A stretch of 64,000 bases of DNA, from contig OZ244873.1 in the NCBI GenBank assembly GCA_965221265.1, forward strand, positions 74,013 to 138,012, read 5' to 3'. Below the pieces are notes generated by a model. The model searched no databases and was not told where the DNA came from. It saw nothing but the letters and a program-made list of their open reading frames with translations. Positions 1 to 64,000 of the stretch are shown here, one piece after another; the stretch's first letter is position 1; the number at the start of each line of letters is the position of its first letter. Origin of the DNA: Longimicrobiales bacterium. GTDB taxonomy: Bacteria > Gemmatimonadota > Gemmatimonadetes > Longimicrobiales > Gaopeijiaceae. The translations under genes and the position numbers were made by a program.

Positions 1-2
1 AC

Positions 3-677
3 ACCGAGATGTCGCACCGGATCATCGGAGCCGCCTGGCCACGCCACTTCAACCGGGTGGTGGCCGAGACCATGTACGAGCACATTCAGGACGTCGGGCT
101 CCCGGAGTGGACCGACGACGACCACGACTTCGCCAGCGCCGTGCAGCAATCGGTGGGCAGCGTCCCGTCGGGCATGCCCATCAGCCTCTCCCCCCTGGGC
201 GAGCCGGGGCCACGCCGCAGCGGCGGCTCCGACGACATCGGCGACATCTCGTGGAACGTGCCCACCGTCACCCTGCGCTTCCCGTCCAACGTGCCCGGGC
301 TGCCGGGCCACCACTGGTCGAGCGCCATGGCGATGGCCACGCCCATCGCGCACAAGGGCGCCGTGGCGGGCGCCCGGGTCGTGGCCCGCACCGCGCTCCA
401 GCTCTTCGCCCAACCGGAGCTGGTTGACGACGCCTGGACCTACTTCCGGGAGGAACAGACGGCGGCGGTCGAGTATACCCCCTTCATCGGCCCCGACGAC
501 CCGCCGCCCATCGATCTCAACAGGGAGATCATGGACACCTACCGCCCGCTCCTTGAGCGGTACTACTACGACGAGACCCGCTTCGACACGTACCTTGAAC
601 AATTGGGCATCACCTATCCCACGCTCTCGCGACCGGTTTCCGACGAGGACCGGCAGGGTGGCCCGCGCTCGCGTTGA
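3..677 (+). CDS. M20/amidohydrolase-family peptidase, C-terminal part (5' end lies outside the window)
   Basis: ORF 9..677 continues in frame to the window edge. The C-terminal domain resembles M20D amidohydrolases (AbgB/hippuricase-like), with typical dimerisation-domain composition. Confidence 0.55.
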   Translation, partial: TEMSHRIIGAAWPRHFNRVVAETMYEHIQDVGLPEWTDDDHDFASAVQQSVGSVPSGMPISLSPLGEPGPRRSGGSDDIGDISWNVPTVTLRFPSNVPGLPGHHWSSAMAMATPIAHKGAVAGARVVARTALQLFAQPELVDDAWTYFREEQTAAVEYTPFIGPDDPPPIDLNREIMDTYRPLLERYYYDETRFDTYLEQLGITYPTLSRPVSDEDRQGGPRSR

Positions 678-716
678 CGATTATCTTTTATCGATAACCA
701 TGATCGGAGGCTCCCG

Positions 717-1226
717 ATGATCGAAGCCAGCCGCAGGTTCCTGTCCGCCACCGCCGCCACGTTGCTGGCGGTCACGCTCACCGGCGCGGGCGGACTCCCG
801 GACGCCGTGGCCGAGCCCCCCGTGGGCGCGTCGGCGATCGAAGCGGCCAACGCCAACGATCCCATCGAGGTGGGCTGGCGGCTCCTGGCCAGCCTCAACT
901 ACAGGACCGGCGAAAAGAGCGAGGATTTGGCCGCGCTGGACGGCCAACTCGTGAAGGTCCCCGGCTTCACCGTGCCCCTCGAGGACTGGGCGTCGTCGGC
1001 GACGGAGTTCCTGCTGGTGCCGTACGTGGGCGCGTGCATCCACACGCCGCCTCCCCCACCCAACCAGCTCGTCTACATCGAGATGGAAGACGGCAAGCGG
1101 GCGACTTTGGACGGCTGGAATCCGGTGTGGGTCGAGGGCGTGCTCGAGATCGAGATGACGGAAAGCGTCTACGGCGACGTCGGGTTCACGATCACCGGCC
1201 AGCAAGTCTACCCGTACGAGTATTAG
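717..1226 (+). CDS. DUF3299-like small secreted protein (signal peptide), first gene of an ABC exporter-like operon
   Basis: 169 aa with an N-terminal signal peptide (LLAVTLTGAGG). It precedes an ABC ATPase and an FtsX permease, an arrangement typical for DUF3299-type accessory proteins. Confidence 0.55.
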   Translation: MIEASRRFLSATAATLLAVTLTGAGGLPDAVAEPPVGASAIEAANANDPIEVGWRLLASLNYRTGEKSEDLAALDGQLVKVPGFTVPLEDWASSATEFLLVPYVGACIHTPPPPPNQLVYIEMEDGKRATLDGWNPVWVEGVLEIEMTESVYGDVGFTITGQQVYPYEY

Positions 1227-1346
1227 GCGGCGCGGGCCGTAGCCCGCGTACGAGCGCGCGTTCCCGGGAGCGGGGAGCGCGTGCCGCGTGGCGGGACACA
1301 TCGTAGGGATACGCAATAGCCGACGCTCCCTGGGGAGGCGCAATCG

Positions 1347-2039
1347 ATGAGCCTTGGGAGCCTCGCGATCGACATCCGGCATCTCCGGTTCCGCTACGAC
1401 GGAGCCCCTTGGGTGCTGGACATCCCCGAGCTGACCCTCGAACGCGGCGAACGCGCGTTCCTGTTCGGGCCCAGCGGGAGCGGCAAGACCACGCTGCTCG
1501 GCGTGCTGGCGGGGGTGCTCGAGGCGGACGAAGGCGAGGTCGGGGTGCTCGGAAGGAACCTGGCCGCGCTCTCCGGCGCGCGGCGCGACGCCTTCCGGGC
1601 GGAACACGTGGGTTACGTCTTCCAGATGTTCAACCTCATCCCCTACCTCTCGGTGCTCGACAACATCGCCCTGCCCGCGCGCATGAACGCCGGACGCCGG
1701 GCCCGGCTCGACGGCGCGGGCGTGAGGGAGGCCGCCGCGCAGCTCGCGGATCATCTCCACATCGGCGATCTGCTGGAGAAACGGGTGACGGAGCTCTCCG
1801 TGGGCCAGCAACAGCGGGTGGCCGCCTGTCGGGCCCTGATCGGGGCTCCGGAGCTCATTGTGGCCGATGAGCCCACCTCCTCCCTGGACTTCGATCGCCG
1901 CGAAGCCTTCCTCAAGCTGCTCTTCCAGGAGTGCGAACGCGCCTCCTCCACGCTCGTGTTCGTGAGCCACGACCGCACGTTGGAGGGGATGTTCTCCCGC
2001 ACGATTTCGCTTCCCGACATCAACAAGGTGGCGTCCTGA
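1347..2039 (+). CDS. ABC transporter ATP-binding protein (MacB/LolD-like)
   Basis: Walker A GPSGSGKTT, ABC signature LSVGQQQRV, Walker B LIVADEPTSSLD, H-loop VSHD. Confidence 0.9.
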   Translation: MSLGSLAIDIRHLRFRYDGAPWVLDIPELTLERGERAFLFGPSGSGKTTLLGVLAGVLEADEGEVGVLGRNLAALSGARRDAFRAEHVGYVFQMFNLIPYLSVLDNIALPARMNAGRRARLDGAGVREAAAQLADHLHIGDLLEKRVTELSVGQQQRVAACRALIGAPELIVADEPTSSLDFDRREAFLKLLFQECERASSTLVFVSHDRTLEGMFSRTISLPDINKVAS

Positions 2040-3526
2040 TGCTCGTTCTCGACCTCGCACTCAAGTCGCTCCGCAACCGTGCCTTCAGCACCTCGCTCAC
2101 CGTGGGCTCCATCGCCCTCAGCGTCGCGCTCCTGATTGGCGTCGAGAACGTGCGCGAGGGCATGCGCGAGAGCTTCTCCAACACCATCAGCCAGACCGAC
2201 CTCATCGTGGGCACCAAAGGCGGCACGATTCAGCTGCTGCTGTATTCGGTCTTCGGCATGGGGGCGTCGACGGAAAACGTTTCGTGGGAGGCGTACAGGC
2301 AGTGGGCGGAGCACCCCGCGGTCGCGTGGACCATTCCGTACAGCCTGGGGGACAGCCACAGGGGATTCCGGGTCATCGGCACCAACGAGGACTTCTTTCG
2401 CCACTACCGCTACCGCGGAGGTCAGGAGATCGCGCTGGCGGAGGGACGGGCGAACGAGGAACTGTTCGACGTGACGCTGGGCGCGGACGTGGCGGTGGAG
2501 CTGGACTACGCGCTCGGCGACGAGATCTCGGTGACGCACGGGCTCGGCGAGGTGGGCTTCGTGCAGCACGACCACATGCCCTTCACGGTGGTCGGCGTGC
2601 TCGCCAAGACGTTCACCCCCGTGGACCGCGCCATCTACGTGACCCTGGAGGGCATGGAGGCCATCCACTGGGAGGACGGCGCGCCACCCGCGTCGGGCGA
2701 GACCCACGACCACGACCATGAGGCGGCGGCCGCGGACGACGACCACGCCCACGAAGCGGACGACGACGACGACCACGACCACGAGGCGGACGACGACGAC
2801 GCCCACGACCACGAAGCGGACGACGACGACGCCCACGACCATGAGGCGGACGACGACGACGCCCACGAAGTGGACGACGACCACGCTCACGACGACGAGG
2901 CGGAGGCGGCCGCGGCCCCCGCGGACGACGACCACGCCCACCAAGCGGATCTCTCCATCGAAGACGTCGAGGTTACCCAGGTGACCTCCTTCTTCGTGGG
3001 GACCACCAACCGGCGGGACGTGCTCCGGCTGCAGCGCGAAGTCAACGACTTCGAGGACGAGCCCATGATGGCGGTCATCCCCGGGGTGGCCCTCAACGAG
3101 ATGTGGCAGGGGATCGGCTACGCCGAGACCGGGCTCCGACTGGTCACCGTCTTCGTCGTGATGGTGGGGCTGCTGGGCATGCTCGTGTCGCTCTACACCT
3201 CGCTCGACGAACGCCGCCGCGAGATGGCGATCCTGCGCGCCGTCGGAGCCGGACCCGGACGCATCGTCGGGCTGTTGGTGCTCGAGTCGCTGTGCCTGGC
3301 CGGAGCGGGCGCCATCGCGGGATTGGGCTTGGTGTACGCGCTACTCTCGATCGCGCAGCCCATCGTCGAGGCCCAGGTGGGGCTCTTCATCCCCATCCGG
3401 GCCCCCGGATCCATCGAGCTCCTCTTCCTGGGCGCCGTGGTGACGGCCGGCTTCCTGATGGGCTTCGTGCCCGCCCTCAAGGCCTATCGCACGGCGCTGC
3501 ACGACGGGCTGGCGGTGCGGGTGTAG
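2039..3526 (+). CDS. ABC transporter permease, FtsX/MacB-like, with a His/Asp-rich insertion in the extracytoplasmic loop
   Basis: ATG overlaps the ATPase stop (TGATG). It has an N-terminal TM helix, a large periplasmic domain and C-terminal FtsX-type TM helices (LGMLVSLYTSLDERRREMAILRAVGA). Confidence 0.85.
   Translation: MLVLDLALKSLRNRAFSTSLTVGSIALSVALLIGVENVREGMRESFSNTISQTDLIVGTKGGTIQLLLYSVFGMGASTENVSWEAYRQWAEHPAVAWTIPYSLGDSHRGFRVIGTNEDFFRHYRYRGGQEIALAEGRANEELFDVTLGADVAVELDYALGDEISVTHGLGEVGFVQHDHMPFTVVGVLAKTFTPVDRAIYVTLEGMEAIHWEDGAPPASGETHDHDHEAAAADDDHAHEADDDDDHDHEADDDDAHDHEADDDDAHDHEADDDDAHEVDDDHAHDDEAEAAAAPADDDHAHQADLSIEDVEVTQVTSFFVGTTNRRDVLRLQREVNDFEDEPMMAVIPGVALNEMWQGIGYAETGLRLVTVFVVMVGLLGMLVSLYTSLDERRREMAILRAVGAGPGRIVGLLVLESLCLAGAGAIAGLGLVYALLSIAQPIVEAQVGLFIPIRAPGSIELLFLGAVVTAGFLMGFVPALKAYRTALHDGLAVRV
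2704..2950 (+). repeat. 30-bp in-frame tandem repeat (about 5 copies) encoding (H-D-H-E-A-D-D-D-D-A)n inside the permease gene
   Basis: Repeated unit gacgacgacgacgcccacgaccacgaagcggac. Translation: HDHDHEAAAADDDHAHEADDDDDHDHEADDDDAHDHEADDDDAHDHEADDDDAHEVDDDHAHDDEAEA. Confidence 0.85.
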
Positions 3527-3554
3527 GGGGAGGGTCGTTCGGCGGCCGCCGTCC

Positions 3555-4451
3555 TCAGCGCCCCGCCAGCCAGCGGTAGACCGCGCCCACATTGAGGGGG
3601 AACCACGCCTCGTACTGGCCCCAGTGGGCGTAGTCGTCGAGCCGCACGCCCGCCATGGCCTCCTCCTCCGACATCCCTTCGTCGAGCGCCGCCTGGACGG
3701 CGTCCCGCAGATCGCCGTAGTAGGCCAGCTGGCGCTCGATGGTGGCCCGGTCGCCCACGTCTCCGTGCCCGAAGACCACGGTCTCGAAGGGAATCTCCAT
3801 GAGCCGGTCGAGCGCCACGTAGAACTCGTCGAAGTGCCAACCCGGCAGATCCTGGTAGCCGACCCGGTCGTTGCTGACGAAATCGACCGCGAAGGCGACG
3901 CGCTCCTCGGGGAGGAAGGCCACCAGCAGGTTGTCGGTGTGGCTTCGTCCGAGGTACCGCAGCTCGATCGCGCGCCCGCCGAACCGGAGCGTCATCTGGT
4001 CGGAGAAGGTCAGGTCCGGGGGCGGAAGGTCCGGGTCGGCCCGCTCAAGGAGGATGGGCAGCGCGTTCTCCTGAGCGATGATCGGAACGTCGCCGCCGAA
4101 TTCGGCCCACAGCGCGGGCGCTCCGGTGGCGTGGTCGGCGTCGCTATGGCTGTAGACGATGGCCGCGAGGGGTTGGTTGGGCGCGGCACCGCGAATGGCG
4201 GCCCCTAGCCCGGCCGCCGCCTCCATCGAAATGGGGTCGAAGGCCACCACGCCGTCGTCGGTGTCCACGAAGAAGGCGTTGTGCGTGCCCGCGTTGTACC
4301 AGAAGACGCCGTCGGCGACCTGGCGGGTGGCGGCGTCCACCTCGGGAGCCTGCTCCGCCGTGTCGGCGCAGGCGCCCAAGGTCAGGGCGAGGGCGGTCGC
4401 GACCGCGAGCCCGGGCAGCGAGGTCGGGGGGGATGGGGTGGGTCGGGTCAT
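3555..4451 (-). CDS. MBL-fold metallo-hydrolase (metallo-beta-lactamase superfamily), secreted/lipoprotein
   Basis: HSDADH (HxHxDH) motif. Start chosen at MTRPTP with an AAGGAGGA RBS 7 nt upstream. The signal peptide LALTLGACAD looks like a lipobox. Confidence 0.8.
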   Translation of the reverse strand: MTRPTPSPPTSLPGLAVATALALTLGACADTAEQAPEVDAATRQVADGVFWYNAGTHNAFFVDTDDGVVAFDPISMEAAAGLGAAIRGAAPNQPLAAIVYSHSDADHATGAPALWAEFGGDVPIIAQENALPILLERADPDLPPPDLTFSDQMTLRFGGRAIELRYLGRSHTDNLLVAFLPEERVAFAVDFVSNDRVGYQDLPGWHFDEFYVALDRLMEIPFETVVFGHGDVGDRATIERQLAYYGDLRDAVQAALDEGMSEEEAMAGVRLDDYAHWGQYEAWFPLNVGAVYRWLAGR

Positions 4452-4545
4452 GCGGTCGTCCTCCTTCGGGGGGGCGGGAGGGGGCGGGTGCGGGATGGGG
4501 GTTCCAACCAACGCGACGCCCGCCGAGCTCTCGTCACTCGTGCGT

Positions 4546-4589
4546 GGGATGCCCGGCAATATTCCGGGGTGGGCGCGGCCGGTGCAACC
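4546..4589. repeat. 44-bp repeated motif, copy 1 (GGGATGCCCGGCAATATTCCGGGGTGGGCGCGGCCGGTGCAACC) containing a CCCGG-N7-CCGGG hairpin
   Basis: Near-identical (42/44) copy at 6914..6957. Internal inverted repeat CCCGGcaatattCCGGG. Lies in the divergent intergenic region between the MBL gene and NHL paralog A. Confidence 0.7.
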
Positions 4590-4611
4590 GTGAATCGGTG
4601 CGGCGCTCAAG

Positions 4612-5666
4612 TGGTCGCAATTGGACTTCTGTTGGCGGGTCTGGTCGTGGCGTGTGCGGGTGCGGAAACGGCCGGCGACATTGCTCTGGTGCCATTCGCT
4701 GAGACCACCGTACCGTTGAGCGAAGACTCCGCTATTCGCCTAGTGGACGAGGGGACCGTCTGCACGACGGAGTCGTATGAGTTCCGCGTTCACTGCACGG
4801 ACGCGAGTGGCTCCCAAGTCTCGTCCTTCGGTCGCCAAGGCGAGGGACCGGGGGAGTTTCGGACGGGCGGCACCCTCGTGCGCGGACCTGACGAGACAAT
4901 CGGTGTCGTCGACATGGATCGGATGTCCGTGTTCGGCCGCGCGGGCACGCTCTTGTCGGAAGTACGTCTTCCACCAGGCTTCGTGAACGGCTCCGCAACG
5001 TTTTCGTCGACGCTGACCGGTGGATGGATGGACTTCATCCAAGGCGGGATGTCCTTCCGTCATGCGGAACTGGACGTGGCATCGGGGGAGGCCGTGTGGG
5101 ACAGGGTCTACCCCCGGCGATATGAGACCGACGCGGAATGCGAGGAGTTGGGAGATTGGCGAGGACTTATTGGAGGGCGATTCTCTCCGGCGCGAGGCGT
5201 GGTTTTTTCGCTATGCCGAGGGCAGCTGTTGTTCTTCGCCAACCGCGACACCCCAACCGGTACGCTTGTCCGTGCCCCGGCGTATGTCCCCGAGCTCCCG
5301 AACGAGGAGGAGGTGCGGGCCTACTTGGAGGAAGCGGGCCCGTTCGCGATGGAGGACTGGTATCGGCGCCAACCCAAGGGGTACTTGCGCGGCGGTCAAC
5401 TGGCGTTCGATGATGGGAGCAGGCTGTGGGCGCTCACGGACCGCGACCCGGGCGATGGCTTCTCCTACTTGGATGTGTACGAGGATTCGGCATTCCGAGG
5501 TACGATCCGCGTGCGTCACCACGCGCGGGGGATCGACCTGCTTGGTTCGACGCTCGTGGTACTCGTCGACCGCCCGGTCGGGCCCCGCGACGCCGACGGC
5601 TTCCCGGACCGTGGAGTGGACTGGTACGACATCGGCGAACTCGGTTTCGGGGTGGACGGACTCTGA
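4612..5666 (+). CDS. NHL-repeat / 6-bladed beta-propeller lipoprotein, paralog A
   Basis: Lipoprotein signal (LLAGLVVACAG). NHL-like motifs FGRQGEGPGEF...IGVVD. Start uncertain (GTG 4591 or 4612). The long ORF 4281..5666 is an upstream read-through artefact. Confidence 0.7.
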
Positions 5667-5688
5667 CACCCGTTCGCCAAGTGGTCCG

Positions 5689-6852
5689 GTGTCGGTGGCG
5701 GGGACAGCTGCGGGCGGCACCCGCCCGACCGCCTCATCGCTGGCGCCACTCCTCTTGGTTGCGATGGCCTGCACAACCCCGGACGATGCGACGGAGCCAA
5801 GGGAAATGGCGATTCCCTTGGCTCCGGTCGCGTCGTCCGAAGCACCCCTGAGCCGCAACACGCGCATCGCCCTCCCGACCGAGGAGACCGCATGCGTTAT
5901 TGACGACTACGAGGTGCGGGTCCATTGCATCCACCGCGACCAACGGACCTCCGCGATCTTCGGGCGACGGGGCGAGGGCCCCGGTGAGTTTCCCGAGTCG
6001 GGCAGCAGGAGGATCGTCCGGGGCCGCAACGCCACCATCGGTGTCGTCACGTCGAGCCGCTTGTCGGTATTCGACGTGTCCGGAGAATTGTTGTCCGACA
6101 TTGGATTGCCGCGGCGCCTAATGCCATCGGCACCGTTCGATTCCATTCTGTCGGGATACTATCTTCAGTTGGATTATCGGCCACCGTACAAGAGGGAATA
6201 TCGGGCAGTCGACTTGGATATCCGAAGTGGGGCGATTCTGTGGGAACGGGTCTACCCGCGCGACATGGCTGCCGGGGCCCGCTGTCCGGGCCCACCCCTG
6301 CCGGAGGGCGTCGCGCCTCCGCGAGGCTTGGCCACTGCAAGGTTCCTCTCCATCGGCGCATTCTTCATTCTGTGCCGTGGGCAATTGCTCTTTCTGGAGG
6401 ATCGAAGAGATGAGGGCGGGACGCTCATCCAAGCCCCCCTGTACGCCGACGTATTCCCCAGCCCGGAGGACGTGGAGCGATACGTGGAACTCTGCGATGC
6501 TCCGGCTCGCCGGCTCCTCGAAATACCCTGCGAGCCCGAGGAATACGCCCGCACGCCCGAGAACTACAGCGCCCAAACCTGGGTGGACGACCAAGACCGC
6601 CTTTGGGCACTCACCAATCGGGATCGCGAGTCGTTCTCTCATCTAGACGTCTTCATCGGCCTGGAGTTTGCGGGATCGGTTCGAGTGCGCCACCGCGCCG
6701 TGGGATTCGACGTGCTCGGTACGACGCTCGTCATCTTGGTGGACCACCCAGTGGGAACAAATGATCCCGACGGAATCCCGGACCGAGGCATCGACTGGTA
6801 CGACATCGGCGAATTGGAGTTGGGGGTGGGCGACCCAGGCCCTCATCGATAG
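5689..6852 (+). CDS. NHL-repeat lipoprotein, paralog B (about 45% identical to A)
   Basis: Same motif pattern (FGRRGEGPGEF, CRGQLLF, DWYDIGEL). Putative GTG start at 5689. The first ~220 aa of the listed ORF 5020.. are out-of-frame read-through of paralog A. Confidence 0.6.
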   Translation: MSVAGTAAGGTRPTASSLAPLLLVAMACTTPDDATEPREMAIPLAPVASSEAPLSRNTRIALPTEETACVIDDYEVRVHCIHRDQRTSAIFGRRGEGPGEFPESGSRRIVRGRNATIGVVTSSRLSVFDVSGELLSDIGLPRRLMPSAPFDSILSGYYLQLDYRPPYKREYRAVDLDIRSGAILWERVYPRDMAAGARCPGPPLPEGVAPPRGLATARFLSIGAFFILCRGQLLFLEDRRDEGGTLIQAPLYADVFPSPEDVERYVELCDAPARRLLEIPCEPEEYARTPENYSAQTWVDDQDRLWALTNRDRESFSHLDVFIGLEFAGSVRVRHRAVGFDVLGTTLVILVDHPVGTNDPDGIPDRGIDWYDIGELELGVGDPGPHR

Positions 6853-6913
6853 AGCGCGCCCAACGACGACACCCGAGGATGCCTTGGGCGTGGACGACCT
6901 CGCCTCGGAACAG

Positions 6914-6957
6914 GGGATGCCCGGCAATATTCCGGGGTGGGCGCGGCTGGTGCAACT
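6914..6957. repeat. 44-bp repeated motif, copy 2
   Basis: GGGATGCCCGGCAATATTCCGGGGTGGGCGCGGCTGGTGCAACT. Lies 60 bp downstream of paralog B and ~300 bp before the IS256 left end. Confidence 0.7.
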
Positions 6958-7253
6958 GAGGGTCGGTGGAATCCTCGCGGGTCCGTCGCGTGATCAAGGC
7001 GGCGCCGGGTCCCGGCGTGGCCGCTAGGTGGACTTGGAGACAGCGTGGCGGCGGCGGCTGTTGACAGGCTCGCCTTGGGTTCCTACGGTGACACGGATCC
7101 TCCGGTTGACAGGGTCTTCCGGTGAGACGAGCATCCACATCACGCGGGAGGCAACATGTCCGAGGCAACCCGCAGGTCCCTTCCCCTGAAGGCGTTCGCC
7201 TGCGCGACCCTATTCGCGATAGTTCGAGGTGGGACCAAGATCCCACCCGGCTT

Positions 7254-7261
7254 CTGATTGG
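7254..7261. repeat. 8-bp target-site duplication CTGATTGG (left)
   Basis: The identical octamer directly abuts both IS ends (7254-7261 and 8716-8723). 8 bp is the characteristic TSD length of IS256-family elements. Confidence 0.75.
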
Positions 7262-8715
7262 AGGCTGTCCCAACCGTAGTTGGAGGTTGCGGTGGCTCCC
7301 GTGAGTTTCATGCTACGGATGCGGCCTCGTTCTCGGCAACCGGGGCCGTGAGTTCGTCCAAGTGCGCCTTGAGGATCCACAGATCCCGGTAGCCCATGAT
7401 CCTGCGGTAGCTCCGCTCCGCGTCCATGAACGAGGCGGCCGCCCAACGGACCACCATCGACCCGTCCCGCCAGCGCGTGACGCGCCGCATCCGCTGGCGC
7501 ATGCCGGAGTGGGCGTTGTCGATCAGGTTCGTCGTGCCCAGGCAGCGGCGCAGCGGAGCCGTGAGCCCGAGCTCGCTTACGGTGAAGAGTTCGTCCAGCC
7601 CCTCGCGCAGGCTCCGCGCGGCCGCCGGATGCTCCCTGTCGACCCATGACGCGAATTGCTCGATCCTCGCCCTCCCATCCGTTCCGTCCAGCTTCCAAGC
7701 CGCCCGCAGCACCGCGCGCGCCTGGTCGTGCAGCGTCTTCGGCAAGTGCCCCAGCACATTGCGCATCTTGTGGTTCCGGCAGCGCTGCACCTTGCAGGCC
7801 TTCCCGAAGACCTGGTCGACCGCCTTACGCAGCGCCCTCGAGCCGTCGATGACGAACAACCGCCCCCGCCTCGGGTCCAAGCCGCGCTCGACGAGCTCCT
7901 CGAGCAGGGCCAGCGCGACCGCCGCGTTCTCGCTCGCACCCTCCCGGATGCCGAGAATCCGCTTGTTCCCCTCCGCGTCCACGCCAAGCGCCACCAGCAC
8001 GTGGTGGCCCGCGAACTGGACGCCGTCGAGGTACACGACCACAACGTCCCGGTCGTCCAGCCGCCGCTCGGCCAGCTCCCTCAACCGCTCGCCCGCCGCC
8101 TCGGCCGCCCGCCGGCTCACCGACGACCTGCTCACCCCCGCCGTCTCCGCCATCTCCCCGATCGCCTTCCCGTACGCCCGCGTGCTCACCCCGCGCATCA
8201 GCAGCTCCAGCATCCGGTCCCCGAGCCCCTCCGGACGCCGCAGCATCTCATAGGCCGGGATCGCGACCTCGCCCCCGCCCTTGCGCCTCAGCCGCGGCTT
8301 CTCGACCCGGACGGCTCTGTCGGACAGGTACACACGGCCCTTCTGCCGGCCGTGGTAGGCCACCCCGCCGCCGCGCCGCCTGCCCGGCTGCTTCGGCCCG
8401 GCCACGTCCGACGCGCCAATCTCCAGCACCGCCTCGATCGCCGCCCGCCCGATGACGTCGATGATCGTGTCCAGCGCGTCTCCCGCCCGCACGAACACAT
8501 CCGCCAGCGGCAGCAGATGCCGCCCTTCCCTCGCCAGCAGCTCCCGGGCCGCCCGCTTGTCGGCCCCGCCCCTTCCTTCGTACCTTTTCCTCATCGTGGT
8601 GGTCTCCCGTTGGGGTTGATTGCTCGCCTGATTCTAACCGGAATCAGGCCCCCGGGAGCCACCACGACCTCTTTTCCCCTTCGGAGAACCTCCAACTATT
8701 CCTGGGACACCCTCT
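7262..8715 (-). mobile_element. IS256-family insertion sequence, 1454 bp, apparently intact
   Basis: Imperfect terminal inverted repeats AGGCTGTCCCAACCGTAGTTGGAGGTT (left) versus the reverse complement of the right end AGAGGGTGTCCCAGGAATAGTTGGAGGTT. Single full-length transposase ORF, flanked by the 8-bp TSD. Confidence 0.85.
7308..8594 (-). CDS. IS256-family (Mutator-type) transposase
   Basis: 428 aa. Characteristic IS256 transposase motifs (YLDGVQFAGHHVLVALGVDAEGNKRILG; CRNHKMRNVL; TTNLIDNAHSGMRQRMRRV). Confidence 0.9.
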   Translation of the reverse strand: MRKRYEGRGGADKRAARELLAREGRHLLPLADVFVRAGDALDTIIDVIGRAAIEAVLEIGASDVAGPKQPGRRRGGGVAYHGRQKGRVYLSDRAVRVEKPRLRRKGGGEVAIPAYEMLRRPEGLGDRMLELLMRGVSTRAYGKAIGEMAETAGVSRSSVSRRAAEAAGERLRELAERRLDDRDVVVVYLDGVQFAGHHVLVALGVDAEGNKRILGIREGASENAAVALALLEELVERGLDPRRGRLFVIDGSRALRKAVDQVFGKACKVQRCRNHKMRNVLGHLPKTLHDQARAVLRAAWKLDGTDGRARIEQFASWVDREHPAAARSLREGLDELFTVSELGLTAPLRRCLGTTNLIDNAHSGMRQRMRRVTRWRDGSMVVRWAAASFMDAERSYRRIMGYRDLWILKAHLDELTAPVAENEAASVA

Positions 8716-8723
8716 CTGATTGG
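8716..8723. repeat. 8-bp target-site duplication CTGATTGG (right)
   Basis: See left copy. Confidence 0.75.
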
Positions 8724-8730
8724 ATTGGTT

Positions 8731-10008
8731 GTGCGAGTCGTTCAGCCCTTCGCCATCTGTCTCTCCCTCTCCATCTTGTCGACAGGTGACGTACGGGCGC
8801 AGATCGGCCAACGCGTATACGCGTGTGAACTGGATCGACGCCCCATTGAGGGCCTGCTCCTAGCTCACCGATCCGCCATGACCGATGCGGAGGCGCCCGT
8901 GGTGTCGTCGGCCCGTTTTGCCCCTGACGGCACCATCGTCGCAGTGGATCAATCGGCCAAACGCGTTTTGATACTTGATTCAGATCTCGACATTGTACGT
9001 GATGTCGGTCGCGCTGGACCTGGGCCTGGCGAATACGACGATCCGGTCGCAGCCGTCATGGATGATCAGGGACGAATATTTGTGGCCGACGGCGCCGGCG
9101 GCGTAACCACCGTGATCGTCTACGATCCAGACGGTTCGTTTGTTAGGCAGGATCAGCTGCCGCTGTATTTGTCCCCGCGCGCGTTGGCCACAGATGGCCA
9201 GTTGGTCTACGTTGCGGGTCAAGCTCTGTTCTTCACCGATCCCCCTCCTGACAACCGACCCTTGCTCGCCGCGTATGATCCCACAACCGGCGAAACTCAA
9301 GTCATGCTTGAACAGGATCCTGATTGGTTTGGCGAGCCGCCAGTGTACCGAAACTCGTTTGTCAACCTCATTCCAAGAGTTGATGCGCTCGGCAATATAT
9401 GTGTGGGATTTGTGGAAGGATACGAGATATGGAAAATCACGGGACCAAATGAATATGACGTGATCCTGCGCGGTTGCGTACCCGAAGGAGCCCTTGCCGT
9501 TTATGAAGCCGATGACGATGACCTGCTAATGGGCCAAGGGTCATCCAGTTTCCCTCCAGGACTTGATCTGAACTTTCGGCCTCCCCGACCTTCATATCAA
9601 ATATTGTCCGATTTCGCCGTGCTCTCGGATGGGTACATTGTTACCCGATCCGTGCTCTATGTTGATGAAGCCGGTAAGCGGAGTATGGAGTTGTTTTCTG
9701 GAGAAGGCACTCTTGAGCGAGCGTGGTCGCTGGGTCCCGGACGGCTGCTGACCGGATGGGGTGTCATGGACGGCAACGATCCATCGCGCCAATTCTCTTG
9801 GAACGCGAACAACGGCACATCCGTACTTGGCCAGTTTCCGTTCATTGACGCCGAAGCGGAAGCAGATCCGGATGCTGCCCCCTCACGGGAACGTGGCGGA
9901 TCCGATGGCAGAGGTAGGGTGATTGGTCTTTGGATCTCGGTCTTGCTTGGAGCGTTGGTCATTCTCGTTGCCGCGGGGGGCGCCCTCCACCGGCGTCGGC
10001 GGCTGTGA
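8731..10008 (+). CDS. NHL-like 6-bladed beta-propeller protein with signal peptide and C-terminal TM anchor; lower-GC (~55%) gene
   Basis: GTG 8731 (or TTG 8725) gives the signal peptide MRVVQPFAICLSLSILSTGDVRA. NHL-like GPGPGEYDDPVAAVMDDQGRIFVAD. C-terminal LWISVLLGALVILVAAGGALHRRRRL. GC is clearly below neighbours. Starts 9-15 bp after the IS256 right end. Confidence 0.65.
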   Translation: MRVVQPFAICLSLSILSTGDVRAQIGQRVYACELDRRPIEGLLLAHRSAMTDAEAPVVSSARFAPDGTIVAVDQSAKRVLILDSDLDIVRDVGRAGPGPGEYDDPVAAVMDDQGRIFVADGAGGVTTVIVYDPDGSFVRQDQLPLYLSPRALATDGQLVYVAGQALFFTDPPPDNRPLLAAYDPTTGETQVMLEQDPDWFGEPPVYRNSFVNLIPRVDALGNICVGFVEGYEIWKITGPNEYDVILRGCVPEGALAVYEADDDDLLMGQGSSSFPPGLDLNFRPPRPSYQILSDFAVLSDGYIVTRSVLYVDEAGKRSMELFSGEGTLERAWSLGPGRLLTGWGVMDGNDPSRQFSWNANNGTSVLGQFPFIDAEAEADPDAAPSRERGGSDGRGRVIGLWISVLLGALVILVAAGGALHRRRRL

Positions 10009-10018
10009 GGAGAGACGG

Positions 10019-11101
10019 ATGGTGAAAGGGGCGACCCCGGCCGTAACCGGACTCGCCATGGCGGGTCTGGTCGTGGCGTGCGCGGATGCGGGAACGGGCG
10101 GCGACATTGCTCTGGTGCCATTCGCCGAGACCACCGTGCCGTTGAGCGAGGGCTCCGCTATTCGCTTGGTGGACGAGCGGACCGTCTGCACAACGGAGTC
10201 GTACGAGTTCCGCGTCCACTGCACGGACGCGCGAGGGTTTCGGATTTCGTCCTTCGGGCGCCAAGGCGAGGGACCGGGGGAGTTTCGTAGTGGCGGCACC
10301 CTCCTTCGCGGACCCGACGGAACAATCGGTGTCGTCGACAGAGATCGAATGTCCATGTTCAGCGTAGCGGGCGCGCTCCTGTCGGAAGTACTTTTACCGG
10401 CAAGGCTAATCAACGGCTCCGCAACGTTTTCGTCGACGCTGACCGGTGGGTGGATGGATCCCGCTCAGGACGGGATGACGTTCCGTCATGCGGAACTGGA
10501 TGTGGCATCGGGGGAGGCCGTGTGGGACAGGGTCTACTCCCGGCGATACGAAACCGACGCTGGGTGCGAGGAGCTGGGCGATTGGCGAGGACTCATTGGA
10601 GGGCGATTCTCCCCGGCGCGAGGCGTGGTTTTTTCGCTATGCCGAGGGCAGCTGTTGTTCTTCGACCATCGCGACACCCCAACCGGTACGCTTGTCCGTG
10701 CCCCGGCGTATGTCCCCGAGCTCCCGAACGAGGAGGAGGTGCGGGCCTACGTGGAGGAAGCGGGCCCGTTCGCGATGGAGGACTGGTATCGGCGCCAACC
10801 CAAGGGGTACTTGCGCGGCGGTCAACTGGCGTTCGATGATGGGAGCAGGCTGTGGGCGCTCACGGACCGCGACCCGGGCGATGGCTTCTCCTACTTGGAT
10901 GTATACGAGGATTCGGCATTCCGAGGTACGATCCGCGTGCGTCACCACGCGCGGGGGATCGACCTGCTCGATTCGACGCTCGTGGTACTCGTCGACCGCC
11001 CGGTCGGGCCCCGCGACGCCGACGGAATCCCGGACCGCGGCATCGACTGGTACGACATCGGCGAACTGGAGTTCGGGGCCTCGCGCATTCCGACTCCGTA
11101 G
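10019..11101 (+). CDS. NHL-repeat lipoprotein, paralog A' (near-identical to paralog A)
   Basis: ATG at 10019 with lipoprotein signal MVKGATPAVTGLAMAGLVVACAD. The 3' ~550 nt are ~98% identical to paralog A; the 5' ~400 nt are ~88% identical. Confidence 0.75.
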   Translation: MVKGATPAVTGLAMAGLVVACADAGTGGDIALVPFAETTVPLSEGSAIRLVDERTVCTTESYEFRVHCTDARGFRISSFGRQGEGPGEFRSGGTLLRGPDGTIGVVDRDRMSMFSVAGALLSEVLLPARLINGSATFSSTLTGGWMDPAQDGMTFRHAELDVASGEAVWDRVYSRRYETDAGCEELGDWRGLIGGRFSPARGVVFSLCRGQLLFFDHRDTPTGTLVRAPAYVPELPNEEEVRAYVEEAGPFAMEDWYRRQPKGYLRGGQLAFDDGSRLWALTDRDPGDGFSYLDVYEDSAFRGTIRVRHHARGIDLLDSTLVVLVDRPVGPRDADGIPDRGIDWYDIGELEFGASRIPTP

Positions 11102-11312
11102 TCGGCGGTGCGTTGGCCAGCCACGCCGGCTCGCGCGGCCCGAGGCGCGAAGTGCCCCCCCAGCATCACCCGATGACCGCTTTGCCCACTCCCCCCGGCC
11201 GGCTTAACCTGTTCCGCACAGCCCGACGGTCGCCCTCGCCCGAGGAACGACCGACACGGCGCAATACCAAGGCCCCGGCTTGCAGCCCCCGGGCCTCCAG
11301 CGACGACGTCAC

Positions 11313-12614
11313 ATGCGGAAATCCATGACCCCAACAGGATCGAGACCACCAGCGTCCGCCCGGCCCGCGCGCTTCGGATCGGGCGCGCGCCTCCACGCCT
11401 CGGCCGCCTGCCTCCTCCTCGCGGCGTGCGCGGCCCCCGACGCCGTCGTCTCCGAGCTCGCTCTGGAGGAAGTGGCCGTGGAGGCCGCCGCCGGGGCACG
11501 CTTCCCCTCCCTCGAGGGCCACGGCGAGGCGGTCGTGCTGAGTTGGCTCGAACCGCACATGGAGGACGGCGAGGAAGTGTGGGCGCTGAAGGGCGCCCGC
11601 TATGACGACGGCGCGCTGGACAAGCCCTTCGAGGTGACCCGCTCGGGCGGCGACGTCTCGTTTTTCGTGAACTGGGCCGACTTCGCGGTGGTGTGGCCCG
11701 TGGGCGAGGGACGGCTGGCCGCGCACTGGCTCCGGCGGGGCGGGTCGTCCACCTACGACTACGGGGTGCGGGTCGCCTTCTCGGACGACGGCGGGCACTC
11801 GTGGAGCGAACCGTGGACGCCGCACGAGGACGCCACGCCCTCCGAGCACGGGTTCGTGTCGATGTTCGGGCTGGGAGGCGGGAAAGCGGGGATGGTGTGG
11901 CTGGATGGCCGCCGCTTCTTCGAGGCGGATGGCTCGCGCGCGGCCCACCCCCGCATGACCCTGCGCTATCGGACGGCCGGCGCGGATGGGACCGTGACCG
12001 CCGAGGTCGAGCTCGACGACCGCATCTGCGACTGCTGCCAGACCGACGCGGCCATGACCTCCGGCGGGCCCATCGTGGTCTACCGCGACCGCACCGCGGA
12101 CGAGGTGCGCGACATCTCGGCGGGGCGTTTCGTGGACGGGAAGTGGACGGGCGGGGCCCCCGTGCACGACGACGGCTGGGTGATCCCGGGCTGCCCGGTG
12201 AACGGTCCTTCCGTGGCGGCCGTCGGCGATGCGGTGGTGGTGGCGTGGTTCACCGGCGCCAACGACACGCCCAAGGTGCGGGCCGCCTTCTCCCGGGACG
12301 CGGGCGCGACCTTCGGCCCGCCCGTCACGCTCGACCTGGGCAGCCCGGTGGGGCGGGTCGCGGCGGTGATGCCCGAACCCGAGACGGCGCTGGTGACGTG
12401 GCTGGAGGACGGACGCCTGCTCGTGCGCGCCGTCACATCCGACGGGCACCTCGGTCGGGTGCGCCAGGTGGCCACCTCGTCCGACGCGCGCGCCAGCGGC
12501 TTCCCGGCCATGATCGTGGACGCCGCGGACCGCGTGGTCTTCGCGCAAACGGTGGTCGACGAGGGCATCCGCGTGCTGCGGTCGCGGGAACCGTGGACGG
12601 CTTTGCGCGATTGA
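11313..12614 (+). CDS. BNR/Asp-box repeat (sialidase-like, exo-alpha-sialidase fold) lipoprotein
   Basis: Asp-box SDDGGHSW. Signal/lipobox ACLLLAACAAP. Start ATG 11313 (alternative 11325). Confidence 0.7.
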   Translation: MRKSMTPTGSRPPASARPARFGSGARLHASAACLLLAACAAPDAVVSELALEEVAVEAAAGARFPSLEGHGEAVVLSWLEPHMEDGEEVWALKGARYDDGALDKPFEVTRSGGDVSFFVNWADFAVVWPVGEGRLAAHWLRRGGSSTYDYGVRVAFSDDGGHSWSEPWTPHEDATPSEHGFVSMFGLGGGKAGMVWLDGRRFFEADGSRAAHPRMTLRYRTAGADGTVTAEVELDDRICDCCQTDAAMTSGGPIVVYRDRTADEVRDISAGRFVDGKWTGGAPVHDDGWVIPGCPVNGPSVAAVGDAVVVAWFTGANDTPKVRAAFSRDAGATFGPPVTLDLGSPVGRVAAVMPEPETALVTWLEDGRLLVRAVTSDGHLGRVRQVATSSDARASGFPAMIVDAADRVVFAQTVVDEGIRVLRSREPWTALRD

Positions 12615-12647
12615 TGACGCGCGACCCCGCAAGGGTGCGGGCCAGCA

Positions 12648-12762
12648 GTCCGTGGACGAATCCGCCCGAGCACCGAGAGCGGCGGTGCGCCGGGCTGGCA
12701 GGGCGCCTTGAAGGCTCGGGTGCAGCGTTACCGGAACGAAGGGCAACGCCGAGCTTAGCGAA
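12648..12762 (+). repeat. REP/MITE-like intergenic repeat, full copy (~115 bp)
   Basis: gtccgtggacgaatccgcccgagcaccgagagcggcggtgcgccgggctggcagggcgccttgaaggctcgggtgcagcg... The same element occurs in inverse orientation at 17878-17990, and partially at the other sites listed below. Confidence 0.7.
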
Positions 12763-12821
12763 CCAGCGCGGATGCCACACCGCTCGAGTGCCGGGGGGAG
12801 TTCGTCCGCGGGCGGCTCCAA

Positions 12822-12882
12822 GTCCGTGGACGACTCCGCCCGAACACCGAGAGCGGCGGTGCGCCGGGCTGGCAGGGCGCCT
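12822..12882 (+). repeat. REP-like repeat, partial second copy (5' half)
   Basis: gtccgtggacgactccgcccgaacaccgagagcggcggtgcgccgggctggcagggcgcct, about 93% identical to 12648-12708. Confidence 0.7.
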
Positions 12883-12966
12883 CACGCCCTCGCGCAACCC
12901 TACCGGAAGACCATCCTGACCAACCAGCCATTCGGTTCGGCGGGGGCGTTCTGGGCGCTGGCGCTC

Positions 12967-13302
12967 GTGTGGCTGCCGGCGGGCATCGTGGCCGTCTCGC
13001 TCGCCCGCGGCGTGGCCCCCCCGATCACGCCGGAGACGGTGGCGATGCTCCCCGAGGCGCTCCGGTCGCTGGCGGTCACCGCCCCCTTCGGGCTGCCGCT
13101 GGCCCTGGCCTTCCGCGCGATCCGGCGCACGGGCTCCACGCGCGCGGCGTGGACGACGTTCGCGATCCTCGCACCCCTCACATCGTTGGGGGCGCTGGTG
13201 GCCGGCCTGCTTGGTCCGATCGCGATCGCGGTGTGCGCGGCCGTTCTGAGCGCGCCCGCGTGGATCGTGTACGCGGTCGTGCGACGGAACCCGCGATCAT
13301 GA
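12967..13302 (+). CDS. hypothetical small membrane protein
   Basis: Three predicted TM helices in the C-terminal part of ORF 12772..13302. Start is a guess (GTG 12967 or ATG 13045). No recognisable family. Confidence 0.3.
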   Translation: MWLPAGIVAVSLARGVAPPITPETVAMLPEALRSLAVTAPFGLPLALAFRAIRRTGSTRAAWTTFAILAPLTSLGALVAGLLGPIAIAVCAAVLSAPAWIVYAVVRRNPRS

Positions 13303-13548
13303 CCCGGGCTCGCGCCGGCGCGGCGGCGCTTCGTCGCGCGGCGCTTCGATGGTCCCCGCGCAGTAGCTGACGATGCCCGGGAGCCCGCGGCATCGGATGT
13401 CCTCCGTGCGCTCGCGAGCCTCGACGGTATCGAGGTAGACCGTCTTCGTCCGGCTGTACCCGAAGGCCGCCGGGAAATGGAACAAGCCGCTGAGACCGAC
13501 AAAGAGGTAGAACAGTACGCCGAGCGCGATCATCCCCTTCATTTTCAT
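13297..13548 (-). CDS. hypothetical small membrane-anchored protein
   Basis: ATG start with N-terminal TM helix MKMKGMIALGVLFYLFVGLSGLF. Convergent with the previous gene. No family recognised. Confidence 0.3.
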   Translation of the reverse strand: MKMKGMIALGVLFYLFVGLSGLFHFPAAFGYSRTKTVYLDTVEARERTEDIRCRGLPGIVSYCAGTIEAPRDEAPPRRREPGS

Positions 13549-13577
13549 CGGGTGCCGTCCTCGTCCGGAGCTCGCTG

Positions 13578-13630
13578 TCGTGGATGAATCCGCCCGGGCA
13601 CCGGGGCGGGATGCGCCGGGATTGCAGTGG
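13578..13630 (+). repeat. REP-like repeat, partial copy
   Basis: gtggatgaatccgcccgggcaccggggcggg matches the repeat core. Confidence 0.5.
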
Positions 13631-13688
13631 GCACGTCCTCGTTCGGAAACCGGGCGCTACCGGGAGCGCGTGCCGTGGAGCGGCCCGG

Positions 13689-15122
13689 CTATCGACCCGC
13701 CCAACTCATGACAACGCGCCGCAACTCCCCCAAAGTGGGCGGAATTCGGGTGACGCGCGAGGACCGGGTCGCTCCCGCGGCCAGTCGCACGGGCACGGGA
13801 ACGGGTCCCCCGATGGCCTCCTCCACGACGTCGCCGAACTTGGCCGGATGGGCCGTGGCCAGCACCACGCCACGGGCATCCGGATCCTTGGCCAGAGCCC
13901 GCTCCAACGCCAGCCATCCGACCGCGGTGTGGGGATCCATGATGTAGCCATGCTCTTCGAAAGCTCGCCGCATCGCCCCCCGGGTGTCCGCGTCGCTCCA
14001 CGCCGAGCCCGACAGGCACCCGCGCAACCGGGCCAGGTCGCCATCGAAGAGGGCGAGGATGCGCGCGAGGTTCGACGGCGCCCCCACGTCCATCGCACTT
14101 GAGAGCGTGCGCACCGAGGCGCGCGGGGCGTAGTGGCCGGTACGCAGGTACTCCGGCACGACGTCGTTGGCGTTGGTGGCCGTGACGAACCGCACCGCGG
14201 GCAGACCCAGCGCGCGGGCCATGAGGCCGGCCGCCAAGTTGCCGAAGTTGCCGGACGGCACCGAGAAGATGAGCGGCGCGCGAGCGTTGGGGCGCTCCAC
14301 GGGACTCGGGGGCGCGCCGGGATCCGGCCGGGACGCGACACCGGCGGCGGCACCCGCGGGATTGCCGGCCACGGGACTCGGCGGCGCGCCACGGTCCGGC
14401 CGGGTGGGCGTTTGGCCGGCAAGGTGCGCCCAGGCGTGAACGTAGTAGAAGATCTGCGGCAGCAGGCGCCCGATGTTGATCGAGTTCGCGGACGTCAGCG
14501 CGAGGGCCTCCCGCGCGTCCGCATCGCGGAACATCGCCTTCACGAGCCGTTGGCAGTCGTCGAACGCGCCCGCCACCGACACCGCGAGCACCTGGTCGCC
14601 CAGCGTCGTGAACTGCCGTCGCTGGCGCTCACTCACCTGGCCCTCCGGAAAGAGCACCACGACGCGCGTGCCGGGCAGACCCAGAAAGGCGTGCGCCACC
14701 GCCCCGCCGGTGTCGCCCGAGGTGGCCACCATGACCGTGAGCGCGGGCCCGGAGCGACGCAGCCCCGACATGAGGCGGGCCATGAAGCGCGCCCCCACAT
14801 CCTTGAACGCGAGCGTGGGACCGTGGAAGAGCTCCAGCACGCGCGCGCGCGCGCCTAGCGGAACCAACGGCAGCGGGAATCCGAGCGCCTCCCGCACCGC
14901 GGACTCAAGCAGCGAGTCATCCAGCTCGTCGCCGAGAAGATGACGGGCCACGGCCAGCCCGCAACGGACGGGGTCGGCGCCCCGCAGCGCATCGATTTCG
15001 GTCGCGGAAAGAGGCGTGAGACGCTCCGGCGTGAAGAGGCCGCCATCGGGCGCGAGCCCGCTGAAGAGCGCTTCGCGGAAGGAGACGGGCCCGGCGCGCC
15101 CCTCCGTGCTGACGAGTCTCAC
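13689..15122 (-). CDS. thrC: threonine synthase
   Basis: PLP-binding region FKDVGARFMA and SGNFGNLAAG. GTG start overlaps the thrB stop (GTGA). Contains an unusual Pro-rich insertion with an internal direct repeat. Confidence 0.9.
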   Translation of the reverse strand: MRLVSTEGRAGPVSFREALFSGLAPDGGLFTPERLTPLSATEIDALRGADPVRCGLAVARHLLGDELDDSLLESAVREALGFPLPLVPLGARARVLELFHGPTLAFKDVGARFMARLMSGLRRSGPALTVMVATSGDTGGAVAHAFLGLPGTRVVVLFPEGQVSERQRRQFTTLGDQVLAVSVAGAFDDCQRLVKAMFRDADAREALALTSANSINIGRLLPQIFYYVHAWAHLAGQTPTRPDRGAPPSPVAGNPAGAAAGVASRPDPGAPPSPVERPNARAPLIFSVPSGNFGNLAAGLMARALGLPAVRFVTATNANDVVPEYLRTGHYAPRASVRTLSSAMDVGAPSNLARILALFDGDLARLRGCLSGSAWSDADTRGAMRRAFEEHGYIMDPHTAVGWLALERALAKDPDARGVVLATAHPAKFGDVVEEAIGGPVPVPVRLAAGATRSSRVTRIPPTLGELRRVVMSWAGR

Positions 15123-16102
15123 GCCCCCTCCCCTCCGACGTCCTCGACGCGCGCGCCCCTGCGGTTGACGGGCGAGACGAAGGCGTCGCACTCGAGCGCG
15201 GCGGTCTCCTCGAATACCTGGCGGATGCCCGCGGCGACGGCTTCGGCCACGGCGCGTCCCCGGCACAGCGCGAAGACGGAGGGCCCGGACCCGGAGATGG
15301 AGAGCCCGAGCGCGCCGCGCGCGAGCGCCTCCTCCCGGGCTTGCGCGAACCCGGGGATGCGCCCGGCGCGCACCGGCTCCGCGACGACATCGTGGAGGGA
15401 GCGCGAAATGAGGTCCCAGTCGGACGCGTGCAGTCCGGCGACGAAGGCGGCGGTGTTGGCCCACTGGGTGACGGCGGCCTTCAGGGGCACGTGTTCGCCC
15501 AAGGCGCGACGGGCGTCCTCGGTGCGGATGCGCAGGTGCGGGCGGACCACTACCGCCCACAGTCCCGCCGGAATGGGAAGCTCCACCACGTGCGGCGACC
15601 GTCCCGGCAGGACCAGCACGATGCCGCCGTACAGGGCCGGGGCGACGTTGTCGGCGGCGGGCGATCCCGACCCCGCCAGCTCGCCGGCGACCGCGCACCG
15701 GAGTAGTTGGCTCCGCGAGAGACCCGCCCCGGTCACCCGGTCGGCCGCGACCGCTCCCGCCACCGCGCTCGACGCGCTGCCACCCATCCCACCGGCCAAC
15801 GGGATGGCCTTGTGAAGTTCGAGCGCCACCCCGGCGGAATGGGCGTCCGCCACCTCCAGCACGGCCCGGGCGGCCGCCCCGGCGCTGTTGCGGGCGGCGT
15901 CCGTCGGGATGGGCCCCACGTCGCCGGTGACGCGCGTGATGGTCACGCCCGGGTGGGAGGCCGCGCGCGCGACCACCACGTCGCGGGGCCGCTCGATGGC
16001 CATGCCGAAGACGTCGAACCCGCACGCGATGTTGCCGATGGTGGCCGGCGCGGAGACGCGCACGGCGGCCGGGCCGCCGGGACGGCGCGTCTCCCCGGTC
16101 AT
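15119..16102 (-). CDS. thrB: homoserine kinase
   Basis: GHMP-kinase motif PLAGGMGGSASSAVAG; N-terminal NIACGFDVFG. Immediately upstream of thrC. Confidence 0.9.
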   Translation of the reverse strand: MTGETRRPGGPAAVRVSAPATIGNIACGFDVFGMAIERPRDVVVARAASHPGVTITRVTGDVGPIPTDAARNSAGAAARAVLEVADAHSAGVALELHKAIPLAGGMGGSASSAVAGAVAADRVTGAGLSRSQLLRCAVAGELAGSGSPAADNVAPALYGGIVLVLPGRSPHVVELPIPAGLWAVVVRPHLRIRTEDARRALGEHVPLKAAVTQWANTAAFVAGLHASDWDLISRSLHDVVAEPVRAGRIPGFAQAREEALARGALGLSISGSGPSVFALCRGRAVAEAVAAGIRQVFEETAALECDAFVSPVNRRGARVEDVGGEGA

Positions 16103-16240
16103 TCTTCCACCTCGCCGGTCATTTTTCCACCGCCGGTCATCCCTCCGCCTCGCCGGTCACTTTTCCGCCGCCGGTCATCCTGCCGCCTCGCCGGTCATCC
16201 TGCCGCCTCGCCCATCACCCTTCCGCCTCGCCCGTCATCC
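16096..16240. repeat. 20-bp tandem repeat (7-8 units; consensus CCGGTCATCCTGCCGCCTCG on the + strand) between the oxidoreductase stop and the thrB start
   Basis: On the coding (minus) strand each unit is ATGACCGGCGAGGCGGCAGG and ends in ...GGATGA. This gives serial overlapping 7-aa mini-ORFs (MTGEAAG*), the last of which is the thrB start MTGETRR. Confidence 0.85.
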
Positions 16241-16242
16241 AT

Positions 16243-17799
16243 CTACCTGAACACGCGGAGGAAGATTTCGAAGACCCGCCGAACCGCGGGCGTCAGCTTC
16301 CTCTTCTGCCACGCCGTGGACGCGCGCGCGAACGCGTCGCTGCGCGTGGGATAGGGGTGAATGGTGCTTCCGAGCTTGGCCAGACCGATGCCCGCCGTCA
16401 TGGCCAGCGTGATCTCGCCGATCATGTCGCCCGCGTGCGCCGACACCAGCGTCGCCCCCAGGATGCGGTCGCTCCCCTTCTTGAGATGGACGCGCAGGAA
16501 GCCTTCCTCCTCGCCTTCGAGGATGGCTCGGTCGATGTCGTCGATGGACACGGTGATGGTGTCGACCTCGTGGCCGGCCGCGATGGCCTCGTCGCGATGG
16601 AGGCCGACGTGGGCCACCTCCGGGTCGGTGTAGGTCGCCCACGGGATGACGAGGCGGCTGGCGCGGGCGCGCCCGAAAAAGAGGGCGTTTCGGACGGCGA
16701 TGCGGGCCTGGTGGTCGGCGGCGTGGGTGAACTGGTGGCGGGAGGCCACGTCGCCCACCGCGTAGATGGCCCTCGCGGTGGTGCGCAGCCGGTCGTCGAC
16801 CCGGATGCCGGTGCGGTCGTGGGCCACGCCGGCCGCCTCGAGCCCCATGCCGGCGACGTTGGGGGCCCGGCCGGCGGCGACCAGCACCGCCTCGGCCGCG
16901 AGCTCCTCAAGCGCGCCGCCATGCTCGACCTCCAGAATGGTGGCGCCGCCCTCCCGGCGGGCGCGTCGGATCGTGGCCGAGTTGAGGACGCGCACGCCGT
17001 CCGCCTCGATGGCGCGGGTCACGATGGCGGCCGCGTCGGGGTCTTCGCGCGGGAGCGGGTGGGGGTCGGCGTGCGCCACGGTGACTTGGGCGCCGAAGCG
17101 CGCGAAGGTTTGGGAGAGCTCCATCCCGATGGGTCCCGCCCCGATCACGACCACGCGGGGCGGCAGCTCGGTGAGCGAGAAGATGGTCTCGTTGGTGTGG
17201 ACGCCCGGACCCTCCAGACCGGGCACCGGAATGGGGGCCGCGCGCGCGCCGGTGGCGATGATGGCTCGCCGGAAGCGCAGGTCCCGGCCGTTCACGCGAA
17301 GGCGGTCGGGCGCGGTGAATTCGCCGTGGCCTAGGAAGACGTCCACCCCCAGCCCGGCGAACCGGGCCGCCCCGTCGACCGGGCTGATGCGGGCGCGCAA
17401 CCGGCGCATGCGCTCCATGGCGGCGGCGAAGTCGCGCCCGCCGGCGGCGTCCGCCCCCTCCCCCGCCCCACCCGGGCGGCCGTCTCCGGCGACGGCGCGC
17501 GCCCGCCGGGCCGAACCGATGACCGCCTTGGAGGGAACGCACCCGAAGTTGAGGCAGTCGCCGCCCATGAGGTGGCGCTCCACCAGGGCGACCTTCGCGC
17601 CCAGCCCGGCCCCGATGGCTGCGCTCACCAGCCCCCCCGTCCCCGCCCCGACCACCACCAAGTGGTAGCGGTCGCGGGGTTCGGGGTTGCGCCAGTCCGG
17701 CGGGTGCACATGGTCCACCAGCTGGCGGTTGTGCGCGTCATCGGGAGCCACCACCACTCTGTCCGCCGACACGGTCCGTCCCTCCGTTGGTGATCTCAT
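16243..17799 (-). CDS. pyridine nucleotide-disulfide oxidoreductase (mercuric reductase / dihydrolipoamide dehydrogenase-like, class I)
   Basis: FAD-binding GAGTGG, redox-active CLNFGCVPSK, NAD-binding GAGPIGME, C-terminal dimerisation domain. Start ambiguous (ATG 17799 or 17874). Confidence 0.8.
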   Translation of the reverse strand: MRSPTEGRTVSADRVVVAPDDAHNRQLVDHVHPPDWRNPEPRDRYHLVVVGAGTGGLVSAAIGAGLGAKVALVERHLMGGDCLNFGCVPSKAVIGSARRARAVAGDGRPGGAGEGADAAGGRDFAAAMERMRRLRARISPVDGAARFAGLGVDVFLGHGEFTAPDRLRVNGRDLRFRRAIIATGARAAPIPVPGLEGPGVHTNETIFSLTELPPRVVVIGAGPIGMELSQTFARFGAQVTVAHADPHPLPREDPDAAAIVTRAIEADGVRVLNSATIRRARREGGATILEVEHGGALEELAAEAVLVAAGRAPNVAGMGLEAAGVAHDRTGIRVDDRLRTTARAIYAVGDVASRHQFTHAADHQARIAVRNALFFGRARASRLVIPWATYTDPEVAHVGLHRDEAIAAGHEVDTITVSIDDIDRAILEGEEEGFLRVHLKKGSDRILGATLVSAHAGDMIGEITLAMTAGIGLAKLGSTIHPYPTRSDAFARASTAWQKRKLTPAVRRVFEIFLRVFR

Positions 17800-17877
17800 T
17801 CGGTCATGCCCGCGCCCACGCGGCGCCATGATCGCATCCACGCGCCCGGCATTCGAGCGGCTTGGCGTCCGCACTGG

Positions 17878-17990
17878 GCCGCTTCGCTCCGCGTTGCCTC
17901 TCGTCCCGGTGGCACCGCACCCGGGCCTTCAAGGCGCCTTGCCAGCCCGGCAGCGCCGCTCTCGGTGCTCGGGCGGATTCAGCCACGGCC
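17878..17990 (-). repeat. REP/MITE-like repeat, full copy in inverse orientation
   Basis: ccgcttcgctccgcgttgcctctcgtcccggtggcaccgcacccgggccttcaaggcgccttgccagcccggcagcgccgctctcggtgctcgggcggattcagccacggcc is the reverse complement of the 12648-12762 element. Confidence 0.7.
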
Positions 17991-18086
17991 TCGATAACGG
18001 CCCGTGATCGCATCCTCGCGCCCGGCGACCTCCTCCCACCCCGCGTCCACGCGGCCCTCCATCGCTTCAAGCCGGTCACGCCGGGG

Positions 18087-18213
18087 CTCGCGTGTCCGAC
18101 AATCGCATTCGTCGGTCATGTCGGGGCCCACGTGTCCGGCAATCACACTTGGCGGTCATGCGCGCGCCCGCGTGACCCACAATCGCATTCCGACGCCCGG
18201 CCATCCTCGCGTA
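18087..18213. repeat. about 40-bp imperfect tandem repeat x3 in a 520-bp intergenic region
   Basis: cgcgtgtccgacaatcgcattcgtcggtcatg / cacgtgtccggcaatcacacttggcggtcatg / cgcgtgacccacaatcgcattccgacg. A second short repeat gatcgcatcc(a/t)cgcgcccggc occurs at 17831 and 18006. Confidence 0.5.
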
Positions 18214-18398
18214 TCCAACCGCCCGGCGCCTTCCCCACATCGCGGTCCCCGGACGCGCATCGCGCCCGCGCGACCCAAACCCACGTACCCGCGCCCGCCC
18301 CACGGGCCGTTCCCGCGACCTCCCACGCCCGCGAACCGCCCCTCCGGCGACGCCCAGCGACGCCCCTCCCACGCCCGACCCATTCTCCCAGGCACGCA

Positions 18399-19142
18399 TC
18401 ACGCCGCCCCTCCCCCTCCATCCCCCGCGATGTCCCCGAGCGCCCGCCGGGCCAAGCGCGTCACCAAGGTCGTGACCACCACGGTCGCCACCAACCCGAT
18501 CCCCAGCACGGCGTAATACCCCACTCCCCGCGCCACCCGCGCCCCGCTCGCCAGCGCCGCCACGTCGCCGATGGCCTGGCCGTAGTACACGTACAGAAGC
18601 GTCCCCGGGATCATCCCCACCGACGCCACCACGTAGTCCGCGAAGCGCACCTTGGTGAGACCCAGGGCATAGTTGAGCAGGTTGAAGGGGAAGACGGGCG
18701 ACAACCGCAGCAGGAAGACGATCCTGCCGCCCTGTTCGCCTATGGCCCGGTCGATGGCCGCGAAGCGCGGATGGCGGGCCACCTTGTTCTCGATGGCGGA
18801 CCGGGCCAGATGGCGCGCCACCAGAAAGGCGAGGGCGGCACCCGTCGTGGCGCCCGCGAACACGATCACCGTGCCGCGCGCGATCCCGAAGATCGCCCCC
18901 GCCAGCAACGTGAGGATCGAGCCGGGCGCGAAGGCCACCGTGGCGGCCGCGTAGACGCACGCGAACGCGACCGGACCCCACGCCCCAAGCCCGTCGATGC
19001 GCTCCGCGAGCGCGGGAATGGCACCGGCCAGCGACCGTCCCGCGACCACGAGCACGGCGACCAGCACCACCGCCGCGAGCGCCAACGCCAACGGGCGCCG
19101 CCCGCGCGCGGCCCGGGGTTCCGAATTCGCCTGGGACGCCAT
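18399..19142 (-). CDS. DedA/TVP38/TMEM64-family membrane protein
   Basis: Typical DedA-family segments (LLRLSPVFPFNLLNYALGLTKVRFADYVVASVGMIPGTLLYVYYG). Start at MASQANSE. Confidence 0.8.
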   Translation of the reverse strand: MASQANSEPRAARGRRPLALALAAVVLVAVLVVAGRSLAGAIPALAERIDGLGAWGPVAFACVYAAATVAFAPGSILTLLAGAIFGIARGTVIVFAGATTGAALAFLVARHLARSAIENKVARHPRFAAIDRAIGEQGGRIVFLLRLSPVFPFNLLNYALGLTKVRFADYVVASVGMIPGTLLYVYYGQAIGDVAALASGARVARGVGYYAVLGIGLVATVVVTTLVTRLARRALGDIAGDGGGGAA

Positions 19143-19363
19143 GTCTCCTCCCCTCGTCGGGTCTCGCGCGGCCCGCGTGCGGCCCCTTCGTGGATTCCGC
19201 CGGCACGATAGGCCAATGGCGCGGGTGAAGGAAGGTCCCGCATGAACCTCCGCCACTTGCCGGACACCCGCGGTTAGGGTATTGAGAGGGTTCGTCCGGC
19301 CCAACCGCCGACCCCGAACCCGCCCCCGCGGCCCCGACCCAACCATCACGGAGGGAACCCCAA

Positions 19364-19735
19364 ATGAGCTCCGCACCGAGCGTTCGCCACTTTCGCTGGG
19401 ACGACATGCCGATCGAACAGGTCAAGGAGGGACTGGGGAGGCGCCTGGTCACGGGTGAACGCATGATGCTCGCGCACATCTATCTGGACAAGGGCTCCGT
19501 GGTGCCCCTGCACGCGCACGACAACGAGCAGCTCACGTACGTGCTGGAGGGCGCGCTGCACTTCTGGCTCGGGGACGACGAGAGCGAGGAGGTGGTCGTG
19601 CGCGCGGGCGAGGTGCTGCACATCCCGTCGGGCGTGCCGCACAAGGCGGTCGCGCTCGAGGACACCCTGGACGTCGACGTCTTCTGCCCGCCCCGGGAGG
19701 ATTGGCTTGACGGCAGCGACGCCTACCTGCGTTGA
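19364..19735 (+). CDS. cupin-domain protein
   Basis: Cupin motifs PLHAHDNEQLTYVLEG ... GEVLHIPSGVPH. Confidence 0.8.
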   Translation: MSSAPSVRHFRWDDMPIEQVKEGLGRRLVTGERMMLAHIYLDKGSVVPLHAHDNEQLTYVLEGALHFWLGDDESEEVVVRAGEVLHIPSGVPHKAVALEDTLDVDVFCPPREDWLDGSDAYLR

Positions 19736-19939
19736 GCGCCCGTCCCGCGCCGGCGGTGCTCTCCGCGCTCCGAGGCCGCCCGCCCGCCTCCGCCTCCGCC
19801 GATGACCGCTCCCGCCAGTCGATGTGGCGGGACGGCGATGGCGGGTCGGCACGGTGGATCGGCGACCACCACTTTGGCCCCGAGGCGCGCCCATGGCGGA
19901 ACGCGCGGCGCGGCCCCCGCCCCGTCCCGGTGAGCTGAC

Positions 19940-20731
19940 GTGGACCTCGGGCTGACCGGCAAGGTCGCGCTGGTGGCCGCCTCCAGCCGCGGCTTGGGAC
20001 GGGCGGTGGCGGAGGAGCTCGCGCGCGAGGGGGCCCGGCTGGTTATGTGCGCCCGCGGCGCCGACGACCTCCGGCGCGCCCGCGACCGCATCGCGCGCGA
20101 CTCCGGCTCCGAACCGGTGACTGTGGCCGCCGACCTCACCGACCCCGAGGGCGCGCGCCGGGTCACCGACGCGGCCACCCATGCGTTCGGGCGGGTCGAC
20201 GTGCTGGTCACCAACACCGGCGGCCCTCCCTCCGGCCCCTTCGAGGCGCACGGCCCGGAGGCGTGGCGCGACGCCGTCGCCCGCAACCTGGAGAGCGTCC
20301 TCAACCTGACGCGCGCCGTGCTCCCGGGCATGCGCGAGCGCGGCTGGGGCCGGATCGTCAACGTCACCTCGATCGCGGTCAAGCAGCCCGTCGACGGTCT
20401 CATCCTCTCCAACAGCGTGCGCGCCGCCGTGACCGGGTTCGCCCGCACCCTGGCCAACGAGGTCGCGCGCGACGGCGTCACCGTCAACAACGTGATGCCC
20501 GGCTACACCCGCACCGCGCGCCTGGACTGGCTGGCCGGCCAGATCGCCGAGCGCGATGGGATCGACCGGGAGGCCGCGTTCGACCGCTGGGCCGACGAGA
20601 TTCCCGCGGGCCGGGTGGGCACTCCCGCAGAGTTCGCGGCCTTGGTTACATTTCTCGCTTCGGAGCGTGCGAGCTACATCACCGGAACCTCCATCCCGGT
20701 GGACGGCGGATGGATTCGCGCCCTGATTTGA
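19940..20731 (+). CDS. SDR-family oxidoreductase (3-oxoacyl-ACP reductase-like)
   Basis: VALVAASSRGLGRAV (TGxxxGxG-like); NTGGP; catalytic region SIAVKQP...YxxxK-like; PG motif MPGYTRT. Confidence 0.85.
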   Translation: MDLGLTGKVALVAASSRGLGRAVAEELAREGARLVMCARGADDLRRARDRIARDSGSEPVTVAADLTDPEGARRVTDAATHAFGRVDVLVTNTGGPPSGPFEAHGPEAWRDAVARNLESVLNLTRAVLPGMRERGWGRIVNVTSIAVKQPVDGLILSNSVRAAVTGFARTLANEVARDGVTVNNVMPGYTRTARLDWLAGQIAERDGIDREAAFDRWADEIPAGRVGTPAEFAALVTFLASERASYITGTSIPVDGGWIRALI

Positions 20732-20815
20732 CGCGCGAGCCGCCCGCCACGCTCCGGCCACCACAACGCGCACCCCATCCCACCCCCACCCCAACCCTTC
20801 GACCGGAAGACCTCC

Positions 20816-21751
20816 ATGGCACTTGAGCTACAGCAATCCGAATACATTTGGAAGGACGGGTCCTTCGTCCGCTGGAAGGATGCCAACGTGCACCTCCTCT
20901 CGCTGGCCGTGCAGTTCGGCGTTTCGGTCTTCGAGGGCGTCCGCTGCTACGGGGCCGAGGGGTCCGGAGGGCGGCGGGCCATCTTCCGTCTCAACGCGCA
21001 CATCCGCCGGCTGTACAACTCCTGCATCGTCTACCGCATGGTGCCGTCGCACACGCGCGAGGCGCTGGCGGCGGCGTGCGCGGAGGTCGTGGCGAAGAAC
21101 GAGCTCGAGAGCTGCTACATCCGCCCCATGGTGCTGCGCGGCTACGGCGCGGCCGCCCTCGACCCCCGCGCCAGCCCCGTCGAGTCGTACGTCGCGGCGT
21201 GGCCGCTGGAGACCTATCTGGGCGAGGGAGCGCTCGAGCGGGGCGTCGGGGTGTGCGTGTCGTCCTGGCAGCGCGCCGAGCCCAACACCTTCCCCATGCG
21301 CGCCAAGGCGGCCGGCCACTACAACTCGGCCATGCTCATGAAGATGGAGGCCCACGCCAACGGCTACGCGGACGCCATCGCGCTGGGCCCCAACGGTCTG
21401 GTGAGCGAGGGCAGCGGGCAGAACCTCTTCCTGGTGGTGGACGGCGAGCTCGTCACCCCCATCCTCGACGGCACCTCCCTGCAGGGCATCACCCGCGACA
21501 CGGTACTCAAGCTGGCCGCCGACATGGGCATTCCCGCGAGCGAGCAGCTGGTCGCGCGCGAGACCCTCTACACCTGCGACGAGCTCTTCTTCTCGGGCAC
21601 CGCCACCGAGGTCACGCCCATCACCAGCGTCGACAAGATCCCGGTCGGCTCGGGCAAGGCGGGCGAGATCACCCTACGCATCCAACGCCGCTTCATGGAC
21701 ATCGTCAAGCAGCGGACGGATGACCCACATGGGTGGCTGACGCACGTGTAG
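20816..21751 (+). CDS. ilvE: branched-chain amino acid aminotransferase (fold type IV PLP enzyme)
   Basis: Strong class-IV aminotransferase similarity (VFEGVRCY, PLP-Lys region RAKAAGHYNSAM, EVFFSGTATEVTPI). Confidence 0.9.
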   Translation: MALELQQSEYIWKDGSFVRWKDANVHLLSLAVQFGVSVFEGVRCYGAEGSGGRRAIFRLNAHIRRLYNSCIVYRMVPSHTREALAAACAEVVAKNELESCYIRPMVLRGYGAAALDPRASPVESYVAAWPLETYLGEGALERGVGVCVSSWQRAEPNTFPMRAKAAGHYNSAMLMKMEAHANGYADAIALGPNGLVSEGSGQNLFLVVDGELVTPILDGTSLQGITRDTVLKLAADMGIPASEQLVARETLYTCDELFFSGTATEVTPITSVDKIPVGSGKAGEITLRIQRRFMDIVKQRTDDPHGWLTHV

Positions 21752-21862
21752 GGGGGCTTATCGTTCGGGGATGAACCCGCTCGAGCACTGGGAGCGGTGC
21801 CGGGCCGCCGGGAGCATGATCGGCGTCTGGTCCGATCAACTCCGCAGCCCAAGGAGCTGGAG

Positions 21863-22069
21863 ATGAGTGGTGAAGTCGACGAGAAGTCTTTCGATGTGAT
21901 GACGTGGCTGCGAGCGACCCGAGACGAGATTAACGAGCAGATCGCGGACATGTCCGGCGAGGAGCTCCGGGAGTGGCTTGCCCGAGGTCCCTCGGACGTG
22001 TCACGCGGGAGATTGTACGACCGTGCGGGCACGGATCCAGAGGCGGATGACGCTCGCTCCACGGGCTGA
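21863..22069 (+). CDS. hypothetical small acidic protein
   Basis: ATG with an AAGGAG RBS. 68 aa, no recognisable family. Lies at the left margin of the low-GC island. Confidence 0.35.
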   Translation: MSGEVDEKSFDVMTWLRATRDEINEQIADMSGEELREWLARGPSDVSRGRLYDRAGTDPEADDARSTG

Positions 22070-22142
22070 TCCGCCATCAGCGGCTTGCCCACCTTCATTT
22101 TCGCGTTCAAGAACAATAACGCAGCGTTCGACGATGAAATAG

Positions 22143-23882
22143 TCACACTGCCTGCGACAATTGCTCCAGCGCATCGTTGACAGCGACCAGCTCGTTCGCA
22201 ATTCTTTCACACATGTCTTCGAAATGCTTTGAGAAGGTCCCGAATTCCTCCAATGCGTTGCGTTTCAGCGTTTCCGCTTCACTTCCGCCCGCGTGGGCGG
22301 CCACCTTGTTCCTGATTTTGTGCGCCACCTCCAAACCCTCAAGTCGACTTGACTCACCATCGGTGAACGTCACGTCAGATGCGCTGATCGCCTTCTTCAG
22401 CAACATGATGCTCTGGTCTTTCTTTCCACACTCTACACGACAGCTCTCAAGAAGCCGTCGAATGGGGCGAGCACAGAACCCTTCGACAACTGCCTTATCC
22501 AACGCCTGGAACGCGCTGGCCCACTCGTGGCGACTGTCGCTCCGCGGAACTCGCAGGGCATCCAACACCATTTGATCGCGAACCTTCCACCAGCGCGGCC
22601 CTTCCCGATTCCATCTACGTAAAATATGTCTTATTCGTGACAGCGGCGGATCCTTGGATGGATATTCTCCGTGGAAGTCGGGCTTGACCACGTCATCCGG
22701 TAGACCTGCTTTCGGCTTCTCATTGAAACCCTTCCAGTAATACTGTTCCGAATCGGGTAAATTACGAAGGTCGCAAATGTATGCGAACACTTGGTCCGCC
22801 TCATTCACACCATATCGAAGCGACCATGTTGCCCGACAGCTGATGTCTCTATCTTTCACGGTGTATTTGTCGGGGTCAGCCGTGTATCTGTGCAATACTT
22901 CCGGCCTAAAGAACGCTGGAGATGTCTCAAATGGCCGTGTCGTTCCTTTAGAATTGAAGTAGTTTACAGTAGCATCGGGGCGAGTCGAGATCTCTGCAAC
23001 CATTCCATTGCGGAAGTCGTCTGCCCAAAATGCCACGCCCTCTTCAGTACCTCCCCTCTTCCACCTCTTTCGCTGACGCGCCCAAGTCTTTGCACGTGGC
23101 GATTCGTACACAAACTGATAGCCGCGCGCATGGGAACCGCACCCAGGGAAAACGCTCTGCTCGAACACTAAATCTGGGTTCGAATCGTTAACAATACGCG
23201 GGGCGGAGCCACGCCACATGCCGGAGACGCGATCCGGATGCACCAACGTAAAGTCGAACAACCGCACAAGTCGTGAGTCCGAGGCGGCCAAGTACTCTTC
23301 AAGATCCCTCCGCGCGAAGGACACCAGCGTGACGCCTTGATCTCGAACCGACACGGAGATGATCGGGTCGAAATCACCGTTCTCGTCAAAGCGACAGTAA
23401 GCGCGACGCTCCGGACGCCAATGACAATCCGACAAGTGAATGTATGCTTGCGAAGCTTCCATATAGTAGGAGTCGTCCGTCTTCAAGCCCACAAAGTCGC
23501 GTGGATAAACCAAGCGGGTAGCAGTCCGAAGCAATTTGGATCCACCAAATGTAGAGCCACACTCGATGGTAATGGGACCATCGTCATCGGAAATCGAGTA
23601 GCCAACGCCGTAACCGAGACTGGAGCGCCACTGTAGCAGATCGGTCTGGTCAACCTCCGCGAGTTGGGGACGAGCAACAATGGCCGTGTCGACCCAGAAA
23701 CTGTTGGCGTACGCGCAGACTATCAGCTCACTCTCCGTGGAATTCTGGGCAATCACGTCTATGTGCGACCGTGCCGTGAGCCATTCGTCAAAGGAAGCGT
23801 CGTCTGTTGGGCGCGCGACAGCCGACCGGATTCGATTCAGCAAATCCTGATGGGATGGGGTCGGGTGGTGGCGCTTGGCCAT
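22143..23882 (-). CDS. uncharacterised 579-aa protein in the low-GC island; C-terminal helical segment carries an RNKVAAH (R-x5-H) HEPN-like motif
   Basis: Clean 1.74-kb ORF with GC ~50% against a ~70% background. No Walker motifs or other recognisable catalytic signatures except ...LEVAHKIRNKVAAHAGGSEAETLKRN near the C-terminus. Confidence 0.7.
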   Translation of the reverse strand: MAKRHHPTPSHQDLLNRIRSAVARPTDDASFDEWLTARSHIDVIAQNSTESELIVCAYANSFWVDTAIVARPQLAEVDQTDLLQWRSSLGYGVGYSISDDDGPITIECGSTFGGSKLLRTATRLVYPRDFVGLKTDDSYYMEASQAYIHLSDCHWRPERRAYCRFDENGDFDPIISVSVRDQGVTLVSFARRDLEEYLAASDSRLVRLFDFTLVHPDRVSGMWRGSAPRIVNDSNPDLVFEQSVFPGCGSHARGYQFVYESPRAKTWARQRKRWKRGGTEEGVAFWADDFRNGMVAEISTRPDATVNYFNSKGTTRPFETSPAFFRPEVLHRYTADPDKYTVKDRDISCRATWSLRYGVNEADQVFAYICDLRNLPDSEQYYWKGFNEKPKAGLPDDVVKPDFHGEYPSKDPPLSRIRHILRRWNREGPRWWKVRDQMVLDALRVPRSDSRHEWASAFQALDKAVVEGFCARPIRRLLESCRVECGKKDQSIMLLKKAISASDVTFTDGESSRLEGLEVAHKIRNKVAAHAGGSEAETLKRNALEEFGTFSKHFEDMCERIANELVAVNDALEQLSQAV

Positions 23883-24230
23883 CGTCTCGATCTCCTTGAG
23901 AGCGGGGTGGCAGTGGACTTGGCACGGATCGGCAAGGGAGGCTCGCGGGATCAGGAGAATGGCATCTTACCTCATTTCCAGTTCTCATGCCATCCCGTGG
24001 CCTGTTCGCCGGAATTGATTGGCGAACGAGGCATTGGCCCAGCTTGGGTAATCGGCGACCAGTTTCCATCCGCGACGCTCGGGGAGAACGGCATATCCCC
24101 TCGCGGGCACGCGAGCTCGTCTTGAAGGGGATTCGGCCGACTTCCGGCAGGCCAAACGCGGAGTCACGCGCCGGCGCTTCAGGAAAGGGCGACGAGGCGG
24201 GACGCCGGCGCCGAACCCGCTCCGAACCTG

Positions 24231-24690
24231 GTGGGGCGGGATTTCTCGGCCGGAGGCCCCGACTGGCTGTGGGTCGCCGACATCGCGCAGGGTCACACCG
24301 GTGCGGGCTGGCTGTACCTCGCCGTGGTGCTCGATTCGTGGAGCCGGCGGATCGTCGGCTGGGCGATGGCGTCCCGGATGCCGGCCAAGCTGGTCGCGGA
24401 CGCGCTCGCGATGGCGGTCTCCAACCGCCAGCCGACGGGTTCGGTGATCCATCATTCCGACTAAGGCTCGCAGTACACGTCGCTGGCCTTCGGGGAGCGC
24501 TGTCCCACGGCGGGAATCGTGCGGTCGATGGGCTCGGTGGGCGACGCGTACGACAACTTGATGTGCGAGAGCTTCTTCGCGACGCTGGAGTGTGAACTCC
24601 TGAACCGGCGTCGGTTCGCCACGGTGGCCGGTGCGCGCCGCGGGAGGCGGCGGCCAAGCCACCGGATGCGGGTGAGCTCGCAGCGGACCG
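24231..24690 (+). pseudogene. IS3-family transposase (OrfB/rve integrase core) remnant with an in-frame TAA
   Basis: DWLWVADIAQGHTGAGWLYLAVVLDSWSRRIVGWA...HSD*GSQYTS...SVGDAYDNLMCESFFATLECELL. Truncated at the 5' end with a stop codon inside the HSDxGSQY motif. No terminal inverted repeats recognised. Confidence 0.7.
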
Positions 24691-24906
24691 CGCCCGAGCC
24701 GACGCACTCCACAACCGAACCGAGCCCGCATCCGGCCGAATTCGAGAGGGCGAGGGAGTCGGTACGATGACGTTCGGGCACGAGCGTCAGGCCATCGAGC
24801 ACGCGGAACCCCTTCCTACCTCCTGCTCACACTATCTGCGGGGGGGATTCGTCCTTACCTTGGGTCGAGGATCAGCCATCCATCGCGACAACACGGGTAG
24901 CCCATC

Positions 24907-26460
24907 ATGATCGAGAGGCGCCTCGAGCCCCTATGGCTTCGGCTCCAAGGCAAGAAGCCGCACATGCCGCATTTCCTGGACGAGATCCACCTTCACGGCA
25001 TCCGTGGGCTGTCCGATCTTCGGGTCGGACTCGACTACCCCGTCAGCGTGATCGCCGGAGGGAATGCGACCGGCAAATCCACCGTTCTCTTCGCGGCGGC
25101 CTGCGCATACGATGTACCGGGCGCTGGCGTGCGGGACTTTCGTCCGTCCAGCCTGTTCCCCGACTTCAGGCCGAAGCGGGGTAGGCATCGAGACGGAAGA
25201 GAGGAAGTCATCCTACTTCTGGAGTACTCCACGCCCCGCGGGAAGCGGTCGATGCAGTGGAAGCGGGGCAAGGCTTGGTCGAAGAGCTTCTTGAACCGCA
25301 AGAACGCCGCACAGCCCACACGGCAAGTCTATCTGCGCACCATGAGCAATCTCAGCAACCCGTCGGAGGTGCGCGGCGTGCTGAGCATGTCGCGCGTGTC
25401 AACGGAACTGGAGGAGCGCCCGCTGACTCCCTCCCAGATCAGGTTCGCTCATCAAGTGCTGCCGTTTCGCTACTCGGAGGTGGTGCAGCTGTCGAGCGGA
25501 AACAAGAATCTTCTGTTCGCCACTCAGGACGAGGGTGGACCGGAGTACTCGGAACTGCACATGGCGGCGGGAGAGAGGGCCGTCCTGCGCCTTTCGCAGG
25601 AAATCGCCCGCCTCAACGGCGCGCTGGTGCTTATTGACGAGGTGGAAGCCGGCCTACACCCTTGGGTTCAGCAGCTTCTTATGCTGCACATTCAGGAGCT
25701 GGCGCTGCGCCGAGACCTCCAGGTCATCGTCACGTCGCACAGCCCGGTAGTTCTCGACTCGGTGCCTCCCCATGGGCGTGTGCTGCTCGATCGCGATTCA
25801 GACGGTCGCGTGACCGTCCAGCCGCCTCATCGCGACTTGGTGCAGGATGCTCTGTACGGTCGCGCGAGCCGAGTGCTCAACTGCCTATGCGAGGACGAAG
25901 CGGCTGAAGCCATCCTGCAGGGCGTGTTCGACACTCTGCTACCCCGCTTGATGATCCGTCGCGAGTCTGTGCGGATCGGACGCGACACCGGTGCGTCGGA
26001 ATTCCCCACCCACGCGGCCGCTTTTCGGAAGTTCGGCCAGATCGACGGCTTCGTGTTCGTGCTCGACGGCGACGCCGTGGGCAAAGGGATCGATGACAAG
26101 ATCCGCATGAACGCCGGCATGGACGTCCCCATTGTGTTCCTGCCCGGCAGCGAGGCCCCGGAGGCTTGGGTATGGGGGGTGTTGCATCGGCGTGCGGGCG
26201 AGATCGGACCACTGCTCGGCGCCAACACCGGAGAGTTCGTCAAGTGGCTCAACCACGCCGACGCCGTGTTTGCTGCAGCTCAGGCATCGTCGTCCGAGAT
26301 CGCCAAGGAGAAGCTCCTCGAGCTCTCGGGCGTGCTCGGGCGCGACGTCTCCCAGGTCTGTAGAGTGGCCGGGCGACTCGAGGCGGAACGGCCCGAGAGC
26401 GACATCCAGCCCATGGTTGAGGCTCTGGAGGAGGTGCTGAACCGGCGGCGGGCGGACTGA
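24907..26460 (+). CDS. OLD/AAA15-family ABC-type ATPase with a C-terminal TOPRIM/DUF4435-like (DxD) nuclease-like domain
   Basis: Walker A GGNATGKST, ABC signature-like LSSGNKNL, Walker B LVLIDEVEAGLHP, H-loop VIVTSHSP. C-terminal LCEDEAAEAIL ... FVFVLDGDAVGKG is consistent with a TOPRIM Glu ... DxD. GC is lower than the flanks. Confidence 0.75.
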   Translation: MIERRLEPLWLRLQGKKPHMPHFLDEIHLHGIRGLSDLRVGLDYPVSVIAGGNATGKSTVLFAAACAYDVPGAGVRDFRPSSLFPDFRPKRGRHRDGREEVILLLEYSTPRGKRSMQWKRGKAWSKSFLNRKNAAQPTRQVYLRTMSNLSNPSEVRGVLSMSRVSTELEERPLTPSQIRFAHQVLPFRYSEVVQLSSGNKNLLFATQDEGGPEYSELHMAAGERAVLRLSQEIARLNGALVLIDEVEAGLHPWVQQLLMLHIQELALRRDLQVIVTSHSPVVLDSVPPHGRVLLDRDSDGRVTVQPPHRDLVQDALYGRASRVLNCLCEDEAAEAILQGVFDTLLPRLMIRRESVRIGRDTGASEFPTHAAAFRKFGQIDGFVFVLDGDAVGKGIDDKIRMNAGMDVPIVFLPGSEAPEAWVWGVLHRRAGEIGPLLGANTGEFVKWLNHADAVFAAAQASSSEIAKEKLLELSGVLGRDVSQVCRVAGRLEAERPESDIQPMVEALEEVLNRRRAD

Positions 26461-26573
26461 CCAACGGCTCGCCGATACTGTACGACCGTTCGGTCAGGGA
26501 TCTGGGGGCGGGTGACCCTCGCGCCACCCCATCAACGAGCTGATCGCACCAAGTGCCTCGTCGACAGGTGGTT

Positions 26574-26594
26574 GGGATGGGCGGCCGCCCGTCC
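26574..26594. terminator. GC-rich near-palindrome (GGGATGGGCGGCCGCCCGTCC) between convergent genes; possible bidirectional terminator
   Basis: Contains the perfect 12-bp palindrome GGGCGGCCGCCC. No U-tract. Confidence 0.3.
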
Positions 26595-26652
26595 GCCGAC
26601 CCGCCGTCGTGGCGGATGGCGGTGGGGACGGCCGCCCACTCCCTTCTCGCGG

Positions 26653-29600
26653 CTACCGCACCCTCATGGCCCACACCGCGATGTGACCGGGCATGGAGCT
26701 TCCGCCCGGCGTTGTGACCTTGATGCTGGTCGGGCTGAGCGCGCCGGCCGGCGTCCAGTGGAAGTACAGGGACGAACCCGCCCGCACCCGCCGGCCCGTC
26801 AGGCGCGGGACGGTCGCGGACGAGGTGTAGGGCCGGAGGCGGGCGTTTTCGGGGAGATTGCCGAAGATGTCAGCAAGATCCCAGGTGCTCATGCCGTACG
26901 CCTGCCCGCCCCGTAGGTCGAGCCACAGGGACAGGTAGAAGTCGGCCAGAATCTGTTCGGCGTTCCATGCCTTGCCGGGGCTGACGTCGACCAGGGAGGC
27001 GAATCCCGTCGCCGACGACTGTGTCAGGCGCCGCATCATCGCGCGCTCTCCTCCCGGGTAGTCTCCGCCCCAACGGTCCAAGGCGTAGCGGTAGACCATG
27101 GAGGGGACGCCGTAGATCGCGCGATCCCCGAGCAAGCACGGACCCGAATTGCCATCATCCGGCTGACCGATCCAGCTACACTCCTCGGGGGCGCCAGTAA
27201 TCCTCCCGGCGCCGTCGCCACGCCAATCCCATCCGAAGAACTCGGCCAGATCGACGATCCAGTCCTGGTACCACGCTTGACTCTCAGCCGACTGCTTGAA
27301 CTCGGCCCAGCCCATCTCCCCACCTGATCCGTGCCCGAAGAGCCGGTAAGCGACGAGCTGTTCGGCCAGCGTGGCGCCACCCTCCCACTCCCAGGTAGCC
27401 TTGCCTCCGCCACCGCCGGCACTGCCGTAGATGTGGGCATCGGCCTGAATCAAGTGCGTCACTTCGTGGGCGACCAGCGACGGGTAATACTCCAGCAACG
27501 TCTGCTTGCCGACTGGATCGCCCACCACGCCTTGCGGATCCGGCACCTGCCCATAGAAGATCTCTGCCTGGTTGCTCGTCGCGCACCGCGCGCTCGGATA
27601 GAGATCCGCCGGCCAAACCCATCCGCCCACATTGTTCGCCCGATTCACTTCCTTGGTCATCAGCACCAGAAACCGGCCGTTGCCGTCCACGTCCGACAAT
27701 CCGCCGAAGTAGTCGTCGTGCACCTCCTTGCCGTTGGTCGAGTAGAACGCGTCCAAGCCCGCCAACTCCGCATCGGAGAACGTCTCCGACGGGTTGTCGA
27801 GGTCATCCAGCCAGATCGACGGGCCTCCGACGTGCCGCACCACCGCCCGCACCTGCCGCGCACTTGTGCACGTTGCCTCGAAGTCCGCATAGAGCGTCAA
27901 CGTGTCGCCCACCTGGAGCTCGCGCCGTGCGAACGCCGCCGCCACTCGAGCCGAGCGTCCCAACGTGCGCAGCAGGGCCTGGTTGCGCGCCATCATCTCG
28001 TTGTGCGCCCGTGCCCGCGCTTGGCGCAGCGTGTCGTCGACAAGCGGCCATTCCTGCGCACCGGCGCCGGATGGGACTGCGGTCCGCATGCCTCCTCCGG
28101 CGAACGGCGCCATGGGCCTGAACGGCCCATCCGCGAACGCGGCCATCGCTTCCCCGCCCTGCGATGACGCCATCCCCGAACCCACGTCCCCGGCTCCATC
28201 CGCGACCACGACGCGCCCGCGCTCCGCCCCGACCACCGTCGCGTCTCCGGGCGTGCCCGCCAACGTGACGCCCGTGAGCGACGCGGCGTTCTCCGAGACG
28301 GAAACCACGCCGATCATGAACTCGCCCCCGGAGGCGCTCGCCGGGAGGTGCAGGCACCCGTTCCCCTTGGACGTCGAGCGATACCAGCCCGGATCCAGCT
28401 CCAGATCCTCCCGGGTGCCCGGGGTCACGCCCACGGTGCGCGCTTCGGCGCTGGCGCCCACCGACACCCGCAGCTCCTCTCTGCGCGGCGGCAGGCAGTC
28501 CGCCAGGGGCACGATGATGGACAGGCTGGTCGCACTAGCCGACACGACCCGGGCGCCACGCCCGCCAACGGTGACTTGGTTCTGGGAAGCCGTCGTCGAG
28601 AACCCGGAGCCGAAGACGGTCGCGGGCGCCCCCTCCAGCAGCACGGCCGGGTCGGTTCCGGTGATCGTGACCCCTCCTTGGCTCCCCCGGGTCACCGTGA
28701 CGGCGAACACGATGCGCGCGCTCAGGCCGTCCGCGTCGGTGGCGGTGAAGGTCACCGTCGCCGCGCCCGGTGACACACCAACCACTCCCAACACCTCGTT
28801 CTCGACGACGGCCGTCAGGGCGACCGCCGTGTTCGAGCTGGTCGCGGCGAAGGTGAGCGAATCACCGTCCGGGTCGCTGAAATGGTCCAATCCGCGCCAA
28901 TTGGCGGATGCACCGGCCGCGAGCGTGAGGGCCCGGATGGTGTCCGCAACCTCCGGCGCCCGGTTGGGCACGGTCACCTCGAAGCTCTGCTCGGCGCTCA
29001 GGCCACCGGGGTCGTTGGCGGTCACGGTCACGGTCGTGGTCCCGCGTCCCTCGCCGGTCACGGTCACAACGCGGTCCGCCACGGCTACGCTCGCCACGCG
29101 AACGTTCGCGCTCGCCACCGCGTAGCGGAGGTCGTCCCCGTCGGCGTCCTCGAAGTAGGGCGACACGTCGATGGCCACCTCCTGTCCGGCCGCCAGCGTC
29201 TGGTCGGGCAGGGATCCAACGGGGCCGGGCGCCCGGTTGGGCACGGTCACCGGGAAGCCCTGCTGAGCCGCCAAGCCACCGGGGTCGGTCGCCGTCACCG
29301 TGACGGTGGCCTCGCCGGCCGCCACCGCCTCGATGGTCACGACGCCGCCCTCAACCGACACCCTCGCCACGCCCGCATTGGAGCTGGCCGCCGTGAAGGC
29401 GAGCGTGTCCCCGTCGGGGTCGCTGAAGTAGCCCGCCAGCTCCACCTCGGCGCTCTCGGCCACGAAAACCGTCTGCGTCGGCACTTCGCCCACCGCCTCC
29501 GGCGCCCGGTTGGGCACGGTCACCTCGAAGCTCTGCTCGGCGCTCAGGCCGCCGGGGTCGGTCGCGTTAACCGTGACGGTCGCCTCGCCCGAGCCGACCC

Positions 29601-30126
29601 CCTGAATGGCGAGCACACCGCCCGCCACCGACACGCTGGCCACCCCCGCGTCCGAGCTCTCCGTCGTGTAGGTGAGCACATCCCCGTCGGGGTCGCTGAA
29701 GTAGCCCGCCAGCTCCACCTCGGCGTTTCCACCCACGAAGACCGTCTGAGGCGACATGGTGCCGACCGCCTCCGGCGCCCGGTTGGGCACGGTCACCTGA
29801 AAGCTCTGCTGCGCCGACAGGCCACCGGGATCGCGCGCGGTCACCGTCACGGTTGCCGTCCCTTGGGCCACCGCCGTCACCGTTACCACGCCGCCGGACA
29901 CCGCGACCGAAGCCACGCCCGCGTTCGAGCTGCCCGCCGTGAAGGTCAGGACTCCCCCGTCCGGGTCGCTGAAATTGGCCGACACGTCGACGGTCGCCGT
30001 TTGCCCGACCGGAACCGTCTGGGCCGGAATCGACCCGGTCGCCAAGGGCGCCTGGTTCGGCGGAGGGGCGGTGGGCGCGCTGTCGCCGCATGCCGCAACC
30101 CATGTGACCGCCCCCAGCAGCACCAT
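26653..30126 (-). CDS. large secreted zinc metalloprotease-like protein (HExxH) with about six N-terminal cadherin/Ig-like tandem domains; lipoprotein
   Basis: Lipobox VTWVAACGD. Six ~95-aa repeats (FSDPDGDxLTYTAxSSxAGVASVxVxGGVxTxxxVxxGxATVTVTATDPGGLSAxQSFxVTVPNRAPE). C-terminal domain carries LVAHEVTHLIQ. Start ATG 30126 with an AAGAAGG RBS. Confidence 0.8.
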   Translation of the reverse strand: MVLLGAVTWVAACGDSAPTAPPPNQAPLATGSIPAQTVPVGQTATVDVSANFSDPDGGVLTFTAGSSNAGVASVAVSGGVVTVTAVAQGTATVTVTARDPGGLSAQQSFQVTVPNRAPEAVGTMSPQTVFVGGNAEVELAGYFSDPDGDVLTYTTESSDAGVASVSVAGGVLAIQGVGSGEATVTVNATDPGGLSAEQSFEVTVPNRAPEAVGEVPTQTVFVAESAEVELAGYFSDPDGDTLAFTAASSNAGVARVSVEGGVVTIEAVAAGEATVTVTATDPGGLAAQQGFPVTVPNRAPGPVGSLPDQTLAAGQEVAIDVSPYFEDADGDDLRYAVASANVRVASVAVADRVVTVTGEGRGTTTVTVTANDPGGLSAEQSFEVTVPNRAPEVADTIRALTLAAGASANWRGLDHFSDPDGDSLTFAATSSNTAVALTAVVENEVLGVVGVSPGAATVTFTATDADGLSARIVFAVTVTRGSQGGVTITGTDPAVLLEGAPATVFGSGFSTTASQNQVTVGGRGARVVSASATSLSIIVPLADCLPPRREELRVSVGASAEARTVGVTPGTREDLELDPGWYRSTSKGNGCLHLPASASGGEFMIGVVSVSENAASLTGVTLAGTPGDATVVGAERGRVVVADGAGDVGSGMASSQGGEAMAAFADGPFRPMAPFAGGGMRTAVPSGAGAQEWPLVDDTLRQARARAHNEMMARNQALLRTLGRSARVAAAFARRELQVGDTLTLYADFEATCTSARQVRAVVRHVGGPSIWLDDLDNPSETFSDAELAGLDAFYSTNGKEVHDDYFGGLSDVDGNGRFLVLMTKEVNRANNVGGWVWPADLYPSARCATSNQAEIFYGQVPDPQGVVGDPVGKQTLLEYYPSLVAHEVTHLIQADAHIYGSAGGGGGKATWEWEGGATLAEQLVAYRLFGHGSGGEMGWAEFKQSAESQAWYQDWIVDLAEFFGWDWRGDGAGRITGAPEECSWIGQPDDGNSGPCLLGDRAIYGVPSMVYRYALDRWGGDYPGGERAMMRRLTQSSATGFASLVDVSPGKAWNAEQILADFYLSLWLDLRGGQAYGMSTWDLADIFGNLPENARLRPYTSSATVPRLTGRRVRAGSSLYFHWTPAGALSPTSIKVTTPGGSSMPGHIAVWAMRVR

Positions 30127-30464
30127 AACGCGGGACAATGCCCTTCTTATTTGCCGACACCGCAACGGTACATTAATCACCCTACTCCTCCTTTCCAGGA
30201 TTGATGGATTCCATATACGACTTACACAATGTAAAGCCACGACTATTCGATGATCGCTGTCAGGGTTCGAGCCCCGCCGCGATCACGACGTCCAATCAGG
30301 CGCGCCGTCTCCCCAAGGCAGCAATTGTAACGCGCTCGTCAAATCGGTGTGGAAAAACGCCGAATTGGGCCTGCCTCGCGATCCGGGCGTTGAAGGCCTC
30401 AAGGCCCACCAAGACCGACTTCGCCTGACGCCGGTGGGGCCGCGAGCCGCCCCCCCCTCCCCTC

Positions 30465-30977
30465 CTACCTAAGCTGCTTCGGCCGAACGTAGTACTCCAA
30501 AGTCCCACTGGCTCCCGGCAGATCGGCCCAGCGGTCGATGTCGAACGAGAGGACGGCCAGCGCGCCGGTGGGGTACTTGCGCCGCATGCGGACGATCTTC
30601 CGTTCGTCGCCGAACGTGGAATGGCGACAGGCGAACTCCGCGATGCCGGGGTTGTGCGCCACCACCGCCACCGTGCCCGCCTCGTCGTCCAGCCCCACCA
30701 GCTGATCGAGGATCGTCCGCGTTGACGCGTGGTAGAGCGCCCTGCGACGCACCACCGGTATCGCGCCCAGCTCCGCGACCATGAGCTCCCAGGTCTCGGT
30801 GGTGCGGCGGGCGGCGGAGCACAGGACCCGGTCCGGAACCAAGTTGTGCTCCCGGATCCAGGCCGCGACGCGGGGCGCGTCCGCCCGCCCGCGCGGCGCG
30901 AGTGGCCGGTCGAAGTCGGCGAGCGTGTAGTCCTTCCAGTCGGACTTGGCGTGCCGAAGCAGAAGGATCCTCTTCAA
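30465..30977 (-). CDS. histidine phosphatase-family protein (SixA-like phosphohistidine phosphatase)
   Basis: N-terminal catalytic RHAKS (RHG-type) motif LLLRHAKSDW; C-terminal AVVAHNP. Confidence 0.85.
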   Translation of the reverse strand: MKRILLLRHAKSDWKDYTLADFDRPLAPRGRADAPRVAAWIREHNLVPDRVLCSAARRTTETWELMVAELGAIPVVRRRALYHASTRTILDQLVGLDDEAGTVAVVAHNPGIAEFACRHSTFGDERKIVRMRRKYPTGALAVLSFDIDRWADLPGASGTLEYYVRPKQLR

Positions 30978-30988
30978 GGGCGGCGCTC

Positions 30989-31156
30989 AGCGATCCTTCC
31001 GGCGCCGCCACTGGAACCCCGGCGGGGCGGGCGGCTTGGGAAGGCGGAATGGGTTGTCGGGCTTGGTGGCCGTGGGCGGCTTCGGCTTGCTCGGCCGCGG
31101 GACGCGCGGCGTGTCGAAGACACCGCCCTTCTTCGTGATCAGCTTCCAGATCATGA
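30989..31156 (-). CDS. hypothetical small Pro/Lys-rich protein (55 aa)
   Basis: ATG with an AAGGAG RBS 7 nt upstream (MIWKLITKKGGVFDTPRVPRPSKPKPP...). Not in the ORF track (<60 aa). Composition only. Confidence 0.3.
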
Positions 31157-31346
31157 CCCGAGCTCCTTGGCAATGGGAAGGGACGCGACGCGTACCCGTA
31201 TCGCTACGACGGGGTTCGGCCGGTCGTTTCGGCTGGCGCGCTTCCCTCCAAGGGCCCGCGGGGGACGGTGGGGATGGCGCGGCCGCGGTCCCCGGAACGG
31301 ACCCGCCACGACTTGGCGGGTCGCTCCCCGCGCGGAATCCGTCGCG

Positions 31347-32654
31347 CTACGCATCGCCCGAGGACAGCTCGCGTGGAACCTCCTCCGTCGCCGCCCCCGC
31401 CGCCCGGCGCAATACCTCCTGGATGTCCAGACCGAGCACCGACGACAGCCCCTCGAGCGTCCCGTAGGCGCTCCGGACCCGCTGGTTGAGCGCGTTGGAG
31501 ACCCCTTCGCCCTGCCCTCCGTCCATGACCACGACGCGGTCGATGTCGACGCCCTCCACCGCGCCCACCGCGATCTCCAGAAGCTCGGGCAGCTTTTCGG
31601 CCATGAAGACGGCGAAGGCCGCGTCGCCGCCGGTCCGGACCTCGGCGTAGAGTCGCTTGAGCACCTCCACCTGGGCCTTGCCGCGCTCCAGAATCGGCGC
31701 CGCCTCCGCTTGGGCGCGGGCGAACGCGGCCATCTTCTCGGCCTTGGCCGGCTCGACCACATCCGCGCGCAGGCGCTGTTCCTCCCGCTCCACGCGCTTC
31801 ATCTCAAGCACCTTTTCGGCCTCCACCTCGGCCTCGCGCGCCTTGACGCGGGCGATCTTCTCGGCGGTGTCGCCCTCGCGGTCGAGTTCCGCCCTGCGCA
31901 CGCGCAGCTCGTTCTGCGCCTCGGCCACCTTGATGGAGGCGGCGGCCTCGCGCACCTGGGCGCGGCGGCGGGCCTCGGCGCGGGCCTCGCGGGTGTCGGC
32001 CTCGGCCTGCGCCTCCGCGATCTCGGCCGCCCGGATGGCCTCCGCCGACTTCTCGCGCCCGATGGCCTCCAGATAGCCGCGCTCGTCGCTCACGTTCTGG
32101 ATCTTGAGGACGTCCAAGTGGAAGCCCAGGGAGGCCAGGTCCTCGCCGGCGTCGTCGGCCAGCGCCTTGGCGAAGCCCAGGCGGTCCTCGTTGACGGCCT
32201 CCGGCGTGAGGGTCGCCAGAACGCCGCGCAGGTTTCCGGTCAGCGTGTCCTGCGCCAGCGCGCGCACCTCCTCCTCCGTCTTCCCCAGGAGTCGTTCGAC
32301 CGCGTTGTTGAACACCCACTCGGGTTCGGAGGCGATTTTGACGTTGGCGATGGCCTCCACGCTGAGCGGGATGTTCCCCTTCGAGAAGGCGTTGCTGACG
32401 GACACCTCGATGGGGATGGTCTCGAGGTTCATGTGCTGAACCGTCTCGATGATGGGCACCCGCAGGGTCCGACCCCCGGAAATGGAGCGATACCCGACCG
32501 TCTGCCCATCGGATGATGTGCGATTCCGTCCGGTGAGCACCGCCGCCTGGTTGGGAGGGACGATCACGATCAGGCTCTTGATGGCCATCACGAACACGAT
32601 CAACGCCACCAGGATCACGACGGCCACCGTCAGCGGTGCGGCGAGAACCTCCAT
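31347..32654 (-). CDS. flotillin / SPFH (band 7) domain protein
   Basis: N-terminal TM followed by an SPFH domain and a long Ala/Glu-rich coiled-coil region (EAQAEADTREARAEARRRAQ...). Confidence 0.9.
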   Translation of the reverse strand: MEVLAAPLTVAVVILVALIVFVMAIKSLIVIVPPNQAAVLTGRNRTSSDGQTVGYRSISGGRTLRVPIIETVQHMNLETIPIEVSVSNAFSKGNIPLSVEAIANVKIASEPEWVFNNAVERLLGKTEEEVRALAQDTLTGNLRGVLATLTPEAVNEDRLGFAKALADDAGEDLASLGFHLDVLKIQNVSDERGYLEAIGREKSAEAIRAAEIAEAQAEADTREARAEARRRAQVREAAASIKVAEAQNELRVRRAELDREGDTAEKIARVKAREAEVEAEKVLEMKRVEREEQRLRADVVEPAKAEKMAAFARAQAEAAPILERGKAQVEVLKRLYAEVRTGGDAAFAVFMAEKLPELLEIAVGAVEGVDIDRVVVMDGGQGEGVSNALNQRVRSAYGTLEGLSSVLGLDIQEVLRRAAGAATEEVPRELSSGDA

Positions 32655-32795
32655 TGTCCCTCCTCCGTTTGCTTGACTCGCTTATGGCCCTCGGCGTCCG
32701 ACCTCAAGCGGCGCGGCCCGGCGCTCCGAGTTACGCGGACCGGGACGCGCGACCCCCCTGCCGCCCCCGACCCGGCGCGCGCCCGGCTACCCACA

Positions 32796-33365
32796 TCATC
32801 CATCCACTTCCATTTCAACGGGAACCACGTTGGCGACGCCCGACGCCATGGTCACCACCACGACCGACTGACCCGGCGTCAACGCCTGGTCCGGCGGGCA
32901 GCTCGCGTCCAGACGGGCGCGGATGCCGTGGCGCCGGTCGCCCCGCAGCACCCGAATCGCACCCGGGCTCGCGGAATTGATTTCGAGCGACACCTCCGCG
33001 GTCAAACCCACGAAGGACTGCTCCCCGAGCATGGCCCCCGAGTTCCCCCGCTTCAGGAACCGGAACGCGGCTCCGATGAGCGCGCCCGTGGCCAGACCGG
33101 TGACGCCCGCGACGACGGCGGTCATCCCGGGGCGGGCGCCTCCCCAGAGCAGGTGCAGGAGGGTGCCGGCCGCGCCGAACCCGAAGAGGGCGTACACCAT
33201 CGAGCGCAGCGAGAACAGCTTGCCGACCTCGCCGGCGTCGCCAAGGGCGAGATCCGCGTCGGTGCCGAGGTCGGCGTCGGCGTCCGCCTCCAGGAAGTCG
33301 CCCACCAGCGACAGAAGCAGGAAGCCACCCCCCACGACAAGGCAGAAGATGTACGCTGCGAGCAT
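32796..33365 (-). CDS. NfeD-like membrane protein (flotillin-associated)
   Basis: N-terminal TM helices plus a C-terminal OB-fold-like segment. Located upstream of the flotillin gene, as in canonical NfeD-flotillin operons. Confidence 0.75.
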   Translation of the reverse strand: MLAAYIFCLVVGGGFLLLSLVGDFLEADADADLGTDADLALGDAGEVGKLFSLRSMVYALFGFGAAGTLLHLLWGGARPGMTAVVAGVTGLATGALIGAAFRFLKRGNSGAMLGEQSFVGLTAEVSLEINSASPGAIRVLRGDRRHGIRARLDASCPPDQALTPGQSVVVVTMASGVANVVPVEMEVDG

Positions 33366-33543
33366 GGGCGGGCCTCGTTGGGCGGATGTGGGAGCGGGAA
33401 TCTACCGGATCGCGGGCCGGCGGGAAAACCCCGGTCCGGTGGAGCCTCGCGGCGCGCGGACGAGCGCCCCCTCGGCACTCGGGTGGATTCGCCCCCGATC
33501 GCCCGGAACCCACGTCCCCGGCGTCGGCTCCGATCGCGGCGTC

Positions 33544-35688
33544 CTACATCGCCGGCCGCGCCTTCAGCCACTGCGCCCACCAGTCCAGCTGAACCCAGGC
33601 GCGGTGCACGGTGCGCCAGGGCGTCCACCCGCCGTGGTAGGACTCGGGATAGCGCACGAACTTGGCCGGCACGCCCTGTTTGTGCAGCGCGACGTACATC
33701 TGTTCGGCCTCCTCGATGGGCACCCGATGGTCGGATTCGCCGTGCACGAACAGGGTCGGCGTGGTCACCCCGTCGGCGTGGATGATGGGCGAGGAGCGCA
33801 GCAGGTTGGCGAGCCCGCGCTCCTCCCACGGGGGTCCGAAGAACTCGCTCTCCTTGGTGCGCGGGATGTCGGCGACGCCGTAGTCGCTGACCCAGTTGGA
33901 GATGGAGGCCCCCGCGACGGCGGCCGCGAAGCGGTCGGTTTGGGTGATAACCCAGTTGGTCAGGTAGCCGCCGTAGGAGTAGCCGGTCACGCCCATGCGC
34001 CCGGTGTCGATGCGGTACTCGTCGATGGCGTGGTCGACGCCGGCCATCACGTCCTCGTAGTCGTTGAACCCCCATCCGCCCCACGTGCCCCAGCGGAAGT
34101 CCTCGCCGTAGCCGGTGGAGGCGCGCGGGTTGGTGTAGAGCACCATGTACCCCTGGGCCGCCAGCAGCTGGCGGTCGAAGGAGAAGTCGTTTCCGTACAT
34201 CCCGTGCGGCCCCCCGTGCATCGCGAGGATCATCGGGAAGTCGCCGCCACCCGCCTCGTAGCCCCGCGCCGGGAGCATCCATCCCTCGACCCGGGTGCCG
34301 TCGGGGCTGTGGAAGACGAGGTGCTCGGGCTCGGAGAGATGGAGCTCGGCCAGCAGCGCCGCGTTCACCTCGCTCAGCCGGGTCTCGCCGGCGCCCGACG
34401 CGGACGCGACGTGGATGTCGCCCGGCTCGGTGGGCGTCGTGGCCCGGTAGGCCATGCGCGAGAAGTCCGACGAGAACGAGAAGCCCGCGAGGCGCCGGTC
34501 GCCCTGGGTGACCTGTTCGACCGCCCCGCCCGACACGGGCACGCGGAAGAGGTGGGTGTTGCCGCGCACCCCGGCGGAGAAGTGGACGTGGCCGTCCGGC
34601 GAGGTGGTGGGCGCGCCGGGGATCAGGTCCCACTCGGCCGTGAGGTTGGCGCGGCCACTCCCGTCGGGGTCGAAGGCGAACAGGTCGTTGGGGGCGCCGC
34701 GGTCCCGCCCCTCGCGGATCACCACGTCCAGCCCCTCGTTGCCGCGCACCACGATGCGGCGGCCGTCCGCCGACCAGGCGGGCGAGGAGTAGTTGTACTC
34801 GTCGTCGGTGAGGCGGGTGACCGTGCCACCCAGGTCGACGGTCCAGAGGTCCGCCCGTTCGTAGGTCCGTTCGTCGCGCTGGTGCGCGTCGGCGGTGAAG
34901 GCGAGGCGGCGGCCGTCGGGACTCCACGCCAGCCCGGCGGCGTCGACGTTCAGGCCGGTCAGGCGGCGGGGCTCGCCCCCGGCGGCCGGGAGCACGTACA
35001 CCTCCCGGGGCGGGGTGGCGGCGGGGTCGCGGGGGTCGGGCAGGTAGCCGCGCCGGTCGAAGCGGTAGTTCATCCAGTCGTACATGCGCCCGTCGAACCG
35101 TTCCGCCACGCGGCGCTCGAAGTCGGACTCGTACGCCGGTTCGGGACTCGGCGGCGGCGGGGTGGGCCGGGTGAACGCGATCCAGGCGCCGTCCGGGCTG
35201 AACACGGGCGACCCCCCCAACCCCTCGATTTGGAAGGCCTCGCCGGCGGGCCGGTCCATGCGCAGGAACCAGGTGCCGCCCGCGCTCTGGCCGTCCCCGG
35301 CCGGCCGGTCCGACGTGAAGACGAGCAGACGCCCGTCCGGCGACCAGCGCGGCCCGGAGGCGCCGAAGCTCGGGCTGGTGAGGCGCACCGGCTCCCCGCT
35401 TCCATCGGAGTCCACAAGCCAGATCCCGCTGTGGCTCCGGTTCTCCTCCTCGAGGACGGAGGTGACCACGAACGCCACCCGCGAGCCATCCGGCGAAATG
35501 GCCGGAGCGGCGGCGTTCCTCAGCCGGTAGTAGTCCTCCAGCTCGATGGGCCTGCCCTGCTGGGCGTCAAGGTCGGGCGCGGCCGGAAACGCGCCGACTA
35601 GGACGGCGACCAGGAGCGGGACGGCGAGGGAACGTCCAGGCGGGGCGGCGAGGGAACGCTCGAGCGGGGCGGCGGATCGCGGAATCAT
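33544..35688 (-). CDS. S9-family serine peptidase (prolyl oligopeptidase / acylaminoacyl-peptidase-like) with N-terminal TolB-like beta-propeller
   Basis: Nucleophile elbow GYSYGG, signal peptide, propeller repeats (SPDGxxxAF). Alternative start 35721. Confidence 0.85.
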   Translation of the reverse strand: MIPRSAAPLERSLAAPPGRSLAVPLLVAVLVGAFPAAPDLDAQQGRPIELEDYYRLRNAAAPAISPDGSRVAFVVTSVLEEENRSHSGIWLVDSDGSGEPVRLTSPSFGASGPRWSPDGRLLVFTSDRPAGDGQSAGGTWFLRMDRPAGEAFQIEGLGGSPVFSPDGAWIAFTRPTPPPPSPEPAYESDFERRVAERFDGRMYDWMNYRFDRRGYLPDPRDPAATPPREVYVLPAAGGEPRRLTGLNVDAAGLAWSPDGRRLAFTADAHQRDERTYERADLWTVDLGGTVTRLTDDEYNYSSPAWSADGRRIVVRGNEGLDVVIREGRDRGAPNDLFAFDPDGSGRANLTAEWDLIPGAPTTSPDGHVHFSAGVRGNTHLFRVPVSGGAVEQVTQGDRRLAGFSFSSDFSRMAYRATTPTEPGDIHVASASGAGETRLSEVNAALLAELHLSEPEHLVFHSPDGTRVEGWMLPARGYEAGGGDFPMILAMHGGPHGMYGNDFSFDRQLLAAQGYMVLYTNPRASTGYGEDFRWGTWGGWGFNDYEDVMAGVDHAIDEYRIDTGRMGVTGYSYGGYLTNWVITQTDRFAAAVAGASISNWVSDYGVADIPRTKESEFFGPPWEERGLANLLRSSPIIHADGVTTPTLFVHGESDHRVPIEEAEQMYVALHKQGVPAKFVRYPESYHGGWTPWRTVHRAWVQLDWWAQWLKARPAM

Positions 35689-35811
35689 GGCGTGCTCCGG
35701 GCGCGGGGGATCTTCGTGCAATGTGGGACGCCGGCAGCCGAGCGTCCACGGGCCGTCAAGCGGTTTCGTTGGAGCGGCCCGGCGCCCCGCCCCTCTCGGT
35801 GCGCCGCGGAC

Positions 35812-36237
35812 TCATCCCCGGGCCGCCAATTCCTCCCGGAAGGCTTCCGGGGTCAGGATGGGGACGGCGAGCCCCGTTGCGAGCTCCAACAGACCCGAGT
35901 CGCCGGTGACGAGCGCGTGGGCCCGGCCCGACAACGCGAGTTCGAGGAAGGGCACGTCATGGGGATCGCGACACTCGGGGAGTGCGGGCGACCCCTCGGC
36001 GATGATCGTCTCGCAGTGGGGCAGGTAGTCCGCCAAGAGGTCCTCGCGCTCTCGATGGGTGAGGCCGAATTTGGGATACGCCAAGACACGGATGAGCTCC
36101 GACGCCGTCCGCCGGCTCACCAGGGGAAGCACCGTCCCCGATTGCCACGCGCCCCGCAGCCAACTCACCCGCCCCGACGGGAATAGGAGCGCCGACACCA
36201 GCACGTTGGTGTCGAACACCACCCGGGGCGGCTTCAT
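35812..36237 (-). CDS. PIN-domain toxin of a type II toxin-antitoxin pair
   Basis: VVFDTNVLVSALL ... PHDVPFLELALSGRAHALVTGD (PIN acidic residues). ATG overlaps the antitoxin stop (ATGA). Confidence 0.8.
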   Translation of the reverse strand: MKPPRVVFDTNVLVSALLFPSGRVSWLRGAWQSGTVLPLVSRRTASELIRVLAYPKFGLTHREREDLLADYLPHCETIIAEGSPALPECRDPHDVPFLELALSGRAHALVTGDSGLLELATGLAVPILTPEAFREELAARG

Positions 36238-36458
36238 TCGGGGCGACGAGCCCAGTCCACGGCGCGAGCCACGTCGGTCTCGGAGAGACCCAGCTCCGCG
36301 AGCTTGGCGCGTACCGCGTCGGATCGGGTCAGTCGGACGGGCGTCAGCACGATTCGGCCGCGCTCCCGGGTCACATCGAAGTACTCGGTTTCCGGGAAGG
36401 TGGAGATGACGGCCTTGGGCAGGGTGAGCTGATTCTTGGATGTCAGCTTCGCGAGCAC
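36234..36458 (-). CDS. AbrB/MazE/SpoVT-family antitoxin
   Basis: MLAKLTSKNQLTLPKAVISTF: swapped-hairpin DNA-binding N-terminus typical of AbrB/MazE antitoxins. 74 aa. Confidence 0.8.
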   Translation of the reverse strand: MLAKLTSKNQLTLPKAVISTFPETEYFDVTRERGRIVLTPVRLTRSDAVRAKLAELGLSETDVARAVDWARRPE

Positions 36459-36644
36459 GATCTCCTCCCGCGTTGACCTCCTCCCGCGTTGACGGACCTC
36501 GGGGAGGCTGGATTCCTGTTTGCATGGACTCCTTTATTCCTTATTATCGCGAGAGAGCTCCGCTCCATCAAGTGGACGTGCCCCCCGGGGAGCACGCCGG
36601 ACACCTCGGCTTGACCGGGGGCGACCGCGCCCGAATGGTATCCC

Positions 36645-37943
36645 ATGACCCCGACCCGACCCCACGGACCGGACGCCCCCGCCATGACGCATCTCCGCCG
36701 ACTCCGCCAAGCGCGCCTCCCCGCGGCCCCCTCCGAGGCCCGCCCCACCCCCGCCCACCACGCCGCGCACCGCCGTTCCGCGGCCTTGCTCGCCGCGTGG
36801 GCCCTCGCCTCGGCGGCGGCCGCCACCGCCCAGGGGACCGTCGTCACGCGCGCCGCCCCCGCCGACGTCGGCATGTCGGCCGGCGTCCTCGCCGGGGGCG
36901 TCGCGCTCTACGAGGAGGCCATCGAGCGCGGCGACCTGGTCGGCGCGGTGCTGCTGGTGGCCAAGGACGGCCACGTCGTGTTGCACGAGGCGCTCGGGTG
37001 GCGCGACAAGGCGCGCGGCATCCCCATGGAGCGCAACACCATGTTCCGCATGGCCTCCAACACCAAGCCGCCGGTGGCCACGGCCATCGCCATGCTGGTG
37101 GAGGACGGCAGGCTCGCGTACGACGACCTGGTGCGGGAGCACATGCCCGCGTGGGACACCTACCGCGCCGGCTTCATCAACATCGGCCACCTGCTCTCGC
37201 ACGCGAGCGGGCTCCGCATCCCCACCCTCTTCCTGCGTCCGTACATGGAGCCGTCCCCCGAACACCCGGACGCCCCCACCCTGCAACTGGAGGCGGCGCG
37301 CTTCGGCGCCGTGGGCGCGGAGGCCATCCCCGGCACCACCTACAGCTACAACAACCCCGGCTACAACACCTTGGGCGCCCTCGTCGAGATCGCTTCCGGC
37401 ATGCCGCTGGAGGAGTACCTCGACCGCGAGATCTACACCCCCCTGGGCATGGACGACAGCTACCACCACGAAGTGGCGGAGAAAATGGACGGCAAGCTGG
37501 ACCGCATGGGCGTGGTGTACTACGAGCGCGGCGGCGAGGGCGGGTGGATGCCCGGATGGACCCCCGGCGACCCACCCCAAGTCCCGTTCGTGCGGGCCTC
37601 GGGGGGCATGATTTCGACCGCCGACGACTACGTGGTCTTCTGTCAGATGTTCCTGAACGGCGGCACCTACGACGGCGCGCGCCTCATCTCCGAGGAGACG
37701 GTGGCGCTGATGACCTCGCCCAAGATCCGCACCAACCCCGGCTCGGAGGGACCGGCGGGGTATTACGGATACGGATGGTCGGTGTCGGAGGACGGCGTGT
37801 ACGCGCATACCGGATCCGACGGCACGGGCGCCTGGGTGGACCCCTCGACCAACTTGATCGTGCTGGTGTTCACGCAGACGCCGCGGGGCCGCAACCCGGT
37901 CGAACGTTTCCGCGAGATCGTCAACCTGGCGATGGAGGGATGA
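36645..37943 (+). CDS. serine hydrolase, beta-lactamase/PBP (class C-like) family, secreted
   Basis: SxxK motif MASNTKP, YxN-like segment, HASG. Long Arg-rich signal. Alternative start 36686. Confidence 0.85.
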   Translation: MTPTRPHGPDAPAMTHLRRLRQARLPAAPSEARPTPAHHAAHRRSAALLAAWALASAAAATAQGTVVTRAAPADVGMSAGVLAGGVALYEEAIERGDLVGAVLLVAKDGHVVLHEALGWRDKARGIPMERNTMFRMASNTKPPVATAIAMLVEDGRLAYDDLVREHMPAWDTYRAGFINIGHLLSHASGLRIPTLFLRPYMEPSPEHPDAPTLQLEAARFGAVGAEAIPGTTYSYNNPGYNTLGALVEIASGMPLEEYLDREIYTPLGMDDSYHHEVAEKMDGKLDRMGVVYYERGGEGGWMPGWTPGDPPQVPFVRASGGMISTADDYVVFCQMFLNGGTYDGARLISEETVALMTSPKIRTNPGSEGPAGYYGYGWSVSEDGVYAHTGSDGTGAWVDPSTNLIVLVFTQTPRGRNPVERFREIVNLAMEG

Positions 37944-38186
37944 CGCATTGAGGGGGTGGCGGGCGTGGGTGCTTGGTGGCTGAACGGCGATGGCCCGAAC
38001 GCGTGGGCCACGTGACGTATCGTGGTCGTGCGCGCGTCGCGGGGTGGACCGCGCGGCGGCGGGCGCGCGGCCCATGCGCCGGCGGCCTCGGCGATCCGGA
38101 GGACTTCGTGGTAGATTGATGGAATGGCCCCACCCGCCCACGCCGCCGGGCCGGCCCCGGCCCGCGCCCTGATACCGAGGATCCCC

Positions 38187-38822
38187 ATGAATCGGCTTCG
38201 CCCCCTCGTCGGCATCCCCGTCCTGCTCCTCCTCTCCTCCTGTGGGACGGGCGAGGCGGGCAACGTCAATGGCGCCCGAACGTCGGAGGGCGCTCCGGAG
38301 ACCGGCGCCGTCCTTGGCGCTCCGGCGACCGACCGCGCCTCGGGTCCCGAAGTGGCCGGGGAAGTCGCATCCGGCGGGGTCGGCGGGGAAGCCGCGACCT
38401 TGGCGACGTCGCCCGCGCGGCCCGACGCAGACGCCAACGCCCTGCCGAAGGCTCTCGTCTACAAGACGCCGAGCTGCGGCTGCTGCAGCCTGTGGGTCGA
38501 TCACATGCGGGAGGCCGGCTTCGAGGTCGACGCGCGCGACCTGAACGACATCATCCCGGTGAAGATGGACGCGGGCGTGCCGCTCGGGATGACGACCTGT
38601 CACACGACGCTCATCGATGGCTATGTGGTCGAGGGCCACGTCCCGGCCGAGCAGGTCAAGCGTCTGCTCGACGAGCGACCCGACATCGTGGGCATCGCGG
38701 TGCCGGGCATGCCCATCGGCTCCCCGGGCATGGAGGGCATCGGCGCGCGACCGTACCGGGTGCTCTCGTGGGATCGCCAGGGCAGGGTGGAGGTCTTCGC
38801 GGAGGTGGATCCACGCCGGTGA
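38187..38822 (+). CDS. DUF411-family periplasmic metal-binding lipoprotein (CopG-like, copper-resistance associated)
   Basis: Lipobox LLLSSCG. CGCC motif YKTPSCGCCSLWVDHM, and MTTCHTT. Confidence 0.75.
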   Translation: MNRLRPLVGIPVLLLLSSCGTGEAGNVNGARTSEGAPETGAVLGAPATDRASGPEVAGEVASGGVGGEAATLATSPARPDADANALPKALVYKTPSCGCCSLWVDHMREAGFEVDARDLNDIIPVKMDAGVPLGMTTCHTTLIDGYVVEGHVPAEQVKRLLDERPDIVGIAVPGMPIGSPGMEGIGARPYRVLSWDRQGRVEVFAEVDPRR

Positions 38823-38908
38823 ACGCCCGGGCGGGGTGAGCCCGGACCGTCCCTCCTTCGACGGGGACGCCGCGCGCCCCCCGCCTCCCGCCCCCGCCTC
38901 GCGTCCCC

Positions 38909-38938
38909 TTGACATCCCCGGAAGGGGAAGCATACTTC
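38909..38938 (+). promoter_or_regulatory. sigma70-like promoter (TTGACA - 16/18 nt - CATACT/TACTTC) upstream of the riboswitch
   Basis: ttgacatccccggaaggggaagcatacttcca. Confidence 0.4.
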
Positions 38939-38943
38939 CACGC

Positions 38944-39066
38944 AACTCATCGAGACCGGCTGAGGGACTGGCCCTGTGAAGCCGGGGCAACCGGATCGTT
39001 CTCCCTGGAGAGCGATCAGCGGTGCCAACTCCCGCGGGTTCCGGAAATGGAATCCGAGAGATGAGT
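38944..39066 (+). promoter_or_regulatory. SAM-I (S-box) riboswitch
   Basis: cTCATCgAGAccggcTGAGGGAcTGGCCCtgTGAaGCCggGGCAACC ... GGTGCCAAcTCC ... GAGAGATGAG. The P1 halves CUCAUC/GAUGAG, the GGGA...GGCCC pseudoknot/P2 elements, and the GCAACC and GGUGCCAA consensus blocks are all present. Confidence 0.8.
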
Positions 39067-39274
39067 GCCTCGGTCGGCTCCTCGCCGCCCGGCGGTTCCA
39101 GGGGTTGGCATCGCGTCCAACCCGTGGAGAGCCAGCATGCGAGCGACCACCGCCCCACCCCGCCCGACCCCCGCGCCGCCGTTCCTTCCCGCCGCCAACG
39201 CGCGCGCTTCCAATGACGGTCGGCCTCCGGCCGCCCCCGCGCTGCCACCCACCGCCCGTCGCGGGACCGTCTCC

Positions 39275-41518
39275 ATGCCCCGGGGGTGGAGGCCGGAGCT
39301 CGAGCCCGGGCTGAACGCGCGCTTCCGGGTTCCCTTCGAGTTGACCGGGGCGGAGGGTGCCCCGCTGCTCGTGCTTCTGGGTGGCATTTCGGCGGACCGC
39401 CACGTCTGCGCGAACCTCGCCGACCCGTCCGCGGGCTGGTGGCGTCGGATCGTCGGACCGGGGCTGGCCATCGATCCAAGCCGGTGGCGGGTGCTGGGCA
39501 TCGACTTCATCGGAGCGCCCGGCACCATCGATCCGCTGGGCGACCACGGGGGCCGGGCGCGGTTCAACGTCACCCCCGGCGACCAGGCCGACGCGGTGGC
39601 GGCCGTGCTCGACCACCTCGGCGAGGAGCGCGCGCACCGCGTGGTGGGGGCGTCCTACGGGGGCAACGTGGCGCTGGCGTTGGGCATCCGGCACGCCGAG
39701 CGCGCGGACGGCGTGGTGCTGGTGGCGGCGGCGCACCGCCCGCACCCCCTGGCCACCGGCGTGCGCGGCGCGCAGCGCGCGATCATGGAGCTCGGGCGCG
39801 ACCACGGCCGGGAGGCCGACGCCGTCGCCATCGCGCGCGCGCTGGCCTTCACGACCTACAAGACGGCCGCCGGGCTGGACGCGCGCTTCGACTTCGCCGC
39901 CGACGTGTCGGAGGGCCGCCCGGCACACCCCGTCGACGGGTATCTGCTCAGCCGCGGGCGCGCGTTCGCCGAGCGCTTCGACGCGCGGGCGTACCTCACG
40001 CTCTCCGGGTCCATCGACCTGTGCGACCTCCGACCCGAGGAGCTGACCCTGCCCAGCTGGCTGATCTCCTGGGAGGAGGACGGGCTGGTGCCGCTCTGGC
40101 TGGTGGAGGAGGCGCATCGTCGGGCCGGAGCGCGGTCCACCTTGCGCGTCTTGCGGTCGGCGGCCGGACACGACGCCTTCCTGCTCGCGGATCCCGCGTA
40201 CGCCGAGGCGCTGCGGGAAGCCTGCGCGCCCGCGGCCAACGGGCCGGGCGACGCGACGCGCGACGAGGGCGGGGAGGGCCACATCGGCGTGGGCGGCGCC
40301 CCCGGGACCGCGCGACGACGCGAACCCGCGCGCCCGACCCGGACGCGGGGAACCGAGTTGGTTCGGGCCGGGGTGGGCGACGACCCCGCCCACGGGGCGG
40401 TCATGCCCCCCGTCCATCTCTCCAGCAACTTCCGATTCCGGGCCTTGGGAGACGCGCCCAAGTACGACTACACCCGCTCGGGCAACCCCACCCGCGACCA
40501 TCTCGCCTCCGCGCTGGCGCGCCTGGAGGGCGGCGCGGGGGCGGTGGCGACCTCCTCGGGGATGTCCGCGGTGGCCGTCGTCCTCAACCTGCTCCGGGCC
40601 GACGATCTGGTGCTGGCCCCGCACGACTGCTATGGCGGCACCCACCGCCTGCTGACGGGCCTTCGGCGCCAGGGACGGCTGCGCGTGCGCTTCGTGGACT
40701 TCACCAACCCGGCCTCGCTCGCGGCCGGGCTTGAGGCCGCCCCGCGCATGATCTGGGTCGAGACCCCCAGCAACCCGCTCCTGCGCATCACCGACCTGGC
40801 CACCGTGGCGCGCGAGGCCCGACGCGTGGGAGCGATCGCGGTCGCCGACAACACCTTCCTCTCGCCGGCGCTCCAGCGGCCCCTGGACTTCGGCTTCGAC
40901 GTGGTGGTGCACTCCACCACCAAGTTCATCAACGGCCACAGCGACGTGGTGGGCGGGGCCGTGGTGGCGGCCGACGACGCGCTCGTCGAGGAGATCGCGT
41001 GGTGGACCAACGCCGCGGGCACGGCCCAGAGTCCCTTCGACAGCTACCTGGCGCTGCGCGGCGCGCGCACCCTCTTCGCCCGCACCCGCGTCCACGAGGA
41101 GAACGCGCGCGCGGTCGTCAACCTGCTGGCCTCGCATCCCGCCGTCGCGCGGGTGTGCCACCCGGGGCTAGCGACGCACCCCGGGCACCGCATCGCCCGC
41201 CGCCAGCAGTCCGGGTACGGCAGCCTCCTGAGCGTCGAGCTGGAGGGCGGTCGTCCCGCGGCCGAGGCGCTCCTCTCCCGGCTGCGCCTGTTCACCCTGG
41301 CCGAGTCGCTGGGCGGGGTGGAGAGCCTGGTCTGTCACCCGGCCACCATGACCCACGCGGCCATGGACGCGGCGGCCCAGGCGGTCGCGGGGATCGGCGA
41401 GGGTCTGCTTCGAATCTCCGTCGGCATCGAGTCGGCGGACGACCTGGTCGCCGACCTGGAGCAGGCGTTGCCGGGCGGCCGCGCGAAGGCCCACCTCGGC
41501 GCCGCGGGCCGTGGATGA
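39275..41518 (+). CDS. bifunctional fusion: N-terminal homoserine O-acetyltransferase-like alpha/beta hydrolase (MetX-like) + C-terminal Cys/Met-metabolism PLP enzyme (cystathionine gamma-synthase / O-acetylhomoserine sulfhydrylase-like)
   Basis: N-terminal half has GASYGG (GxSxG) and a C-terminal His. An ~45-aa Gly/Arg-rich linker follows. C-terminal half has STTKFINGHSDVVGG (PLP-Lys), same frame with no stop between. Start ambiguous (ATG 39275 or 39129). Confidence 0.65.
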   Translation: MPRGWRPELEPGLNARFRVPFELTGAEGAPLLVLLGGISADRHVCANLADPSAGWWRRIVGPGLAIDPSRWRVLGIDFIGAPGTIDPLGDHGGRARFNVTPGDQADAVAAVLDHLGEERAHRVVGASYGGNVALALGIRHAERADGVVLVAAAHRPHPLATGVRGAQRAIMELGRDHGREADAVAIARALAFTTYKTAAGLDARFDFAADVSEGRPAHPVDGYLLSRGRAFAERFDARAYLTLSGSIDLCDLRPEELTLPSWLISWEEDGLVPLWLVEEAHRRAGARSTLRVLRSAAGHDAFLLADPAYAEALREACAPAANGPGDATRDEGGEGHIGVGGAPGTARRREPARPTRTRGTELVRAGVGDDPAHGAVMPPVHLSSNFRFRALGDAPKYDYTRSGNPTRDHLASALARLEGGAGAVATSSGMSAVAVVLNLLRADDLVLAPHDCYGGTHRLLTGLRRQGRLRVRFVDFTNPASLAAGLEAAPRMIWVETPSNPLLRITDLATVAREARRVGAIAVADNTFLSPALQRPLDFGFDVVVHSTTKFINGHSDVVGGAVVAADDALVEEIAWWTNAAGTAQSPFDSYLALRGARTLFARTRVHEENARAVVNLLASHPAVARVCHPGLATHPGHRIARRQQSGYGSLLSVELEGGRPAAEALLSRLRLFTLAESLGGVESLVCHPATMTHAAMDAAAQAVAGIGEGLLRISVGIESADDLVADLEQALPGGRAKAHLGAAGRG

Positions 41519-41555
41519 ATCCGCCCGAGCGGCGAGAGCCGCGTGGCCCCACAGC
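41509..41555 (+). repeat. REP-like repeat, partial copy
   Basis: gtggatgaatccgcccgagcggcgagagccgcgtgg. Confidence 0.55.
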
Positions 41556-41569
41556 TACGAAATCCCTCG

Positions 41570-41598
41570 TTGACATCGCGGCGACTTTGGACTACACT
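41570..41598 (+). promoter_or_regulatory. promoter-like TTGACA - 17 nt - TACACT upstream of blaI
   Basis: ttgacatcgcggcgactttggactacact. Confidence 0.4.
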
Positions 41599-41604
41599 CT
41601 GGCT

Positions 41605-41618
41605 ACGAAGTTCTTCGT
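41605..41618 (+). promoter_or_regulatory. 14-bp dyad ACGAAG-TT-CTTCGT, candidate operator
   Basis: Sits between the -10 and the blaI start. BlaI/MecI repressors bind dyads overlapping their own promoters. Confidence 0.35.
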
Positions 41619-41679
41619 GAGCATGGAGTCCGCGCGGAGCGGACCCCGATAACGAGGAACGCCACGACAACCGGAAGGG

Positions 41680-42132
41680 GTGCGTCACATGGCCGAAACC
41701 GCTCGGGTGGAGGAGGCGCGGTCCGACGCGCGCGACTCGCGCGAGCCAACGCGGGAACCGGATCGCTTCACCCGCCGCGAGCTCGACATCATGAGCGTGC
41801 TGTGGCGTCGGGGTTCGGGGACGGTGGCCGAGGTGCGCGACGCGCTTGGCGAGGGCGTCGGCTACACCACCATCCTCAAGATGCTTCAGATTCTCGAGCG
41901 CAAGAACGCGGTTCGCCACGAGAAGGAAGGCCGCGCCCACCGCTACTTTCCCCTGGTCGAATCGGCGGATGCGGGTGGCAGCGCCCTCCGGCGGGTCATG
42001 AACAAGATCTTCCACGGCTCCGCCGAGCTGCTCCTCGCGACGTTGGTGGAGAACCGGGAGTTCGACGCCGAGGAGATCGCCCGCATGCGCGCGATCCTGG
42101 ACCGTGCCCGGGAAAAGGAGGATGACCGATGA
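41680..42132 (+). CDS. BlaI/MecI/CopY-family transcriptional repressor
   Basis: Winged-helix N-terminus ELDIMSVLWRRGSGTVAEVRDAL...GYTTILKMLQILERKNAV. ~140 aa followed by an M56 peptidase gene. Confidence 0.85.
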   Translation: MRHMAETARVEEARSDARDSREPTREPDRFTRRELDIMSVLWRRGSGTVAEVRDALGEGVGYTTILKMLQILERKNAVRHEKEGRAHRYFPLVESADAGGSALRRVMNKIFHGSAELLLATLVENREFDAEEIARMRAILDRAREKEDDR

Positions 42133-43580
42133 TCCTCGCGTGGATGGGCTACGCGGCGGGTGTCGGGCTGCTGCTGGCGGCCGGAGCCTGGGCCGGCGAG
42201 CGATGCTGCCAAGCGATGGGTTGGCCCGTTCGGTTTCCGTGGATGGGGGCCCTCGCGCTCGTGGTCCTGATTCCCCTGGCCGCGCGGGCGCCGGCGCCCG
42301 AGACGCCCGCCAACCCACCGTCGGCGATGACGGCGCCGGAGCGGGAGGTGGAAGCGGCGGCCCCGGTCGCCGCCGGGCCGGAGTGGGAGCGGGCCGCGAT
42401 CATCGCCTGGGCCGCCGCCTCGCTGGCCACGCTGGTGGTCTTCGGCGTGATCGTGGGCGCCATGGCCCACTCGAGCCGTCGCTGGCCCCGTCGGTCGGTG
42501 GACGGTGGAGACGTGCACGTCTCCGAACGCTTCGGGCCGGCGCTGGTCGGCGTCGCCCGACCCAAGGTGGTCATCCCGGAGTGGCTGCTCCGGGCGAGCC
42601 CGCGCATCGGCCAGGTCGCGATCCTCCACGAGCGCGAGCACGCCCGCGCGCGCGACCATCTGATCCTCCTCGCGGGCGCCCTGATCGCCGCGCTCTTCCC
42701 TTGGAGTCCGGCGATCTGGTGGATGGTCCGCAATCTGCGGGGCGCGGTAGAGATCGACTGCGACCGGCGCGTCATCGCCTCCGGCATCCCGACCACCGAG
42801 TATGGGACGCTACTGCTCGCCATTGGAGCGGGACGGCGCGGACGATGGGCGTTCGCGCCCACCTTCGCCGAACCCAGACATTCCCTCGAACGGAGACTGA
42901 AGATGATGGCCGACGGAACACGCGGATGGAGTCCCTTCAAGGCCGGAGCGCTGGGCATCCTGTCCATCGCCGCGCTCGTGGCCGCGTGCGACACCGAAGC
43001 CCCCACCGCCCTCGACGACGCGCTTCTCGACGTGCTGGCCAGCCCGGAGGCGGACGGGTCCGACGCCCCGGTCAACGACGCGCTCCGAATCGGGAGCACG
43101 CTCGACGGCAGTCCGCCGCTCATCTTCCTCAACGGGGTCGAGCTCGATGGGGGCATCGCGTCGCTCGGCTCCCTGGACCCCGACGACATCGAGCGCATCG
43201 AGGTCATCAAGGGCCCGGCCGCGGCCGCGCTCTACGGCGACCGCGCCGAGGTGGGCGTGATTCAGATCTTCACCCACGGAGCCTCGGACCCGCCCGGGGA
43301 CGAGACACCCCCCGGAGACGACGCCGCGGCCGACGAGACCGAGCACCCGCGAACCTCGATGGGCCGGCGGGAACGCGCGCCGAGCCCCCTTTTTCCTGCC
43401 GCCATCGCAAGACAACTCATGACGCTCCGGGGAGACCTCGAAATGGAGGTGGACGCGACGGAACCGAACAGCGTCCACGTCCGACACTCGGGGCACCCGG
43501 CGGACTGGCCGATCGTCTGGCGGATCGCCACCCAACTACTGGCCGGCACCCCGGGCGCCTCGACCCCTCAGCCGTCCTAG
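42129..43580 (+). CDS. BlaR1/M56-family membrane metallopeptidase (signal transducer) with a C-terminal plug-like beta domain
   Basis: HExxH motif ILHEREHARARDH between TM helices. Start overlaps the blaI stop (ATGA). The C-terminus carries IERIEVIKGPAAAALYGDRAEVGVIQIFT, a TonB-receptor-plug/carboxypeptidase-regulatory-like motif. Confidence 0.8.
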   Translation: MILAWMGYAAGVGLLLAAGAWAGERCCQAMGWPVRFPWMGALALVVLIPLAARAPAPETPANPPSAMTAPEREVEAAAPVAAGPEWERAAIIAWAAASLATLVVFGVIVGAMAHSSRRWPRRSVDGGDVHVSERFGPALVGVARPKVVIPEWLLRASPRIGQVAILHEREHARARDHLILLAGALIAALFPWSPAIWWMVRNLRGAVEIDCDRRVIASGIPTTEYGTLLLAIGAGRRGRWAFAPTFAEPRHSLERRLKMMADGTRGWSPFKAGALGILSIAALVAACDTEAPTALDDALLDVLASPEADGSDAPVNDALRIGSTLDGSPPLIFLNGVELDGGIASLGSLDPDDIERIEVIKGPAAAALYGDRAEVGVIQIFTHGASDPPGDETPPGDDAAADETEHPRTSMGRRERAPSPLFPAAIARQLMTLRGDLEMEVDATEPNSVHVRHSGHPADWPIVWRIATQLLAGTPGASTPQPS

Positions 43581-43587
43581 GAGTCCG

Positions 43588-43626
43588 CGCCGCTCTCGGT
43601 GCTCGGGCGGATTCGTCCACGGCCCG
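43588..43626 (-). repeat. REP-like repeat, partial inverse copy
   Basis: gccgctctcggtgctcgggcggattcgtccacggcc. Confidence 0.6.
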
Positions 43627-45663
43627 CTAGGTCACCGGCGCCTTGTGCGTCCCCCACTTCTCGAACCACTTGCGCAGGTAGAGCTGGGTGCGCATGAAGT
43701 TCGAGGGGCGGGAGCCGGTGCCGTGCCACTCCTCCTGGAAGCGGATCATGACGGTGGGCACGCCCACGTACCGCAGCGCCTGGTAGAACTCCTCGGTCTG
43801 GCCCATGGGCGTGCGCAGGTCCATCTCCCCGGTCAGGAGCATGGTCGGCGTGGTCACGTTGCCCACGTAGAAGATCGATGAGCGGTCGATCCACTCCGTC
43901 GGATCCTCCCAGAAGGGCTTCTCGAAGGTGCGCGTGTAGCTGATCGCGTCCGATGTGCCCATCGCCGACATCCAGTTGACGATGGGGCAGTTGGCCGACG
44001 CCGCCGTGAAGCGGTCGGTGTTGCCCACGATGTAGCTCGTCAGGATGCCACCCCCCGAGCAGCCGTAGACGAACAGGTTGTCCTCGTCCACGTAGCCGCG
44101 CGCCAGCATTTCGTCCACCCCGGCCATGAGGTCGGGGAAGTCGGCGCCCGGGTAGTCGTGGTTGATGGCGTTGGCGAACGCGGTGCCGTAGCCGGTGCTG
44201 CCGCGCGGGTTGGTGTAGAGCACCACGTAGTCGTTGGCGGCGTGCTCCTGGAAGGCGAAGTTGAAGCCGCCGTGGTACATGCTGTGCGGTCCGCCGTGGA
44301 TGACCAGCATCATGGGATAGCGGCGCGACGGGTCGAAGTCGGGAGGCTTGACGATCCACCCCTGGATGCGGAAGTCGTCCTCGGAGTCGTACCAGATCTC
44401 CTCGACCTCGCCCAGCCCGACGTGCTCCAGCACGTCCGCGTTCACCTCGGTGAGGCGGCGCACTTGGTTGGGGCGATCGAGGTCGAAGCTGTGAATGTCG
44501 CCCGGTTCGTGGGCGCTGGAGATCACCCCGACCCCCACCCCGTCGTCCGAAAACGATGACAGGCCGAAGAGGTGCTCCCCGGAGGTCAGCTGGGTCACCC
44601 CTCCCTCCACCGAAACGAAGTGGAGCTGCGCGTATCCGTCGCGGCGCACGTTGAAGTAGAGCCCACTTCCGTCGCGCGCCCAGGTCATGGGCCCGATCTG
44701 GCGGTCGTGGTCCCCCGAGATCACGCGCGAGCCCGACCCGTCCCGGTTCATCAGGTGGATCTTCTGGTTGCGGTAGGTGTCGCGGTGGGCGTCGATCCCG
44801 GTGTGGGCGATGAGCGAGCCGTCGGGCGACGGAACCGGGCCGCCGTCGGGGCCCCGCCTGTGGGTCAGCCGCCGGATGTCGCCGCTCGCGACGGAGACGG
44901 CGTAGATTTCCGACTCCTGCCAATGCTCCGGCCGGTCCCAGTCCTCCTCCCGGTACGAGGTGAAGTAGATCTCGTCGCCGTCCGGGCTCCACTGGATGCC
45001 GGAGTGGTTCCAGTCGCCGTCGGTCAACCGGCGGGGGGTGCCGCCCTCGGCCGGAACCACGAAGACGTGGGTCCAGCCGGTGTCGACGTATCCCTGGCGG
45101 TCGCGCTTGTAGCCCGCCCGCTCCACCACCTTGGGCTCGCGCGTCCACTCGGCGCCGTCGGGACGCCCGGGCAGCTGAACGCCCGCGAAGTCCGCCCGGT
45201 CGGGAACCCGGCTGGTGAACGCGATCCACTCTCCGTCGGGCGACCAGCGCGGCTCCGAAGGCCCATCCTCCAAGCGCGTGATCTGGCTCACGGCGCCCTC
45301 GTCGTCCATCCACCGCACGAAGAGCTGCGAGCCCTCGGGCTGACCCCGCGCGGTGAAGAGGATGCGGGTGCCGTCCGGCGACCAGCGCGCTCCGCCCCCC
45401 TCCGCGAGGTGTCGGGCGCGGGTGCCGTCGGCGTTCATGATCCAAAGCGACGACTCCCGCCGGTCGGCCCGCTTGTCGATCCAGCCGCGCGTGTAGACGA
45501 TGCGCGCTCCATCCGGCGAGATGCGCGGGTCGGACACGGTCTCCATGTCCAGGTAGTGGGTGAGCGAGAGCCGGTCCTGGGCGGCGGACGGCGCCGCGTG
45601 GGCCCCGAGAACGGCGAGCAGAAGGGCGACGAACGGGATGATGGCGCGGGGACGGGTCATCGG
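43627..45663 (-). CDS. S9-family serine peptidase (prolyl oligopeptidase/dipeptidyl-peptidase-like) with N-terminal beta-propeller
   Basis: Nucleophile elbow GCSGGG. Catalytic Asp/His region. Signal peptide MTRPRAIIPFVALLLAVLGAHA. Alternative start 45723. Confidence 0.85.
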   Translation of the reverse strand, partial: PMTRPRAIIPFVALLLAVLGAHAAPSAAQDRLSLTHYLDMETVSDPRISPDGARIVYTRGWIDKRADRRESSLWIMNADGTRARHLAEGGGARWSPDGTRILFTARGQPEGSQLFVRWMDDEGAVSQITRLEDGPSEPRWSPDGEWIAFTSRVPDRADFAGVQLPGRPDGAEWTREPKVVERAGYKRDRQGYVDTGWTHVFVVPAEGGTPRRLTDGDWNHSGIQWSPDGDEIYFTSYREEDWDRPEHWQESEIYAVSVASGDIRRLTHRRGPDGGPVPSPDGSLIAHTGIDAHRDTYRNQKIHLMNRDGSGSRVISGDHDRQIGPMTWARDGSGLYFNVRRDGYAQLHFVSVEGGVTQLTSGEHLFGLSSFSDDGVGVGVISSAHEPGDIHSFDLDRPNQVRRLTEVNADVLEHVGLGEVEEIWYDSEDDFRIQGWIVKPPDFDPSRRYPMMLVIHGGPHSMYHGGFNFAFQEHAANDYVVLYTNPRGSTGYGTAFANAINHDYPGADFPDLMAGVDEMLARGYVDEDNLFVYGCSGGGILTSYIVGNTDRFTAASANCPIVNWMSAMGTSDAISYTRTFEKPFWEDPTEWIDRSSIFYVGNVTTPTMLLTGEMDLRTPMGQTEEFYQALRYVGVPTVMIRFQEEWHGTGSRPSNFMRTQLYLRKWFEKWGTHKAPVT

Positions 45664-45757
45664 GTGCTCCTCTTCGCGAGTGCCAGGGAACCTACGTTGC
45701 GTGGGCAGCCGCGAATCGCGCAACGGGAGACATGGATCGGGCGTCCGCGTCCGGGAC

Positions 45758-46906
45758 TCACTCCCGCCGGCCCGGCTTGGGCAGCGCCTGCCCGGACTCC
45801 CCGTGAATGATCAGCTCCCGCTTCGGATACGGGATCTCCACGCCCGCGTCCGCGAAGGCCGCCACCGCCTTGCCGGTGATCTCGTCGGCGATGCGGCGGC
45901 GGTTGCGGGCCTCCAGAATCCACACGCGCAGCTGAAGCTGGACGTCGGAGGGCCCGAAGCCGCGCACGATGACGATGGGCTCCGGGTCCGCCTTGACCCC
46001 CCCCACCTGCTTCGCGGCCTCGATCAGGAGCGTCTTGGCGCGCTCGATGTCGGATTCGTAGGACACGGAGAAGGGGATGCGCAGCCGAATGTCCTGACCC
46101 GACATGGTGTAGTTCACGATGTCGCGCACCATGATCAGGCTGTTGGGCACGATGACCACCAGGTTGTCCGGGTTGCGGATCTTGGTGGCGCGCAGGCCGA
46201 TCTCGATGACGTCGCCCCAGGTGCCGGTCTCGTTGGGCGCGGTCCAGAGCTCGATGCGGTCGCCGACCTTGAACGGCCGGTCCATGATGAGCAGGACGCC
46301 CGCGATCAGGTTGGACAGCGTGTCCTTCGCCGCGAGCGAGAGCGCCAGCCCCATGACGCCGGCGCCGGCAAGCAACGGAGCGATGTTCAGCCCCAGCAGA
46401 TCCAGCGCGAGTATGGCGCCCAGCGCGACGACGAGGAAGCGAACGGTGCGGTTGACGAGCGGGAACGCGGTCTCGTCGAAGGGCGTGTCGCCCCGCGCGA
46501 TGATCCGCGATTCGAGCAGGTTGAGCACGTCGCCGATGAAGCGGCTCAGCGGCAGGAAGAGGAGCCCGACCCAGATGGCCAGGACCCAGCTCGCCGCCAG
46601 GGGTGGGGCGCCGTCCGGATTCGGAACTGCCCAGACGAGGACGAGCCGCCACGCCGCCCAGGCGATGATGGAGAACGATCCCGCGCTGAGCAGGAACTCC
46701 ACGAAGTGATCGTCCAAGCGGGTGTCGGTGCGCTTCACCCAGCGCTTCTTGGCGCGATCGAGCACCCAGCGGACGAGGAAGTACGCGACCACCGCCACGA
46801 GAATCGTCGCCAGGCTGGGGATCCAGCGCGGGGCCGCGAAGGCCAGCGCGGCCCGCCACAGCGCGCCGATGTCGATGGAGTCGAAGGTGAATCCCAGGAA
46901 TTCCAA
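45758..46906 (-). CDS. mechanosensitive ion channel, MscS family
   Basis: TM3-beta domain signature (LLAGAGVMGLALSLAAKDTLSNLIAGVLLIMDRPFKVGDRIE). Confidence 0.9.
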   Translation of the reverse strand: MEFLGFTFDSIDIGALWRAALAFAAPRWIPSLATILVAVVAYFLVRWVLDRAKKRWVKRTDTRLDDHFVEFLLSAGSFSIIAWAAWRLVLVWAVPNPDGAPPLAASWVLAIWVGLLFLPLSRFIGDVLNLLESRIIARGDTPFDETAFPLVNRTVRFLVVALGAILALDLLGLNIAPLLAGAGVMGLALSLAAKDTLSNLIAGVLLIMDRPFKVGDRIELWTAPNETGTWGDVIEIGLRATKIRNPDNLVVIVPNSLIMVRDIVNYTMSGQDIRLRIPFSVSYESDIERAKTLLIEAAKQVGGVKADPEPIVIVRGFGPSDVQLQLRVWILEARNRRRIADEITGKAVAAFADAGVEIPYPKRELIIHGESGQALPKPGRRE

Positions 46907-47146
46907 ATCGCCTCGCCGCGTGTGGTTTTCTCGTCCGACCGGCGCCGCGCGGAGCCACCCGCGCGGGCGTGCTCCTCCAAGGCCGTCGGCATGGTAGGCT
47001 AGCCTAATGGTTCAGCGGTTCGTATATCAACCGGAACCGCTCGATGCCGGTGCCGGTCCCGGGTTCCGCCAGCCGCTCGAGTTCGTGGAACCCGGTCGGC
47101 GAGCCCGGGCGGGACACTGCGGTAATGGGTCTTCCCACCGGAGAAC

Positions 47147-47968
47147 ATGCCGATGAAGGGAGGCGCGTTGGCGGCCCCCGAGCGCGAGGGGCGCGAGGTC
47201 CTCGCGTCCCGCGACGGCGTGGTGCTGACGCTCACCCTCCATCGCCCGCATCGCCTCAACGCGGTGAACCTGCCCCTGTACGAGAAGCTCGTCGCGGAGC
47301 TGGAGGCGGCGCGCGCGGATCGGGGCGTGCGCTGCGTCATCCTGACGGGGAGCGGACGGGCGTTCTGCGCCGGAGCCGACCTGAAGGCGCACGCCGAGAC
47401 CCCCATGACGGAGGCGGAACGGGGTCGCTACGTCCGAACCGCCCAGCACGCCAACCACTTGATTCAGACGATGGGCACCCCGGTGGTGGCGGCCGTCAAC
47501 GGGCACGCCATCGGCGCGGGCCTCGAGCTGGCGTTGTCGGCGGACTTCGCGCTGGTCGCGGAGGAGGCGAGGCTCCGGCTGCCGGAGGTGGCCCTGGGCA
47601 CCTTCGTGGGCGGCGGCGCGGTGTACACGCTGGCGGAGCGCGTGGGCGTGCTGAAGGCGCGCGAGCTCGTGTACCTGGGGGACTTCCTCTCCGGGGCGGA
47701 GGCGGCCCGCGCGGGGGTGTTCAACCGGGCTCTGCCGGCGGACGAGGTGCTCCCGGCGGCGCGCGAACTGGCGACCCGCCTGGCCCGTCGCGCCCCGATT
47801 CCGCTCGCGGCGGCCAAGCGCCTCATTGGGCCGGCCGGCGGCCTTTCGCGCGAACAGGCGCTCGAACGGGAGCGCGCCGCGTTGGAGGAGATCTTTCGCA
47901 CGGCGGACTGGGCCGAGGGCGTGGCCGCGTTCCGGGAGGGACGCGCGCCCGACTTTCGGGGGCGGTAG
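47147..47968 (+). CDS. enoyl-CoA hydratase/isomerase (crotonase) family protein
   Basis: Crotonase-fold motifs RAFCAGADLK and VAAVNGHAIGAGLELAL. Confidence 0.9.
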   Translation: MPMKGGALAAPEREGREVLASRDGVVLTLTLHRPHRLNAVNLPLYEKLVAELEAARADRGVRCVILTGSGRAFCAGADLKAHAETPMTEAERGRYVRTAQHANHLIQTMGTPVVAAVNGHAIGAGLELALSADFALVAEEARLRLPEVALGTFVGGGAVYTLAERVGVLKARELVYLGDFLSGAEAARAGVFNRALPADEVLPAARELATRLARRAPIPLAAAKRLIGPAGGLSREQALERERAALEEIFRTADWAEGVAAFREGRAPDFRGR

Positions 47969-48075
47969 GGAGGGGCCGTGCGCGGACCGGGACCGTGCGC
48001 GCTTCCGACCATCGACGCCGCGGCCGAAGGCGGTCGCCCCCGCGTGGCGGCGCCGCTCCGCTCAAGGGCGGCGAC

Positions 48076-50433
48076 ATGACCCTGCGCCGCATCTTCGAAC
48101 CTCGGTCCATCGCCGTGGTCGGGGCCAGCGCCGATCCGACCAAGCGGGGCCACCAGATCCTGCGCGGGCTGGAGCGGTCGGGCTTCCCCGGCCCGGTCCA
48201 CGCGGTGAACCCGCGCGGCGGACGTCTCCTGGGGCAGGAGCTGCTCCCATCGGTGGAGGGGCTGCCGCGCGGCGTGGATCTGGCCGTCCTGTGCACCCCC
48301 GCGGATACCGCGCCCGATCTGGTGCGCGCCTGCGGTGAGCGGGGGGTGGGCGGGGTGGTGGTGCTCGCGGTGGGCTTCGGGGAATCGGGCGGCCGGGGAG
48401 CCGAGCTGGAGAGGCGCCTGGGCGAGGCGGCGCGCGCGCGCGGCGTGCGCGTGATCGGCCCCAACACCTCGGGGCTCATGAACCTGCACCGGCGCGTGAA
48501 CCTGATCGGCGTGCGCGACGTGCGGCCGGGCGGCATCGCGCTGCTGGTTCAGTCCGGCAACATCGCGCTCGGCCTCATGAACGAAGTCGTCGCGCGCACG
48601 CGGGAGGGGATCTCGGTCTGCTGCGGGCTCGGCAACCAAGTGGACGTCGGCTTCGACGAGGTGCTGGAGTACCTGGGCGGGGACGCCCGCACCAAGGCGG
48701 TGATCGCGCACGTGGAGGGCCTGAGGCGCGCGCGCGCCTTCCTGCGCGTGGCCGCCCGGGTCACGCGGCGGAAGCCCGTGGTGGCCGTCAAGTCGGGACG
48801 GACGGCCGGGGGGGCCCGGAGCGCCCTGTCGCACACCGGGGCGGTGGCGGGTCCGTACGACCGGCTGCGGGCGGGGTTGGCGCAGGCCGGGGTGGCGGAG
48901 GTGCGCCGCACCGACCAGCTCGTGGCGGTCGCCCAGGCGCTGGCGTCGGGGCCCGCCGCGCGGCCCGGCGGCGGGATCGCCATCCTCTCCGACGGCGGCG
49001 GGCAGAACACGCTGGCGGTGGACGCGCTCACCGAGTCGGGGGCGCGGCTGGCGACCCTCGCGCGCGACACCCGCGACCGCCTGCGGGCCGTGTTGGGCCC
49101 GGCGGCGGCGGTCGCCAACCCCGTGGACGTGGCGGGCGCGGCGGATGCCGACCCGGGCGCCTTCGCGCGCGCCCTGGACGTGCTCGCCCCCGACCCGGGG
49201 GTGGGGATCGTTCTGGTGGTGGGGCTGTTCGGCGGCTACGGGATCCGCTTTTCCGACCGACTCACGGCGTCCGAGACCGAGGCCGCCCGGGCGATGGCGG
49301 CCCGGATGCGCTCCCTCGGGAAGGCCATGGTGGCGCACTCCATGTACGCGAGCCACGCAAGCCGGCCCCTGGAGGTCTTCCGGGACGCCGGCATCCCCGT
49401 GATCGAGTCGCTGGAGGTGGCGTGCCGCGCCGCGGTCGCGGTCGAGCGCCGGTCGCGGCGGATGCGCGCGCCCCGGTGGGACCCCGACGGCCCCGCGCCC
49501 GCGCCGGTCCACGACGCTGCGGCGGAGCCCGCCTCGGTCGCCGAGGCCCGGCGCCCCGACCCGCACGGCGGCCCTTCACCAACCGCCACCCCACCGCCCC
49601 AACCGGCGACCGGGCGGACCCCGGACGCCTCCACCTCTCCCGCCTCGCGGCCCCAATCGGCCGCGGACCACCCACGCCGTCCACCCCCATCACCCGCGTG
49701 GGGTCGGACCACCGCCTCCCCGCCTCCCCACCCCACGATCCGCGCCGCCCGCGCGGCGGGGTCAACGACCCTGACCGAAGTGGAGGCGCGCGCCCTGCTG
49801 GACGCGGCCGGGCTGGCCTTCCCCGCCGCCGAAGCGGCCGACTCGGCGGAGGCGGCGGCCCGGGCGGCGGAGCGGCTGGGGTACCCGGTGGCGGTCAAGC
49901 TGCTCTCCCGCCGAATCACCCACAAATCGGACGCCGGCGGGGTCGCGCTCAACGTGACCAACGCCGCCGCCGCCGCGCGCGCCTTCGAGGTGATCGTCGC
50001 GAACGCCCGCGTCCACGCCCGCGCCGAGGGCATCGCTCCCGAGGCGGGGTCCGTGCTGGTCACCCCCATGCTTCCCGCGCCCGCGGCCGAGCTGCTCGTG
50101 GGCGCCTACCGCGACCCCCACCTCGGTCCCACGCTCACCCTGGGCGGCGGCGGCACCCGGGTGGAGCTGCTGCGCGACGTCAGCCACCGCGTGCTTCCCA
50201 TCCGGGCGCGGGAGGTGGAGGCGATGATCGGGGAGCTGCGCGTCGGCAGGTTGCTCACGGGTGGCGACGGAGCCCCGCCCGCCTCCGTCACCGGGATCGT
50301 TCGCGCGGCCGAGGCGGTGGCCGCCTGCGTCATGGCGTGGAGCGACGTCGCCGAAGTCGAGGTCAACCCGCTCTTCGCGTATCGCGGCCACGCCGTCCCC
50401 GCGGACGCGCGCGTGGTGCTTGCTCCCGCATAG
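48076..50433 (+). CDS. acyl-CoA synthetase (NDP-forming), acetate-CoA ligase (ADP-forming)-like, fused alpha/beta domains with a long Pro/Ala-rich linker
   Basis: CoA-binding VVGAS...; catalytic-His region LSHTGAVAG; succinyl-CoA-synthetase-like flavodoxin domain; C-terminal ATP-grasp (YPVAVKLLSRRITHKSDAGGVALNV). ~100-aa low-complexity linker at nt ~49500-49760. Confidence 0.85.
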   Translation: MTLRRIFEPRSIAVVGASADPTKRGHQILRGLERSGFPGPVHAVNPRGGRLLGQELLPSVEGLPRGVDLAVLCTPADTAPDLVRACGERGVGGVVVLAVGFGESGGRGAELERRLGEAARARGVRVIGPNTSGLMNLHRRVNLIGVRDVRPGGIALLVQSGNIALGLMNEVVARTREGISVCCGLGNQVDVGFDEVLEYLGGDARTKAVIAHVEGLRRARAFLRVAARVTRRKPVVAVKSGRTAGGARSALSHTGAVAGPYDRLRAGLAQAGVAEVRRTDQLVAVAQALASGPAARPGGGIAILSDGGGQNTLAVDALTESGARLATLARDTRDRLRAVLGPAAAVANPVDVAGAADADPGAFARALDVLAPDPGVGIVLVVGLFGGYGIRFSDRLTASETEAARAMAARMRSLGKAMVAHSMYASHASRPLEVFRDAGIPVIESLEVACRAAVAVERRSRRMRAPRWDPDGPAPAPVHDAAAEPASVAEARRPDPHGGPSPTATPPPQPATGRTPDASTSPASRPQSAADHPRRPPPSPAWGRTTASPPPHPTIRAARAAGSTTLTEVEARALLDAAGLAFPAAEAADSAEAAARAAERLGYPVAVKLLSRRITHKSDAGGVALNVTNAAAAARAFEVIVANARVHARAEGIAPEAGSVLVTPMLPAPAAELLVGAYRDPHLGPTLTLGGGGTRVELLRDVSHRVLPIRAREVEAMIGELRVGRLLTGGDGAPPASVTGIVRAAEAVAACVMAWSDVAEVEVNPLFAYRGHAVPADARVVLAPA

Positions 50434-50444
50434 GGATCCGCCTG

Positions 50445-50852
50445 CTATTCGTCCCCGCACGCCGAGCAGCGACCGGTCCGGCAGGCGCGGGCGCTCCCCA
50501 CCAGCGCGCCCGCGAGGACCAGGCTGCCGGCGGCCGACGTCAGGTTCTCGGGCATCGGCTCGAGCCAGCCGGCGAGCGAGGCCGCCCAGAGCACGGCCCC
50601 TCCCGCGAAGGTGAGGATCAGCGACGCGTTCGTGCGGGCCGGGCCCATAAGGAGGATCGCCGCACCGATGAGGACGGTCCCGAACCACACCCCTCGCTCG
50701 ACGCCTTCGGAGAGCGCGAGCGCGGGTGCCGCCACGACCAGCAAGGGCGTGATCGCGCAGTGCACGCCACACCAGATCGCGGCGCACGCCGCGAACCGCG
50801 ATCCGGAAGCCAAGTACTCTCTTGACGGCGTGAATGGGAAGGAAGCATGCAT
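50445..50852 (-). CDS. small polytopic membrane protein, MerC-like (tentative)
   Basis: Four predicted TM helices, Cys pairs (ACAAIWCGVHC; C-terminal CRTGRCSACG). Start at MHAS. Family assignment is weak. Confidence 0.45.
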   Translation of the reverse strand: MHASFPFTPSREYLASGSRFAACAAIWCGVHCAITPLLVVAAPALALSEGVERGVWFGTVLIGAAILLMGPARTNASLILTFAGGAVLWAASLAGWLEPMPENLTSAAGSLVLAGALVGSARACRTGRCSACGDE

Positions 50853-51030
50853 GGTGTGTTGGACTCCTGCCCAGAGGCTGGAGGAACGCCGACGGACTAC
50901 GCCTCCATGGACCCCTAATAGATAACATATTCTCAACACGCACGGAAGCTAGCGCCTCCAACCGGCGCTCCACAAGGACACGGGGAGCGCGACAGGTGGT
51001 TGCGTCGTCCGCCAACCCCCTCCGCAGCGT

Positions 51031-51080
51031 GTTGCAAATCAAGAAACGCAACAATTTGTTGCAATCTTGCGTTTGCAACG
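51031..51080. promoter_or_regulatory. AT-rich multi-dyad element (GTTGCAA..AACGCAA..TTGTTGCAA..TTGCGTT..TTGCAAC) in a divergent promoter region
   Basis: gttgcaaatcaagaaacgcaacaatttgttgcaatcttgcgtttgcaacg: three TTGCAA palindromes plus an AACGCAA/TTGCGTT inverted repeat. About 40% GC in a 70% GC genome. Confidence 0.35.
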
Positions 51081-51257
51081 CTCCACAGAGGTGCCGCGCA
51101 CCCCATGCACGGGCGGAGTGCCGCCCTCGCTCCCGCCGCGGGCCGCTCGTCCGCTCCGCGGAGCCCACGTTGCGCGCCGCCGAGCCGGGCCCGCATCTTG
51201 AGCCGTGCCACCATCCGCTCGCGGTCCATTTCCCGGGCCGCGACGCTCGCCGGCCCG

Positions 51258-51292
51258 CCGCTCCCGGTGCCCGGGCGGATTAATCCACGGAC
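51258..51292 (-). repeat. REP-like repeat, partial inverse copy
   Basis: ccgctcccggtgcccgggcggattaatccacggac. Confidence 0.5.
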
Positions 51293-51306
51293 TGCTGGAG
51301 GCTCGG

Positions 51307-51708
51307 ATGAACAAGAACTTCCTCATGGCCACGATCGCGGGAGGCGTCACCCTGTTCGTGCTGGGCTTCCTCGTCTACGGCGTGCTGCTGGCGGACTTCT
51401 TCGCCAACGACGCGATCAACCCCGAGCCCATCATGTGGGCGGTCACCCTGGGTCAGCTGCTCTCCGCCGCCTTCCTCGCCATCGTTCTCGGCTGGAAGGG
51501 CGTCGCGAGCGCGAAGGAGGGCTTTGGGGCCGGGGCAACCATCGGTGCCGTAATGGGCCTGGCCTTCGGGTTGATGATGTACGGGACCATGGTGGGCATG
51601 CACACCATGGCGACCCTCCTGGGGGACACCGTGGTCTCGGCGGTCGTCTACGGGGTCGCCGGCGCGGTGATCGCGATGGCGCTCAACCGGGGCACCGCGG
51701 CCGCCTGA
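51307..51708 (+). CDS. hypothetical small membrane protein (four TM helices)
   Basis: ATG with a GGAGG RBS. MNKNFLMATIAGGVTLFVLGFLVYGVLLADFF... No family recognised. Confidence 0.6.
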   Translation: MNKNFLMATIAGGVTLFVLGFLVYGVLLADFFANDAINPEPIMWAVTLGQLLSAAFLAIVLGWKGVASAKEGFGAGATIGAVMGLAFGLMMYGTMVGMHTMATLLGDTVVSAVVYGVAGAVIAMALNRGTAAA

Positions 51709-51909
51709 TCCCGGCCGCCGGAGCGGACACGGCGCCTAGCCGACGCGGACACCCCCCTGCGGGTTCAAGGACGCCGGAGCCGACCCGGCCGATGAGATCC
51801 TTTACATCGGCGGACGCGAGCGCCCCCCTCGGCCATCTGGCTGCGCCCCGAGTTGGCCACGCATGGGAAGAGGATGCGCCGGAATCCCGAGTCGCGGATG
51901 GCGCGCGCG

Positions 51910-54612
51910 TCAGCCAGACGGATCCGGGATGCGCGCCACGATCACGCGGACGCCGAAGCGCTCCTCCTCGATGTCGACCAGGAAGGTCGCGCCGCCGCCC
52001 GCCTCGGCGGCCCGGAAGTCGTGGAAGCGCACGCCGCTGGCCGCCAGCTCGCCCCGGAAGGACCGGCTCGTCGCGAGGTCCGCCCACGGCACCACGGCGT
52101 CATCCGTCGCCCCCGTCGCCGTCACCGGCCACGGATAGCGCCCGGGCGGGTTGAGGGTCGCGGCGAACTCTCCAACCTCCGGAAAGTCGAATGCGGAGAA
52201 GCGCGGCACGCCGTCCGCCAGAACGTCCTCGGCTCCCGCCACGGTCATCGCCACCGCGTGCTGGGTCAGCAGCTCCCCGGGCGCCATGCCGCTCACGCTC
52301 CGCATGCCCGACAGACCGGGAGCGGTGAGGGAGTCGTTCAACGCGGCGACGAAGGCCTCGTCGTCGGCGATCGAGGTGCCCGCCCCGCCCAGCCAGTCGC
52401 GCAGGAAGCGGTGATAGTGCCAGCCGCTCCCGTAGATGTTGCCGCGCCCCCCGGGACTGAACGCGACCGCGTTGGGCCGATCGGTGAACGAGGCGAAAGC
52501 CGACGCCGTGCGCCCGATGAGGCTGACGAGCCCGTACACCTGGGGGTACGCCTGGTCGATCCCCGCGCGAAGCAACCCGCCGGTGACCCGCGCTGTGGCA
52601 TCCGGTCCGCCCGCCGCCTCCCACGCCCGTCGCGAGCTCATCTCCTTGGCGATCTCGGCCCTGCCCTCCTCGATCCAGATCGGATTGAAGGCGGGCTCGG
52701 TCGCGCCCGCCACCCCCAGGGAATGCCGCACCCGCTTGTACAGCGAGCTGACGTGCTTCACCTCGTGCACGAGGCCGCCGAAGGCCCAGTACTTGTCGTT
52801 GTCGAGCTGGGCGAAGGCGCCGGCGCTCATGCGCACCAGCTCCATCTCGTTGGATGAGCCGCAGATGGACCGGGGGAGCGTGTGGTCGCCCGCCCATACG
52901 AACGCCCGGATGCCGGAGAGCGTCGGGTCGACCACCACGACCACGCGGCCGTCGCCGTTGACGTCGCTCACGCCCCCGAAGTAGCGCTCGATCACGGGAG
53001 CCCCGTGGGCCGCGTAGAACGCGAGAATGCGGTCTGCGTTGGTCTTGGAGATCCCGCCCGTCTCCTCCGCGTCCTCGTAGATGGCGATGTGTGGGTTCTC
53101 GGTGACCAGGCGGGCGTTCAGGGTGGCGAAGGCCCCACAGCGAGCCGCGGGCTCGGCGGTGGGGTTGTACAGGCGAAAGGTCCGCGTCGGGGGACTCGGG
53201 CGCCCATCGGCGGCCACGACCGCCCGAACCTCGCGGGACCGGTCGGGAAGGGTCGCCAGGCGCCCCTGCGCGGCCAAGCGCGAGAACAGCTCGCGCTCCT
53301 GTCGGCGCATCTCCCCATGGAGGGCCGCGTTGGCGCGCTCGATCTCCCGGATCTCCCGCAGCTCGCGGTCCGGAGCGCCCTGGCGCCACGTCCGCGCGGT
53401 GGCGACGCCGTCCACACGCGGTCGCGTCGCCGCCGCGGTCACCCGGCCGGGGGCGGCCGAATCGGCCTCGACGCGCAGCGCGACCGGAACGACGCCCTCC
53501 GTCCCCGCCTCGCGCCCGTCGTACTCGGTCGGGTCGGTTCCCACCAGCGTCACGCGGTAGTACGCGCCCGCCTCGGGAACGCGCACGTGGAACCCGCATC
53601 CCCGGATGGCGCCCGCTTCGAAAACGCGCACCTCCCCGAGCCGCAACCCCAGCGGCGCGTCGCATGCGCGCAAGGTGAACCCGCGAACCGCCTCCGTCCC
53701 CTCCGAGTCCACCAGCCGCACCTCCACGGCGACCGTGGCCGTGTCCTCCGGAACGCCTTGAATGGTCCCGCCGGAATCCAACCGCAGCCCCGCCGGCAGG
53801 CTGCCTCCCTCCCCCAAGCTCCACGCGTACCCCTCCGTGGAACCACCCCGCGCGCGCAGCGTGAGCGCGTAGGGAAGCGTGAGCCGCGCCCGCGGCAGGG
53901 AGTCGGTCTCGATCGTCAGGGGCAACCGCTCGCCGGTGGCGCGGAACTCGGTGGTGACGCTCCCGGAGGTGACGGTCAACGTGTGCTCGGCGGCGGTGCC
54001 CAGAGTCCACGCGGTCTGCGCGAGGCCGGCCGCGTTGGTCTGGGTGGACGCGAGCGTCACGGAACCGCCCCCCGACGTGACCGCGAAGCGCACGGACGCC
54101 AAGCCGGCGGGGTGGCCGCCCGCATCCGTTACGCGAACGATGGCCGCGAGCGGGAGTCGCTCGCCGATGAAGCCCACCTGAAGGTCTCCGGCCACCTTCT
54201 CGATCGCGTGCGGCTCCTGGATCACGATGACCGGGACCTGCGCGGCGAGCGCCCCGGAGGTGGCCGTCACGGTGGCCGATCCGGTCGCGACCGCCGTGAC
54301 CACCCCGGTGTCCCAGTCGACCATGGCCGTGCCCGGCCGGTCGCTCGTCCACGCCACCCTTTGGCCCGCCACCACGTCGGCGTGATGGTCCAGCACCTCC
54401 GCCCGCAGACGCCCGGTCTGGCCGATGGCGGTGAGCGTCATGTCCCGCGGCGTGATCACCAGGGTCGCCGGGATCCCCGGGGGCGGGGCGGCCGGGCCGT
54501 CGTCGCACGAGAGCAGCAGGGCCGCGCACAGGCACGCGCGCAGGGGGCGGGGCAGCGCGGGGAAGGGTCGGTCCGGGCCGCGACGCGGCGGGGATGCGGG
54601 GTGGGGCGGCAT
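51910..54612 (-). CDS. large secreted lipoprotein with N-terminal Ig-like (Big_2-type) domains and a C-terminal HExxH metalloprotease-like domain; paralog of 26653..30126
   Basis: Lipobox LLLSCDDG. Big-like VITPRDMTLTAIGQTGRLRAEVLD...VTAVATGSATVTATSG. C-terminal YFGGVSDVNGDGR...GLVHEVKHVS aligns with YFGGLSDVDGNGR...LVAHEVTHLIQ of the other protein. Confidence 0.8.
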   Translation of the reverse strand: MPPHPASPPRRGPDRPFPALPRPLRACLCAALLLSCDDGPAAPPPGIPATLVITPRDMTLTAIGQTGRLRAEVLDHHADVVAGQRVAWTSDRPGTAMVDWDTGVVTAVATGSATVTATSGALAAQVPVIVIQEPHAIEKVAGDLQVGFIGERLPLAAIVRVTDAGGHPAGLASVRFAVTSGGGSVTLASTQTNAAGLAQTAWTLGTAAEHTLTVTSGSVTTEFRATGERLPLTIETDSLPRARLTLPYALTLRARGGSTEGYAWSLGEGGSLPAGLRLDSGGTIQGVPEDTATVAVEVRLVDSEGTEAVRGFTLRACDAPLGLRLGEVRVFEAGAIRGCGFHVRVPEAGAYYRVTLVGTDPTEYDGREAGTEGVVPVALRVEADSAAPGRVTAAATRPRVDGVATARTWRQGAPDRELREIREIERANAALHGEMRRQERELFSRLAAQGRLATLPDRSREVRAVVAADGRPSPPTRTFRLYNPTAEPAARCGAFATLNARLVTENPHIAIYEDAEETGGISKTNADRILAFYAAHGAPVIERYFGGVSDVNGDGRVVVVVDPTLSGIRAFVWAGDHTLPRSICGSSNEMELVRMSAGAFAQLDNDKYWAFGGLVHEVKHVSSLYKRVRHSLGVAGATEPAFNPIWIEEGRAEIAKEMSSRRAWEAAGGPDATARVTGGLLRAGIDQAYPQVYGLVSLIGRTASAFASFTDRPNAVAFSPGGRGNIYGSGWHYHRFLRDWLGGAGTSIADDEAFVAALNDSLTAPGLSGMRSVSGMAPGELLTQHAVAMTVAGAEDVLADGVPRFSAFDFPEVGEFAATLNPPGRYPWPVTATGATDDAVVPWADLATSRSFRGELAASGVRFHDFRAAEAGGGATFLVDIEEERFGVRVIVARIPDPSG

Positions 54613-54668
54613 GGTCGGGAGGCGATGGGGGTGCGACGCGCAAGCGACAGGCGTGCAAGATAGGAGAC

Positions 54669-55433
54669 CTACCCCGCGAGCACCGCCCCCCCGTTCACGT
54701 TCAGGATCTCGCCGGTGACGTGCCGACCCAGCTCGGAGCACAGGAAGACCACGGGGCCCGCCACGTCCTCGGCGGTCGCGATGCGCCCGATGGGAATGGA
54801 GGCCGCGATGCGCTCCCGGCCGCCGTTGTCGTAGGCGGTGGCCGACATCTCGGTGTCCACCCACCCCGGCGCGACGCAGTTGACGGTGACGCCCCGGGGC
54901 GCGAGCTCGATGCAGAAGCTCTTCACGAACGAACCCAGCGCGCCCTTGGCCGCCGCGTAGTCGGCGTGGTACGCCTCCCCCCGCTGCCCCGCCGTGCTGC
55001 CGATCAGCACGATCCGGCCATCCCGGCGAAGCGTGCGCGCGGCGCTCCGGCAGCTGTAGAACATCGAGTGCAGGTCGGCCGCCATGGTCCGGTGCCAGCG
55101 CTCGTCGCCGAGGTCCGCCACGGGGGTGTCGGCCGCCGGCCAGATGCCGTGGTTGCCCACGAAGATGTCCAAACCGTCGAACTCGCTCGCCGCGCGCGCG
55201 AACAGGTCGTCGACGGCCTCCCGGCGGGACAGGTCGCCGCCCGCCGTCCACGCCGTCGCGCCAAGGCGGCGCGCCTCCTCCGCCACCTCCTCCGCCTCGT
55301 CGCGGCGGCTGCGGTAGGCGATGCCCACCGACGCCCCCGCCCGCGCCAGCTGCAGCGCGACCGCCCTTCCCACGCCGCGGGAGGCTCCCGTCACCAAGGC
55401 GTTCCGTCCACGAAGGTCAATGAGATCGTTCAT
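54669..55433 (-). CDS. SDR-family oxidoreductase
   Basis: ALVTGASRGVGRAV; NHG; catalytic YxxxK (YAAAKGAL); PG motif APGWVDT. Confidence 0.85.
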   Translation of the reverse strand: MNDLIDLRGRNALVTGASRGVGRAVALQLARAGASVGIAYRSRRDEAEEVAEEARRLGATAWTAGGDLSRREAVDDLFARAASEFDGLDIFVGNHGIWPAADTPVADLGDERWHRTMAADLHSMFYSCRSAARTLRRDGRIVLIGSTAGQRGEAYHADYAAAKGALGSFVKSFCIELAPRGVTVNCVAPGWVDTEMSATAYDNGGRERIAASIPIGRIATAEDVAGPVVFLCSELGRHVTGEILNVNGGAVLAG

Positions 55434-55494
55434 CCCACCCAGTCTCCAATATGTGTCTCGAGTTTCCACCGGCGGGCGCGGGACGCCCGGGCCG

Positions 55495-58248
55495 TCACTC
55501 CCACCGATACCCGAGTCTGAGGTAATAGAAGCCGCCGTTCGACCCGAACGGGGCGTTGGGACCATACCGATTCCCCGAAAAGACCGCGTTCGGGTTTTCC
55601 CGCGGGTAGCTGTTGAGCGCGTTCTGCCCCCCGACCGTCGCGGTCGCCGCGTCGTTCAACGCAACCGACACCTCCAGGTCGAGGAGGTACGCTCCGGGGT
55701 AGGAGACGTCGTCCCGCGAATCGAACCACCCGGCGTGACGGCTGATCCGACCCATCAGGCGCGCGGCGCCGAGGGCGCGCTTGCCGGTGAGCAGCCAGCG
55801 GTACGCGGGGAGGCCCTCCTGCAGCTGTCGAAGGCGGGTGGCGTCCACGACCTCCGGGTCGTACCCGGTCACGCGCGTGTCGGTGCGATTGAAGGCGAGG
55901 CTCAGCTCGGTCGCGCCGGTGGCGCGTGGGACCCAGGTGGCGACGATGTCGACACCCTGGGTTCGGGTCCGGAAGTCGTTGGTGAAGAAGCGGAAGTTCC
56001 TCAGGTTGGTCGCGCTCGAGATGCCCTCCGCAACCAGCTGGGCCTTTTCCGCCGGCGTCAGCGCGAACGTCTGGGTGAGCGCCAAGCGGTCGGAGACGCG
56101 GACGCGAAAGTAGTCCGCGGTCAGCTGGAAGCGACCCGCTCCCACCACCGCGCCCAGCGCCAGGTTGCGCGACTTCTCCGCGTCGAGGGGTTCCCCGCCC
56201 CGCAGCTGGGCGACCCTCGAGGTCGAGGGAATGGTGCCGTTGTTTACCAGATCGCCGAGCTCGCGGTTGAACTGGGTCGACACGTTGAAGGCGTTCTGCT
56301 GGCCGGGCGTCGGGGCGCGGAAGCCCGTGCTCAGGCCACCCCGCACGGCAAACCCCTCCAAGAGCGCGTAGCGGGCCGCGAGCTTCCCGTTCAGGGTCGC
56401 TCCGAAGTCCTCGAAGTTCTCGAAGCGGAGCGCGCCCCCCAGACTCCAGCGCCCATCCTCCGGGTCCGACACCTCGGCGTCGCCGTAGAAGGCGTGGTTG
56501 GCGCGGCGCCAGCTTCCGGCCGCGATCGGGCTGAAGCCGGGAAAACCGTTGGACCCCGCGCTGAAGCCCTGGGCCGCGAACGGCCCGATGACCCACGACT
56601 CCTCCTGGCCCAGCCCGATGGTGAAGCGCTCTTCGCGCCACTCGGCCCCGCCGGCGAGGTTGACCATGTCGCCGGGGGCGTATCCCAAGTCGACGTTGAC
56701 GTTGACCTCCTCCTGCCGGTACAGGCCCGGGTCGAACGCGTCGGGCGTCGCGGGCCCCAGCGAGGCGTTGACGGTGTTGAAGATGAAGAAGTCCACCTCG
56801 CTGGCGCCGTAGCCGGCGCTGGCGTCCCAGAGCAGGCCGTCGGCCGTCTGGCCCTTCACTCCGGCGACAAGGGACGCGTCGGTCACGTCGCCCCCGAACT
56901 GGGGCGTGAACCCGCCCGGGAACATCTCCTGGAAGGTGAAGCAGTTGGGGTCGGCCATCACCCGGGCGAGCGCCGCCTGGTCGGGCAACCCGTTGCTCAC
57001 CCGGACCACGGGACATCCCGCCGACCCGTCCGCCACTCCGTCCCGGGCATCGAGCGCGTCGCCGATGAGCAGGGTTTCGCCGCCGTCGATGCTGTAGACC
57101 GCCGCGCGCGTGTTGGGGTTGCGGAAGAAGAAACCACCCGTGACCCGTTCGCCGGCGTAGTTGGCGTGGGCGTACAGCTGCGTGCCCCCGGGCAGCAGGT
57201 GGCCGAAGTTGCCCCAGAGCTTCACGTCGTCCTCGATTCGGGGTGAACCCCACACCTGGGCGGGATCGCGCACGTGGGTGTTCCCCACCGAGGTCAACAG
57301 GGCGGCGTCCGAGCGCTGCACGCTGCGGCTGGTGGCGGCGGAGTTTCCGTACTCCGCGCTCAGGTTGGCGAACCCGAACGCGCCCAGCGGCAACCCGACG
57401 TTGCCCGCCACCGTGTACGACTCGCCCCCGCCGTCCGCGAACCCTCCGCCGCGCACCTCGAGGGCGCCCCCCGAACGGTCGTTCCTGAGCTCCAGGTTCA
57501 TGACCCCGGCGATGGCGTCGGAGCCGTACTGCGCGGAGGCGCCGTCGCGCAGCACCTCCGCCTGGCGCAGGGCGATGGCGGGGATGCTCGACAGGTCGGG
57601 TCCCTGAGCGCCATCGGAGGTGCCGTTGCCGATCCACAGGATGGCGGCCGCGCGATGGCGCCGCTTCCCGTTGACCAGCACCAAGGTGTGGTCGGGCGCG
57701 AGACCGCGCAGGTTGGCCGGACGAATGATCTTGGCCGCGTCGCCGGTGGCTTGCGGGTTGATGTTGAAGGAGGGCACCACGGTCCGTAGCAGGTCGCCCA
57801 CGTCGGTGTCGCCCTGGTCGACCAGGTCCGAGGAGGGGATGGCGTCGATGGGCACCATGGATTCGGCGACGGTGCGCGGGCGGGCGCGGCTGCCGACCGC
57901 GACCACGCCCTCCAGGGCGATGGCCTCCGGTGTCAGGAGGACGTCGAGGCGGGTCGTCCCGCCGGCGGCGATGGTCGCGTCGCGGCGCTCGGTGCGATAC
58001 CCGACGAGGCGAACCTCGACGCCATGGGCGCCGCTCGGGACGCCCGCCAACCGGTAGTGGCCATCCGGATCGGTGATGCCGCCCGACCCGAGCTCCGGCA
58101 GGACGATCTGGACCCCGGCCAGGGGCCGTCCCGACGCCGCGTCGCGCACATGTCCCTCCAACGCACCCTGGCCCCAGAGCGCACCATGGGTCGGGAGCGC
58201 GCCCGCGAGCCAAGCGAGGAGGACCGGGGCTCGGAGAAGGGACCTCAC
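55495..58248 (-). CDS. TonB-dependent receptor with N-terminal carboxypeptidase-regulatory-like domain
   Basis: Signal peptide. CarbopepD_reg-like GHVRDAASGRPLAGVQIVLPELGSGGITDPDGHYRLAGVPSG. Plug domain (IEDVKVxxG). Long beta-barrel with a terminal aromatic-rich strand. The overlapping ORF 55430..58213 in another frame is spurious. Confidence 0.9.
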   Translation of the reverse strand: MRSLLRAPVLLAWLAGALPTHGALWGQGALEGHVRDAASGRPLAGVQIVLPELGSGGITDPDGHYRLAGVPSGAHGVEVRLVGYRTERRDATIAAGGTTRLDVLLTPEAIALEGVVAVGSRARPRTVAESMVPIDAIPSSDLVDQGDTDVGDLLRTVVPSFNINPQATGDAAKIIRPANLRGLAPDHTLVLVNGKRRHRAAAILWIGNGTSDGAQGPDLSSIPAIALRQAEVLRDGASAQYGSDAIAGVMNLELRNDRSGGALEVRGGGFADGGGESYTVAGNVGLPLGAFGFANLSAEYGNSAATSRSVQRSDAALLTSVGNTHVRDPAQVWGSPRIEDDVKLWGNFGHLLPGGTQLYAHANYAGERVTGGFFFRNPNTRAAVYSIDGGETLLIGDALDARDGVADGSAGCPVVRVSNGLPDQAALARVMADPNCFTFQEMFPGGFTPQFGGDVTDASLVAGVKGQTADGLLWDASAGYGASEVDFFIFNTVNASLGPATPDAFDPGLYRQEEVNVNVDLGYAPGDMVNLAGGAEWREERFTIGLGQEESWVIGPFAAQGFSAGSNGFPGFSPIAAGSWRRANHAFYGDAEVSDPEDGRWSLGGALRFENFEDFGATLNGKLAARYALLEGFAVRGGLSTGFRAPTPGQQNAFNVSTQFNRELGDLVNNGTIPSTSRVAQLRGGEPLDAEKSRNLALGAVVGAGRFQLTADYFRVRVSDRLALTQTFALTPAEKAQLVAEGISSATNLRNFRFFTNDFRTRTQGVDIVATWVPRATGATELSLAFNRTDTRVTGYDPEVVDATRLRQLQEGLPAYRWLLTGKRALGAARLMGRISRHAGWFDSRDDVSYPGAYLLDLEVSVALNDAATATVGGQNALNSYPRENPNAVFSGNRYGPNAPFGSNGGFYYLRLGYRWE

Positions 58249-58250
58249 CG

Positions 58251-58961
58251 TTACAACCCGCCGTCGACGAGCAGGCTCTCGCCGGTGACGTAGGACGACG
58301 CGTCCGAGATCAGGAAGGCCACCATCTCCGCCACCTCGCGGGTGCGCGCGGGTCGGCCGGCCGGGATGGTGGCGCGCGCGGCCTCATCGACCGGATAGCT
58401 GTCGACGTAGCCGGGCAGCACGTCGTTCATGCGGATGCCGTCGGCGGCGTGGCGCGCGGCGTACATGCGCGTGAAGGCCCCCAACCCCGCCCGGATGGCC
58501 GACGAGATGGGAAAGGCGGCGGTGGGTCGCTTCGCCCCGAAGGTCGAGATGTTCACGATGGAGCCTCCACCCCCGGCCTTCAGGACGGGGGTCACCAGAC
58601 GGCTCATGCGCACCACGTTGAGGAGCAGCAGGTCCAGGCCGTCGTGCCACGCGCGGTCGTCCAGCTCGAGCAGGTCGCCGCGCGCCGCGTGCCCGGTGTT
58701 GTTGACCACCCCGTCCACCCGACCGAAGCGGTCGAGCGCGCCCGCCACCAGCCGGGCCAGGTCGTCCGGCTCGGTCACCGAACCCCGGATGCCCCATCCC
58801 CCCAGCCGCTCCGCCAGCGCGCGCGCCTCGTCCGAGCGGGACATGAGGGCCACCCGGTACCCGCGCTCGGCCAGCAGGCGGGCGCACGCCGCCCCCATGC
58901 CCCGCCCCGCCGCCGTGACCAGGGCGACGGGCGCGCCGGAACCCCCGCCGGGAGCGCTCAC
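58251..58961 (-). CDS. SDR-family oxidoreductase
   Basis: GTG start VSAPGGGSGAPVALVTAAGRGMGAA; NNTG; catalytic Tyr/Lys region; LPGYVDS. Confidence 0.8.
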   Translation of the reverse strand: MSAPGGGSGAPVALVTAAGRGMGAACARLLAERGYRVALMSRSDEARALAERLGGWGIRGSVTEPDDLARLVAGALDRFGRVDGVVNNTGHAARGDLLELDDRAWHDGLDLLLLNVVRMSRLVTPVLKAGGGGSIVNISTFGAKRPTAAFPISSAIRAGLGAFTRMYAARHAADGIRMNDVLPGYVDSYPVDEAARATIPAGRPARTREVAEMVAFLISDASSYVTGESLLVDGGL

Positions 58962-59066
58962 GGGACGCGCACCCCGGGTGAACGCGGGGATCCCCCGCCG
59001 GGTAGGAGCGGAACGGGCAGGGCGCCCGCACCCCGCCAACCACCACCGGACCGAACCCTGCGCAGA

Positions 59067-59417
59067 CTCCTCCTCGCCCTCGGCATCAACGCGGCCGCGC
59101 TCTGGGTCGCGGCCCGACTCGTGGCCGGCATCCGGCTCGGCGACCGGTTCGAGGAGGTCGTGGTGGTCGCGGCCATCTTCGGGCTGGTCAACGCGCTCAT
59201 CAAACCCGTGGTGCGGTTCTTCGCCTTTCCCGTCATCCTCATCACCCTGGGGCTGTTCACCCTCGTCATCAACGCCGGCATGCTCATGCTCGCCGGGTGG
59301 CTGGCGGACGGCTTGGTCGTGGCCGGCTTCACGTCGGCCCTCCTCGGCAGCCTGGTCATCTCGTTCGCGAGCCTCGTGCTGGGGTCCATTCTGGACGTGA
59401 GGGGCAAACGGGAGTAG
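59067..59417 (+). CDS. phage-holin-4_2 / YvlD-like small membrane protein
   Basis: LRRLLLALGINAAALWVAARLVAGIRLGD...VVRFFAFPVILITLGLFTLVINAGMLMLAGWL, typical of the YvlD/holin-4_2 family. No canonical ATG/GTG start found (CTG 59067?), so the 5' boundary is uncertain. Confidence 0.45.
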   Translation, partial: LLLALGINAAALWVAARLVAGIRLGDRFEEVVVVAAIFGLVNALIKPVVRFFAFPVILITLGLFTLVINAGMLMLAGWLADGLVVAGFTSALLGSLVISFASLVLGSILDVRGKRE

Positions 59418-59586
59418 CGGGGTTCAGGGCCTCTCCGGCGGCCCATGGCGCGCGTTCCGGCCCGTCCGCGGGTCACGTGAGGGGCGTCTGGTATCATGGG
59501 GATCTCCCGCGTAGTATCATGACGTTGCCTTCATGGTATCACGCGCGATGGCGGGATGACTCGCTCGACGCGACCGGACATCCCGG

Positions 59587-60189
59587 TCACGGCACCACCG
59601 GATAGTACCACACCCGCTGGATGAGGCCGTCGCGCACCTGATAGACCGCGAGCGAAGCCTGCGAGCGGTCCTCCCCGTCGGGCGCCGTCCAGGAGGCCCG
59701 TTCACGCACCGCCACGAAGTCGCCGGTGACGACCGCGTCCTCGATCTCGGACCGAACCGTGGGCTGGGCCTCGAAGTAGGTGGCCATGTAGTCGCGCAGC
59801 AACTCGCGGCCCCTCACCTCGACCGAGACGACGCTTCCGCGCACGTTCACCCACTCGACGGCGGGCGACACCCAGGCCAGCAGATCCTCCGCGTCGTGCC
59901 GGTTGAAGGCGTCGACGTGCCCCCGCACCACCGCCAACGGCCCGGCGACCTCCGCGTCCGGCGCAGCGTCGGAGGACGGGGCACAGGCGAATCCGACCGC
60001 GGCCGCCACGAAGACCAACGCGCCGGCCACGAGCCACGTCCCGGGCCACCATCCGCCCGCGCGAGGCGCGAGGTCGTGCGCGCAAGCCGTTGCCGCGATC
60101 GTGGACCACCATCCGCCCGCGCGAGGGGCGAGGTCGTGCGCGCACCGGCCGGGATCCGCGGTGGCGTGTTTGGGCCGCTCGGGTACCAT
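59587..60189 (-). CDS. SnoaL/NTF2-like domain protein with N-terminal membrane anchor
   Basis: VRGHVDAFNRHDAEDLLAWVSPAVEWV is typical of the SnoaL-like fold. An internal 39-bp direct repeat encodes duplicated CAHDLAPRAGGWW. Confidence 0.6.
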   Translation of the reverse strand: MVPERPKHATADPGRCAHDLAPRAGGWWSTIAATACAHDLAPRAGGWWPGTWLVAGALVFVAAAVGFACAPSSDAAPDAEVAGPLAVVRGHVDAFNRHDAEDLLAWVSPAVEWVNVRGSVVSVEVRGRELLRDYMATYFEAQPTVRSEIEDAVVTGDFVAVRERASWTAPDGEDRSQASLAVYQVRDGLIQRVWYYPVVP

Positions 60190-60293
60190 CTCCTCCCTCC
60201 TCATCCCTCACTCATGGCGTTCCATGGACGCATCCGCCCCGCGCACCGGGAGCGGCCAGGCCTCGAGCCGGCACGACGCACGGCGTGGCACCT

Positions 60294-60986
60294 CTACCCC
60301 GAAACCATCCGCGCCAGGGTCGCCAGATCCGGCACTTCCAGATCGGGCCGGGCGCTCACCGGCATGGTGGCGCCCGATCCGCCGTGGGGCGAAACGCGGT
60401 TCACGTGCACCGTGGCCCATCCGAGCCGCTTGGCCGGGACGACGTCGTGGAAGAGGCTCTGGGCGACGTGCAGGATGGCGTTGACGGGCAGACCCAGGCG
60501 TTCCACCGCCAGCTCGAAGTTGCGCTGGTCGGGTTTGTAGGCGCCCACCTGCTGGGCCGTGACGACCTCGTCGAATTCAACCCCCAGGCGGCGGCGGGAG
60601 AAGGCGAACAGGTCGTCGTCCACGTTGGAGATCACCGCCAGCCGATGGCGCGACGCGAGCGTGCGCAGGGCGTCGATGGTGTCGTCGAAGGGAGTCCAGT
60701 CGGCGATGGACTCGGGGAGCGAGGCCCGTTCCGCCGGGCTGGGGGCGAAGCCGAGCTCGCGTCCGAACTCGTCCACGACCCGGGACAGCACCTCCCGGTA
60801 GGCGAGGTAGGGGCCGGCCTGGATGGACGACTCGAAGCGCGCGAAGTGCTCGAGGATCCGCGCCGGAGGGAGCTCGCGACCGTGCGCGCCCAATACGCCC
60901 TGGACGGCGCGCACAATCCCGGTCTCCCAGTCGATGAGCGTGCCGTAGCAGTCGAAGGTGAGGACCTTGAAGGATGAGAGGTTCAT
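60294..60986 (-). CDS. HAD-family hydrolase, L-2-haloacid dehalogenase-like (type II)
   Basis: Motif I FDCYGTLID, motif II ISN, motif III region K...DDD-like, C-terminal AQSLFHDVVPAKRLGWATVHVNR. Confidence 0.85.
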   Translation of the reverse strand: MNLSSFKVLTFDCYGTLIDWETGIVRAVQGVLGAHGRELPPARILEHFARFESSIQAGPYLAYREVLSRVVDEFGRELGFAPSPAERASLPESIADWTPFDDTIDALRTLASRHRLAVISNVDDDLFAFSRRRLGVEFDEVVTAQQVGAYKPDQRNFELAVERLGLPVNAILHVAQSLFHDVVPAKRLGWATVHVNRVSPHGGSGATMPVSARPDLEVPDLATLARMVSG

Positions 60987-61225
60987 CGCTCGCCCCCGCT
61001 CATCGCCTTCTCGGCGCGTCGCCGCCGCGCGCGCGCCACCGCCTCGCCCACCAGCGGCCCGGCCAGCCCGCCGATGGTGCCGCCCAACACCATCATGAAC
61101 CCCAGCGGACCGAGGGTCGCCACCAGCCCCACCCCCGAGGCGACGGCCTGGTAGACGCTCGCCACCCCGAAGGCGAGCGCGCCCGCCACGAATCCGATCA
61201 GGGTACGTCGCACGATCCGGTTCAT
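60983..61225 (-). CDS. hypothetical small membrane protein (80 aa)
   Basis: Two TM helices. Stop overlaps the HAD start (ATGA) and start overlaps the cytochrome c stop (ATGA). Appears only as the tail of a long spurious ORF in the track. Confidence 0.4.
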   Translation of the reverse strand: MNRIVRRTLIGFVAGALAFGVASVYQAVASGVGLVATLGPLGFMMVLGGTIGGLAGPLVGEAVARARRRRAEKAMSGGER

Positions 61226-61659
61226 CGACCCACTCCGTTTGTGGTTGCCTCGCGGTTCGCGTCGACCCCGCCCGGCCCGTCCGCGAGCCCGCGCGTCTCC
61301 AGCAGGTAGCGCGCGGTTGCCCGGTATTCCGCGTCGGTCATGGTTCCCGGGGCCTCGTAGGGCATCGCCAGACGCAGGTAACGGGTCAGGGCCTCCTCGT
61401 CGCCGCGCGAGGCCAGCGTGGACGCGGTGATCTCGGCTCCGACCGCGCCCTCGACGTCGTGGCAGAAGGCGCACCGGCGGGCATACACCACCGCCCCGTC
61501 GACGGGCGGGTCGCTCCGGCCACCCAGCAGGACCCCGGCCGCGGTCAATCCCACCGCGACCAGCGAGAGCGCGACGGACACCCGCGCGAGCCCGGCGGCC
61601 CGTGGACGAACCCTCCCGGGCGTCACCGTCGGACCGGGCCCCGGCGGGTCGCCGACCAT
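61222..61659 (-). CDS. monohaem c-type cytochrome
   Basis: CxxCH motif CAFCHD. N-terminal signal/anchor. Downstream of a sulfite-oxidase-family Mo enzyme (SorB-like position). Confidence 0.8.
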   Translation of the reverse strand: MVGDPPGPGPTVTPGRVRPRAAGLARVSVALSLVAVGLTAAGVLLGGRSDPPVDGAVVYARRCAFCHDVEGAVGAEITASTLASRGDEEALTRYLRLAMPYEAPGTMTDAEYRATARYLLETRGLADGPGGVDANREATTNGVGR

Positions 61660-61704
61660 TCCTCAACGACGGGCGGGTGGGAGCGACCGCCGCACGCGTC
61701 CACC

Positions 61705-62862
61705 TCAGACCACCTTCACGGGGTGCGGAAGCGCGAGGTTGAGCAGGTAGCCCTTCTGGTTCCAAGTGTTCGCCAAGGGCTGGGTGTTGCCCGCGGAGTC
61801 GGTGGCGCGGGTGCGCAGCGTGCGGGTGCCCGGCGTCGCCCGCCACTCGAACTCGAAACGCGTCCAGGCGTGGCGCAGGCGCGGTCCGACCAGGCGCGCG
61901 CGGGCCCAGTTGGCCCCGTCGTCCGCGCTCCACTCCACCGACTCGACGGGACCGTGCCCGGAGTGGGCGAACCCGCGCATCAGGTTGGGCCCCGCCCGCA
62001 CCGTGGCCGGCCAGGGGAGGGACAGCGCGCTCTTCACCGGGAGCGCCGTCACGGGAGCGCCCTCGGCGGGCGCGTACCGTTCGGCCGGCCAGTCCGGGCC
62101 GACCAGGACGTACGAGCTGGTGTTGGCGCGCACCCAGATCGGCTCGGTGGACACTTGGATCTCCCCCACCCACTTGATGCTGTTGCTGCCCGCCCAGCCC
62201 GGCACCACGCCGCGCACCGGGAAGCCGTGGTCGGGGGGCAGCGGCGCGCCGTTCATGGTCAGGGCGAGCAGGGTGTCCGGGTCCATGGCCTTGTCCAGCG
62301 GCATGGGCCGGCTGAAGCCTCCGTCGTCGAGACCCACGAGGTTCACCGCCACCGCGTCCGGCCGCGGTCCGGCCGCCGCGAGCACGGCGGCCAGGGACGG
62401 TCCCGACCACTCCGCGCATCCCACCGCGCCCGTGCCCCACTGCGTGCCCTCGGCCGCCCGCCCCGTCACCCGCGCGAAGAAGCCGCGCCAGTTGCCGGCG
62501 CACTCCAGGTACGCGATCACCGACTGGTTCGGCAGGGCGCGCAGCTCGTCGAGCCCGAGTTCGACGCTCCGCTCCACGCCGTCGCCGGTGACCCGCAGGC
62601 GGTAGTCCGCCGCCGCGATGCGCGGGGTCGGGGCGTGGTTGCGCACGAAGAACAGGTCGTTGGGGGTGATGAGGCCGTCCAGCAGCTCGAGCCGGCTCTC
62701 CAGGTTGGTGGCGTGGCGGATGAAGGGACCCGGGTCCTTGACCCACGCGGTTTCGGGTCCGGAATCCATCGCGTCGGCTCCGGAGCGGCAGCCGGGCAGA
62801 AGGGCCGATGCCCCGCCCGCGGCCAGCACCCCCGCGAACCGGCGGCGTGAGAGCGGGCTCAC
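61705..62862 (-). CDS. sulfite oxidase-family molybdopterin oxidoreductase (SorA/YedY-like), Tat-secreted
   Basis: Tat signal SRRRFAGVLAAGG. Moco-binding Cys region YLECAGNWRG. Dimerisation domain. Confidence 0.9.
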   Translation of the reverse strand: MSPLSRRRFAGVLAAGGASALLPGCRSGADAMDSGPETAWVKDPGPFIRHATNLESRLELLDGLITPNDLFFVRNHAPTPRIAAADYRLRVTGDGVERSVELGLDELRALPNQSVIAYLECAGNWRGFFARVTGRAAEGTQWGTGAVGCAEWSGPSLAAVLAAAGPRPDAVAVNLVGLDDGGFSRPMPLDKAMDPDTLLALTMNGAPLPPDHGFPVRGVVPGWAGSNSIKWVGEIQVSTEPIWVRANTSSYVLVGPDWPAERYAPAEGAPVTALPVKSALSLPWPATVRAGPNLMRGFAHSGHGPVESVEWSADDGANWARARLVGPRLRHAWTRFEFEWRATPGTRTLRTRATDSAGNTQPLANTWNQKGYLLNLALPHPVKVV

Positions 62863-63317
62863 GAGAGCACCTCGATGTCAAGTTCGGTGGAGAACTCGAC
62901 GCACCCCGCCAAGGTGCGGTAAACCGGGCAGAACGGATGATGGATCTCGTGCGCCCGCCGCGCCCGCTCCTCCCCGCCGGCCTCCATGCGCAGCGTGTAG
63001 CGCACATGAATCGTGCGGATCACGAGCACGCCGTCGTCCTTGTCGATGCCTCCCTCGACCTCGGCCGTCAAACGGTCCTGTCCCGCCGGTATCCCGCGCG
63101 CCTCCAGCGCGCCGCCAAGGGTTCCCGCGAGTCAGCCGCCCGCCGCCGCCACGATGTAGTCGAGGGTGGTGGCCACCGGGGTCTCGGGCTCGACCCCGTA
63201 GTGCTTGGCGATGCCGCCGTGCACCCCGAAGAGAACGGGGTCGGGCGTGACCGGCAGATGGGCGTGGCGCAGGGGTCCCGCCTTGCGCTCGATGCGAACC
63301 CTGGAGGTGTGGACCAT
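62859..63317 (-). CDS. OsmC/Ohr-family peroxiredoxin-like protein interrupted by an in-frame TGA at the conserved peroxidatic Cys position (candidate selenoprotein, or pseudogene)
   Basis: ATG 63317 with a GGAAGGAGA RBS. ...TLDYIVAAAGG-TGA(63131..63129)-LAGTLGGAL... aligns with the OsmC PEELIGAAHAAC-FSMAL motif. The second conserved Cys motif HPFCPVYRTL is intact downstream. A GC hairpin GGCGCGCuggagGCGCGCG starts ~20 nt after the TGA. Confidence 0.5.
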
Positions 63318-63464
63318 GGTGCGTCTCCTTCCCGTGGCGGCGGCATGGGCGCCACCCGGAGGTGGTGGCGGCAACGTTGGGGGCGGGACCACGAGCCGGG
63401 CCTCCCCGCCCCTCTCGGCCCATGGACACCCCCCGGCATTCGAGGGGCGCGGCATCCGCGCGGG

Positions 63465-63505
63465 GCCGCTCTCGGTGCTCGGGCGGACTCATCCGCGGAC
63501 TCCCG
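63465..63505 (-). repeat. REP-like repeat, partial inverse copy
   Basis: gccgctctcggtgctcgggcggactcatccgcggac. Confidence 0.6.
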
Positions 63506-63595
63506 CCCGACGGGGCCGAAGCTAACCCATTCGGCGGATCGCGGGAAAGCCGGGCGCCACCCCGCGGGCGAGGTGGCTCGCGCGCCCGGTCGGAA

Positions 63596-63650
63596 GCGCC
63601 TTGCCAGCCCGGCGCCTCGCCGTTCCCGGTCTTCGGCGGATTCATCCACG
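63596..63650 (-). repeat. REP-like repeat, partial inverse copy (other half)
   Basis: gcgccttgccagcccggcgcctcgccgttcccggtcttcggcggattcatccacgaac. Confidence 0.5.
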
Positions 63651-63746
63651 AACTCCTCGAACCCCACCGCCCCGGACTTTCTGTTCTCCCCCGCGGTTCC
63701 CATTATGCCCGACGCGCGCATTCCCTCACGTCAGCGGAGCGAACCA

Positions 63747-64000
63747 TGGTCCAGAACCCCGTCCACGCCCCGGTGGAGTCCTCCGAATTCGACGAGCTCG
63801 AGCTTCCGGACCGCTCGGCGCGCGGGCTGCTCCGGCACTTCGGGCCGGGGATCATCCTCATGATGACCGGGATCGGCACCAGCCACCTGGTTACGGCGCC
63901 CACGGCGGGGGGTCGGTTCGCCTACGCGCTGCTGTGGTGCCTCCCGGTGGCGTACATCTTCAAGTACTATGGCTTCGAGATGGCCTTCCGCTTCACCAAC
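63747..64000 (+). CDS. Nramp-like divalent metal transporter, N-terminal part (3' end outside window)
   Basis: GPGIILMMTGIGTSHL...GGRFAYALLWCLPVAYIFKYYGFEMAFRFT resembles the Nramp/MntH N-terminus, though the DPGN motif is replaced. Confidence 0.5.

Follow-up and report, generated by a model that had tools for sequence, protein, structure and literature searches.

What does a membrane permease gain, if anything, from a long His/Asp-rich segment encoded by a tandem repeat? The question arises from a three-gene operon of DUF3299 gene, ATPase gene and permease gene, in that order, at 717-3526 of the window, as we call the whole 64-kb stretch of DNA that was analysed. The host is an uncultured marine Gemmatimonadota bacterium.

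Tandem Repeats Finder located a period-30 array at 2706-2868 (5.3 copies, 88% matches, score 222), which is exceeded in strength within the 64-kb window solely by a 273-bp repeat at 29228-29973. Degenerate copies prolong the array to ~2941, with rows of period 54/60 scoring 240-250. The 30-bp unit is read on the forward strand as DDDD(A/D)HDHEA, in the frame of the permease ORF (2036-3526, forward strand), which confirms the in-frame 30-bp repeat described in the first-pass annotation of this DNA. The encoded His/Asp/Ala/Glu tract covers 2702-2950 when codon-aligned on the same strand (residues 223-305, 83 aa) and reads THDHDHEAAAADDDHAHEADDDDDHDHEADDDDAHDHEADDDDAHDHEADDDDAHEVDDDHAHDDEAEAAAAPADDDHAHQAD, with eight HxH dyads. 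It consists of D 41%, A 25%, H 19% (16 His) and E 10%. Asp and Glu together make up 51% of the tract versus 11% of the rest of the permease, so that the initial figure of ~45% Asp/Glu was slightly low, and that of ~35% His was too high. Histidine accounts for 1.9% of the residues outside the tract, and the binomial probability of at least 16 His in 83 residues is p = 6e-12.

The remaining five frames across the tract encode Thr/Arg/Pro/Val/Ser runs; those on the antisense strand are Val-, Ser/Trp- or Arg/Pro/Gly-rich, depending on the frame. Given these runs, and with the forward-strand ORF backed by Pfam and structure, an antisense ORF at 1751-2944 (397 aa) was rejected as a gene and is best read as spurious. 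A terminator-like hairpin at 2969-2988, within the permease ORF, was also discarded, being at chance level (1 found versus 1.1 expected).

The permease (495 aa), the counterpart of ZrgB/PA4065, counts as a type VII (MacB/FtsX-type) ABC permease by its domains, four-TM topology, fold match and cognate ATPase, all of which are present. Both Pfam domains, MacB_PCD (PF12704, residues 19-209, E = 2.2e-15) and FtsX (PF02687, residues 369-486, E = 4.8e-16), exceeded their gathering scores. The AlphaFold2 model (mean pLDDT 86.8; core >90) has four helices (residues 16-48, 349-392, 407-448, and 459-492) and a mixed alpha/beta domain at residues 56-347, between TM1 and TM2, and Foldseek matched LolCDE, MacB, HrtBA, and YbbAP with probability 1.00. 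Together, the model and the fold matches support the location proposed at the outset for the tract, in the extracytoplasmic domain, which here separates TM1 from TM2. Residues 215-300 have pLDDT <50 and are devoid of secondary structure in the model, and the tract is predicted to be a disordered loop on the periplasmic side. This loop starts a few residues past the nearly invariant H211 of 'EAIH', at the hinge that joins two periplasmic subdomains. Alignment with Vibrio ZrgB shows the tract as a clean insertion, and the two proteins have in common the family-invariant periplasmic residues GDSH, H168, H178, D197, and EAIH. Identity to MacB, LolCDE, HrtBA, and YbbAP is only 11-16%. These systems handle lipoproteins, macrolides or toxins, and haem rather than metal ions, and we know of none described with a His-rich periplasmic insertion.

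The ATPase (1347-2039, forward strand, 230 aa, PF00005) is of the MacB/LolD type and is the counterpart of ZrgC/PA4064. Its best NCBIfam similarities are to YbbA, LolD, and FtsE, each under its cut-off, and the stop of its gene and the start of the permease gene share ATGA at 2036-2039. The first gene (717-1226, forward strand) encodes an exported DUF3299 protein of 169 aa, a homolog of ZrgE/PA4066 (PF11736, E = 5e-34), which bears out the secreted DUF3299-like protein reported upstream. It matched PDB 4HSP, the structure of PA4066, with E = 1.5e-23 (PMC8561739). Judged by eye, its N-terminus, MIEASRRFLSATAATLLAVTL, resembles a signal peptide, possibly of the Tat type. Further upstream lies the 3' part (1-677, forward strand) of a 540-aa gene for a secreted M20-family amidohydrolase (TIGR01891, 8e-46; PF07687 M20_dimer). 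The complete gene is visible in locus L001, which shows no differences from the window over 7059 bp and, being identical, is uninformative on copy-number polymorphism. In several Palauibacter loci the M20 gene is conserved on the upstream side of the operon, and its pairing with DUF3299 recurs in L002, L004, and L091. The convergent downstream gene for a metallo-beta-lactamase-fold protein (3555-4451, reverse strand, 298 aa, PF00753; 7161-8057 in L001) is not kept beside the operon elsewhere, and L002-L004 have other downstream genes.

All three proteins aligned with their counterparts encoded at zrg in V. parahaemolyticus (locus L087): the permease with 52% and 41% identity on the two sides of the tract (E = 2e-79), the ATPase with 48% over its full length, and the DUF3299 protein with 43%. 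Operons with ZrgA from many Proteobacteria contained permeases of the same family, and of 85 sources examined, namely the window and 84 loci, 73 carried a DUF3299 ORF. By these sequence similarities the operon is a homolog of Vibrio ZrgE/ZrgC/ZrgB and of P. aeruginosa PA4064-PA4066. The 4HSP match and the zrg alignments thereby lend strong homology support to the suggestion, made in the first-pass annotation, of a metal-handling ABC system.

Zrg and PA4063-PA4066 systems are widespread and contribute to Vibrio virulence and to the adaptation of Pseudomonas to zinc starvation; PA4063-PA4066, including the PA4064-PA4066 part, is a Zur-regulated zinc-starvation system. Their mechanism is disputed as to import versus export, the cargo of ZrgA, and the role of the MacB-like periplasmic domain, and to our knowledge no MacB-type pump transports its substrate inward across the membrane. 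The zrg operon of V. parahaemolyticus and V. cholerae is regulated by Zur and zinc and aids zinc acquisition (PMC9817125, PMC9820375), with 75-200-fold induction in low zinc (PMC9817125). Growth at low zinc requires ZrgA, in which a His-rich loop supplies 4-5 further zinc sites (PMC9820375). That loop is dispensable for growth of V. cholerae (PMC9820375), and by analogy His-rich loops may therefore be accessory rather than essential.

The window operon encodes the same three core proteins as ZrgABCDE (types ZrgB, ZrgC, and ZrgE; 41-52% identity) but has neither ZrgA (PF10986) nor ZrgD, and its order, DUF3299-ATPase-permease, differs from the Vibrio order of zrgD-zrgA-ATPase-permease-DUF3299. 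Where its permease has the 83-aa His/Asp tract, Vibrio ZrgB has 27 aa with zero His. P. aeruginosa resembles the window in its DUF3299 protein and in the split into a MacB-type ATPase and permease (PMC11481552), but its His-rich loops are supplied in trans by PA4063 rather than from inside the permease, and permease loops of the Pseudomonas/Stutzerimonas type (L025, L049) contain 0-1 His. The loops of ZnuA and ZrgA are likewise disordered, His/Asp/Glu-rich, length-variable, and of low affinity, and they provide auxiliary zinc sites beside a primary site (PMC8561739, PMC9820375). The tract fits this type of His-rich flexible loop by its predicted disorder and its His/Asp/Glu enrichment, and its affinity would also be low; unlike the loops of ZnuA and ZrgA, it lies within a membrane permease, is far longer, and is tandemly repeated.

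Is the tract a peculiarity of one lineage? The homolog alignment argues otherwise. All 120 closest homologs, from Ca. Palauibacter, carry a tract at the same site (42-202 aa; repeat unit APADDGHAHDEEAEA). When homologs with at least 97% identity in the remainder of the protein were paired, the two loops were of unequal length in 270 of 285 pairs; length varies even among proteins with identical cores, which supports the earlier view of the repeat as a slippage hotspot. Within this clade, 92.7% of the 1687 loop histidines are in HxH dyads with a modal spacing of 15 residues and a conserved core, DDGHxH[DE][DE]E, between which the linker residues vary. Among 150 representatives of the wider family, 35 of the 42 loops of at least 45 aa contain at least 10% His. 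The pooled composition of the expanded loops is H 17.7%, E 14.3%, and D 13.1%, versus 2.4% His in the cores, and the repeat units of the His/acidic loops are unrelated across the family and differ in codon usage. Loops of Psychromonas/Aliivibrio, in AT-rich genomes, extend to as many as 243 aa, with 67-70 His, and are built from a different unit. Zero His occurs in a few Pro/Ala/Gly-rich expanded loops (P0123, P0126, L011, L014, L019). Judged from these alignments, the tract is one case of a recurrent, family-wide feature and not the lineage-specific insertion that had been considered. We found no published description of His-rich permease loops in Zrg/PA4065-type systems, within an incomplete coverage of the literature.

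We compared the loops with the occurrence of ZrgA in a locus survey that was seeded by an 11-sequence alignment subset, with loci chosen by similarity to the window permease. In the first set of 62 loci with enough flank, the 24 with ZrgA all had 0-1 loop His, and at least 4 loop His occurred in 21 of the 38 without ZrgA (Fisher p = 3e-6); after clustering at 70% identity the corresponding table was 12/0 versus 7/10 (p = 0.001). Additional loci comprised four that are His-rich and without ZrgA (L085, L086, L088, L089) and three that have ZrgA and a loop without His (L087, L090, L091). In the pooled data, the 27 ZrgA loci have 0-1 loop His and a His-rich loop is present in 25 of 42 ZrgA-less loci (Fisher p = 7e-8), these tests treating as independent loci that are phylogenetically related. 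The other 17 ZrgA-less loci have short His-poor loops, among them the close relatives L012, L016-L018, and L037 (~84% identical, 28-aa loop); a His-rich loop is thus not obligatory when a locus is without ZrgA. In L091, a Gemmatimonadota locus with 82% identity to the window in the M20 gene, the operon has ZrgA and a permease loop with zero His, and this ZrgA bears its own repeated EGHSHSEDEDAHSDD loop.

None of the ORFs in the 64-kb window gave a match to the ZrgA profile at E <= 10, and ZrgA was not found in the 5-10 kb flanks of Palauibacter loci L002-L008, L010, and L021. With L034 ZrgA as query, ZrgA was found in Gemmatimonadota (P0405, P0408, P0461); none of the named matches is from Palauibacter, and the two inspected (L090, L091) adjoin short-loop permeases. 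The survey is consistent with absence of ZrgA from Palauibacter genomes, although ZrgA could be encoded elsewhere in them. The connection that these comparisons suggest between the permease loop and the absence of ZrgA is the new point here. The first-pass annotation made no connection to ZrgA.

Composition, predicted disorder, convergence across the family, and exclusion with ZrgA indirectly support the loop as a putative low-affinity metal-binding module, and we think it probable that it is a built-in zinc-capturing element standing in for ZrgA. The operon encodes a three-part system of the Zrg/PA4064-PA4066 type, composed of exported DUF3299 protein, cytoplasmic ATPase, and four-helix MacB-type permease with its large periplasmic domain. 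In the proteobacterial versions, periplasmic ZrgA binds zinc partly via its own floppy His/Asp/Glu loop; in Palauibacter, the 83-residue disordered loop, with its HxH pairs amid Asp/Glu, would take the place of zrgA. Each permease subunit would expose one loop on the periplasmic face, and a transporter would have two if it is a MacB-like dimer. The loop may act as a low-affinity, high-capacity antenna that gathers periplasmic Zn2+ or a comparable divalent transition metal and passes it to the conserved part of the periplasmic domain, replacing ZrgA or the ZrgA loop; the direction of the ensuing transport, like the hand-over itself, is inferred. The loop, encoded by short in-frame repeats, lengthens and shortens fast by slippage or unequal recombination, and capacity might be tuned in this way.

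If the loop bound metal solely at high periplasmic zinc, it might instead block or down-tune the transporter, a sensor or brake role of the kind proposed for the His-rich loop of ZnuA and for PA4063, whose zinc affinity is just micromolar and which has been proposed to sense concentration (PMC8561739). The hinge position after H211 would suit such a role, since ordering of the loop there could affect movement. This explanation is nonetheless improbable: 8 to >60 histidines and a rapidly varying copy number are not obviously needed for a brake, and exclusion with ZrgA, which is needed for uptake in V. cholerae (PMC9820375), better fits a substituted delivery role.

We consider it similarly improbable that the loop serves another substrate, such as cobalt or nickel, an exported metallophore complex, or bulk Ca2+/Mg2+ held by the acidic residues that make up half of the tract. 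PA4064/65 has been argued to export pyochelin-cobalt and not to import zinc (PMC11481552), the fold is shared with MacB, LolCDE, and HrtBA, pumps that expel or extract their substrates, and a HupE/UreJ-type gene lies near the His-rich locus L088. Against this, zinc acquisition is the role to which genetics ties the homologous operon in V. cholerae and V. parahaemolyticus (PMC9820375, PMC9817125), the neighbours in related loci (FolE2, ZnuA, a CDF zinc transporter, a Fur-family regulator) point to zinc, and no metallophore biosynthesis genes adjoin the operon in the neighbourhoods of the window/L001 and L002-L004.

Likewise improbable is a functionless tract, grown neutrally by slippage of GAC/CAC-rich repeats in an insertion-tolerant loop at the Sabre-to-Porter junction: it would accommodate the extreme lability of loop length, the short-loop close relatives, the His-free expansions at the same site, and the dispensable ZrgA loop of V. 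cholerae, but not the convergence of 35 of 42 expanded loops on His plus Asp/Glu from unrelated units with different codon usage, the regular HxH dyads and DDGHxHDEE core amid variable linkers, or the fact that a His-rich loop and ZrgA never occur together in the 27 ZrgA loci.

The preferred reading, a loop that stands in for ZrgA, may be extended, tentatively and with less confidence than we place in the reading itself, to a Zrg-type pump with two interchangeable designs: ZrgA as a soluble His-rich zinc chaperone plus a permease with a plain loop, or a His-rich element fused into the permease hinge with ZrgA lost. The switch is proposed to have been repeated in Gemmatimonadota, Psychromonas/Aliivibrio/V. 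vulnificus, several Alpha- and Betaproteobacteria, Bdellovibrio, and Verrucomicrobia. If so, the periplasmic domain of the permease would be the real metal acceptor, with an acceptor site made up of the invariant D106, H108, H168, H178, D197, and H211, and a mechanotransmission pump of the MacB fold would act directly on a metal ion. A natural 'fusion' variant without ZrgA would thus point to this domain as the metal-receiving place. The tract is also a clear case of a fast-evolving, repeat-encoded, putatively functional loop in uncultured marine bacteria living at very low zinc.

Control of the operon by Zur is likewise inferred. A scan for sigma-70 promoters found nothing and no promoter consensus, and no Zur box was definable from the window and related loci. 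FolE2, a typical member of Zur regulons, adjoins the operon in L002. The 40-bp gap 5' of the DUF3299 gene contains an AT-rich perfect palindrome, TTATCGATAA (688-697), which has no other match anywhere in the 64 kb, even when 1 mismatch is tolerated (0.07 expected by chance), and which we regard as a candidate, as yet unproven, operator for a Fur-family regulator, perhaps Zur. It is not conserved 5' of the operon in L002-L004 or other Palauibacter loci, and across Gemmatimonadota loci it is rare and shared with none except L091. There, a related 10-mer, TTATCAGTAA, is situated between the divergent zrgA and DUF3299 genes, and a Fur-family gene is located near the operon.

The permease gene (2036-3526, + strand) encodes a 495-aa protein with the Pfam domains MacB_PCD and FtsX, and its start ATG shares bases with the stop codon of the preceding gene for a MacB/LolD-like ATPase (1347-2039, +), upstream of which lies a gene for an exported DUF3299 protein on the same strand (717-1226, +). 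The names of close matches indicate that the source is a marine member of Gemmatimonadota from the Candidatus Palauibacter group. An AlphaFold2 model of the permease, built from a 140-sequence alignment, had a confident core (mean pLDDT 86.8; 374 residues at 90 or above) and matched the structures of LolCDE, MacB, HrtBA, and YbbAP, which makes the protein a type VII ABC permease. Across residues 215-300, pLDDT stayed below 50 and secondary structure was absent. The model placed the His/Asp tract between the helix at 204-212 and the strand at 318-323, a site that, by the known topology of MacB, we infer to be where the chain leaves the Sabre subdomain and re-enters the Porter subdomain.

Tandem Repeats Finder detected 5.3 copies of a 30-bp unit with 88% matches at 2706-2868 (+), and degenerate copies extended the array to about 2941. 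The in-frame tract (2702-2950, +; residues 223-305, 83 aa) consists mainly of D (41%), A (25%), H (19%, 16 His), and E (10%) and contains eight HxH dyads. Since His makes up only 1.9% of the remainder of the protein, its enrichment in the tract is far above chance (p = 6e-12). The first-pass annotation had placed the repeat correctly in coordinates, frame, copy number, and location within the permease, but its His content of about 35% was too high. An antisense ORF (1751-2944, − strand, 397 aa) that spans the tract exists because of the high GC content and the repeat; it was rejected as a gene, as the three minus-strand frames across the tract are Val-, Ser/Trp- or Arg/Pro/Gly-rich runs.

The DUF3299 protein matched PDB 4HSP (E = 1.5e-23), which is PA4066 from the Zur-regulated PA4063-PA4066 operon (PMC8561739). 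The zinc-regulated zrg operon of V. parahaemolyticus encodes DUF2607 (ZrgD), ZrgA, an ATPase, a permease, and DUF3299 (ZrgE) (PMC9817125), and identities to these proteins (locus L087) were 52%/41% for the permease, 43% for DUF3299, and 48% for the ATPase. A search of the 64-kb window with the profile of ZrgA, a soluble periplasmic zinc-binding protein, gave no match. The window operon is therefore a Zrg-type system that, unlike that of V. parahaemolyticus, lacks ZrgA and ZrgD, and it belongs to the known Zrg/PA4063-66 family. The metal-handling ABC system proposed in the first-pass annotation was thus essentially right. Against the V. parahaemolyticus permease the tract is a clean insertion, with window residues 216-288 unmatched in the Vibrio protein.

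A His/acidic tract of 42-202 aa occupied exactly the same site in every one of the 120 closest homologs (overall identity to the window permease of 70% or more). Of their 1687 loop His residues, 92.7% were in HxH dyads, with a modal dyad-to-dyad spacing of 15 residues. Their conserved repeat unit is A-P-A-D-D-G-H-A-H-D-E-E-A-E-A, and, judged by sequence, the 10-residue unit of the window, DDDDAHDHEA, is a variant derived from it. Apart from the loop, the homologs closely resemble one another. Loop length differed in 270 of 285 homolog pairs with core identity of at least 97%, and in 12 of the 16 pairs with identical cores, often by steps of about 15 residues (e.g., 83/68/53 aa), in a source database whose collapse at 90% identity favours unequal loop lengths and with the caveat that metagenome assemblies can mis-assemble repeats. 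These differences support the earlier suggestion of a slippage hotspot.

Among 150 representatives of 50%-identity clusters, the loop site had a median length of 27 residues, and the sole His was the conserved one of 'EAIH' before the loop. Loops of at least 45 aa were found in 42 of the 150, and 35 of these had at least 10% His; the pooled composition of expanded loops was H 17.7%, E 14.3%, D 13.1%, and A 12.3%. The loops of Psychromonas, Aliivibrio, and V. vulnificus reached 243 aa and 70 His, with units such as HDEHEHHDEATHEE. Repeat units varied by lineage, and the His-rich expansions represent convergence at the amino-acid level, not one common insertion. The homolog comparison proposed earlier as a check shows that such tracts are not confined to one lineage. 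A search of the searchable literature found no earlier description of His-rich permease loops in the Zrg family; the window tract exemplifies a feature that recurs in the family and is so far undescribed there. In some Gemmatimonadaceae, a smaller set of expansions forms a different kind of loop, Pro/Ala/Gly-rich with little or no His. Expansions of 70-135 aa with MPGAxPPP-type repeats and almost no His occupied the same site in loci L011, L014, and L019 and in proteins P0123 and P0126. Several loops contained cysteines, such as DHSNCNHPAHDH in Verrucomicrobiales (L015), Cys pairs in Pseudomonas/Stutzerimonas (L025, L049), and seven Cys within HSGCNHPSH/EECDHSE repeats in protein P0186; these residues may bind metal in another way or form disulfides.

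A scan of species-representative genomes yielded 80 loci from Gemmatimonadota, Acidobacteriota, Bdellovibrionota, Alpha-, Beta-, and Gammaproteobacteria, Verrucomicrobiales, and Desulfobacterota, with two gene orders, DUF3299-ATPase-permease and ZrgA-ATPase-permease-DUF3299; the His-rich ORFs 5' of the ATPase in the latter are PF10986 ZrgA. In the 62 loci with sufficient flanks, all 24 with ZrgA had 0-1 loop His, whereas 21 of the 38 without ZrgA had at least 4, with a maximum of 56 (Fisher's exact p = 3e-6, with phylogeny incompletely corrected for). By 70%-identity clusters, the counts were 12 ZrgA+/His-poor, 0 ZrgA+/His-rich, 10 ZrgA-/His-rich, and 7 ZrgA-/His-poor (p = 0.001). Seven extra loci picked as tests of this exclusion all fit (pooled p = 7e-8): ZrgA was present with zero loop His in V. 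parahaemolyticus L087 (27-aa loop), L090, and Gemmatimonadota L091, and His-rich loops occurred without ZrgA in Psychromonas L085, V. vulnificus L086, L088, and L089. The His-rich permease loop appears, on sequence grounds, to alternate with ZrgA. Plain loops were present in 17 ZrgA-less loci, some of them close relatives (about 84% identity), and the genomes of ZrgA-less loci might encode ZrgA at another place. L091 is especially informative, since it comes from a fairly close relative of the window genome, as its M20 gene is 82% identical; its ABC operon has ZrgA and a short-loop permease, with a Fur-family gene nearby. The L091 ZrgA (5001-5651) itself contains a tandem duplication (EGHSHSEDEDAHSDD x2), chemically equivalent to the permease tract but carried by the soluble partner.

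We propose that the tract is a putative built-in periplasmic metal-collecting loop, which would fill in cis the role that ZrgA fills in trans, or at the least the role of its flexible His-rich loop. In V. cholerae, growth does not require the ZrgA loop (PMC9820375). A candidate acceptor site consists of D106, H108 (GDSH), H168, H178, D197, and H211 (EAIH), the last immediately preceding the loop. These six periplasmic residues were invariant or nearly so in 140 diverse members, whether the loop was His-rich or not, and are a candidate conserved metal site of ZrgB-type permeases. The metal is most likely zinc, because Vibrio genetics tie the homologous operon to zinc (PMC9820375, PMC9817125); PA4064/65 has been argued to be a MacB-type exporter of pyochelin-cobalt (PMC11481552), and transport direction is disputed for the family. 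Gene neighbours in related loci likewise point to zinc: FolE2 immediately following the permease gene of a sister Palauibacter genome (L002, 9552-10358, −; NCBIfam equivalog, 288 bits), ZnuA in L050, a CDF zinc transporter in L045, and the Fur-family gene in L091. FolE2 is the zinc-independent GTP cyclohydrolase isozyme, which other bacteria typically place under Zur control.

In a genome of 70% GC, a perfect AT-rich palindrome, TTATCGATAA (688-697), stands in the 40-bp gap 5' of the DUF3299 gene and is unique in the 64 kb. A similar sequence, TTATCAGTAA, lies between the divergent zrgA and DUF3299 genes of L091 (4907-4916), near the Fur-family gene. Conservation of the palindrome did not extend to other Palauibacter loci, and a promoter scan gave no consensus. 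From its sequence, the palindrome may be a Fur/Zur-type operator.

The N-terminus of the DUF3299 protein (717-810), MIEASRRFLSATAATLLAVTL, carries an S-R-R-x-F-L-S pattern resembling a twin-arginine (Tat) signal; if it is one, the protein would be exported already folded, possibly with a cofactor bound. A gene for a secreted M20-family amidohydrolase recurred directly 5' of DUF3299 (window 1-677; L001, an identical copy of the operon, 2661-4283; L002 5052-6692; L004 5121-6755). L091 has an M20-DUF3299 pair without an adjoining ABC pump (8008-10148), and V. vulnificus L086 has an Amidohydro_3 protein followed by two DUF3299 genes (2073-5206). This recurring adjacency hints that DUF3299 may act together with periplasmic metallohydrolases. 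In L001, a TonB-dependent receptor gene (323-2326), about 3 kb 5' of the window start, is followed by a 69-aa ORF and the M20 gene. The receptor is nearest to BtuB and siderophore receptor families, with scores below cut-offs, and, in the genome of the window only, may belong to the same uptake cluster. Elsewhere in the window are a SAM riboswitch (RF00162; 38944-39067, +; score 81.7 bits, gathering cut-off 44.4), a 273-bp unit repeated 2.7 times at 29228-29973, probably as repeated protein domains, and a tandem array at 16091-16240 with a 20-bp unit x7.7 or, alternatively, a 38-bp unit x3.7.

What the first reader, a model, noticed from the sequence alone, without database searches (positions are those of the whole stretch)
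7254..8731. Recently inserted IS256-family element with intact 8-bp TSD, 9 bp upstream of a low-GC gene
The element (7262-8715) has a complete transposase, recognisable imperfect terminal inverted repeats and a perfect CTGATTGG duplication on both sides, so the insertion is recent and probably still active. Its right end lies only 9-15 bp before the start codon of gene 8731..10008. IS256 elements are known to create hybrid or outward promoters, so the expression of that gene is probably IS-driven or disrupted.
Basis: partly seen in the sequence, partly recalled or inferred. Interest (0 to 1): 0.55.

Follow-up and report, generated by a model that had tools for sequence, protein, structure and literature searches.

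The report
Fresh IS256-family insertion before a gene
This is an ordinary, intact and recently moved jumping gene (an IS256-family insertion sequence) that landed 2 bases in front of a secreted-protein gene, facing the wrong way to switch that gene on, so it more probably cuts the gene off from its own promoter.

Summary
Three 100%-identical copies elsewhere fix the element at 7261-8714 (1454 bp). It has 28-nt terminal inverted repeats that both start GAGG, and an 8-bp target duplication TCTGATTG (7253-7260 and 8715-8722), not CTGATTGG. The 428-aa ORF (7308-8594, minus strand) is a full-length IS256-family transposase. The other copies and five 78-80% relatives each have 8-bp flanking repeats (four perfect, one 7/8), so the insertion is recent and the element active. 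No empty-site allele exists in public data.

Homologues show that the downstream gene really starts at TTG 8725, which is 10 nt from the IS end. The coding sequence is intact.

The "IS-driven" reading is not supported. The gene abuts the transposase-upstream end (IRL) and is divergent, whereas IS256-type fusion promoters use an outward -35 in IRR. No outward promoter-like site was found. The best promoter-like sites (7061-7089 and 7106-7134) lie upstream of the IS and are now 1462 bp further from the gene. Uncoupling, or read-through expression, is therefore more likely.

Side note: the third catalytic residue is Asp (D359), not Glu, throughout this clade.

This is a new member of a known kind, of low interest.

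The parts
7253..7260 (.). Left copy of the 8-bp target-site duplication, TCTGATTG
   Evidence: The register was fixed by comparison with three identical copies elsewhere.
7261..8714 (-). Complete IS256-family insertion sequence, 1454 bp, with the transposase on the minus strand
   Evidence: It is 100% identical over exactly this span to L001 5881-7334 and L002 1820-3273. Relatives at 78-80% nt identity align end to end.
7261..7288 (.). IRR, the terminal inverted repeat at the transposase-downstream end (GAGGCTGTCCCAACCGTAGTTGGAGGTT)
   Evidence: It is conserved in L004-L008 and L073.
7308..8594 (-). Transposase gene, 428 aa. Predicted catalytic residues are D190, D250 and D359 (codon 7518-7520), plus the C272-x-x-H275 motif
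   Evidence: Pfam PF00872 E 1.7e-36. NCBIfam NF033543 220.7 bits against a cut-off of 150. Alignment to ISCth4 TnpA, 6xg8. Residue positions.
8595..8714 (-). Transposase leader. It is strongly structured: the hairpin CCTGATTC/GAATCAGG lies at 8626-8647, and the GGGAG ribosome-binding site is paired with the subterminal GGTGGCTCCCG
   Evidence: MFE -54.3 kcal/mol, z = -3.56, and 0 of 200 shuffles fold as well.
8687..8714 (.). IRL, the terminal inverted repeat at the transposase-upstream end. This is the end that faces the downstream gene
8715..8722 (.). Right copy of the target-site duplication, TCTGATTG
8725..10008 (+). Intact gene ('gene C') for a secreted 6-bladed beta-propeller protein with a C-terminal hydrophobic anchor. 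It is 57.6% GC. The start is TTG 8725, with an alternative GTG at 8731
   Evidence: Pfam DUF5128, 29.5 bits. Homologue N-termini align to residue 1. GC.
7061..7134 (+). Two sigma-70-like sites pointing at gene C: TTGACA-N17-TACGGT (7061-7089) and TTGACA-N17-GAGCAT (7106-7134). They are the inferred native promoter(s), now separated from the gene by the IS
   Evidence: TTGACA-N16-18-TANNNT occurs only twice in 64 kb, with 0.05 expected. These are consensus matches only.

Best explanation
Window 7261-8714 is a single, complete and recently transposed copy of a previously unnamed IS256-family insertion sequence. It is 1454 bp long, with 28-nt TIRs, one 428-aa transposase gene and 8-bp target duplications.

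By analogy with IS256 and ISCth4, it should move by copy-out/paste-in through a circular intermediate. That step is inferred.

It landed in the 5' leader of gene C, a secreted beta-propeller protein gene, 2 bp upstream of its TTG start codon. The coding sequence is left intact. Only the 10 nt immediately upstream of the start are preserved, because of the duplication.

The transposase is transcribed away from gene C, so the gene faces IRL. That end is not the one known to carry an outward -35.

The most likely consequence is that gene C is uncoupled from its own promoter region about 130-200 bp upstream, which is now a further 1462 bp away. Gene C would then be silenced, or expressed only by read-through across the IS, rather than switched on by the IS.

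Shown: the element's identity, its exact ends, the TSD, recency and activity, the orientation, and the position relative to the start codon. Inferred: the transposition mechanism, the location of the native promoter, and the effect on expression.
For: Identity and ends.

Activity: 100%-identical copies at two other sites with complete flanks carry their own perfect 8-bp TSDs, and a third copy is cut by a contig end. Five 78-80%-identical relatives have conserved TIRs and 8-bp flanking repeats: four perfect (L006, L007, L008, L073) and one 7/8 (L004).

Start codon next to the IS: the signal-peptide N-termini of P0002, P0003, P0006 and P0007 align with residue 1. The ATG of the L073 orthologue does the same.

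Orientation: the transposase ORF is on the minus strand and gene C on the plus strand.

No outward promoter: the standard scan found 0 sites in 6700-9100. A permissive scan found none in 8560-8724.

Promoter-like sites upstream of the IS.

Fusion promoters of IS256-type elements use an outward -35 in IRR: PMC9330008 section 4.2 and PMC7780238.

Ancestral state without an IS at the start codon: the orthologue in L073-L076 has an SD and an ATG with no IS256 end next to it. In L067 the intergenic gap is 61 bp.
Against: There are no expression data.

The sigma-70 consensus scan also fails to find the transposase's own promoter. Its sensitivity in this Gemmatimonadota-like host is therefore doubtful, and an unrecognised outward promoter in IRL cannot be excluded.

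No intrinsic terminator was found on the plus strand inside the IS, so read-through from the upstream sites could keep the gene expressed.

The gene is still fully intact. That fits continued use as well as it fits a very recent insertion.

No empty-site allele could be found to prove the pre-insertion state.
Confidence: 0.6

Rival explanations
1. The IS activates gene C, either through a hybrid promoter (-35 in the IS end, -10 in the flank) or through a complete outward promoter.
For: IS256 is documented to form hybrid promoters (llm, mecA; PMC9330008). The insertion is immediately upstream of an intact gene. A relative of the IS at 78% identity also lies upstream of the orthologous gene, in the same orientation, in L073.
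Against: The gene faces IRL, not IRR, where the outward -35 of these elements sits. No outward -35/-10 combination was found, even with loose criteria. Only 10 nt lie between the IS end and the start codon. A hybrid promoter would therefore start transcription at or inside the coding sequence and lose the signal peptide. In L073 an IS3-like element lies between the IS256-like element and the gene, about 1.6 kb away.
Confidence: 0.12
2. The insertion is close to neutral for expression. Gene C is still transcribed from its native upstream promoter(s) by read-through across the 1454-bp IS, antisense to the transposase gene. It is still translated from the preserved -10..-1 context.
For: There is no terminator-like site on the plus strand within the IS. 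The 10-nt duplication keeps the sequence immediately upstream of the start codon. The gene is intact.
Against: Read-through would add a 1.46-kb leader and would collide with transposase transcription. Such insertions usually have polar effects. Nothing here measures this.
Confidence: 0.25
3. The feature is not a genuine recent insertion. It is either an assembly chimera or an old, fixed and inactive relic.
For: The source is probably a metagenome-assembled contig. Only one copy lies in the window.
Against: A perfect TSD sits exactly at the ends defined independently by other copies. The ORF is intact and full length. The element has 0 mismatches to the copies elsewhere. An old relic would have diverged in both the TSD and the ORF.
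Confidence: 0.03

Closest known systems
IS256 (Staphylococcus/Enterococcus), the type element of the family
   Same: It has a single Mutator-type transposase ORF, imperfect TIRs, 8-bp target duplications and a size of about 1.3-1.5 kb. It is known to modulate neighbouring genes, both by fusion promoters and by reversible insertional inactivation (PMC9330008; PMC2816298 for ica phase variation).
   Different: The sequence relationship is distant, recognised through family profiles only. The host here is high-GC and Gemmatimonadota-like. The TSDs here are not AT-rich. The third catalytic residue is Asp, not Glu. No junction-type -35/-10 pair could be recognised in the ends.
ISCth4 (Clostridium thermocellum), the IS256-family element with solved transpososome structures (6xg8, 6xgw, 6xgx)
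   Same: The catalytic core aligns (E 4.7e-13). D190 and D250 match D175 and D241. C272/H275 match the C262/H265 motif of the insertion domain. It also makes 8-bp TSDs (PMC7780238).
   Different: ISCth4 E348 aligns with D359 here (TTNTIE against TTNLID). ISCth4 carries recognisable -35 and -10 halves in its R- and L-TIRs; this element does not.
IS931 (Burkholderia), the closest named IS found in annotated records
   Same: It is an IS256-like element. Its transposase is 48% identical over 90% of the length.
   Different: At under 50% identity it is a different IS. IS931 keeps the canonical Glu (TTNLIEN).
Unnamed relatives in Longimicrobiales and Gemmatimonadota MAGs and in sponge metagenome contigs (L003-L008, L073, L078)
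   Same: They are 78-87% identical and align end to end. They have the same TIRs, 8-bp flanking repeats and the Asp at the third catalytic position. There are four copies in one Longimicrobiales genome.
   Different: They are different isoforms, with 13-22% nucleotide divergence. None of them is at this site.

Membership tests
IS256 family of insertion sequences | Transposase matches the Mutator/IS256 transposase profiles above the curated thresholds, over its full length | tested here: met
   PF00872 scores 126.4 bits (cut-off 21) and covers profile positions 20-376 of 379. NF033543 transpos_IS256 scores 220.7 bits (cut-off 150).
IS256 family of insertion sequences | DDE catalytic triad (D, D, E) in an RNase H-like core | tested here: not met
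   D190 and D250 are present, but the position of ISCth4 E348 is Asp (D359), giving a D-D-D triad. The substitution is conservative and clade-wide. The element is evidently mobile. This is therefore a variant of the family rather than grounds for exclusion.
IS256 family of insertion sequences | C/DxxH motif in the alpha-helical insertion domain | tested here: met
   C272-R-N-H275 aligns with ISCth4 C262/H265 (PMC7780238).
IS256 family of insertion sequences | Imperfect terminal inverted repeats of about 20-40 bp | tested here: met
   The TIRs are 28 nt, 82% complementary, and conserved in relatives.
IS256 family of insertion sequences | 8-9 bp target-site duplication | tested here: met
   The duplication is 8 bp here, in 2 other identical copies and in 4 relatives, with one further relative at 7/8.
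IS256 family of insertion sequences | Length of about 1.2-1.5 kb with a single transposase ORF | tested here: met
   The element is 1454 bp with one 428-aa ORF.
IS256 family of insertion sequences | Copy-out/paste-in transposition through a circular intermediate | not testable with these tools
   This needs detection of circle junctions, by PCR or in read data.
IS-generated hybrid (fusion) promoter, as for IS256-llm and IS256-mecA | Outward-directed -35 hexamer in the IS end that abuts the gene (IRR), correctly spaced from a -10 in the flank | tested here: not met
   The gene abuts IRL. No -35/-10 pair was found in 8560-8724, even at 7/12 matches. Only 10 nt lie between the IS and the start codon.
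IS-generated hybrid (fusion) promoter, as for IS256-llm and IS256-mecA | Transcripts that initiate at the junction and raise expression of the gene | not testable with these tools
   There are no transcript data for this organism.

The most novel reading that the evidence does not exclude
This element belongs to an actively transposing subclade of the IS256 family, found in Gemmatimonadota, Longimicrobiales and a few other phyla. In this subclade the catalytic glutamate is replaced by aspartate (D190/D250/D359, a 'DDD' IS256). I found no description of this in the literature I searched. Separately, members of this subclade sit upstream of the same secreted beta-propeller gene in two different genomes (the window and L073). 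That could reflect IS-mediated on/off switching of a surface protein in host-associated Gemmatimonadota.
Probability: 0.35. Interest if true: 0.35.

Novelty: new member of a known kind. Interest (0 to 1): 0.17.

Why it matters
It matters very little beyond annotation.

It adds a well-delimited, demonstrably mobile IS256-family element from a poorly studied phylum. It corrects the start of the neighbouring gene: the database call begins 174 bp too late and drops the signal peptide. It also flags that this gene is probably uncoupled from its promoter in this genome.

The Asp-for-Glu change at the third catalytic position is a small but testable point about how much variation the IS256/Mutator active site tolerates.

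Tried and rejected
1. Exact-protein look-ups of gene C, both the 427-aa ORF and the database's 369-aa call P0001, returned nothing.

2. A scan of JGI metagenomes for the TSD plus right flank, which would hit both filled and empty alleles, gave 0 matches. A scan for the conserved IRR core gave only one 80%-related partial element, L078.

3. The GTDB species-representative scan with the transposase found no identical copy (best 87%). The source genome and its copy number therefore could not be examined.

4. An Rfam scan of 4000-11500 found nothing relevant. There are no tRNA genes in the window.

5. I considered that the IS split a longer gene C. In the reconstructed empty site the frame stays open back to a GTG at 7122, an extra 47 codons. 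I rejected this because all homologues start at the signal peptide that aligns with TTG 8725.

6. I considered the database start, GTG 8899, which has a GGAGG 5 nt upstream. I rejected it as the native start because residues 1-58 are conserved in homologues.

7. I considered a composite transposon carrying the low-GC gene. I rejected it because there is no second copy in the window.

8. I considered that the window IS and the L073 IS are one ancestral insertion. I rejected this because they have different TSDs, each perfect (TCTGATTG and CATCGAAC), and lie at different distances from the gene.

9. I looked for a circle-junction promoter (IRR -35 plus IRL -10). None appears at any spacer of 4-9 bp.
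Full report
**Observation**

A 428-aa ORF lies on the minus strand at 7308-8594. It covers the Pfam Mutator-transposase profile almost end to end (PF00872, E 1.7e-36, profile positions 20-376 of 379). It scores 220.7 bits on NCBIfam's IS256-family equivalog model, whose cut-off is 150.

Inverted repeats of 28 nt (82% complementary) lie at 7261-7288 and 8687-8714, with a second subterminal pair at 7283-7301 and 8653-8671. An exact direct repeat TCTGATTGGA lies at 7253-7262 and 8715-8724. The TIR core occurs only at these two places in the 64-kb window, with 0 expected. Exact 8-mer repeats at this spacing occur at 4 of 62,522 positions, and 3 of those are this repeat.

**Exact ends**

The 10-nt repeat leaves three possible registers. 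The exact transposase protein is encoded on two other metagenome contigs. Three copies there are 100% identical to the window over exactly 7261-8714; one of them is cut by a contig end.

Their flanks differ and carry their own 8-bp duplications: ACCACGAG in L001 and GTCGTCTC in L002. The base after ...CACCCTC is T, A or G in the three complete copies.

The element is therefore 7261-8714 (1454 bp), both ends read GAGG..., and the duplication is TCTGATTG.

**Relatives**

Relatives at 78-80% nucleotide identity align with the element from base 1 to base 1454. They come from Longimicrobiales MAGs (L004-L008, with four copies in one genome) and a sponge-metagenome scaffold (L073). They have the same TIRs and 8-bp flanking repeats: perfect in L006, L007, L008 and L073, 7/8 in L004, and unclear in L005.

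It also shows that the element is recent and mobile.

**Host and rarity**

The closest transposases are from Gemmatimonadota (87%) and Longimicrobiales (75-77%) MAGs. The exact protein is on only three contigs in a 15-billion-protein collection. The closest named IS found is IS931 of Burkholderia, at 48% amino-acid identity. This is a new IS of a known family.

**The neighbouring gene**

The ORF 8725-10008 (plus strand) is a 6-bladed beta-propeller protein (DUF5128) with a C-terminal hydrophobic anchor. It is 57.6% GC, against 70.1% for the window and 69.9% for the IS (tnp GC3 91.8%). The "low-GC gene" description is therefore correct, and the IS is compositionally at home.

The public gene call (P0001, 369 aa) starts at GTG 8899. 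However, homologues at 50-57% identity carry a signal peptide and a conserved segment that align with residues 1-58 of the long ORF. The ATG of the 62%-identical orthologue in L073 aligns with residue 1.

The real start is therefore TTG 8725, or the in-frame GTG 8731. That is 10 nt (or 16 nt) from the IS end. The coding sequence is intact.

In the reconstructed empty site the frame stays open to a GTG at 7122. No homologue has such an extension.

**Effect on expression**

The transposase is transcribed away from the gene, so the gene abuts IRL. In IS256-type copy-out/paste-in elements, the half-promoter that creates fusion promoters is an outward -35 in IRR; IRL carries an inward -10 (PMC9330008; PMC7780238).

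The standard scan finds no promoter-like site on either strand in 6700-9100. A permissive scan (at least 7 of 12 matches, TANNNT-type -10) finds none directed outward in 8560-8724, and no circle-junction promoter.

By contrast, two sites with perfect TTGACA -35 hexamers point at the gene from 7061-7089 and 7106-7134. TTGACA-N16-18-TANNNT occurs only twice in the whole window, with 0.05 expected. The other occurrence also lies in an intergenic gap upstream of a plus-strand ORF.

I infer that the native promoter region lies about 130-200 bp upstream of the start codon, and that the IS now separates it from the gene by 1462 bp. Because no plus-strand terminator is predicted inside the IS, read-through expression cannot be excluded.

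A caveat applies. The scan does not recognise the transposase's own promoter either, so a non-consensus outward promoter remains possible.

**Empty site**

No allele without the IS is available. The gene's 90% cluster has a single member on a single contig, and the exact scan for the TSD plus right flank in JGI metagenomes was empty.

The only indirect evidence comes from orthologues in L073-L076 and L067, which have no IS256 end at the start codon.

**Transposase details**

Alignment to ISCth4 TnpA (6xg8), together with the residues named in PMC7780238, assigns D190, D250 and C272/H275. It places Asp-359 (TTNLID) where ISCth4 has Glu-348 (TTNTIE).

All relatives in the fetched loci with at least 54% identity that cover the site intact have Asp. 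The Acidobacteriota relatives at about 40-54% identity, and IS931, have Glu.

Among 117 cluster representatives that cover the site, 25 have Asp and 89 have Glu, with Asp concentrated among the closest relatives.

The transposase leader (8595-8714, minus strand) folds unusually well (z = -3.56). The fold pairs the ribosome-binding site with the subterminal repeat. This is the kind of structure that limits translation of read-in transcripts; that role is inferred.

**Verdict**

This is an ordinary, well-delimited, recently transposed IS256-family element and a new member of a known kind. The family assignment and the recency are supported. The suggestion that the IS drives the downstream gene is not supported by the anatomy. 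Uncoupling from the native promoter is the more likely outcome, but it is untested.

Noticed in passing
window 7518-7520 (codon of D359 in the transposase 7308-8594, minus strand): The third catalytic residue is Asp instead of the canonical Glu of the IS256 family; it aligns with ISCth4 E348. The change is clade-wide. In the fetched loci, 14 copies have Asp and 43 have Glu. Among cluster representatives, 25 of 117 have Asp, mostly the closest relatives. IS931 has Glu. I found no description of this variant in the papers I searched.
   Followed up: partly
window 8725-8899; P0001 and P0004: Public gene calls for this protein family start too late. P0001 begins at GTG 8899, which lies behind a GGAGG, and so loses 58 residues including the signal peptide. 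P0004 (317 aa) is really a full-length gene at L073 7668-8954.
   Followed up: yes
L073 4592-8954 (sponge metagenome scaffold; the same arrangement is seen in L074 and L075): The 62%-identical orthologue of gene C is preceded by an IS3-family element. Further upstream lies a 78%-identical relative of this IS, in the same orientation as in the window, with its own perfect TSD (CATCGAAC). A fragment of a paralogue like genes B and D lies at 3257-3597. This is an independent IS landing upstream of the same gene in another genome.
   Followed up: partly
window 4633-5652 and 10059-11078: There is a tandem array of four beta-propeller lipoprotein genes: A at about 4633-5666, B ending at 6852, C at 8725-10008 and D at 10019-11101. 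A and D are 91% identical in DNA over 1020 bp, so a recent duplication brackets B, the IS and C. C is only remotely similar to the others (27-29% locally) and has the lowest GC.
   Followed up: partly
window 4546-4600 and 6914-6968: A 55-nt motif, 91% identical between its two copies, contains the near-palindrome CCGGCAATATTCCGG. One copy is just upstream of gene A. The other is in the gap between gene B and the IS, about 295 bp before the insertion site. It may be a shared regulatory element or a remnant of a duplicated 5' region.
   Followed up: partly
window 12647-12708, 12821-12882, 17845-17991 (minus strand), 43588-43628 (minus strand): A short dispersed intergenic repeat of about 60-150 nt (GTCCGTGGACGA.TCCGCCCGA.CACCGAGAGCGGCGGTGCGCCGGGCTGGCAGGGCGCC). 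Copies are 83-97% identical. It is unrelated to the IS ends.
   Followed up: no
L002 1-3273: Two identical copies of the IS lie head to head (IRL facing IRL), 403 bp apart, on one low-coverage metagenome contig.
   Followed up: no
L003 3001-4266: The closest relative (87%, Gemmatimonadetes MAG COS4_bin_2) has an in-frame stop in its transposase gene, so it is probably a decayed copy.
   Followed up: no
window 8595-8714 (minus strand): The transposase leader folds far better than shuffled controls (z = -3.56). The fold sequesters the GGGAG ribosome-binding site against the subterminal repeat GGTGGCTCCCG. The perfect 8-bp hairpin at 8626-8647 contains a TAGAAT hexamer.
   Followed up: partly

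Follow-up and report, generated by a model that had tools for sequence, protein, structure and literature searches.

The window analysed here, a 64,000-nucleotide stretch of contig OZ244873.1 from a Longimicrobiales bacterium, has a base composition of about 70% G+C and carries nine clear copies and three weak relics of one repeat family, distributed over both strands. A preliminary description of the same DNA had proposed a dispersed repeat with a unit of 115 bp at nine listed positions, in both orientations. The family is real: the 14-mer core GTGGATGAATCCGC is present at all nine positions (9/9) and, with up to two mismatches, matched the window 12 times as compared to 0.57 matches expected from dinucleotide shuffles, none of which attained 12 (0/100). 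A core profile (nhmmer) made from the nine listed positions gave nine window matches with E = 3e-13 to 7e-9, starting at 12647+, 12821+, 13577+, 17991-, 41507+, 43624-, 51293-, 63501-, and 63654-, and recovered further weaker relics at 21763+, 60220+, and 35820-. The copies are as follows:

12646-12815, + strand: full-length 170-nt copy with both termini (profile positions 2-168, E=3.6e-46)
12820-12882, + strand: truncated copy, element positions 1-63 (profile positions 2-63, E=7.8e-13)
13575-13628, + strand: diverged left-arm relic (profile E=7e-9)
17845-17992, - strand: long copy, positions 1 to ~148, right terminus lost (E=2.6e-38)
21763-21797, + strand: weak left-arm relic (E=2.3e-5)
35788-35820, - strand: very weak left-arm relic (E=8e-3)
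41505-41547, + strand: left-arm relic (profile match)
43581-43626, - strand: 46-nt mini-derivative, both termini kept, CTAG on either side
51213-51294, - strand: derivative copy, left arm clear at 51247-51294, weak right-terminus remnant to 51213
60220-60256, + strand: weak left-arm relic (E=1.4e-3)
63416-63502, - strand: 87-nt copy, internally deleted, with both termini (profile positions 2-38 plus 112-167)
63594-63655, - strand: truncated copy, element positions 1-63 (profile match)

Three local clusters are apparent (12646-13628, 41505-43626, and 63416-63655). The full-length copy begins 32 nt past the stop of ORF 11280-12614, and the relic at 13575-13628 lies between a thrC-like stop (13689) and the start of the small ORF 13297-13548. 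The long - strand copy at 17845-17992 sits inside an array of 40-nt tandem repeats upstream of an lpd-like gene. Among the weak relics, that at 21763-21797 starts 12 nt past the stop of an aminotransferase ORF (20816-21751), and that at 60220-60256 occupies the spacer of ORFs 59587-60204 and 60294-60986. A + strand ORF has its RBS and its ATG (51307) immediately downstream of the derivative at 51213-51294, and the copies at 63594-63655 and 63416-63502 occupy one divergent spacer. All copies had been placed in intergenic DNA; GC3-based gene calls with Pfam-checked neighbours put all window copies outside coding sequence except for the relic at 41505-41547, which forms the end of ORF 39065-41518, a MetX/MetY-like fusion under SAM riboswitch control. 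There, the GGATGA of the relic gives the TGA stop (41516-41518), and the relic replaces the last four codons of the ORF. Several long ORFs that cross copies, such as the one with an ATG at 12772, are high-G+C artefacts. For annotation, the practical gain is that a single MITE label covers about a dozen short intergenic stretches of the window and comparable ones in Gemmatimonadota MAGs, which might otherwise be recorded as candidate regulatory RNAs or as spurious N-terminal extensions.

Alignment of the copies together with their flanks showed that the repeat is longer than 115 bp. The element, as seen at 12646-12815, measures 170 nt and forms an imperfect palindrome, 5'-CAGTCCGTGGATGAATCCGCC...GGGGGGAnTTTGTCCACGGGCTG-3', with the family consensus 5'-CAGTCCGTGGATGAATCCGCCCGAGCACCGAGAGCGGCGAGGCGCCGGGCTGGCAAGGCGC...GCCGCTCGAATGCCGGGGGGAnTTTGTCCACGGGCTG-3' derived from the aligned copies. 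Its imperfect terminal inverted repeats are CAGTCCGTGGAYRAATCCGCC and GGGGGGAnTTYGTCCRCGGGCTG; between the first 17 and the last 18 nt, 95.7% of cells are paired in 19 copies. The alignment of the 19 full-length copies has an identity of 74% per column and sharply defined ends. Both copies that had been taken as full turned out to be longer than described; the one at 12646-12815 is indeed complete, whereas that at 17845-17992 lacks the right terminus. The 14-mer near-palindrome noted in the preliminary description is merely a reflection of the two terminal inverted repeats, and the actual structural feature is the pairing of the left arm of the whole element with its right arm.

As a single strand, the copy at 12646-12815 is predicted to fold into one rod hairpin of -104.5 kcal/mol (z=-5.1), and the fold of the 170-nt unit is similar under DNA energy parameters. 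The consensus structure of the 19 full copies contains 57 pairs, with 95.9% of cells paired, and 12 of these pairs, mostly in the apical hairpin, show compensatory changes. None of 500 shuffles matched these pairing and compensation values, and slid registers were only 32-39% paired. Solo arms have no significant fold (z of -0.07 to -1.6).

The units are short, from 46 to 245 nt as compared to a MITE limit of 300 bp, and are conserved as a nucleotide palindrome, not as a reading frame. Copies with two ends fall into size classes of about 46, 53, 55, 70, 79, 87, 170, and 245 nt. The largest class consists of the 170-nt unit with a conserved, AT-richer 75-nt insert in the 3' arm, while internally deleted forms outside the window measure ~79 nt (L034; L numbers designate loci of other genomes), 70 nt (L052), 55 nt (L064 and L065), and 53 nt (L003). 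Several of the window copies previously regarded as partial are truncated, as proposed, but those at 43581-43626 and 63416-63502, and probably also that at 51213-51294, are internally deleted and keep both termini. One-ended relics of both the left and the right arm exist in the family, and the relics in the window stop at varied element positions (38-63). An apparent excess of left-end-only relics in other loci proved to be a matter of ascertainment, as a right-end search recovers right-end-only relics; the 6:0 surplus of left-end relics in the window is partly explained by mini-forms. In three related genomes compared at one orthologous site, L028 carries the full element, L033 has lost everything from position 65 through the right end, and L021 is truncated in a different way, with flanks that are 85-93% identical. 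This site shows decay by deletion, and it is through deletions that the element changes faster than its flanks there.

We found that the ends of the element have a characteristic sequence context. As the 4 nt immediately left of CAGTCC, most copies have CTAG, and the others have TTAG, GTAG, CTAA, CCAG, or TCAG; as the 4 nt immediately right of GGGCTG, CTAG again prevails, with CTAA, CCAG, TCAG, TTAG, or CTAC in the other copies. The two flanking 4-mers are identical in 8 of the 34 two-ended copies, as compared to 3.4 expected by permutation (p=0.006). Five of these eight identical pairs are non-palindromic (CTAA three times, CCAG, and TCAG) against an expectation of 1.15 (p=0.002), and the three CTAA/CTAA pairs belong to elements of different sub-lineages. 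In the remaining 26 of 34 two-ended copies, the flanks are decayed or non-matching. Only one case fits the alternative that the 4-mers are an extension of the inverted repeats.

Tandem copies lie exactly 4 nt apart both in the window, where CTCC (12816-12819) separates the copy at 12646-12815 from that at 12820-12882, and in L013. Two pairs of filled and empty sites were also identified. L003 differs from L008 by a 53-nt mini-copy plus 4 nt, with flanks 91% identical, although the 4-mers of this pair disagree (flanks CTGC and TCAG, empty site CTGG). In the second pair, a 245-nt copy is found in L013 and is absent from L052. The filled and empty sites, the spacing, and the 4-mers are typical of insertion at a YTAR-like site accompanied by duplication of a 4-bp target. 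IS5 produces 4-bp duplications of 5'-YTAR-3' (PMC5009759). A 2-bp duplication of TA within CTAG, in the manner of IS630, is less well supported than one of 4 bp. By analogy with E. coli, the frequent CCAG/CTGG flanks may represent CTAG sites eroded by very-short-patch-type repair. Filled and empty sites could additionally serve as strain-level markers for a poorly studied phylum.

The target tetranucleotide is itself scarce: CTAG occurs 15 times in the window as compared to 176 expected from base composition, a 12-fold depletion, and the remaining sites tend to overlap TAG stops. Two of the 15 (43577-43580 and 43627-43630) flank the copy at 43581-43626, where they form the TAG stops of two convergent genes, a BlaR1-like gene on the + strand (42129-43580) and an S9 peptidase gene on the - strand (43627-45723). 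Judging from the flanks, the pre-insertion site can be reconstructed as TCCTAGGT, in which a single CTAG would have been common to the two convergent stops; both would then have been preserved because the CTAG was duplicated. An insertion between overlapping convergent stops can thus leave both genes intact. In other genomes, 16 of 41 stop-triplet flanks are the true stop of a long coding ORF under strict GC3 criteria, and about seven further ones are borderline by the same criteria. The frequent position of copies directly after stop codons, already pointed out in the preliminary description, is explained thereby: the target CTAG is rare and, as a flank, often supplies the stop triplet. This preference provides a simple reason why repeats can be found exactly at stop codons in high-G+C genomes.

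With copies masked and genes re-called, the two-ended copies are found in convergent contexts four times as compared to two divergent ones, and their orientation relative to both neighbors is the same in five cases and opposite in six. A preference for the sense orientation, seen before masking, was an artefact of ORFs reading through copies. The absence of an orientation preference argues against a host-imposed strand-specific RNA role. We also rejected a 5'-UTR or riboswitch-like leader, as only two copies (13575-13628 and 51247-51294) abut an RBS, in reverse orientation, and the others lie after stops or between convergent genes, without orientation bias.

The family extends well beyond the window. 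Confinement to one locus, the finding that the preliminary description had named as fatal to its own reading, does not apply: a 22-nt degenerate core scanned across one genome per species matched 51 stretches. Of these, ~43 are genuine, and MAGs with the label Longimicrobiales, Gemmatimonadetes, or Gemmatimonadaceae account for nearly all of them, which bears out the claim of lineage specificity. The other core matches are due to chance and lie inside histidine-kinase genes or in actinobacteria. A right-end pattern matched 22 metagenome contigs, ~21 of which were confirmed by the element profile. Overall, the family was found at ~60 loci in more than 25 Gemmatimonadota (mainly Longimicrobiales) MAGs and in metagenomes; it was not found in viral contigs or plasmids, and no description of it was found in the searchable literature. 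Nucleotide alignment between the window and loci of other genomes is confined to the element, and the copy at 12646-12815 is 77-85% identical to copies of other genomes. A few copies come from bins labelled 'Gammaproteobacteria' or 'Binatia', with flanks or samples common to Gemmatimonadota bins; these copies are probably mis-binned. The family may explain some mis-binned contigs of this kind, which have identical flanks and stem from the same samples. The window contains five exact core matches in 64 kb, as compared to one to four per complete relative of 4-5 Mb, and its copy density is ~50 times that of related complete chromosomes. This high local density reflects either a burst in the source genome or a hotspot within it that coincides with the window.

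We consider the family to be a non-autonomous transposable element (MITE) with an IS5-like choice of target, a reading to which we assign a probability of about 0.72. Anatomy, flanking duplications, target context, dispersal across genomes, and presence/absence polymorphism were all observed and support it. Apart from an autonomous partner, the family has everything by which a MITE is operationally defined, and it represents an undescribed, lineage-specific family of a well-known kind of bacterial repeat. Of the label REP/MITE-like given to it at first, the MITE part stands in view of the inverted termini, 4-nt duplications, two-ended deletion forms, and filled and empty sites, whereas the REP part does not, since solo arms are non-palindromic. 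The initial reading of a dispersed, lineage-specific, MITE-like intergenic repeat was essentially right.

Under the MITE reading, a 170-bp non-coding unit would be moved by a transposase encoded elsewhere, whose class, like any present-day activity, we infer. It would insert with a 4-bp duplication at tetranucleotides resembling CTAG (YYAG/CTAR), in the manner of IS5-type elements. Insertions would fall at gene ends, including CTAG stops common to convergent genes, because CTAG is very rare in a 70% G+C genome and overlaps TAG stops, and they would also fall beside earlier copies bearing CTAG at their edge. After insertion, internal or terminal deletion would give rise to the two-ended mini-forms and to dead one-arm relics. 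A hairpin of about -100 kcal/mol is predicted for the unit when it is transcribed or single-stranded.

A search of the window and 73 loci (~0.6 Mb) for an autonomous element whose termini match gave none. The sole transposase of the window belongs to an intact IS256-family IS at 7261-8714 with the 8-bp duplication TCTGATTG; we rejected it as the mobilizer, as its inverted repeats and 8-bp duplication are unrelated to the repeat family. Two candidate autonomous copies were likewise dismissed: L067 contains a housekeeping-type XerC/D gene between two copies, and L070 contains a two-component operon between a copy and a relic.

In behavior, the family most closely resembles the palindromic MITEs of the ERIC, Correia, and RUP type and the IS5-derived MITEs. 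It shares with the latter a small non-coding unit, terminal inverted repeats, and a 4-nt duplication centered on CTAG/CTAA. It differs from them in that no IS5-family partner with the present termini was found in the window and 73 loci, in that its termini begin with CAG, while IS5-group ends usually begin with GG or GA, and in that the frequent YCAG flanks (CCAG, TCAG) exceed a strict YTAR. The ERIC (IRU) elements of enterobacteria and the Correia elements (CREE) of Neisseria are intergenic imperfect palindromes of 100-170 bp, with size classes that arise via internal insertions and deletions; their target contains TA, and co-transcription can turn them into long RNA hairpins. Promoters, IHF sites, and processing by RNase have been documented in both cases, and ERIC is not known to have an autonomous partner. 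The present family is similar to both in being an imperfect palindrome in intergenic DNA with several size classes and no partner found here. In contrast, it has no sequence relationship to either, it belongs to the phylum Gemmatimonadota, and its duplication fits 4 bp better than TA. RUP of Streptococcus pneumoniae is a MITE of ~100 nt with inverted ends, which has been proposed to be mobilized in trans by IS630-Spn1 at TA-containing sites. IS630 itself prefers CTAG, but IS630-type insertion duplicates TA only, whereas the CTAA/CTAA, TCAG/TCAG, and CCAG/CCAG pairs observed here favor a 4-bp duplication.

The family is not a REP/REPIN, an attC site, a known Rfam RNA, or an intrinsic terminator. 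With REP/REPIN-RAYT systems it shares an extragenic location, long two-arm hairpins, many single arms, conservation across related species, and a tetranucleotide ending in TAG beside the arm. In contrast to these systems, its arms are non-palindromic, and the flanking NTAG, mostly CTAG, behaves as a duplicated target. Integron attC sites such as VCRs also have features in common with the family: they are imperfect palindromes of comparable length, they follow ORFs, and one of their strands folds better. However, the present termini (CAGTCC.../...GGGCTG with CTAG flanks, as read from alignments) have no R''/R' core sites, the copies are dispersed on both strands with no co-oriented array, and no intI was found in the window. 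The IS200/IS605-derived PATEs carry a separate subterminal hairpin at either end, have neither inverted repeats nor a duplication, and insert 3' of a fixed tetra- or pentanucleotide. They differ in that the ends of the present element pair mutually and do not form separate subterminal hairpins, and direct duplications are present here; the only compatible feature is the conserved NTAG of the left flank.

One property of the element deserves separate consideration. The consensus strand CAGTCCGTGGATGAATCCGCCCGAGCACCGAGAGCGGCGAGGCGCCGGGCTGGCAAGGCGC...GCCGCTCGAATGCCGGGGGGAnTTTGTCCACGGGCTG folds better than its complement in all 28 of 28 full copies, by a mean of 19-20 kcal/mol. The difference persists when composition is controlled (z of -8.4 for the consensus strand as compared to -4.8), with the consensus strand better in 16 of 17 copies, and polymorphic pairs toggle between Watson-Crick and G.U on this strand. 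A count of 91 G.U as compared to 8 A.C cells was discarded as overstating the asymmetry because the structure had been predicted on that very strand; when the arms were compared without recourse to a structure, the two kinds of transition mismatch were nearly balanced (81 as compared to 69). The strand asymmetry could have been inherited from a founder copy, or it could be the sign of a single-stranded DNA or RNA stage. A plain cut-and-paste MITE has no need of compensatory changes in its apical hairpin or of one strand that folds consistently better. Only three traits of the family might exceed the ordinary: the strand-specific fold, the density of copies in the window, and the association with an integrase described below.

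These features could be combined in a long-lived single-strand hairpin element of Gemmatimonadota, selected on the fold of one strand and no decaying parasite, together with a dispersed attachment site of a tyrosine integrase, which we regard as unlikely. If the single-strand-hairpin view were true, the family could act in the manner of REPINs served by a domesticated enzyme, or could insulate gene ends at the RNA level, and the ~50-fold copy density would represent a recent expansion in the genome of the window.

Under the REPIN-like alternative, two inverted arms would make up a long hairpin that has been passed on vertically for long periods and is mobilized or maintained as single-stranded DNA by a domesticated HUH (RAYT-type) or an IS200/IS605-type enzyme. 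It would account for the whole unit being a long hairpin with one strand better in every copy tested, for variable pairs that toggle between Watson-Crick and G.U on the better strand with a similar fold under DNA parameters, and for the lack of orientation preference relative to genes. The tag-like NTAG 5' of the hairpin, the high conservation of sequence across many species with few copies per genome, and the many single arms would fit as well. REPs are, however, defined as 20-40-bp palindromes bearing a GTAG or CGTC tag (PMC3733652), and the single arms, given the z values reported above, are not palindromes. In addition, non-palindromic direct 4-nt duplications are unexpected for HUH-mediated insertion, the scan of 24 window ORFs found no Y1/HUH or RAYT gene, and the mismatch tally of the arms is nearly symmetric. 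We therefore judge this alternative to be quite doubtful and retain the MITE reading.

A third account sees the family as a multi-copy structured noncoding or cis-regulatory RNA (a 3'-UTR stabilizer, an RNase target, or a factor-independent terminator) under host selection, with the mobile features secondary. Such an RNA would explain the conserved rod structure with its compensatory changes, the G.U pairs favoring one strand, and the copies directly after stops and between convergent genes. This last association is already accounted for by the CTAG target. The two orientations relative to genes are equally frequent, truncation is common among the copies, and deletions make the element change faster than its flanks at orthologous sites. 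Nor did we find any Rfam match at E up to 10 other than by chance (13-14 bits as compared to gathering thresholds of 55-80 bits). No sigma-70-like promoter was detected in or beside the copies examined, and no T-tract terminator-like site was present in 12500-13700 or in L044 at 5600-6000, with no T tract after the hairpin. On these grounds, an RNA under host selection seems very unlikely. Two smaller observations concern these searches. Visual inspection had suggested a sigma-70 promoter within the 75-nt insert of the 245-nt variant, but it failed the promoter scan, and a scan of the window at Rfam gathering thresholds returned the SAM riboswitch only, away from the copies.

Finally, the copies could be att-type sites of tyrosine recombinases, with partial copies as duplicated att halves left by integrative elements. 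What speaks for this is that an integrase gene is joined to the repeat at one internal position in L005 and L051, with the junction within the internal palindrome GCGCC-N10-GGCGC. Yet Pfam scans of the window found no integrase, the 16-mer of the integrase element was not found in the window sequence, and the window relics end at varied positions (38-63). The att reading would also leave the terminal inverted repeats, the 4-nt duplications, and the two-ended mini-forms unaccounted for, and the termini, as read, contain no attC core sites (RYYYAAC/GTTRRRY). It thus appears highly improbable, a second mobile element that targets the MITE being more likely. Local duplication alone, or chance resemblance in G+C-rich DNA, would fit the three local clusters of the window but has practically no likelihood in view of the 0.57 shuffle matches as compared to 12, the copies with unrelated flanks in more than 25 other genomes, and the alignment of nothing except the element between the window and other loci.

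The junctions in other genomes suggest that a second mobile element uses the internal palindrome of the MITE as its integration site; this integrase-joined element was not found in the window. In L005 and L051, the tyrosine-integrase gene (Phage_integrase, 4e-17) is joined after GGCTGGCA, at about position 56 of the repeat, and the outer flanks of the two loci differ. An integrase-less relative is present at the same junction in five further loci. In L068, the integrase-less module is inverted and lies on the other side of the repeat, from position ~43.

In loci fetched from other genomes and metagenomes, the repeat was found joined to a tyrosine-integrase element or to its relative lacking an integrase, which have the 16-mer GGACTGCACGATCTGC in common:

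L005, ~1877-3221, and L051, 4604-5944: tyrosine-integrase element
L002, L006, L017, L026, L039 and L068: integrase-less relative

In several genomes, the junction occupied one fixed point inside the repeat, and the outer flanks differed. Thus, comparison of these loci suggests that the element and its relative integrate site-specifically into the repeat. The 245-nt variant of the repeat (L044, 5679-5924, and 11 other loci) carries a 75-nt insert, which is AT-richer and contains the invariant motif ACATGACA-N4-GTAA-N-GT-N3-CTT-N-ACA. This motif resembled a promoter by eye; we rejected this assignment, as it did not pass a sigma-70 scan.

The Gemmatimonadota repeat was also present in contigs from bins labeled Gammaproteobacteria (L008, L014, L019, and L043) and Binatia (L017). 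L008 and L014 match L045, and L017 matches L026, with flanks or samples shared with Gemmatimonadota bins, and the coverage of L019 resembles that of a bin from the same sample. These contigs are probably mis-binned.

Within the window, one repeat copy supplies the stop codon of an 817-aa ORF (39065-41518) located directly 3' of a riboswitch and encoding a MetX-like alpha/beta-hydrolase fused to an O-acetylhomoserine sulfhydrylase-like Cys_Met_Meta_PP domain. The riboswitch and, further along, a regulatory gene pair are located as follows:

38944-39067, + strand: SAM riboswitch (RF00162, 81.7 bits)
41689-42132: BlaI-like repressor gene
42129-43580: BlaR1/M56-like sensor gene, which also encodes a TonB Plug domain

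In the region 41560-43580, TTGACA-N17-TACACT and the palindrome TACGAAGTTCTTCGTGA lie upstream of the pair and are likely to represent its promoter and operator.

Another repeat copy is inserted within an array of 40-nt tandem repeats (17822-18190), which fill the 620-nt spacer upstream of an lpd-like gene. The motif ATGACCG is common to this array and the first of the following:

16095-16248: separate tandem array of 19-20-nt units
28718-30015: four 273-nt tandem repeats, within a 1195-aa ORF (26653-30240)
2672-2970: 15-nt-period repeat, within ORF 1931-3526

The 273-nt repeats probably encode a repeated domain.

A weak repeat relic (21763) lies at the left edge of a stretch (22001-26460) with a G+C content of 55%, compared to about 70%, which may be a horizontally acquired defense-type islet:

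22143-23882, - strand: 579-aa ORF with no Pfam match
24907-26460: AAA_21/AbiEii-type ATPase ORF, coming after the 579-aa ORF

The window also contains an intact insertion sequence, unrelated to the repeat family:

7261-8714: IS256-family insertion sequence
7308-8594, - strand: its Transposase_mut ORF

Its 28-nt inverted repeats start with GAGGCTGTCCCAACC, and its 8-bp duplication, TCTGATTG, is perfect. Paralogous segments surround the insertion sequence (4613-4912 versus 10039-10338, 86% identity; further segments at 5503-5652, 6677-6826, and 10929-11078).

Last, CTAG was 12-fold under-represented in the whole window (15 observed versus 176 expected from composition), and both CCAG (357) and CTGG (355) were abundant, a pattern that would fit either very-short-patch-type repair or avoidance of restriction.
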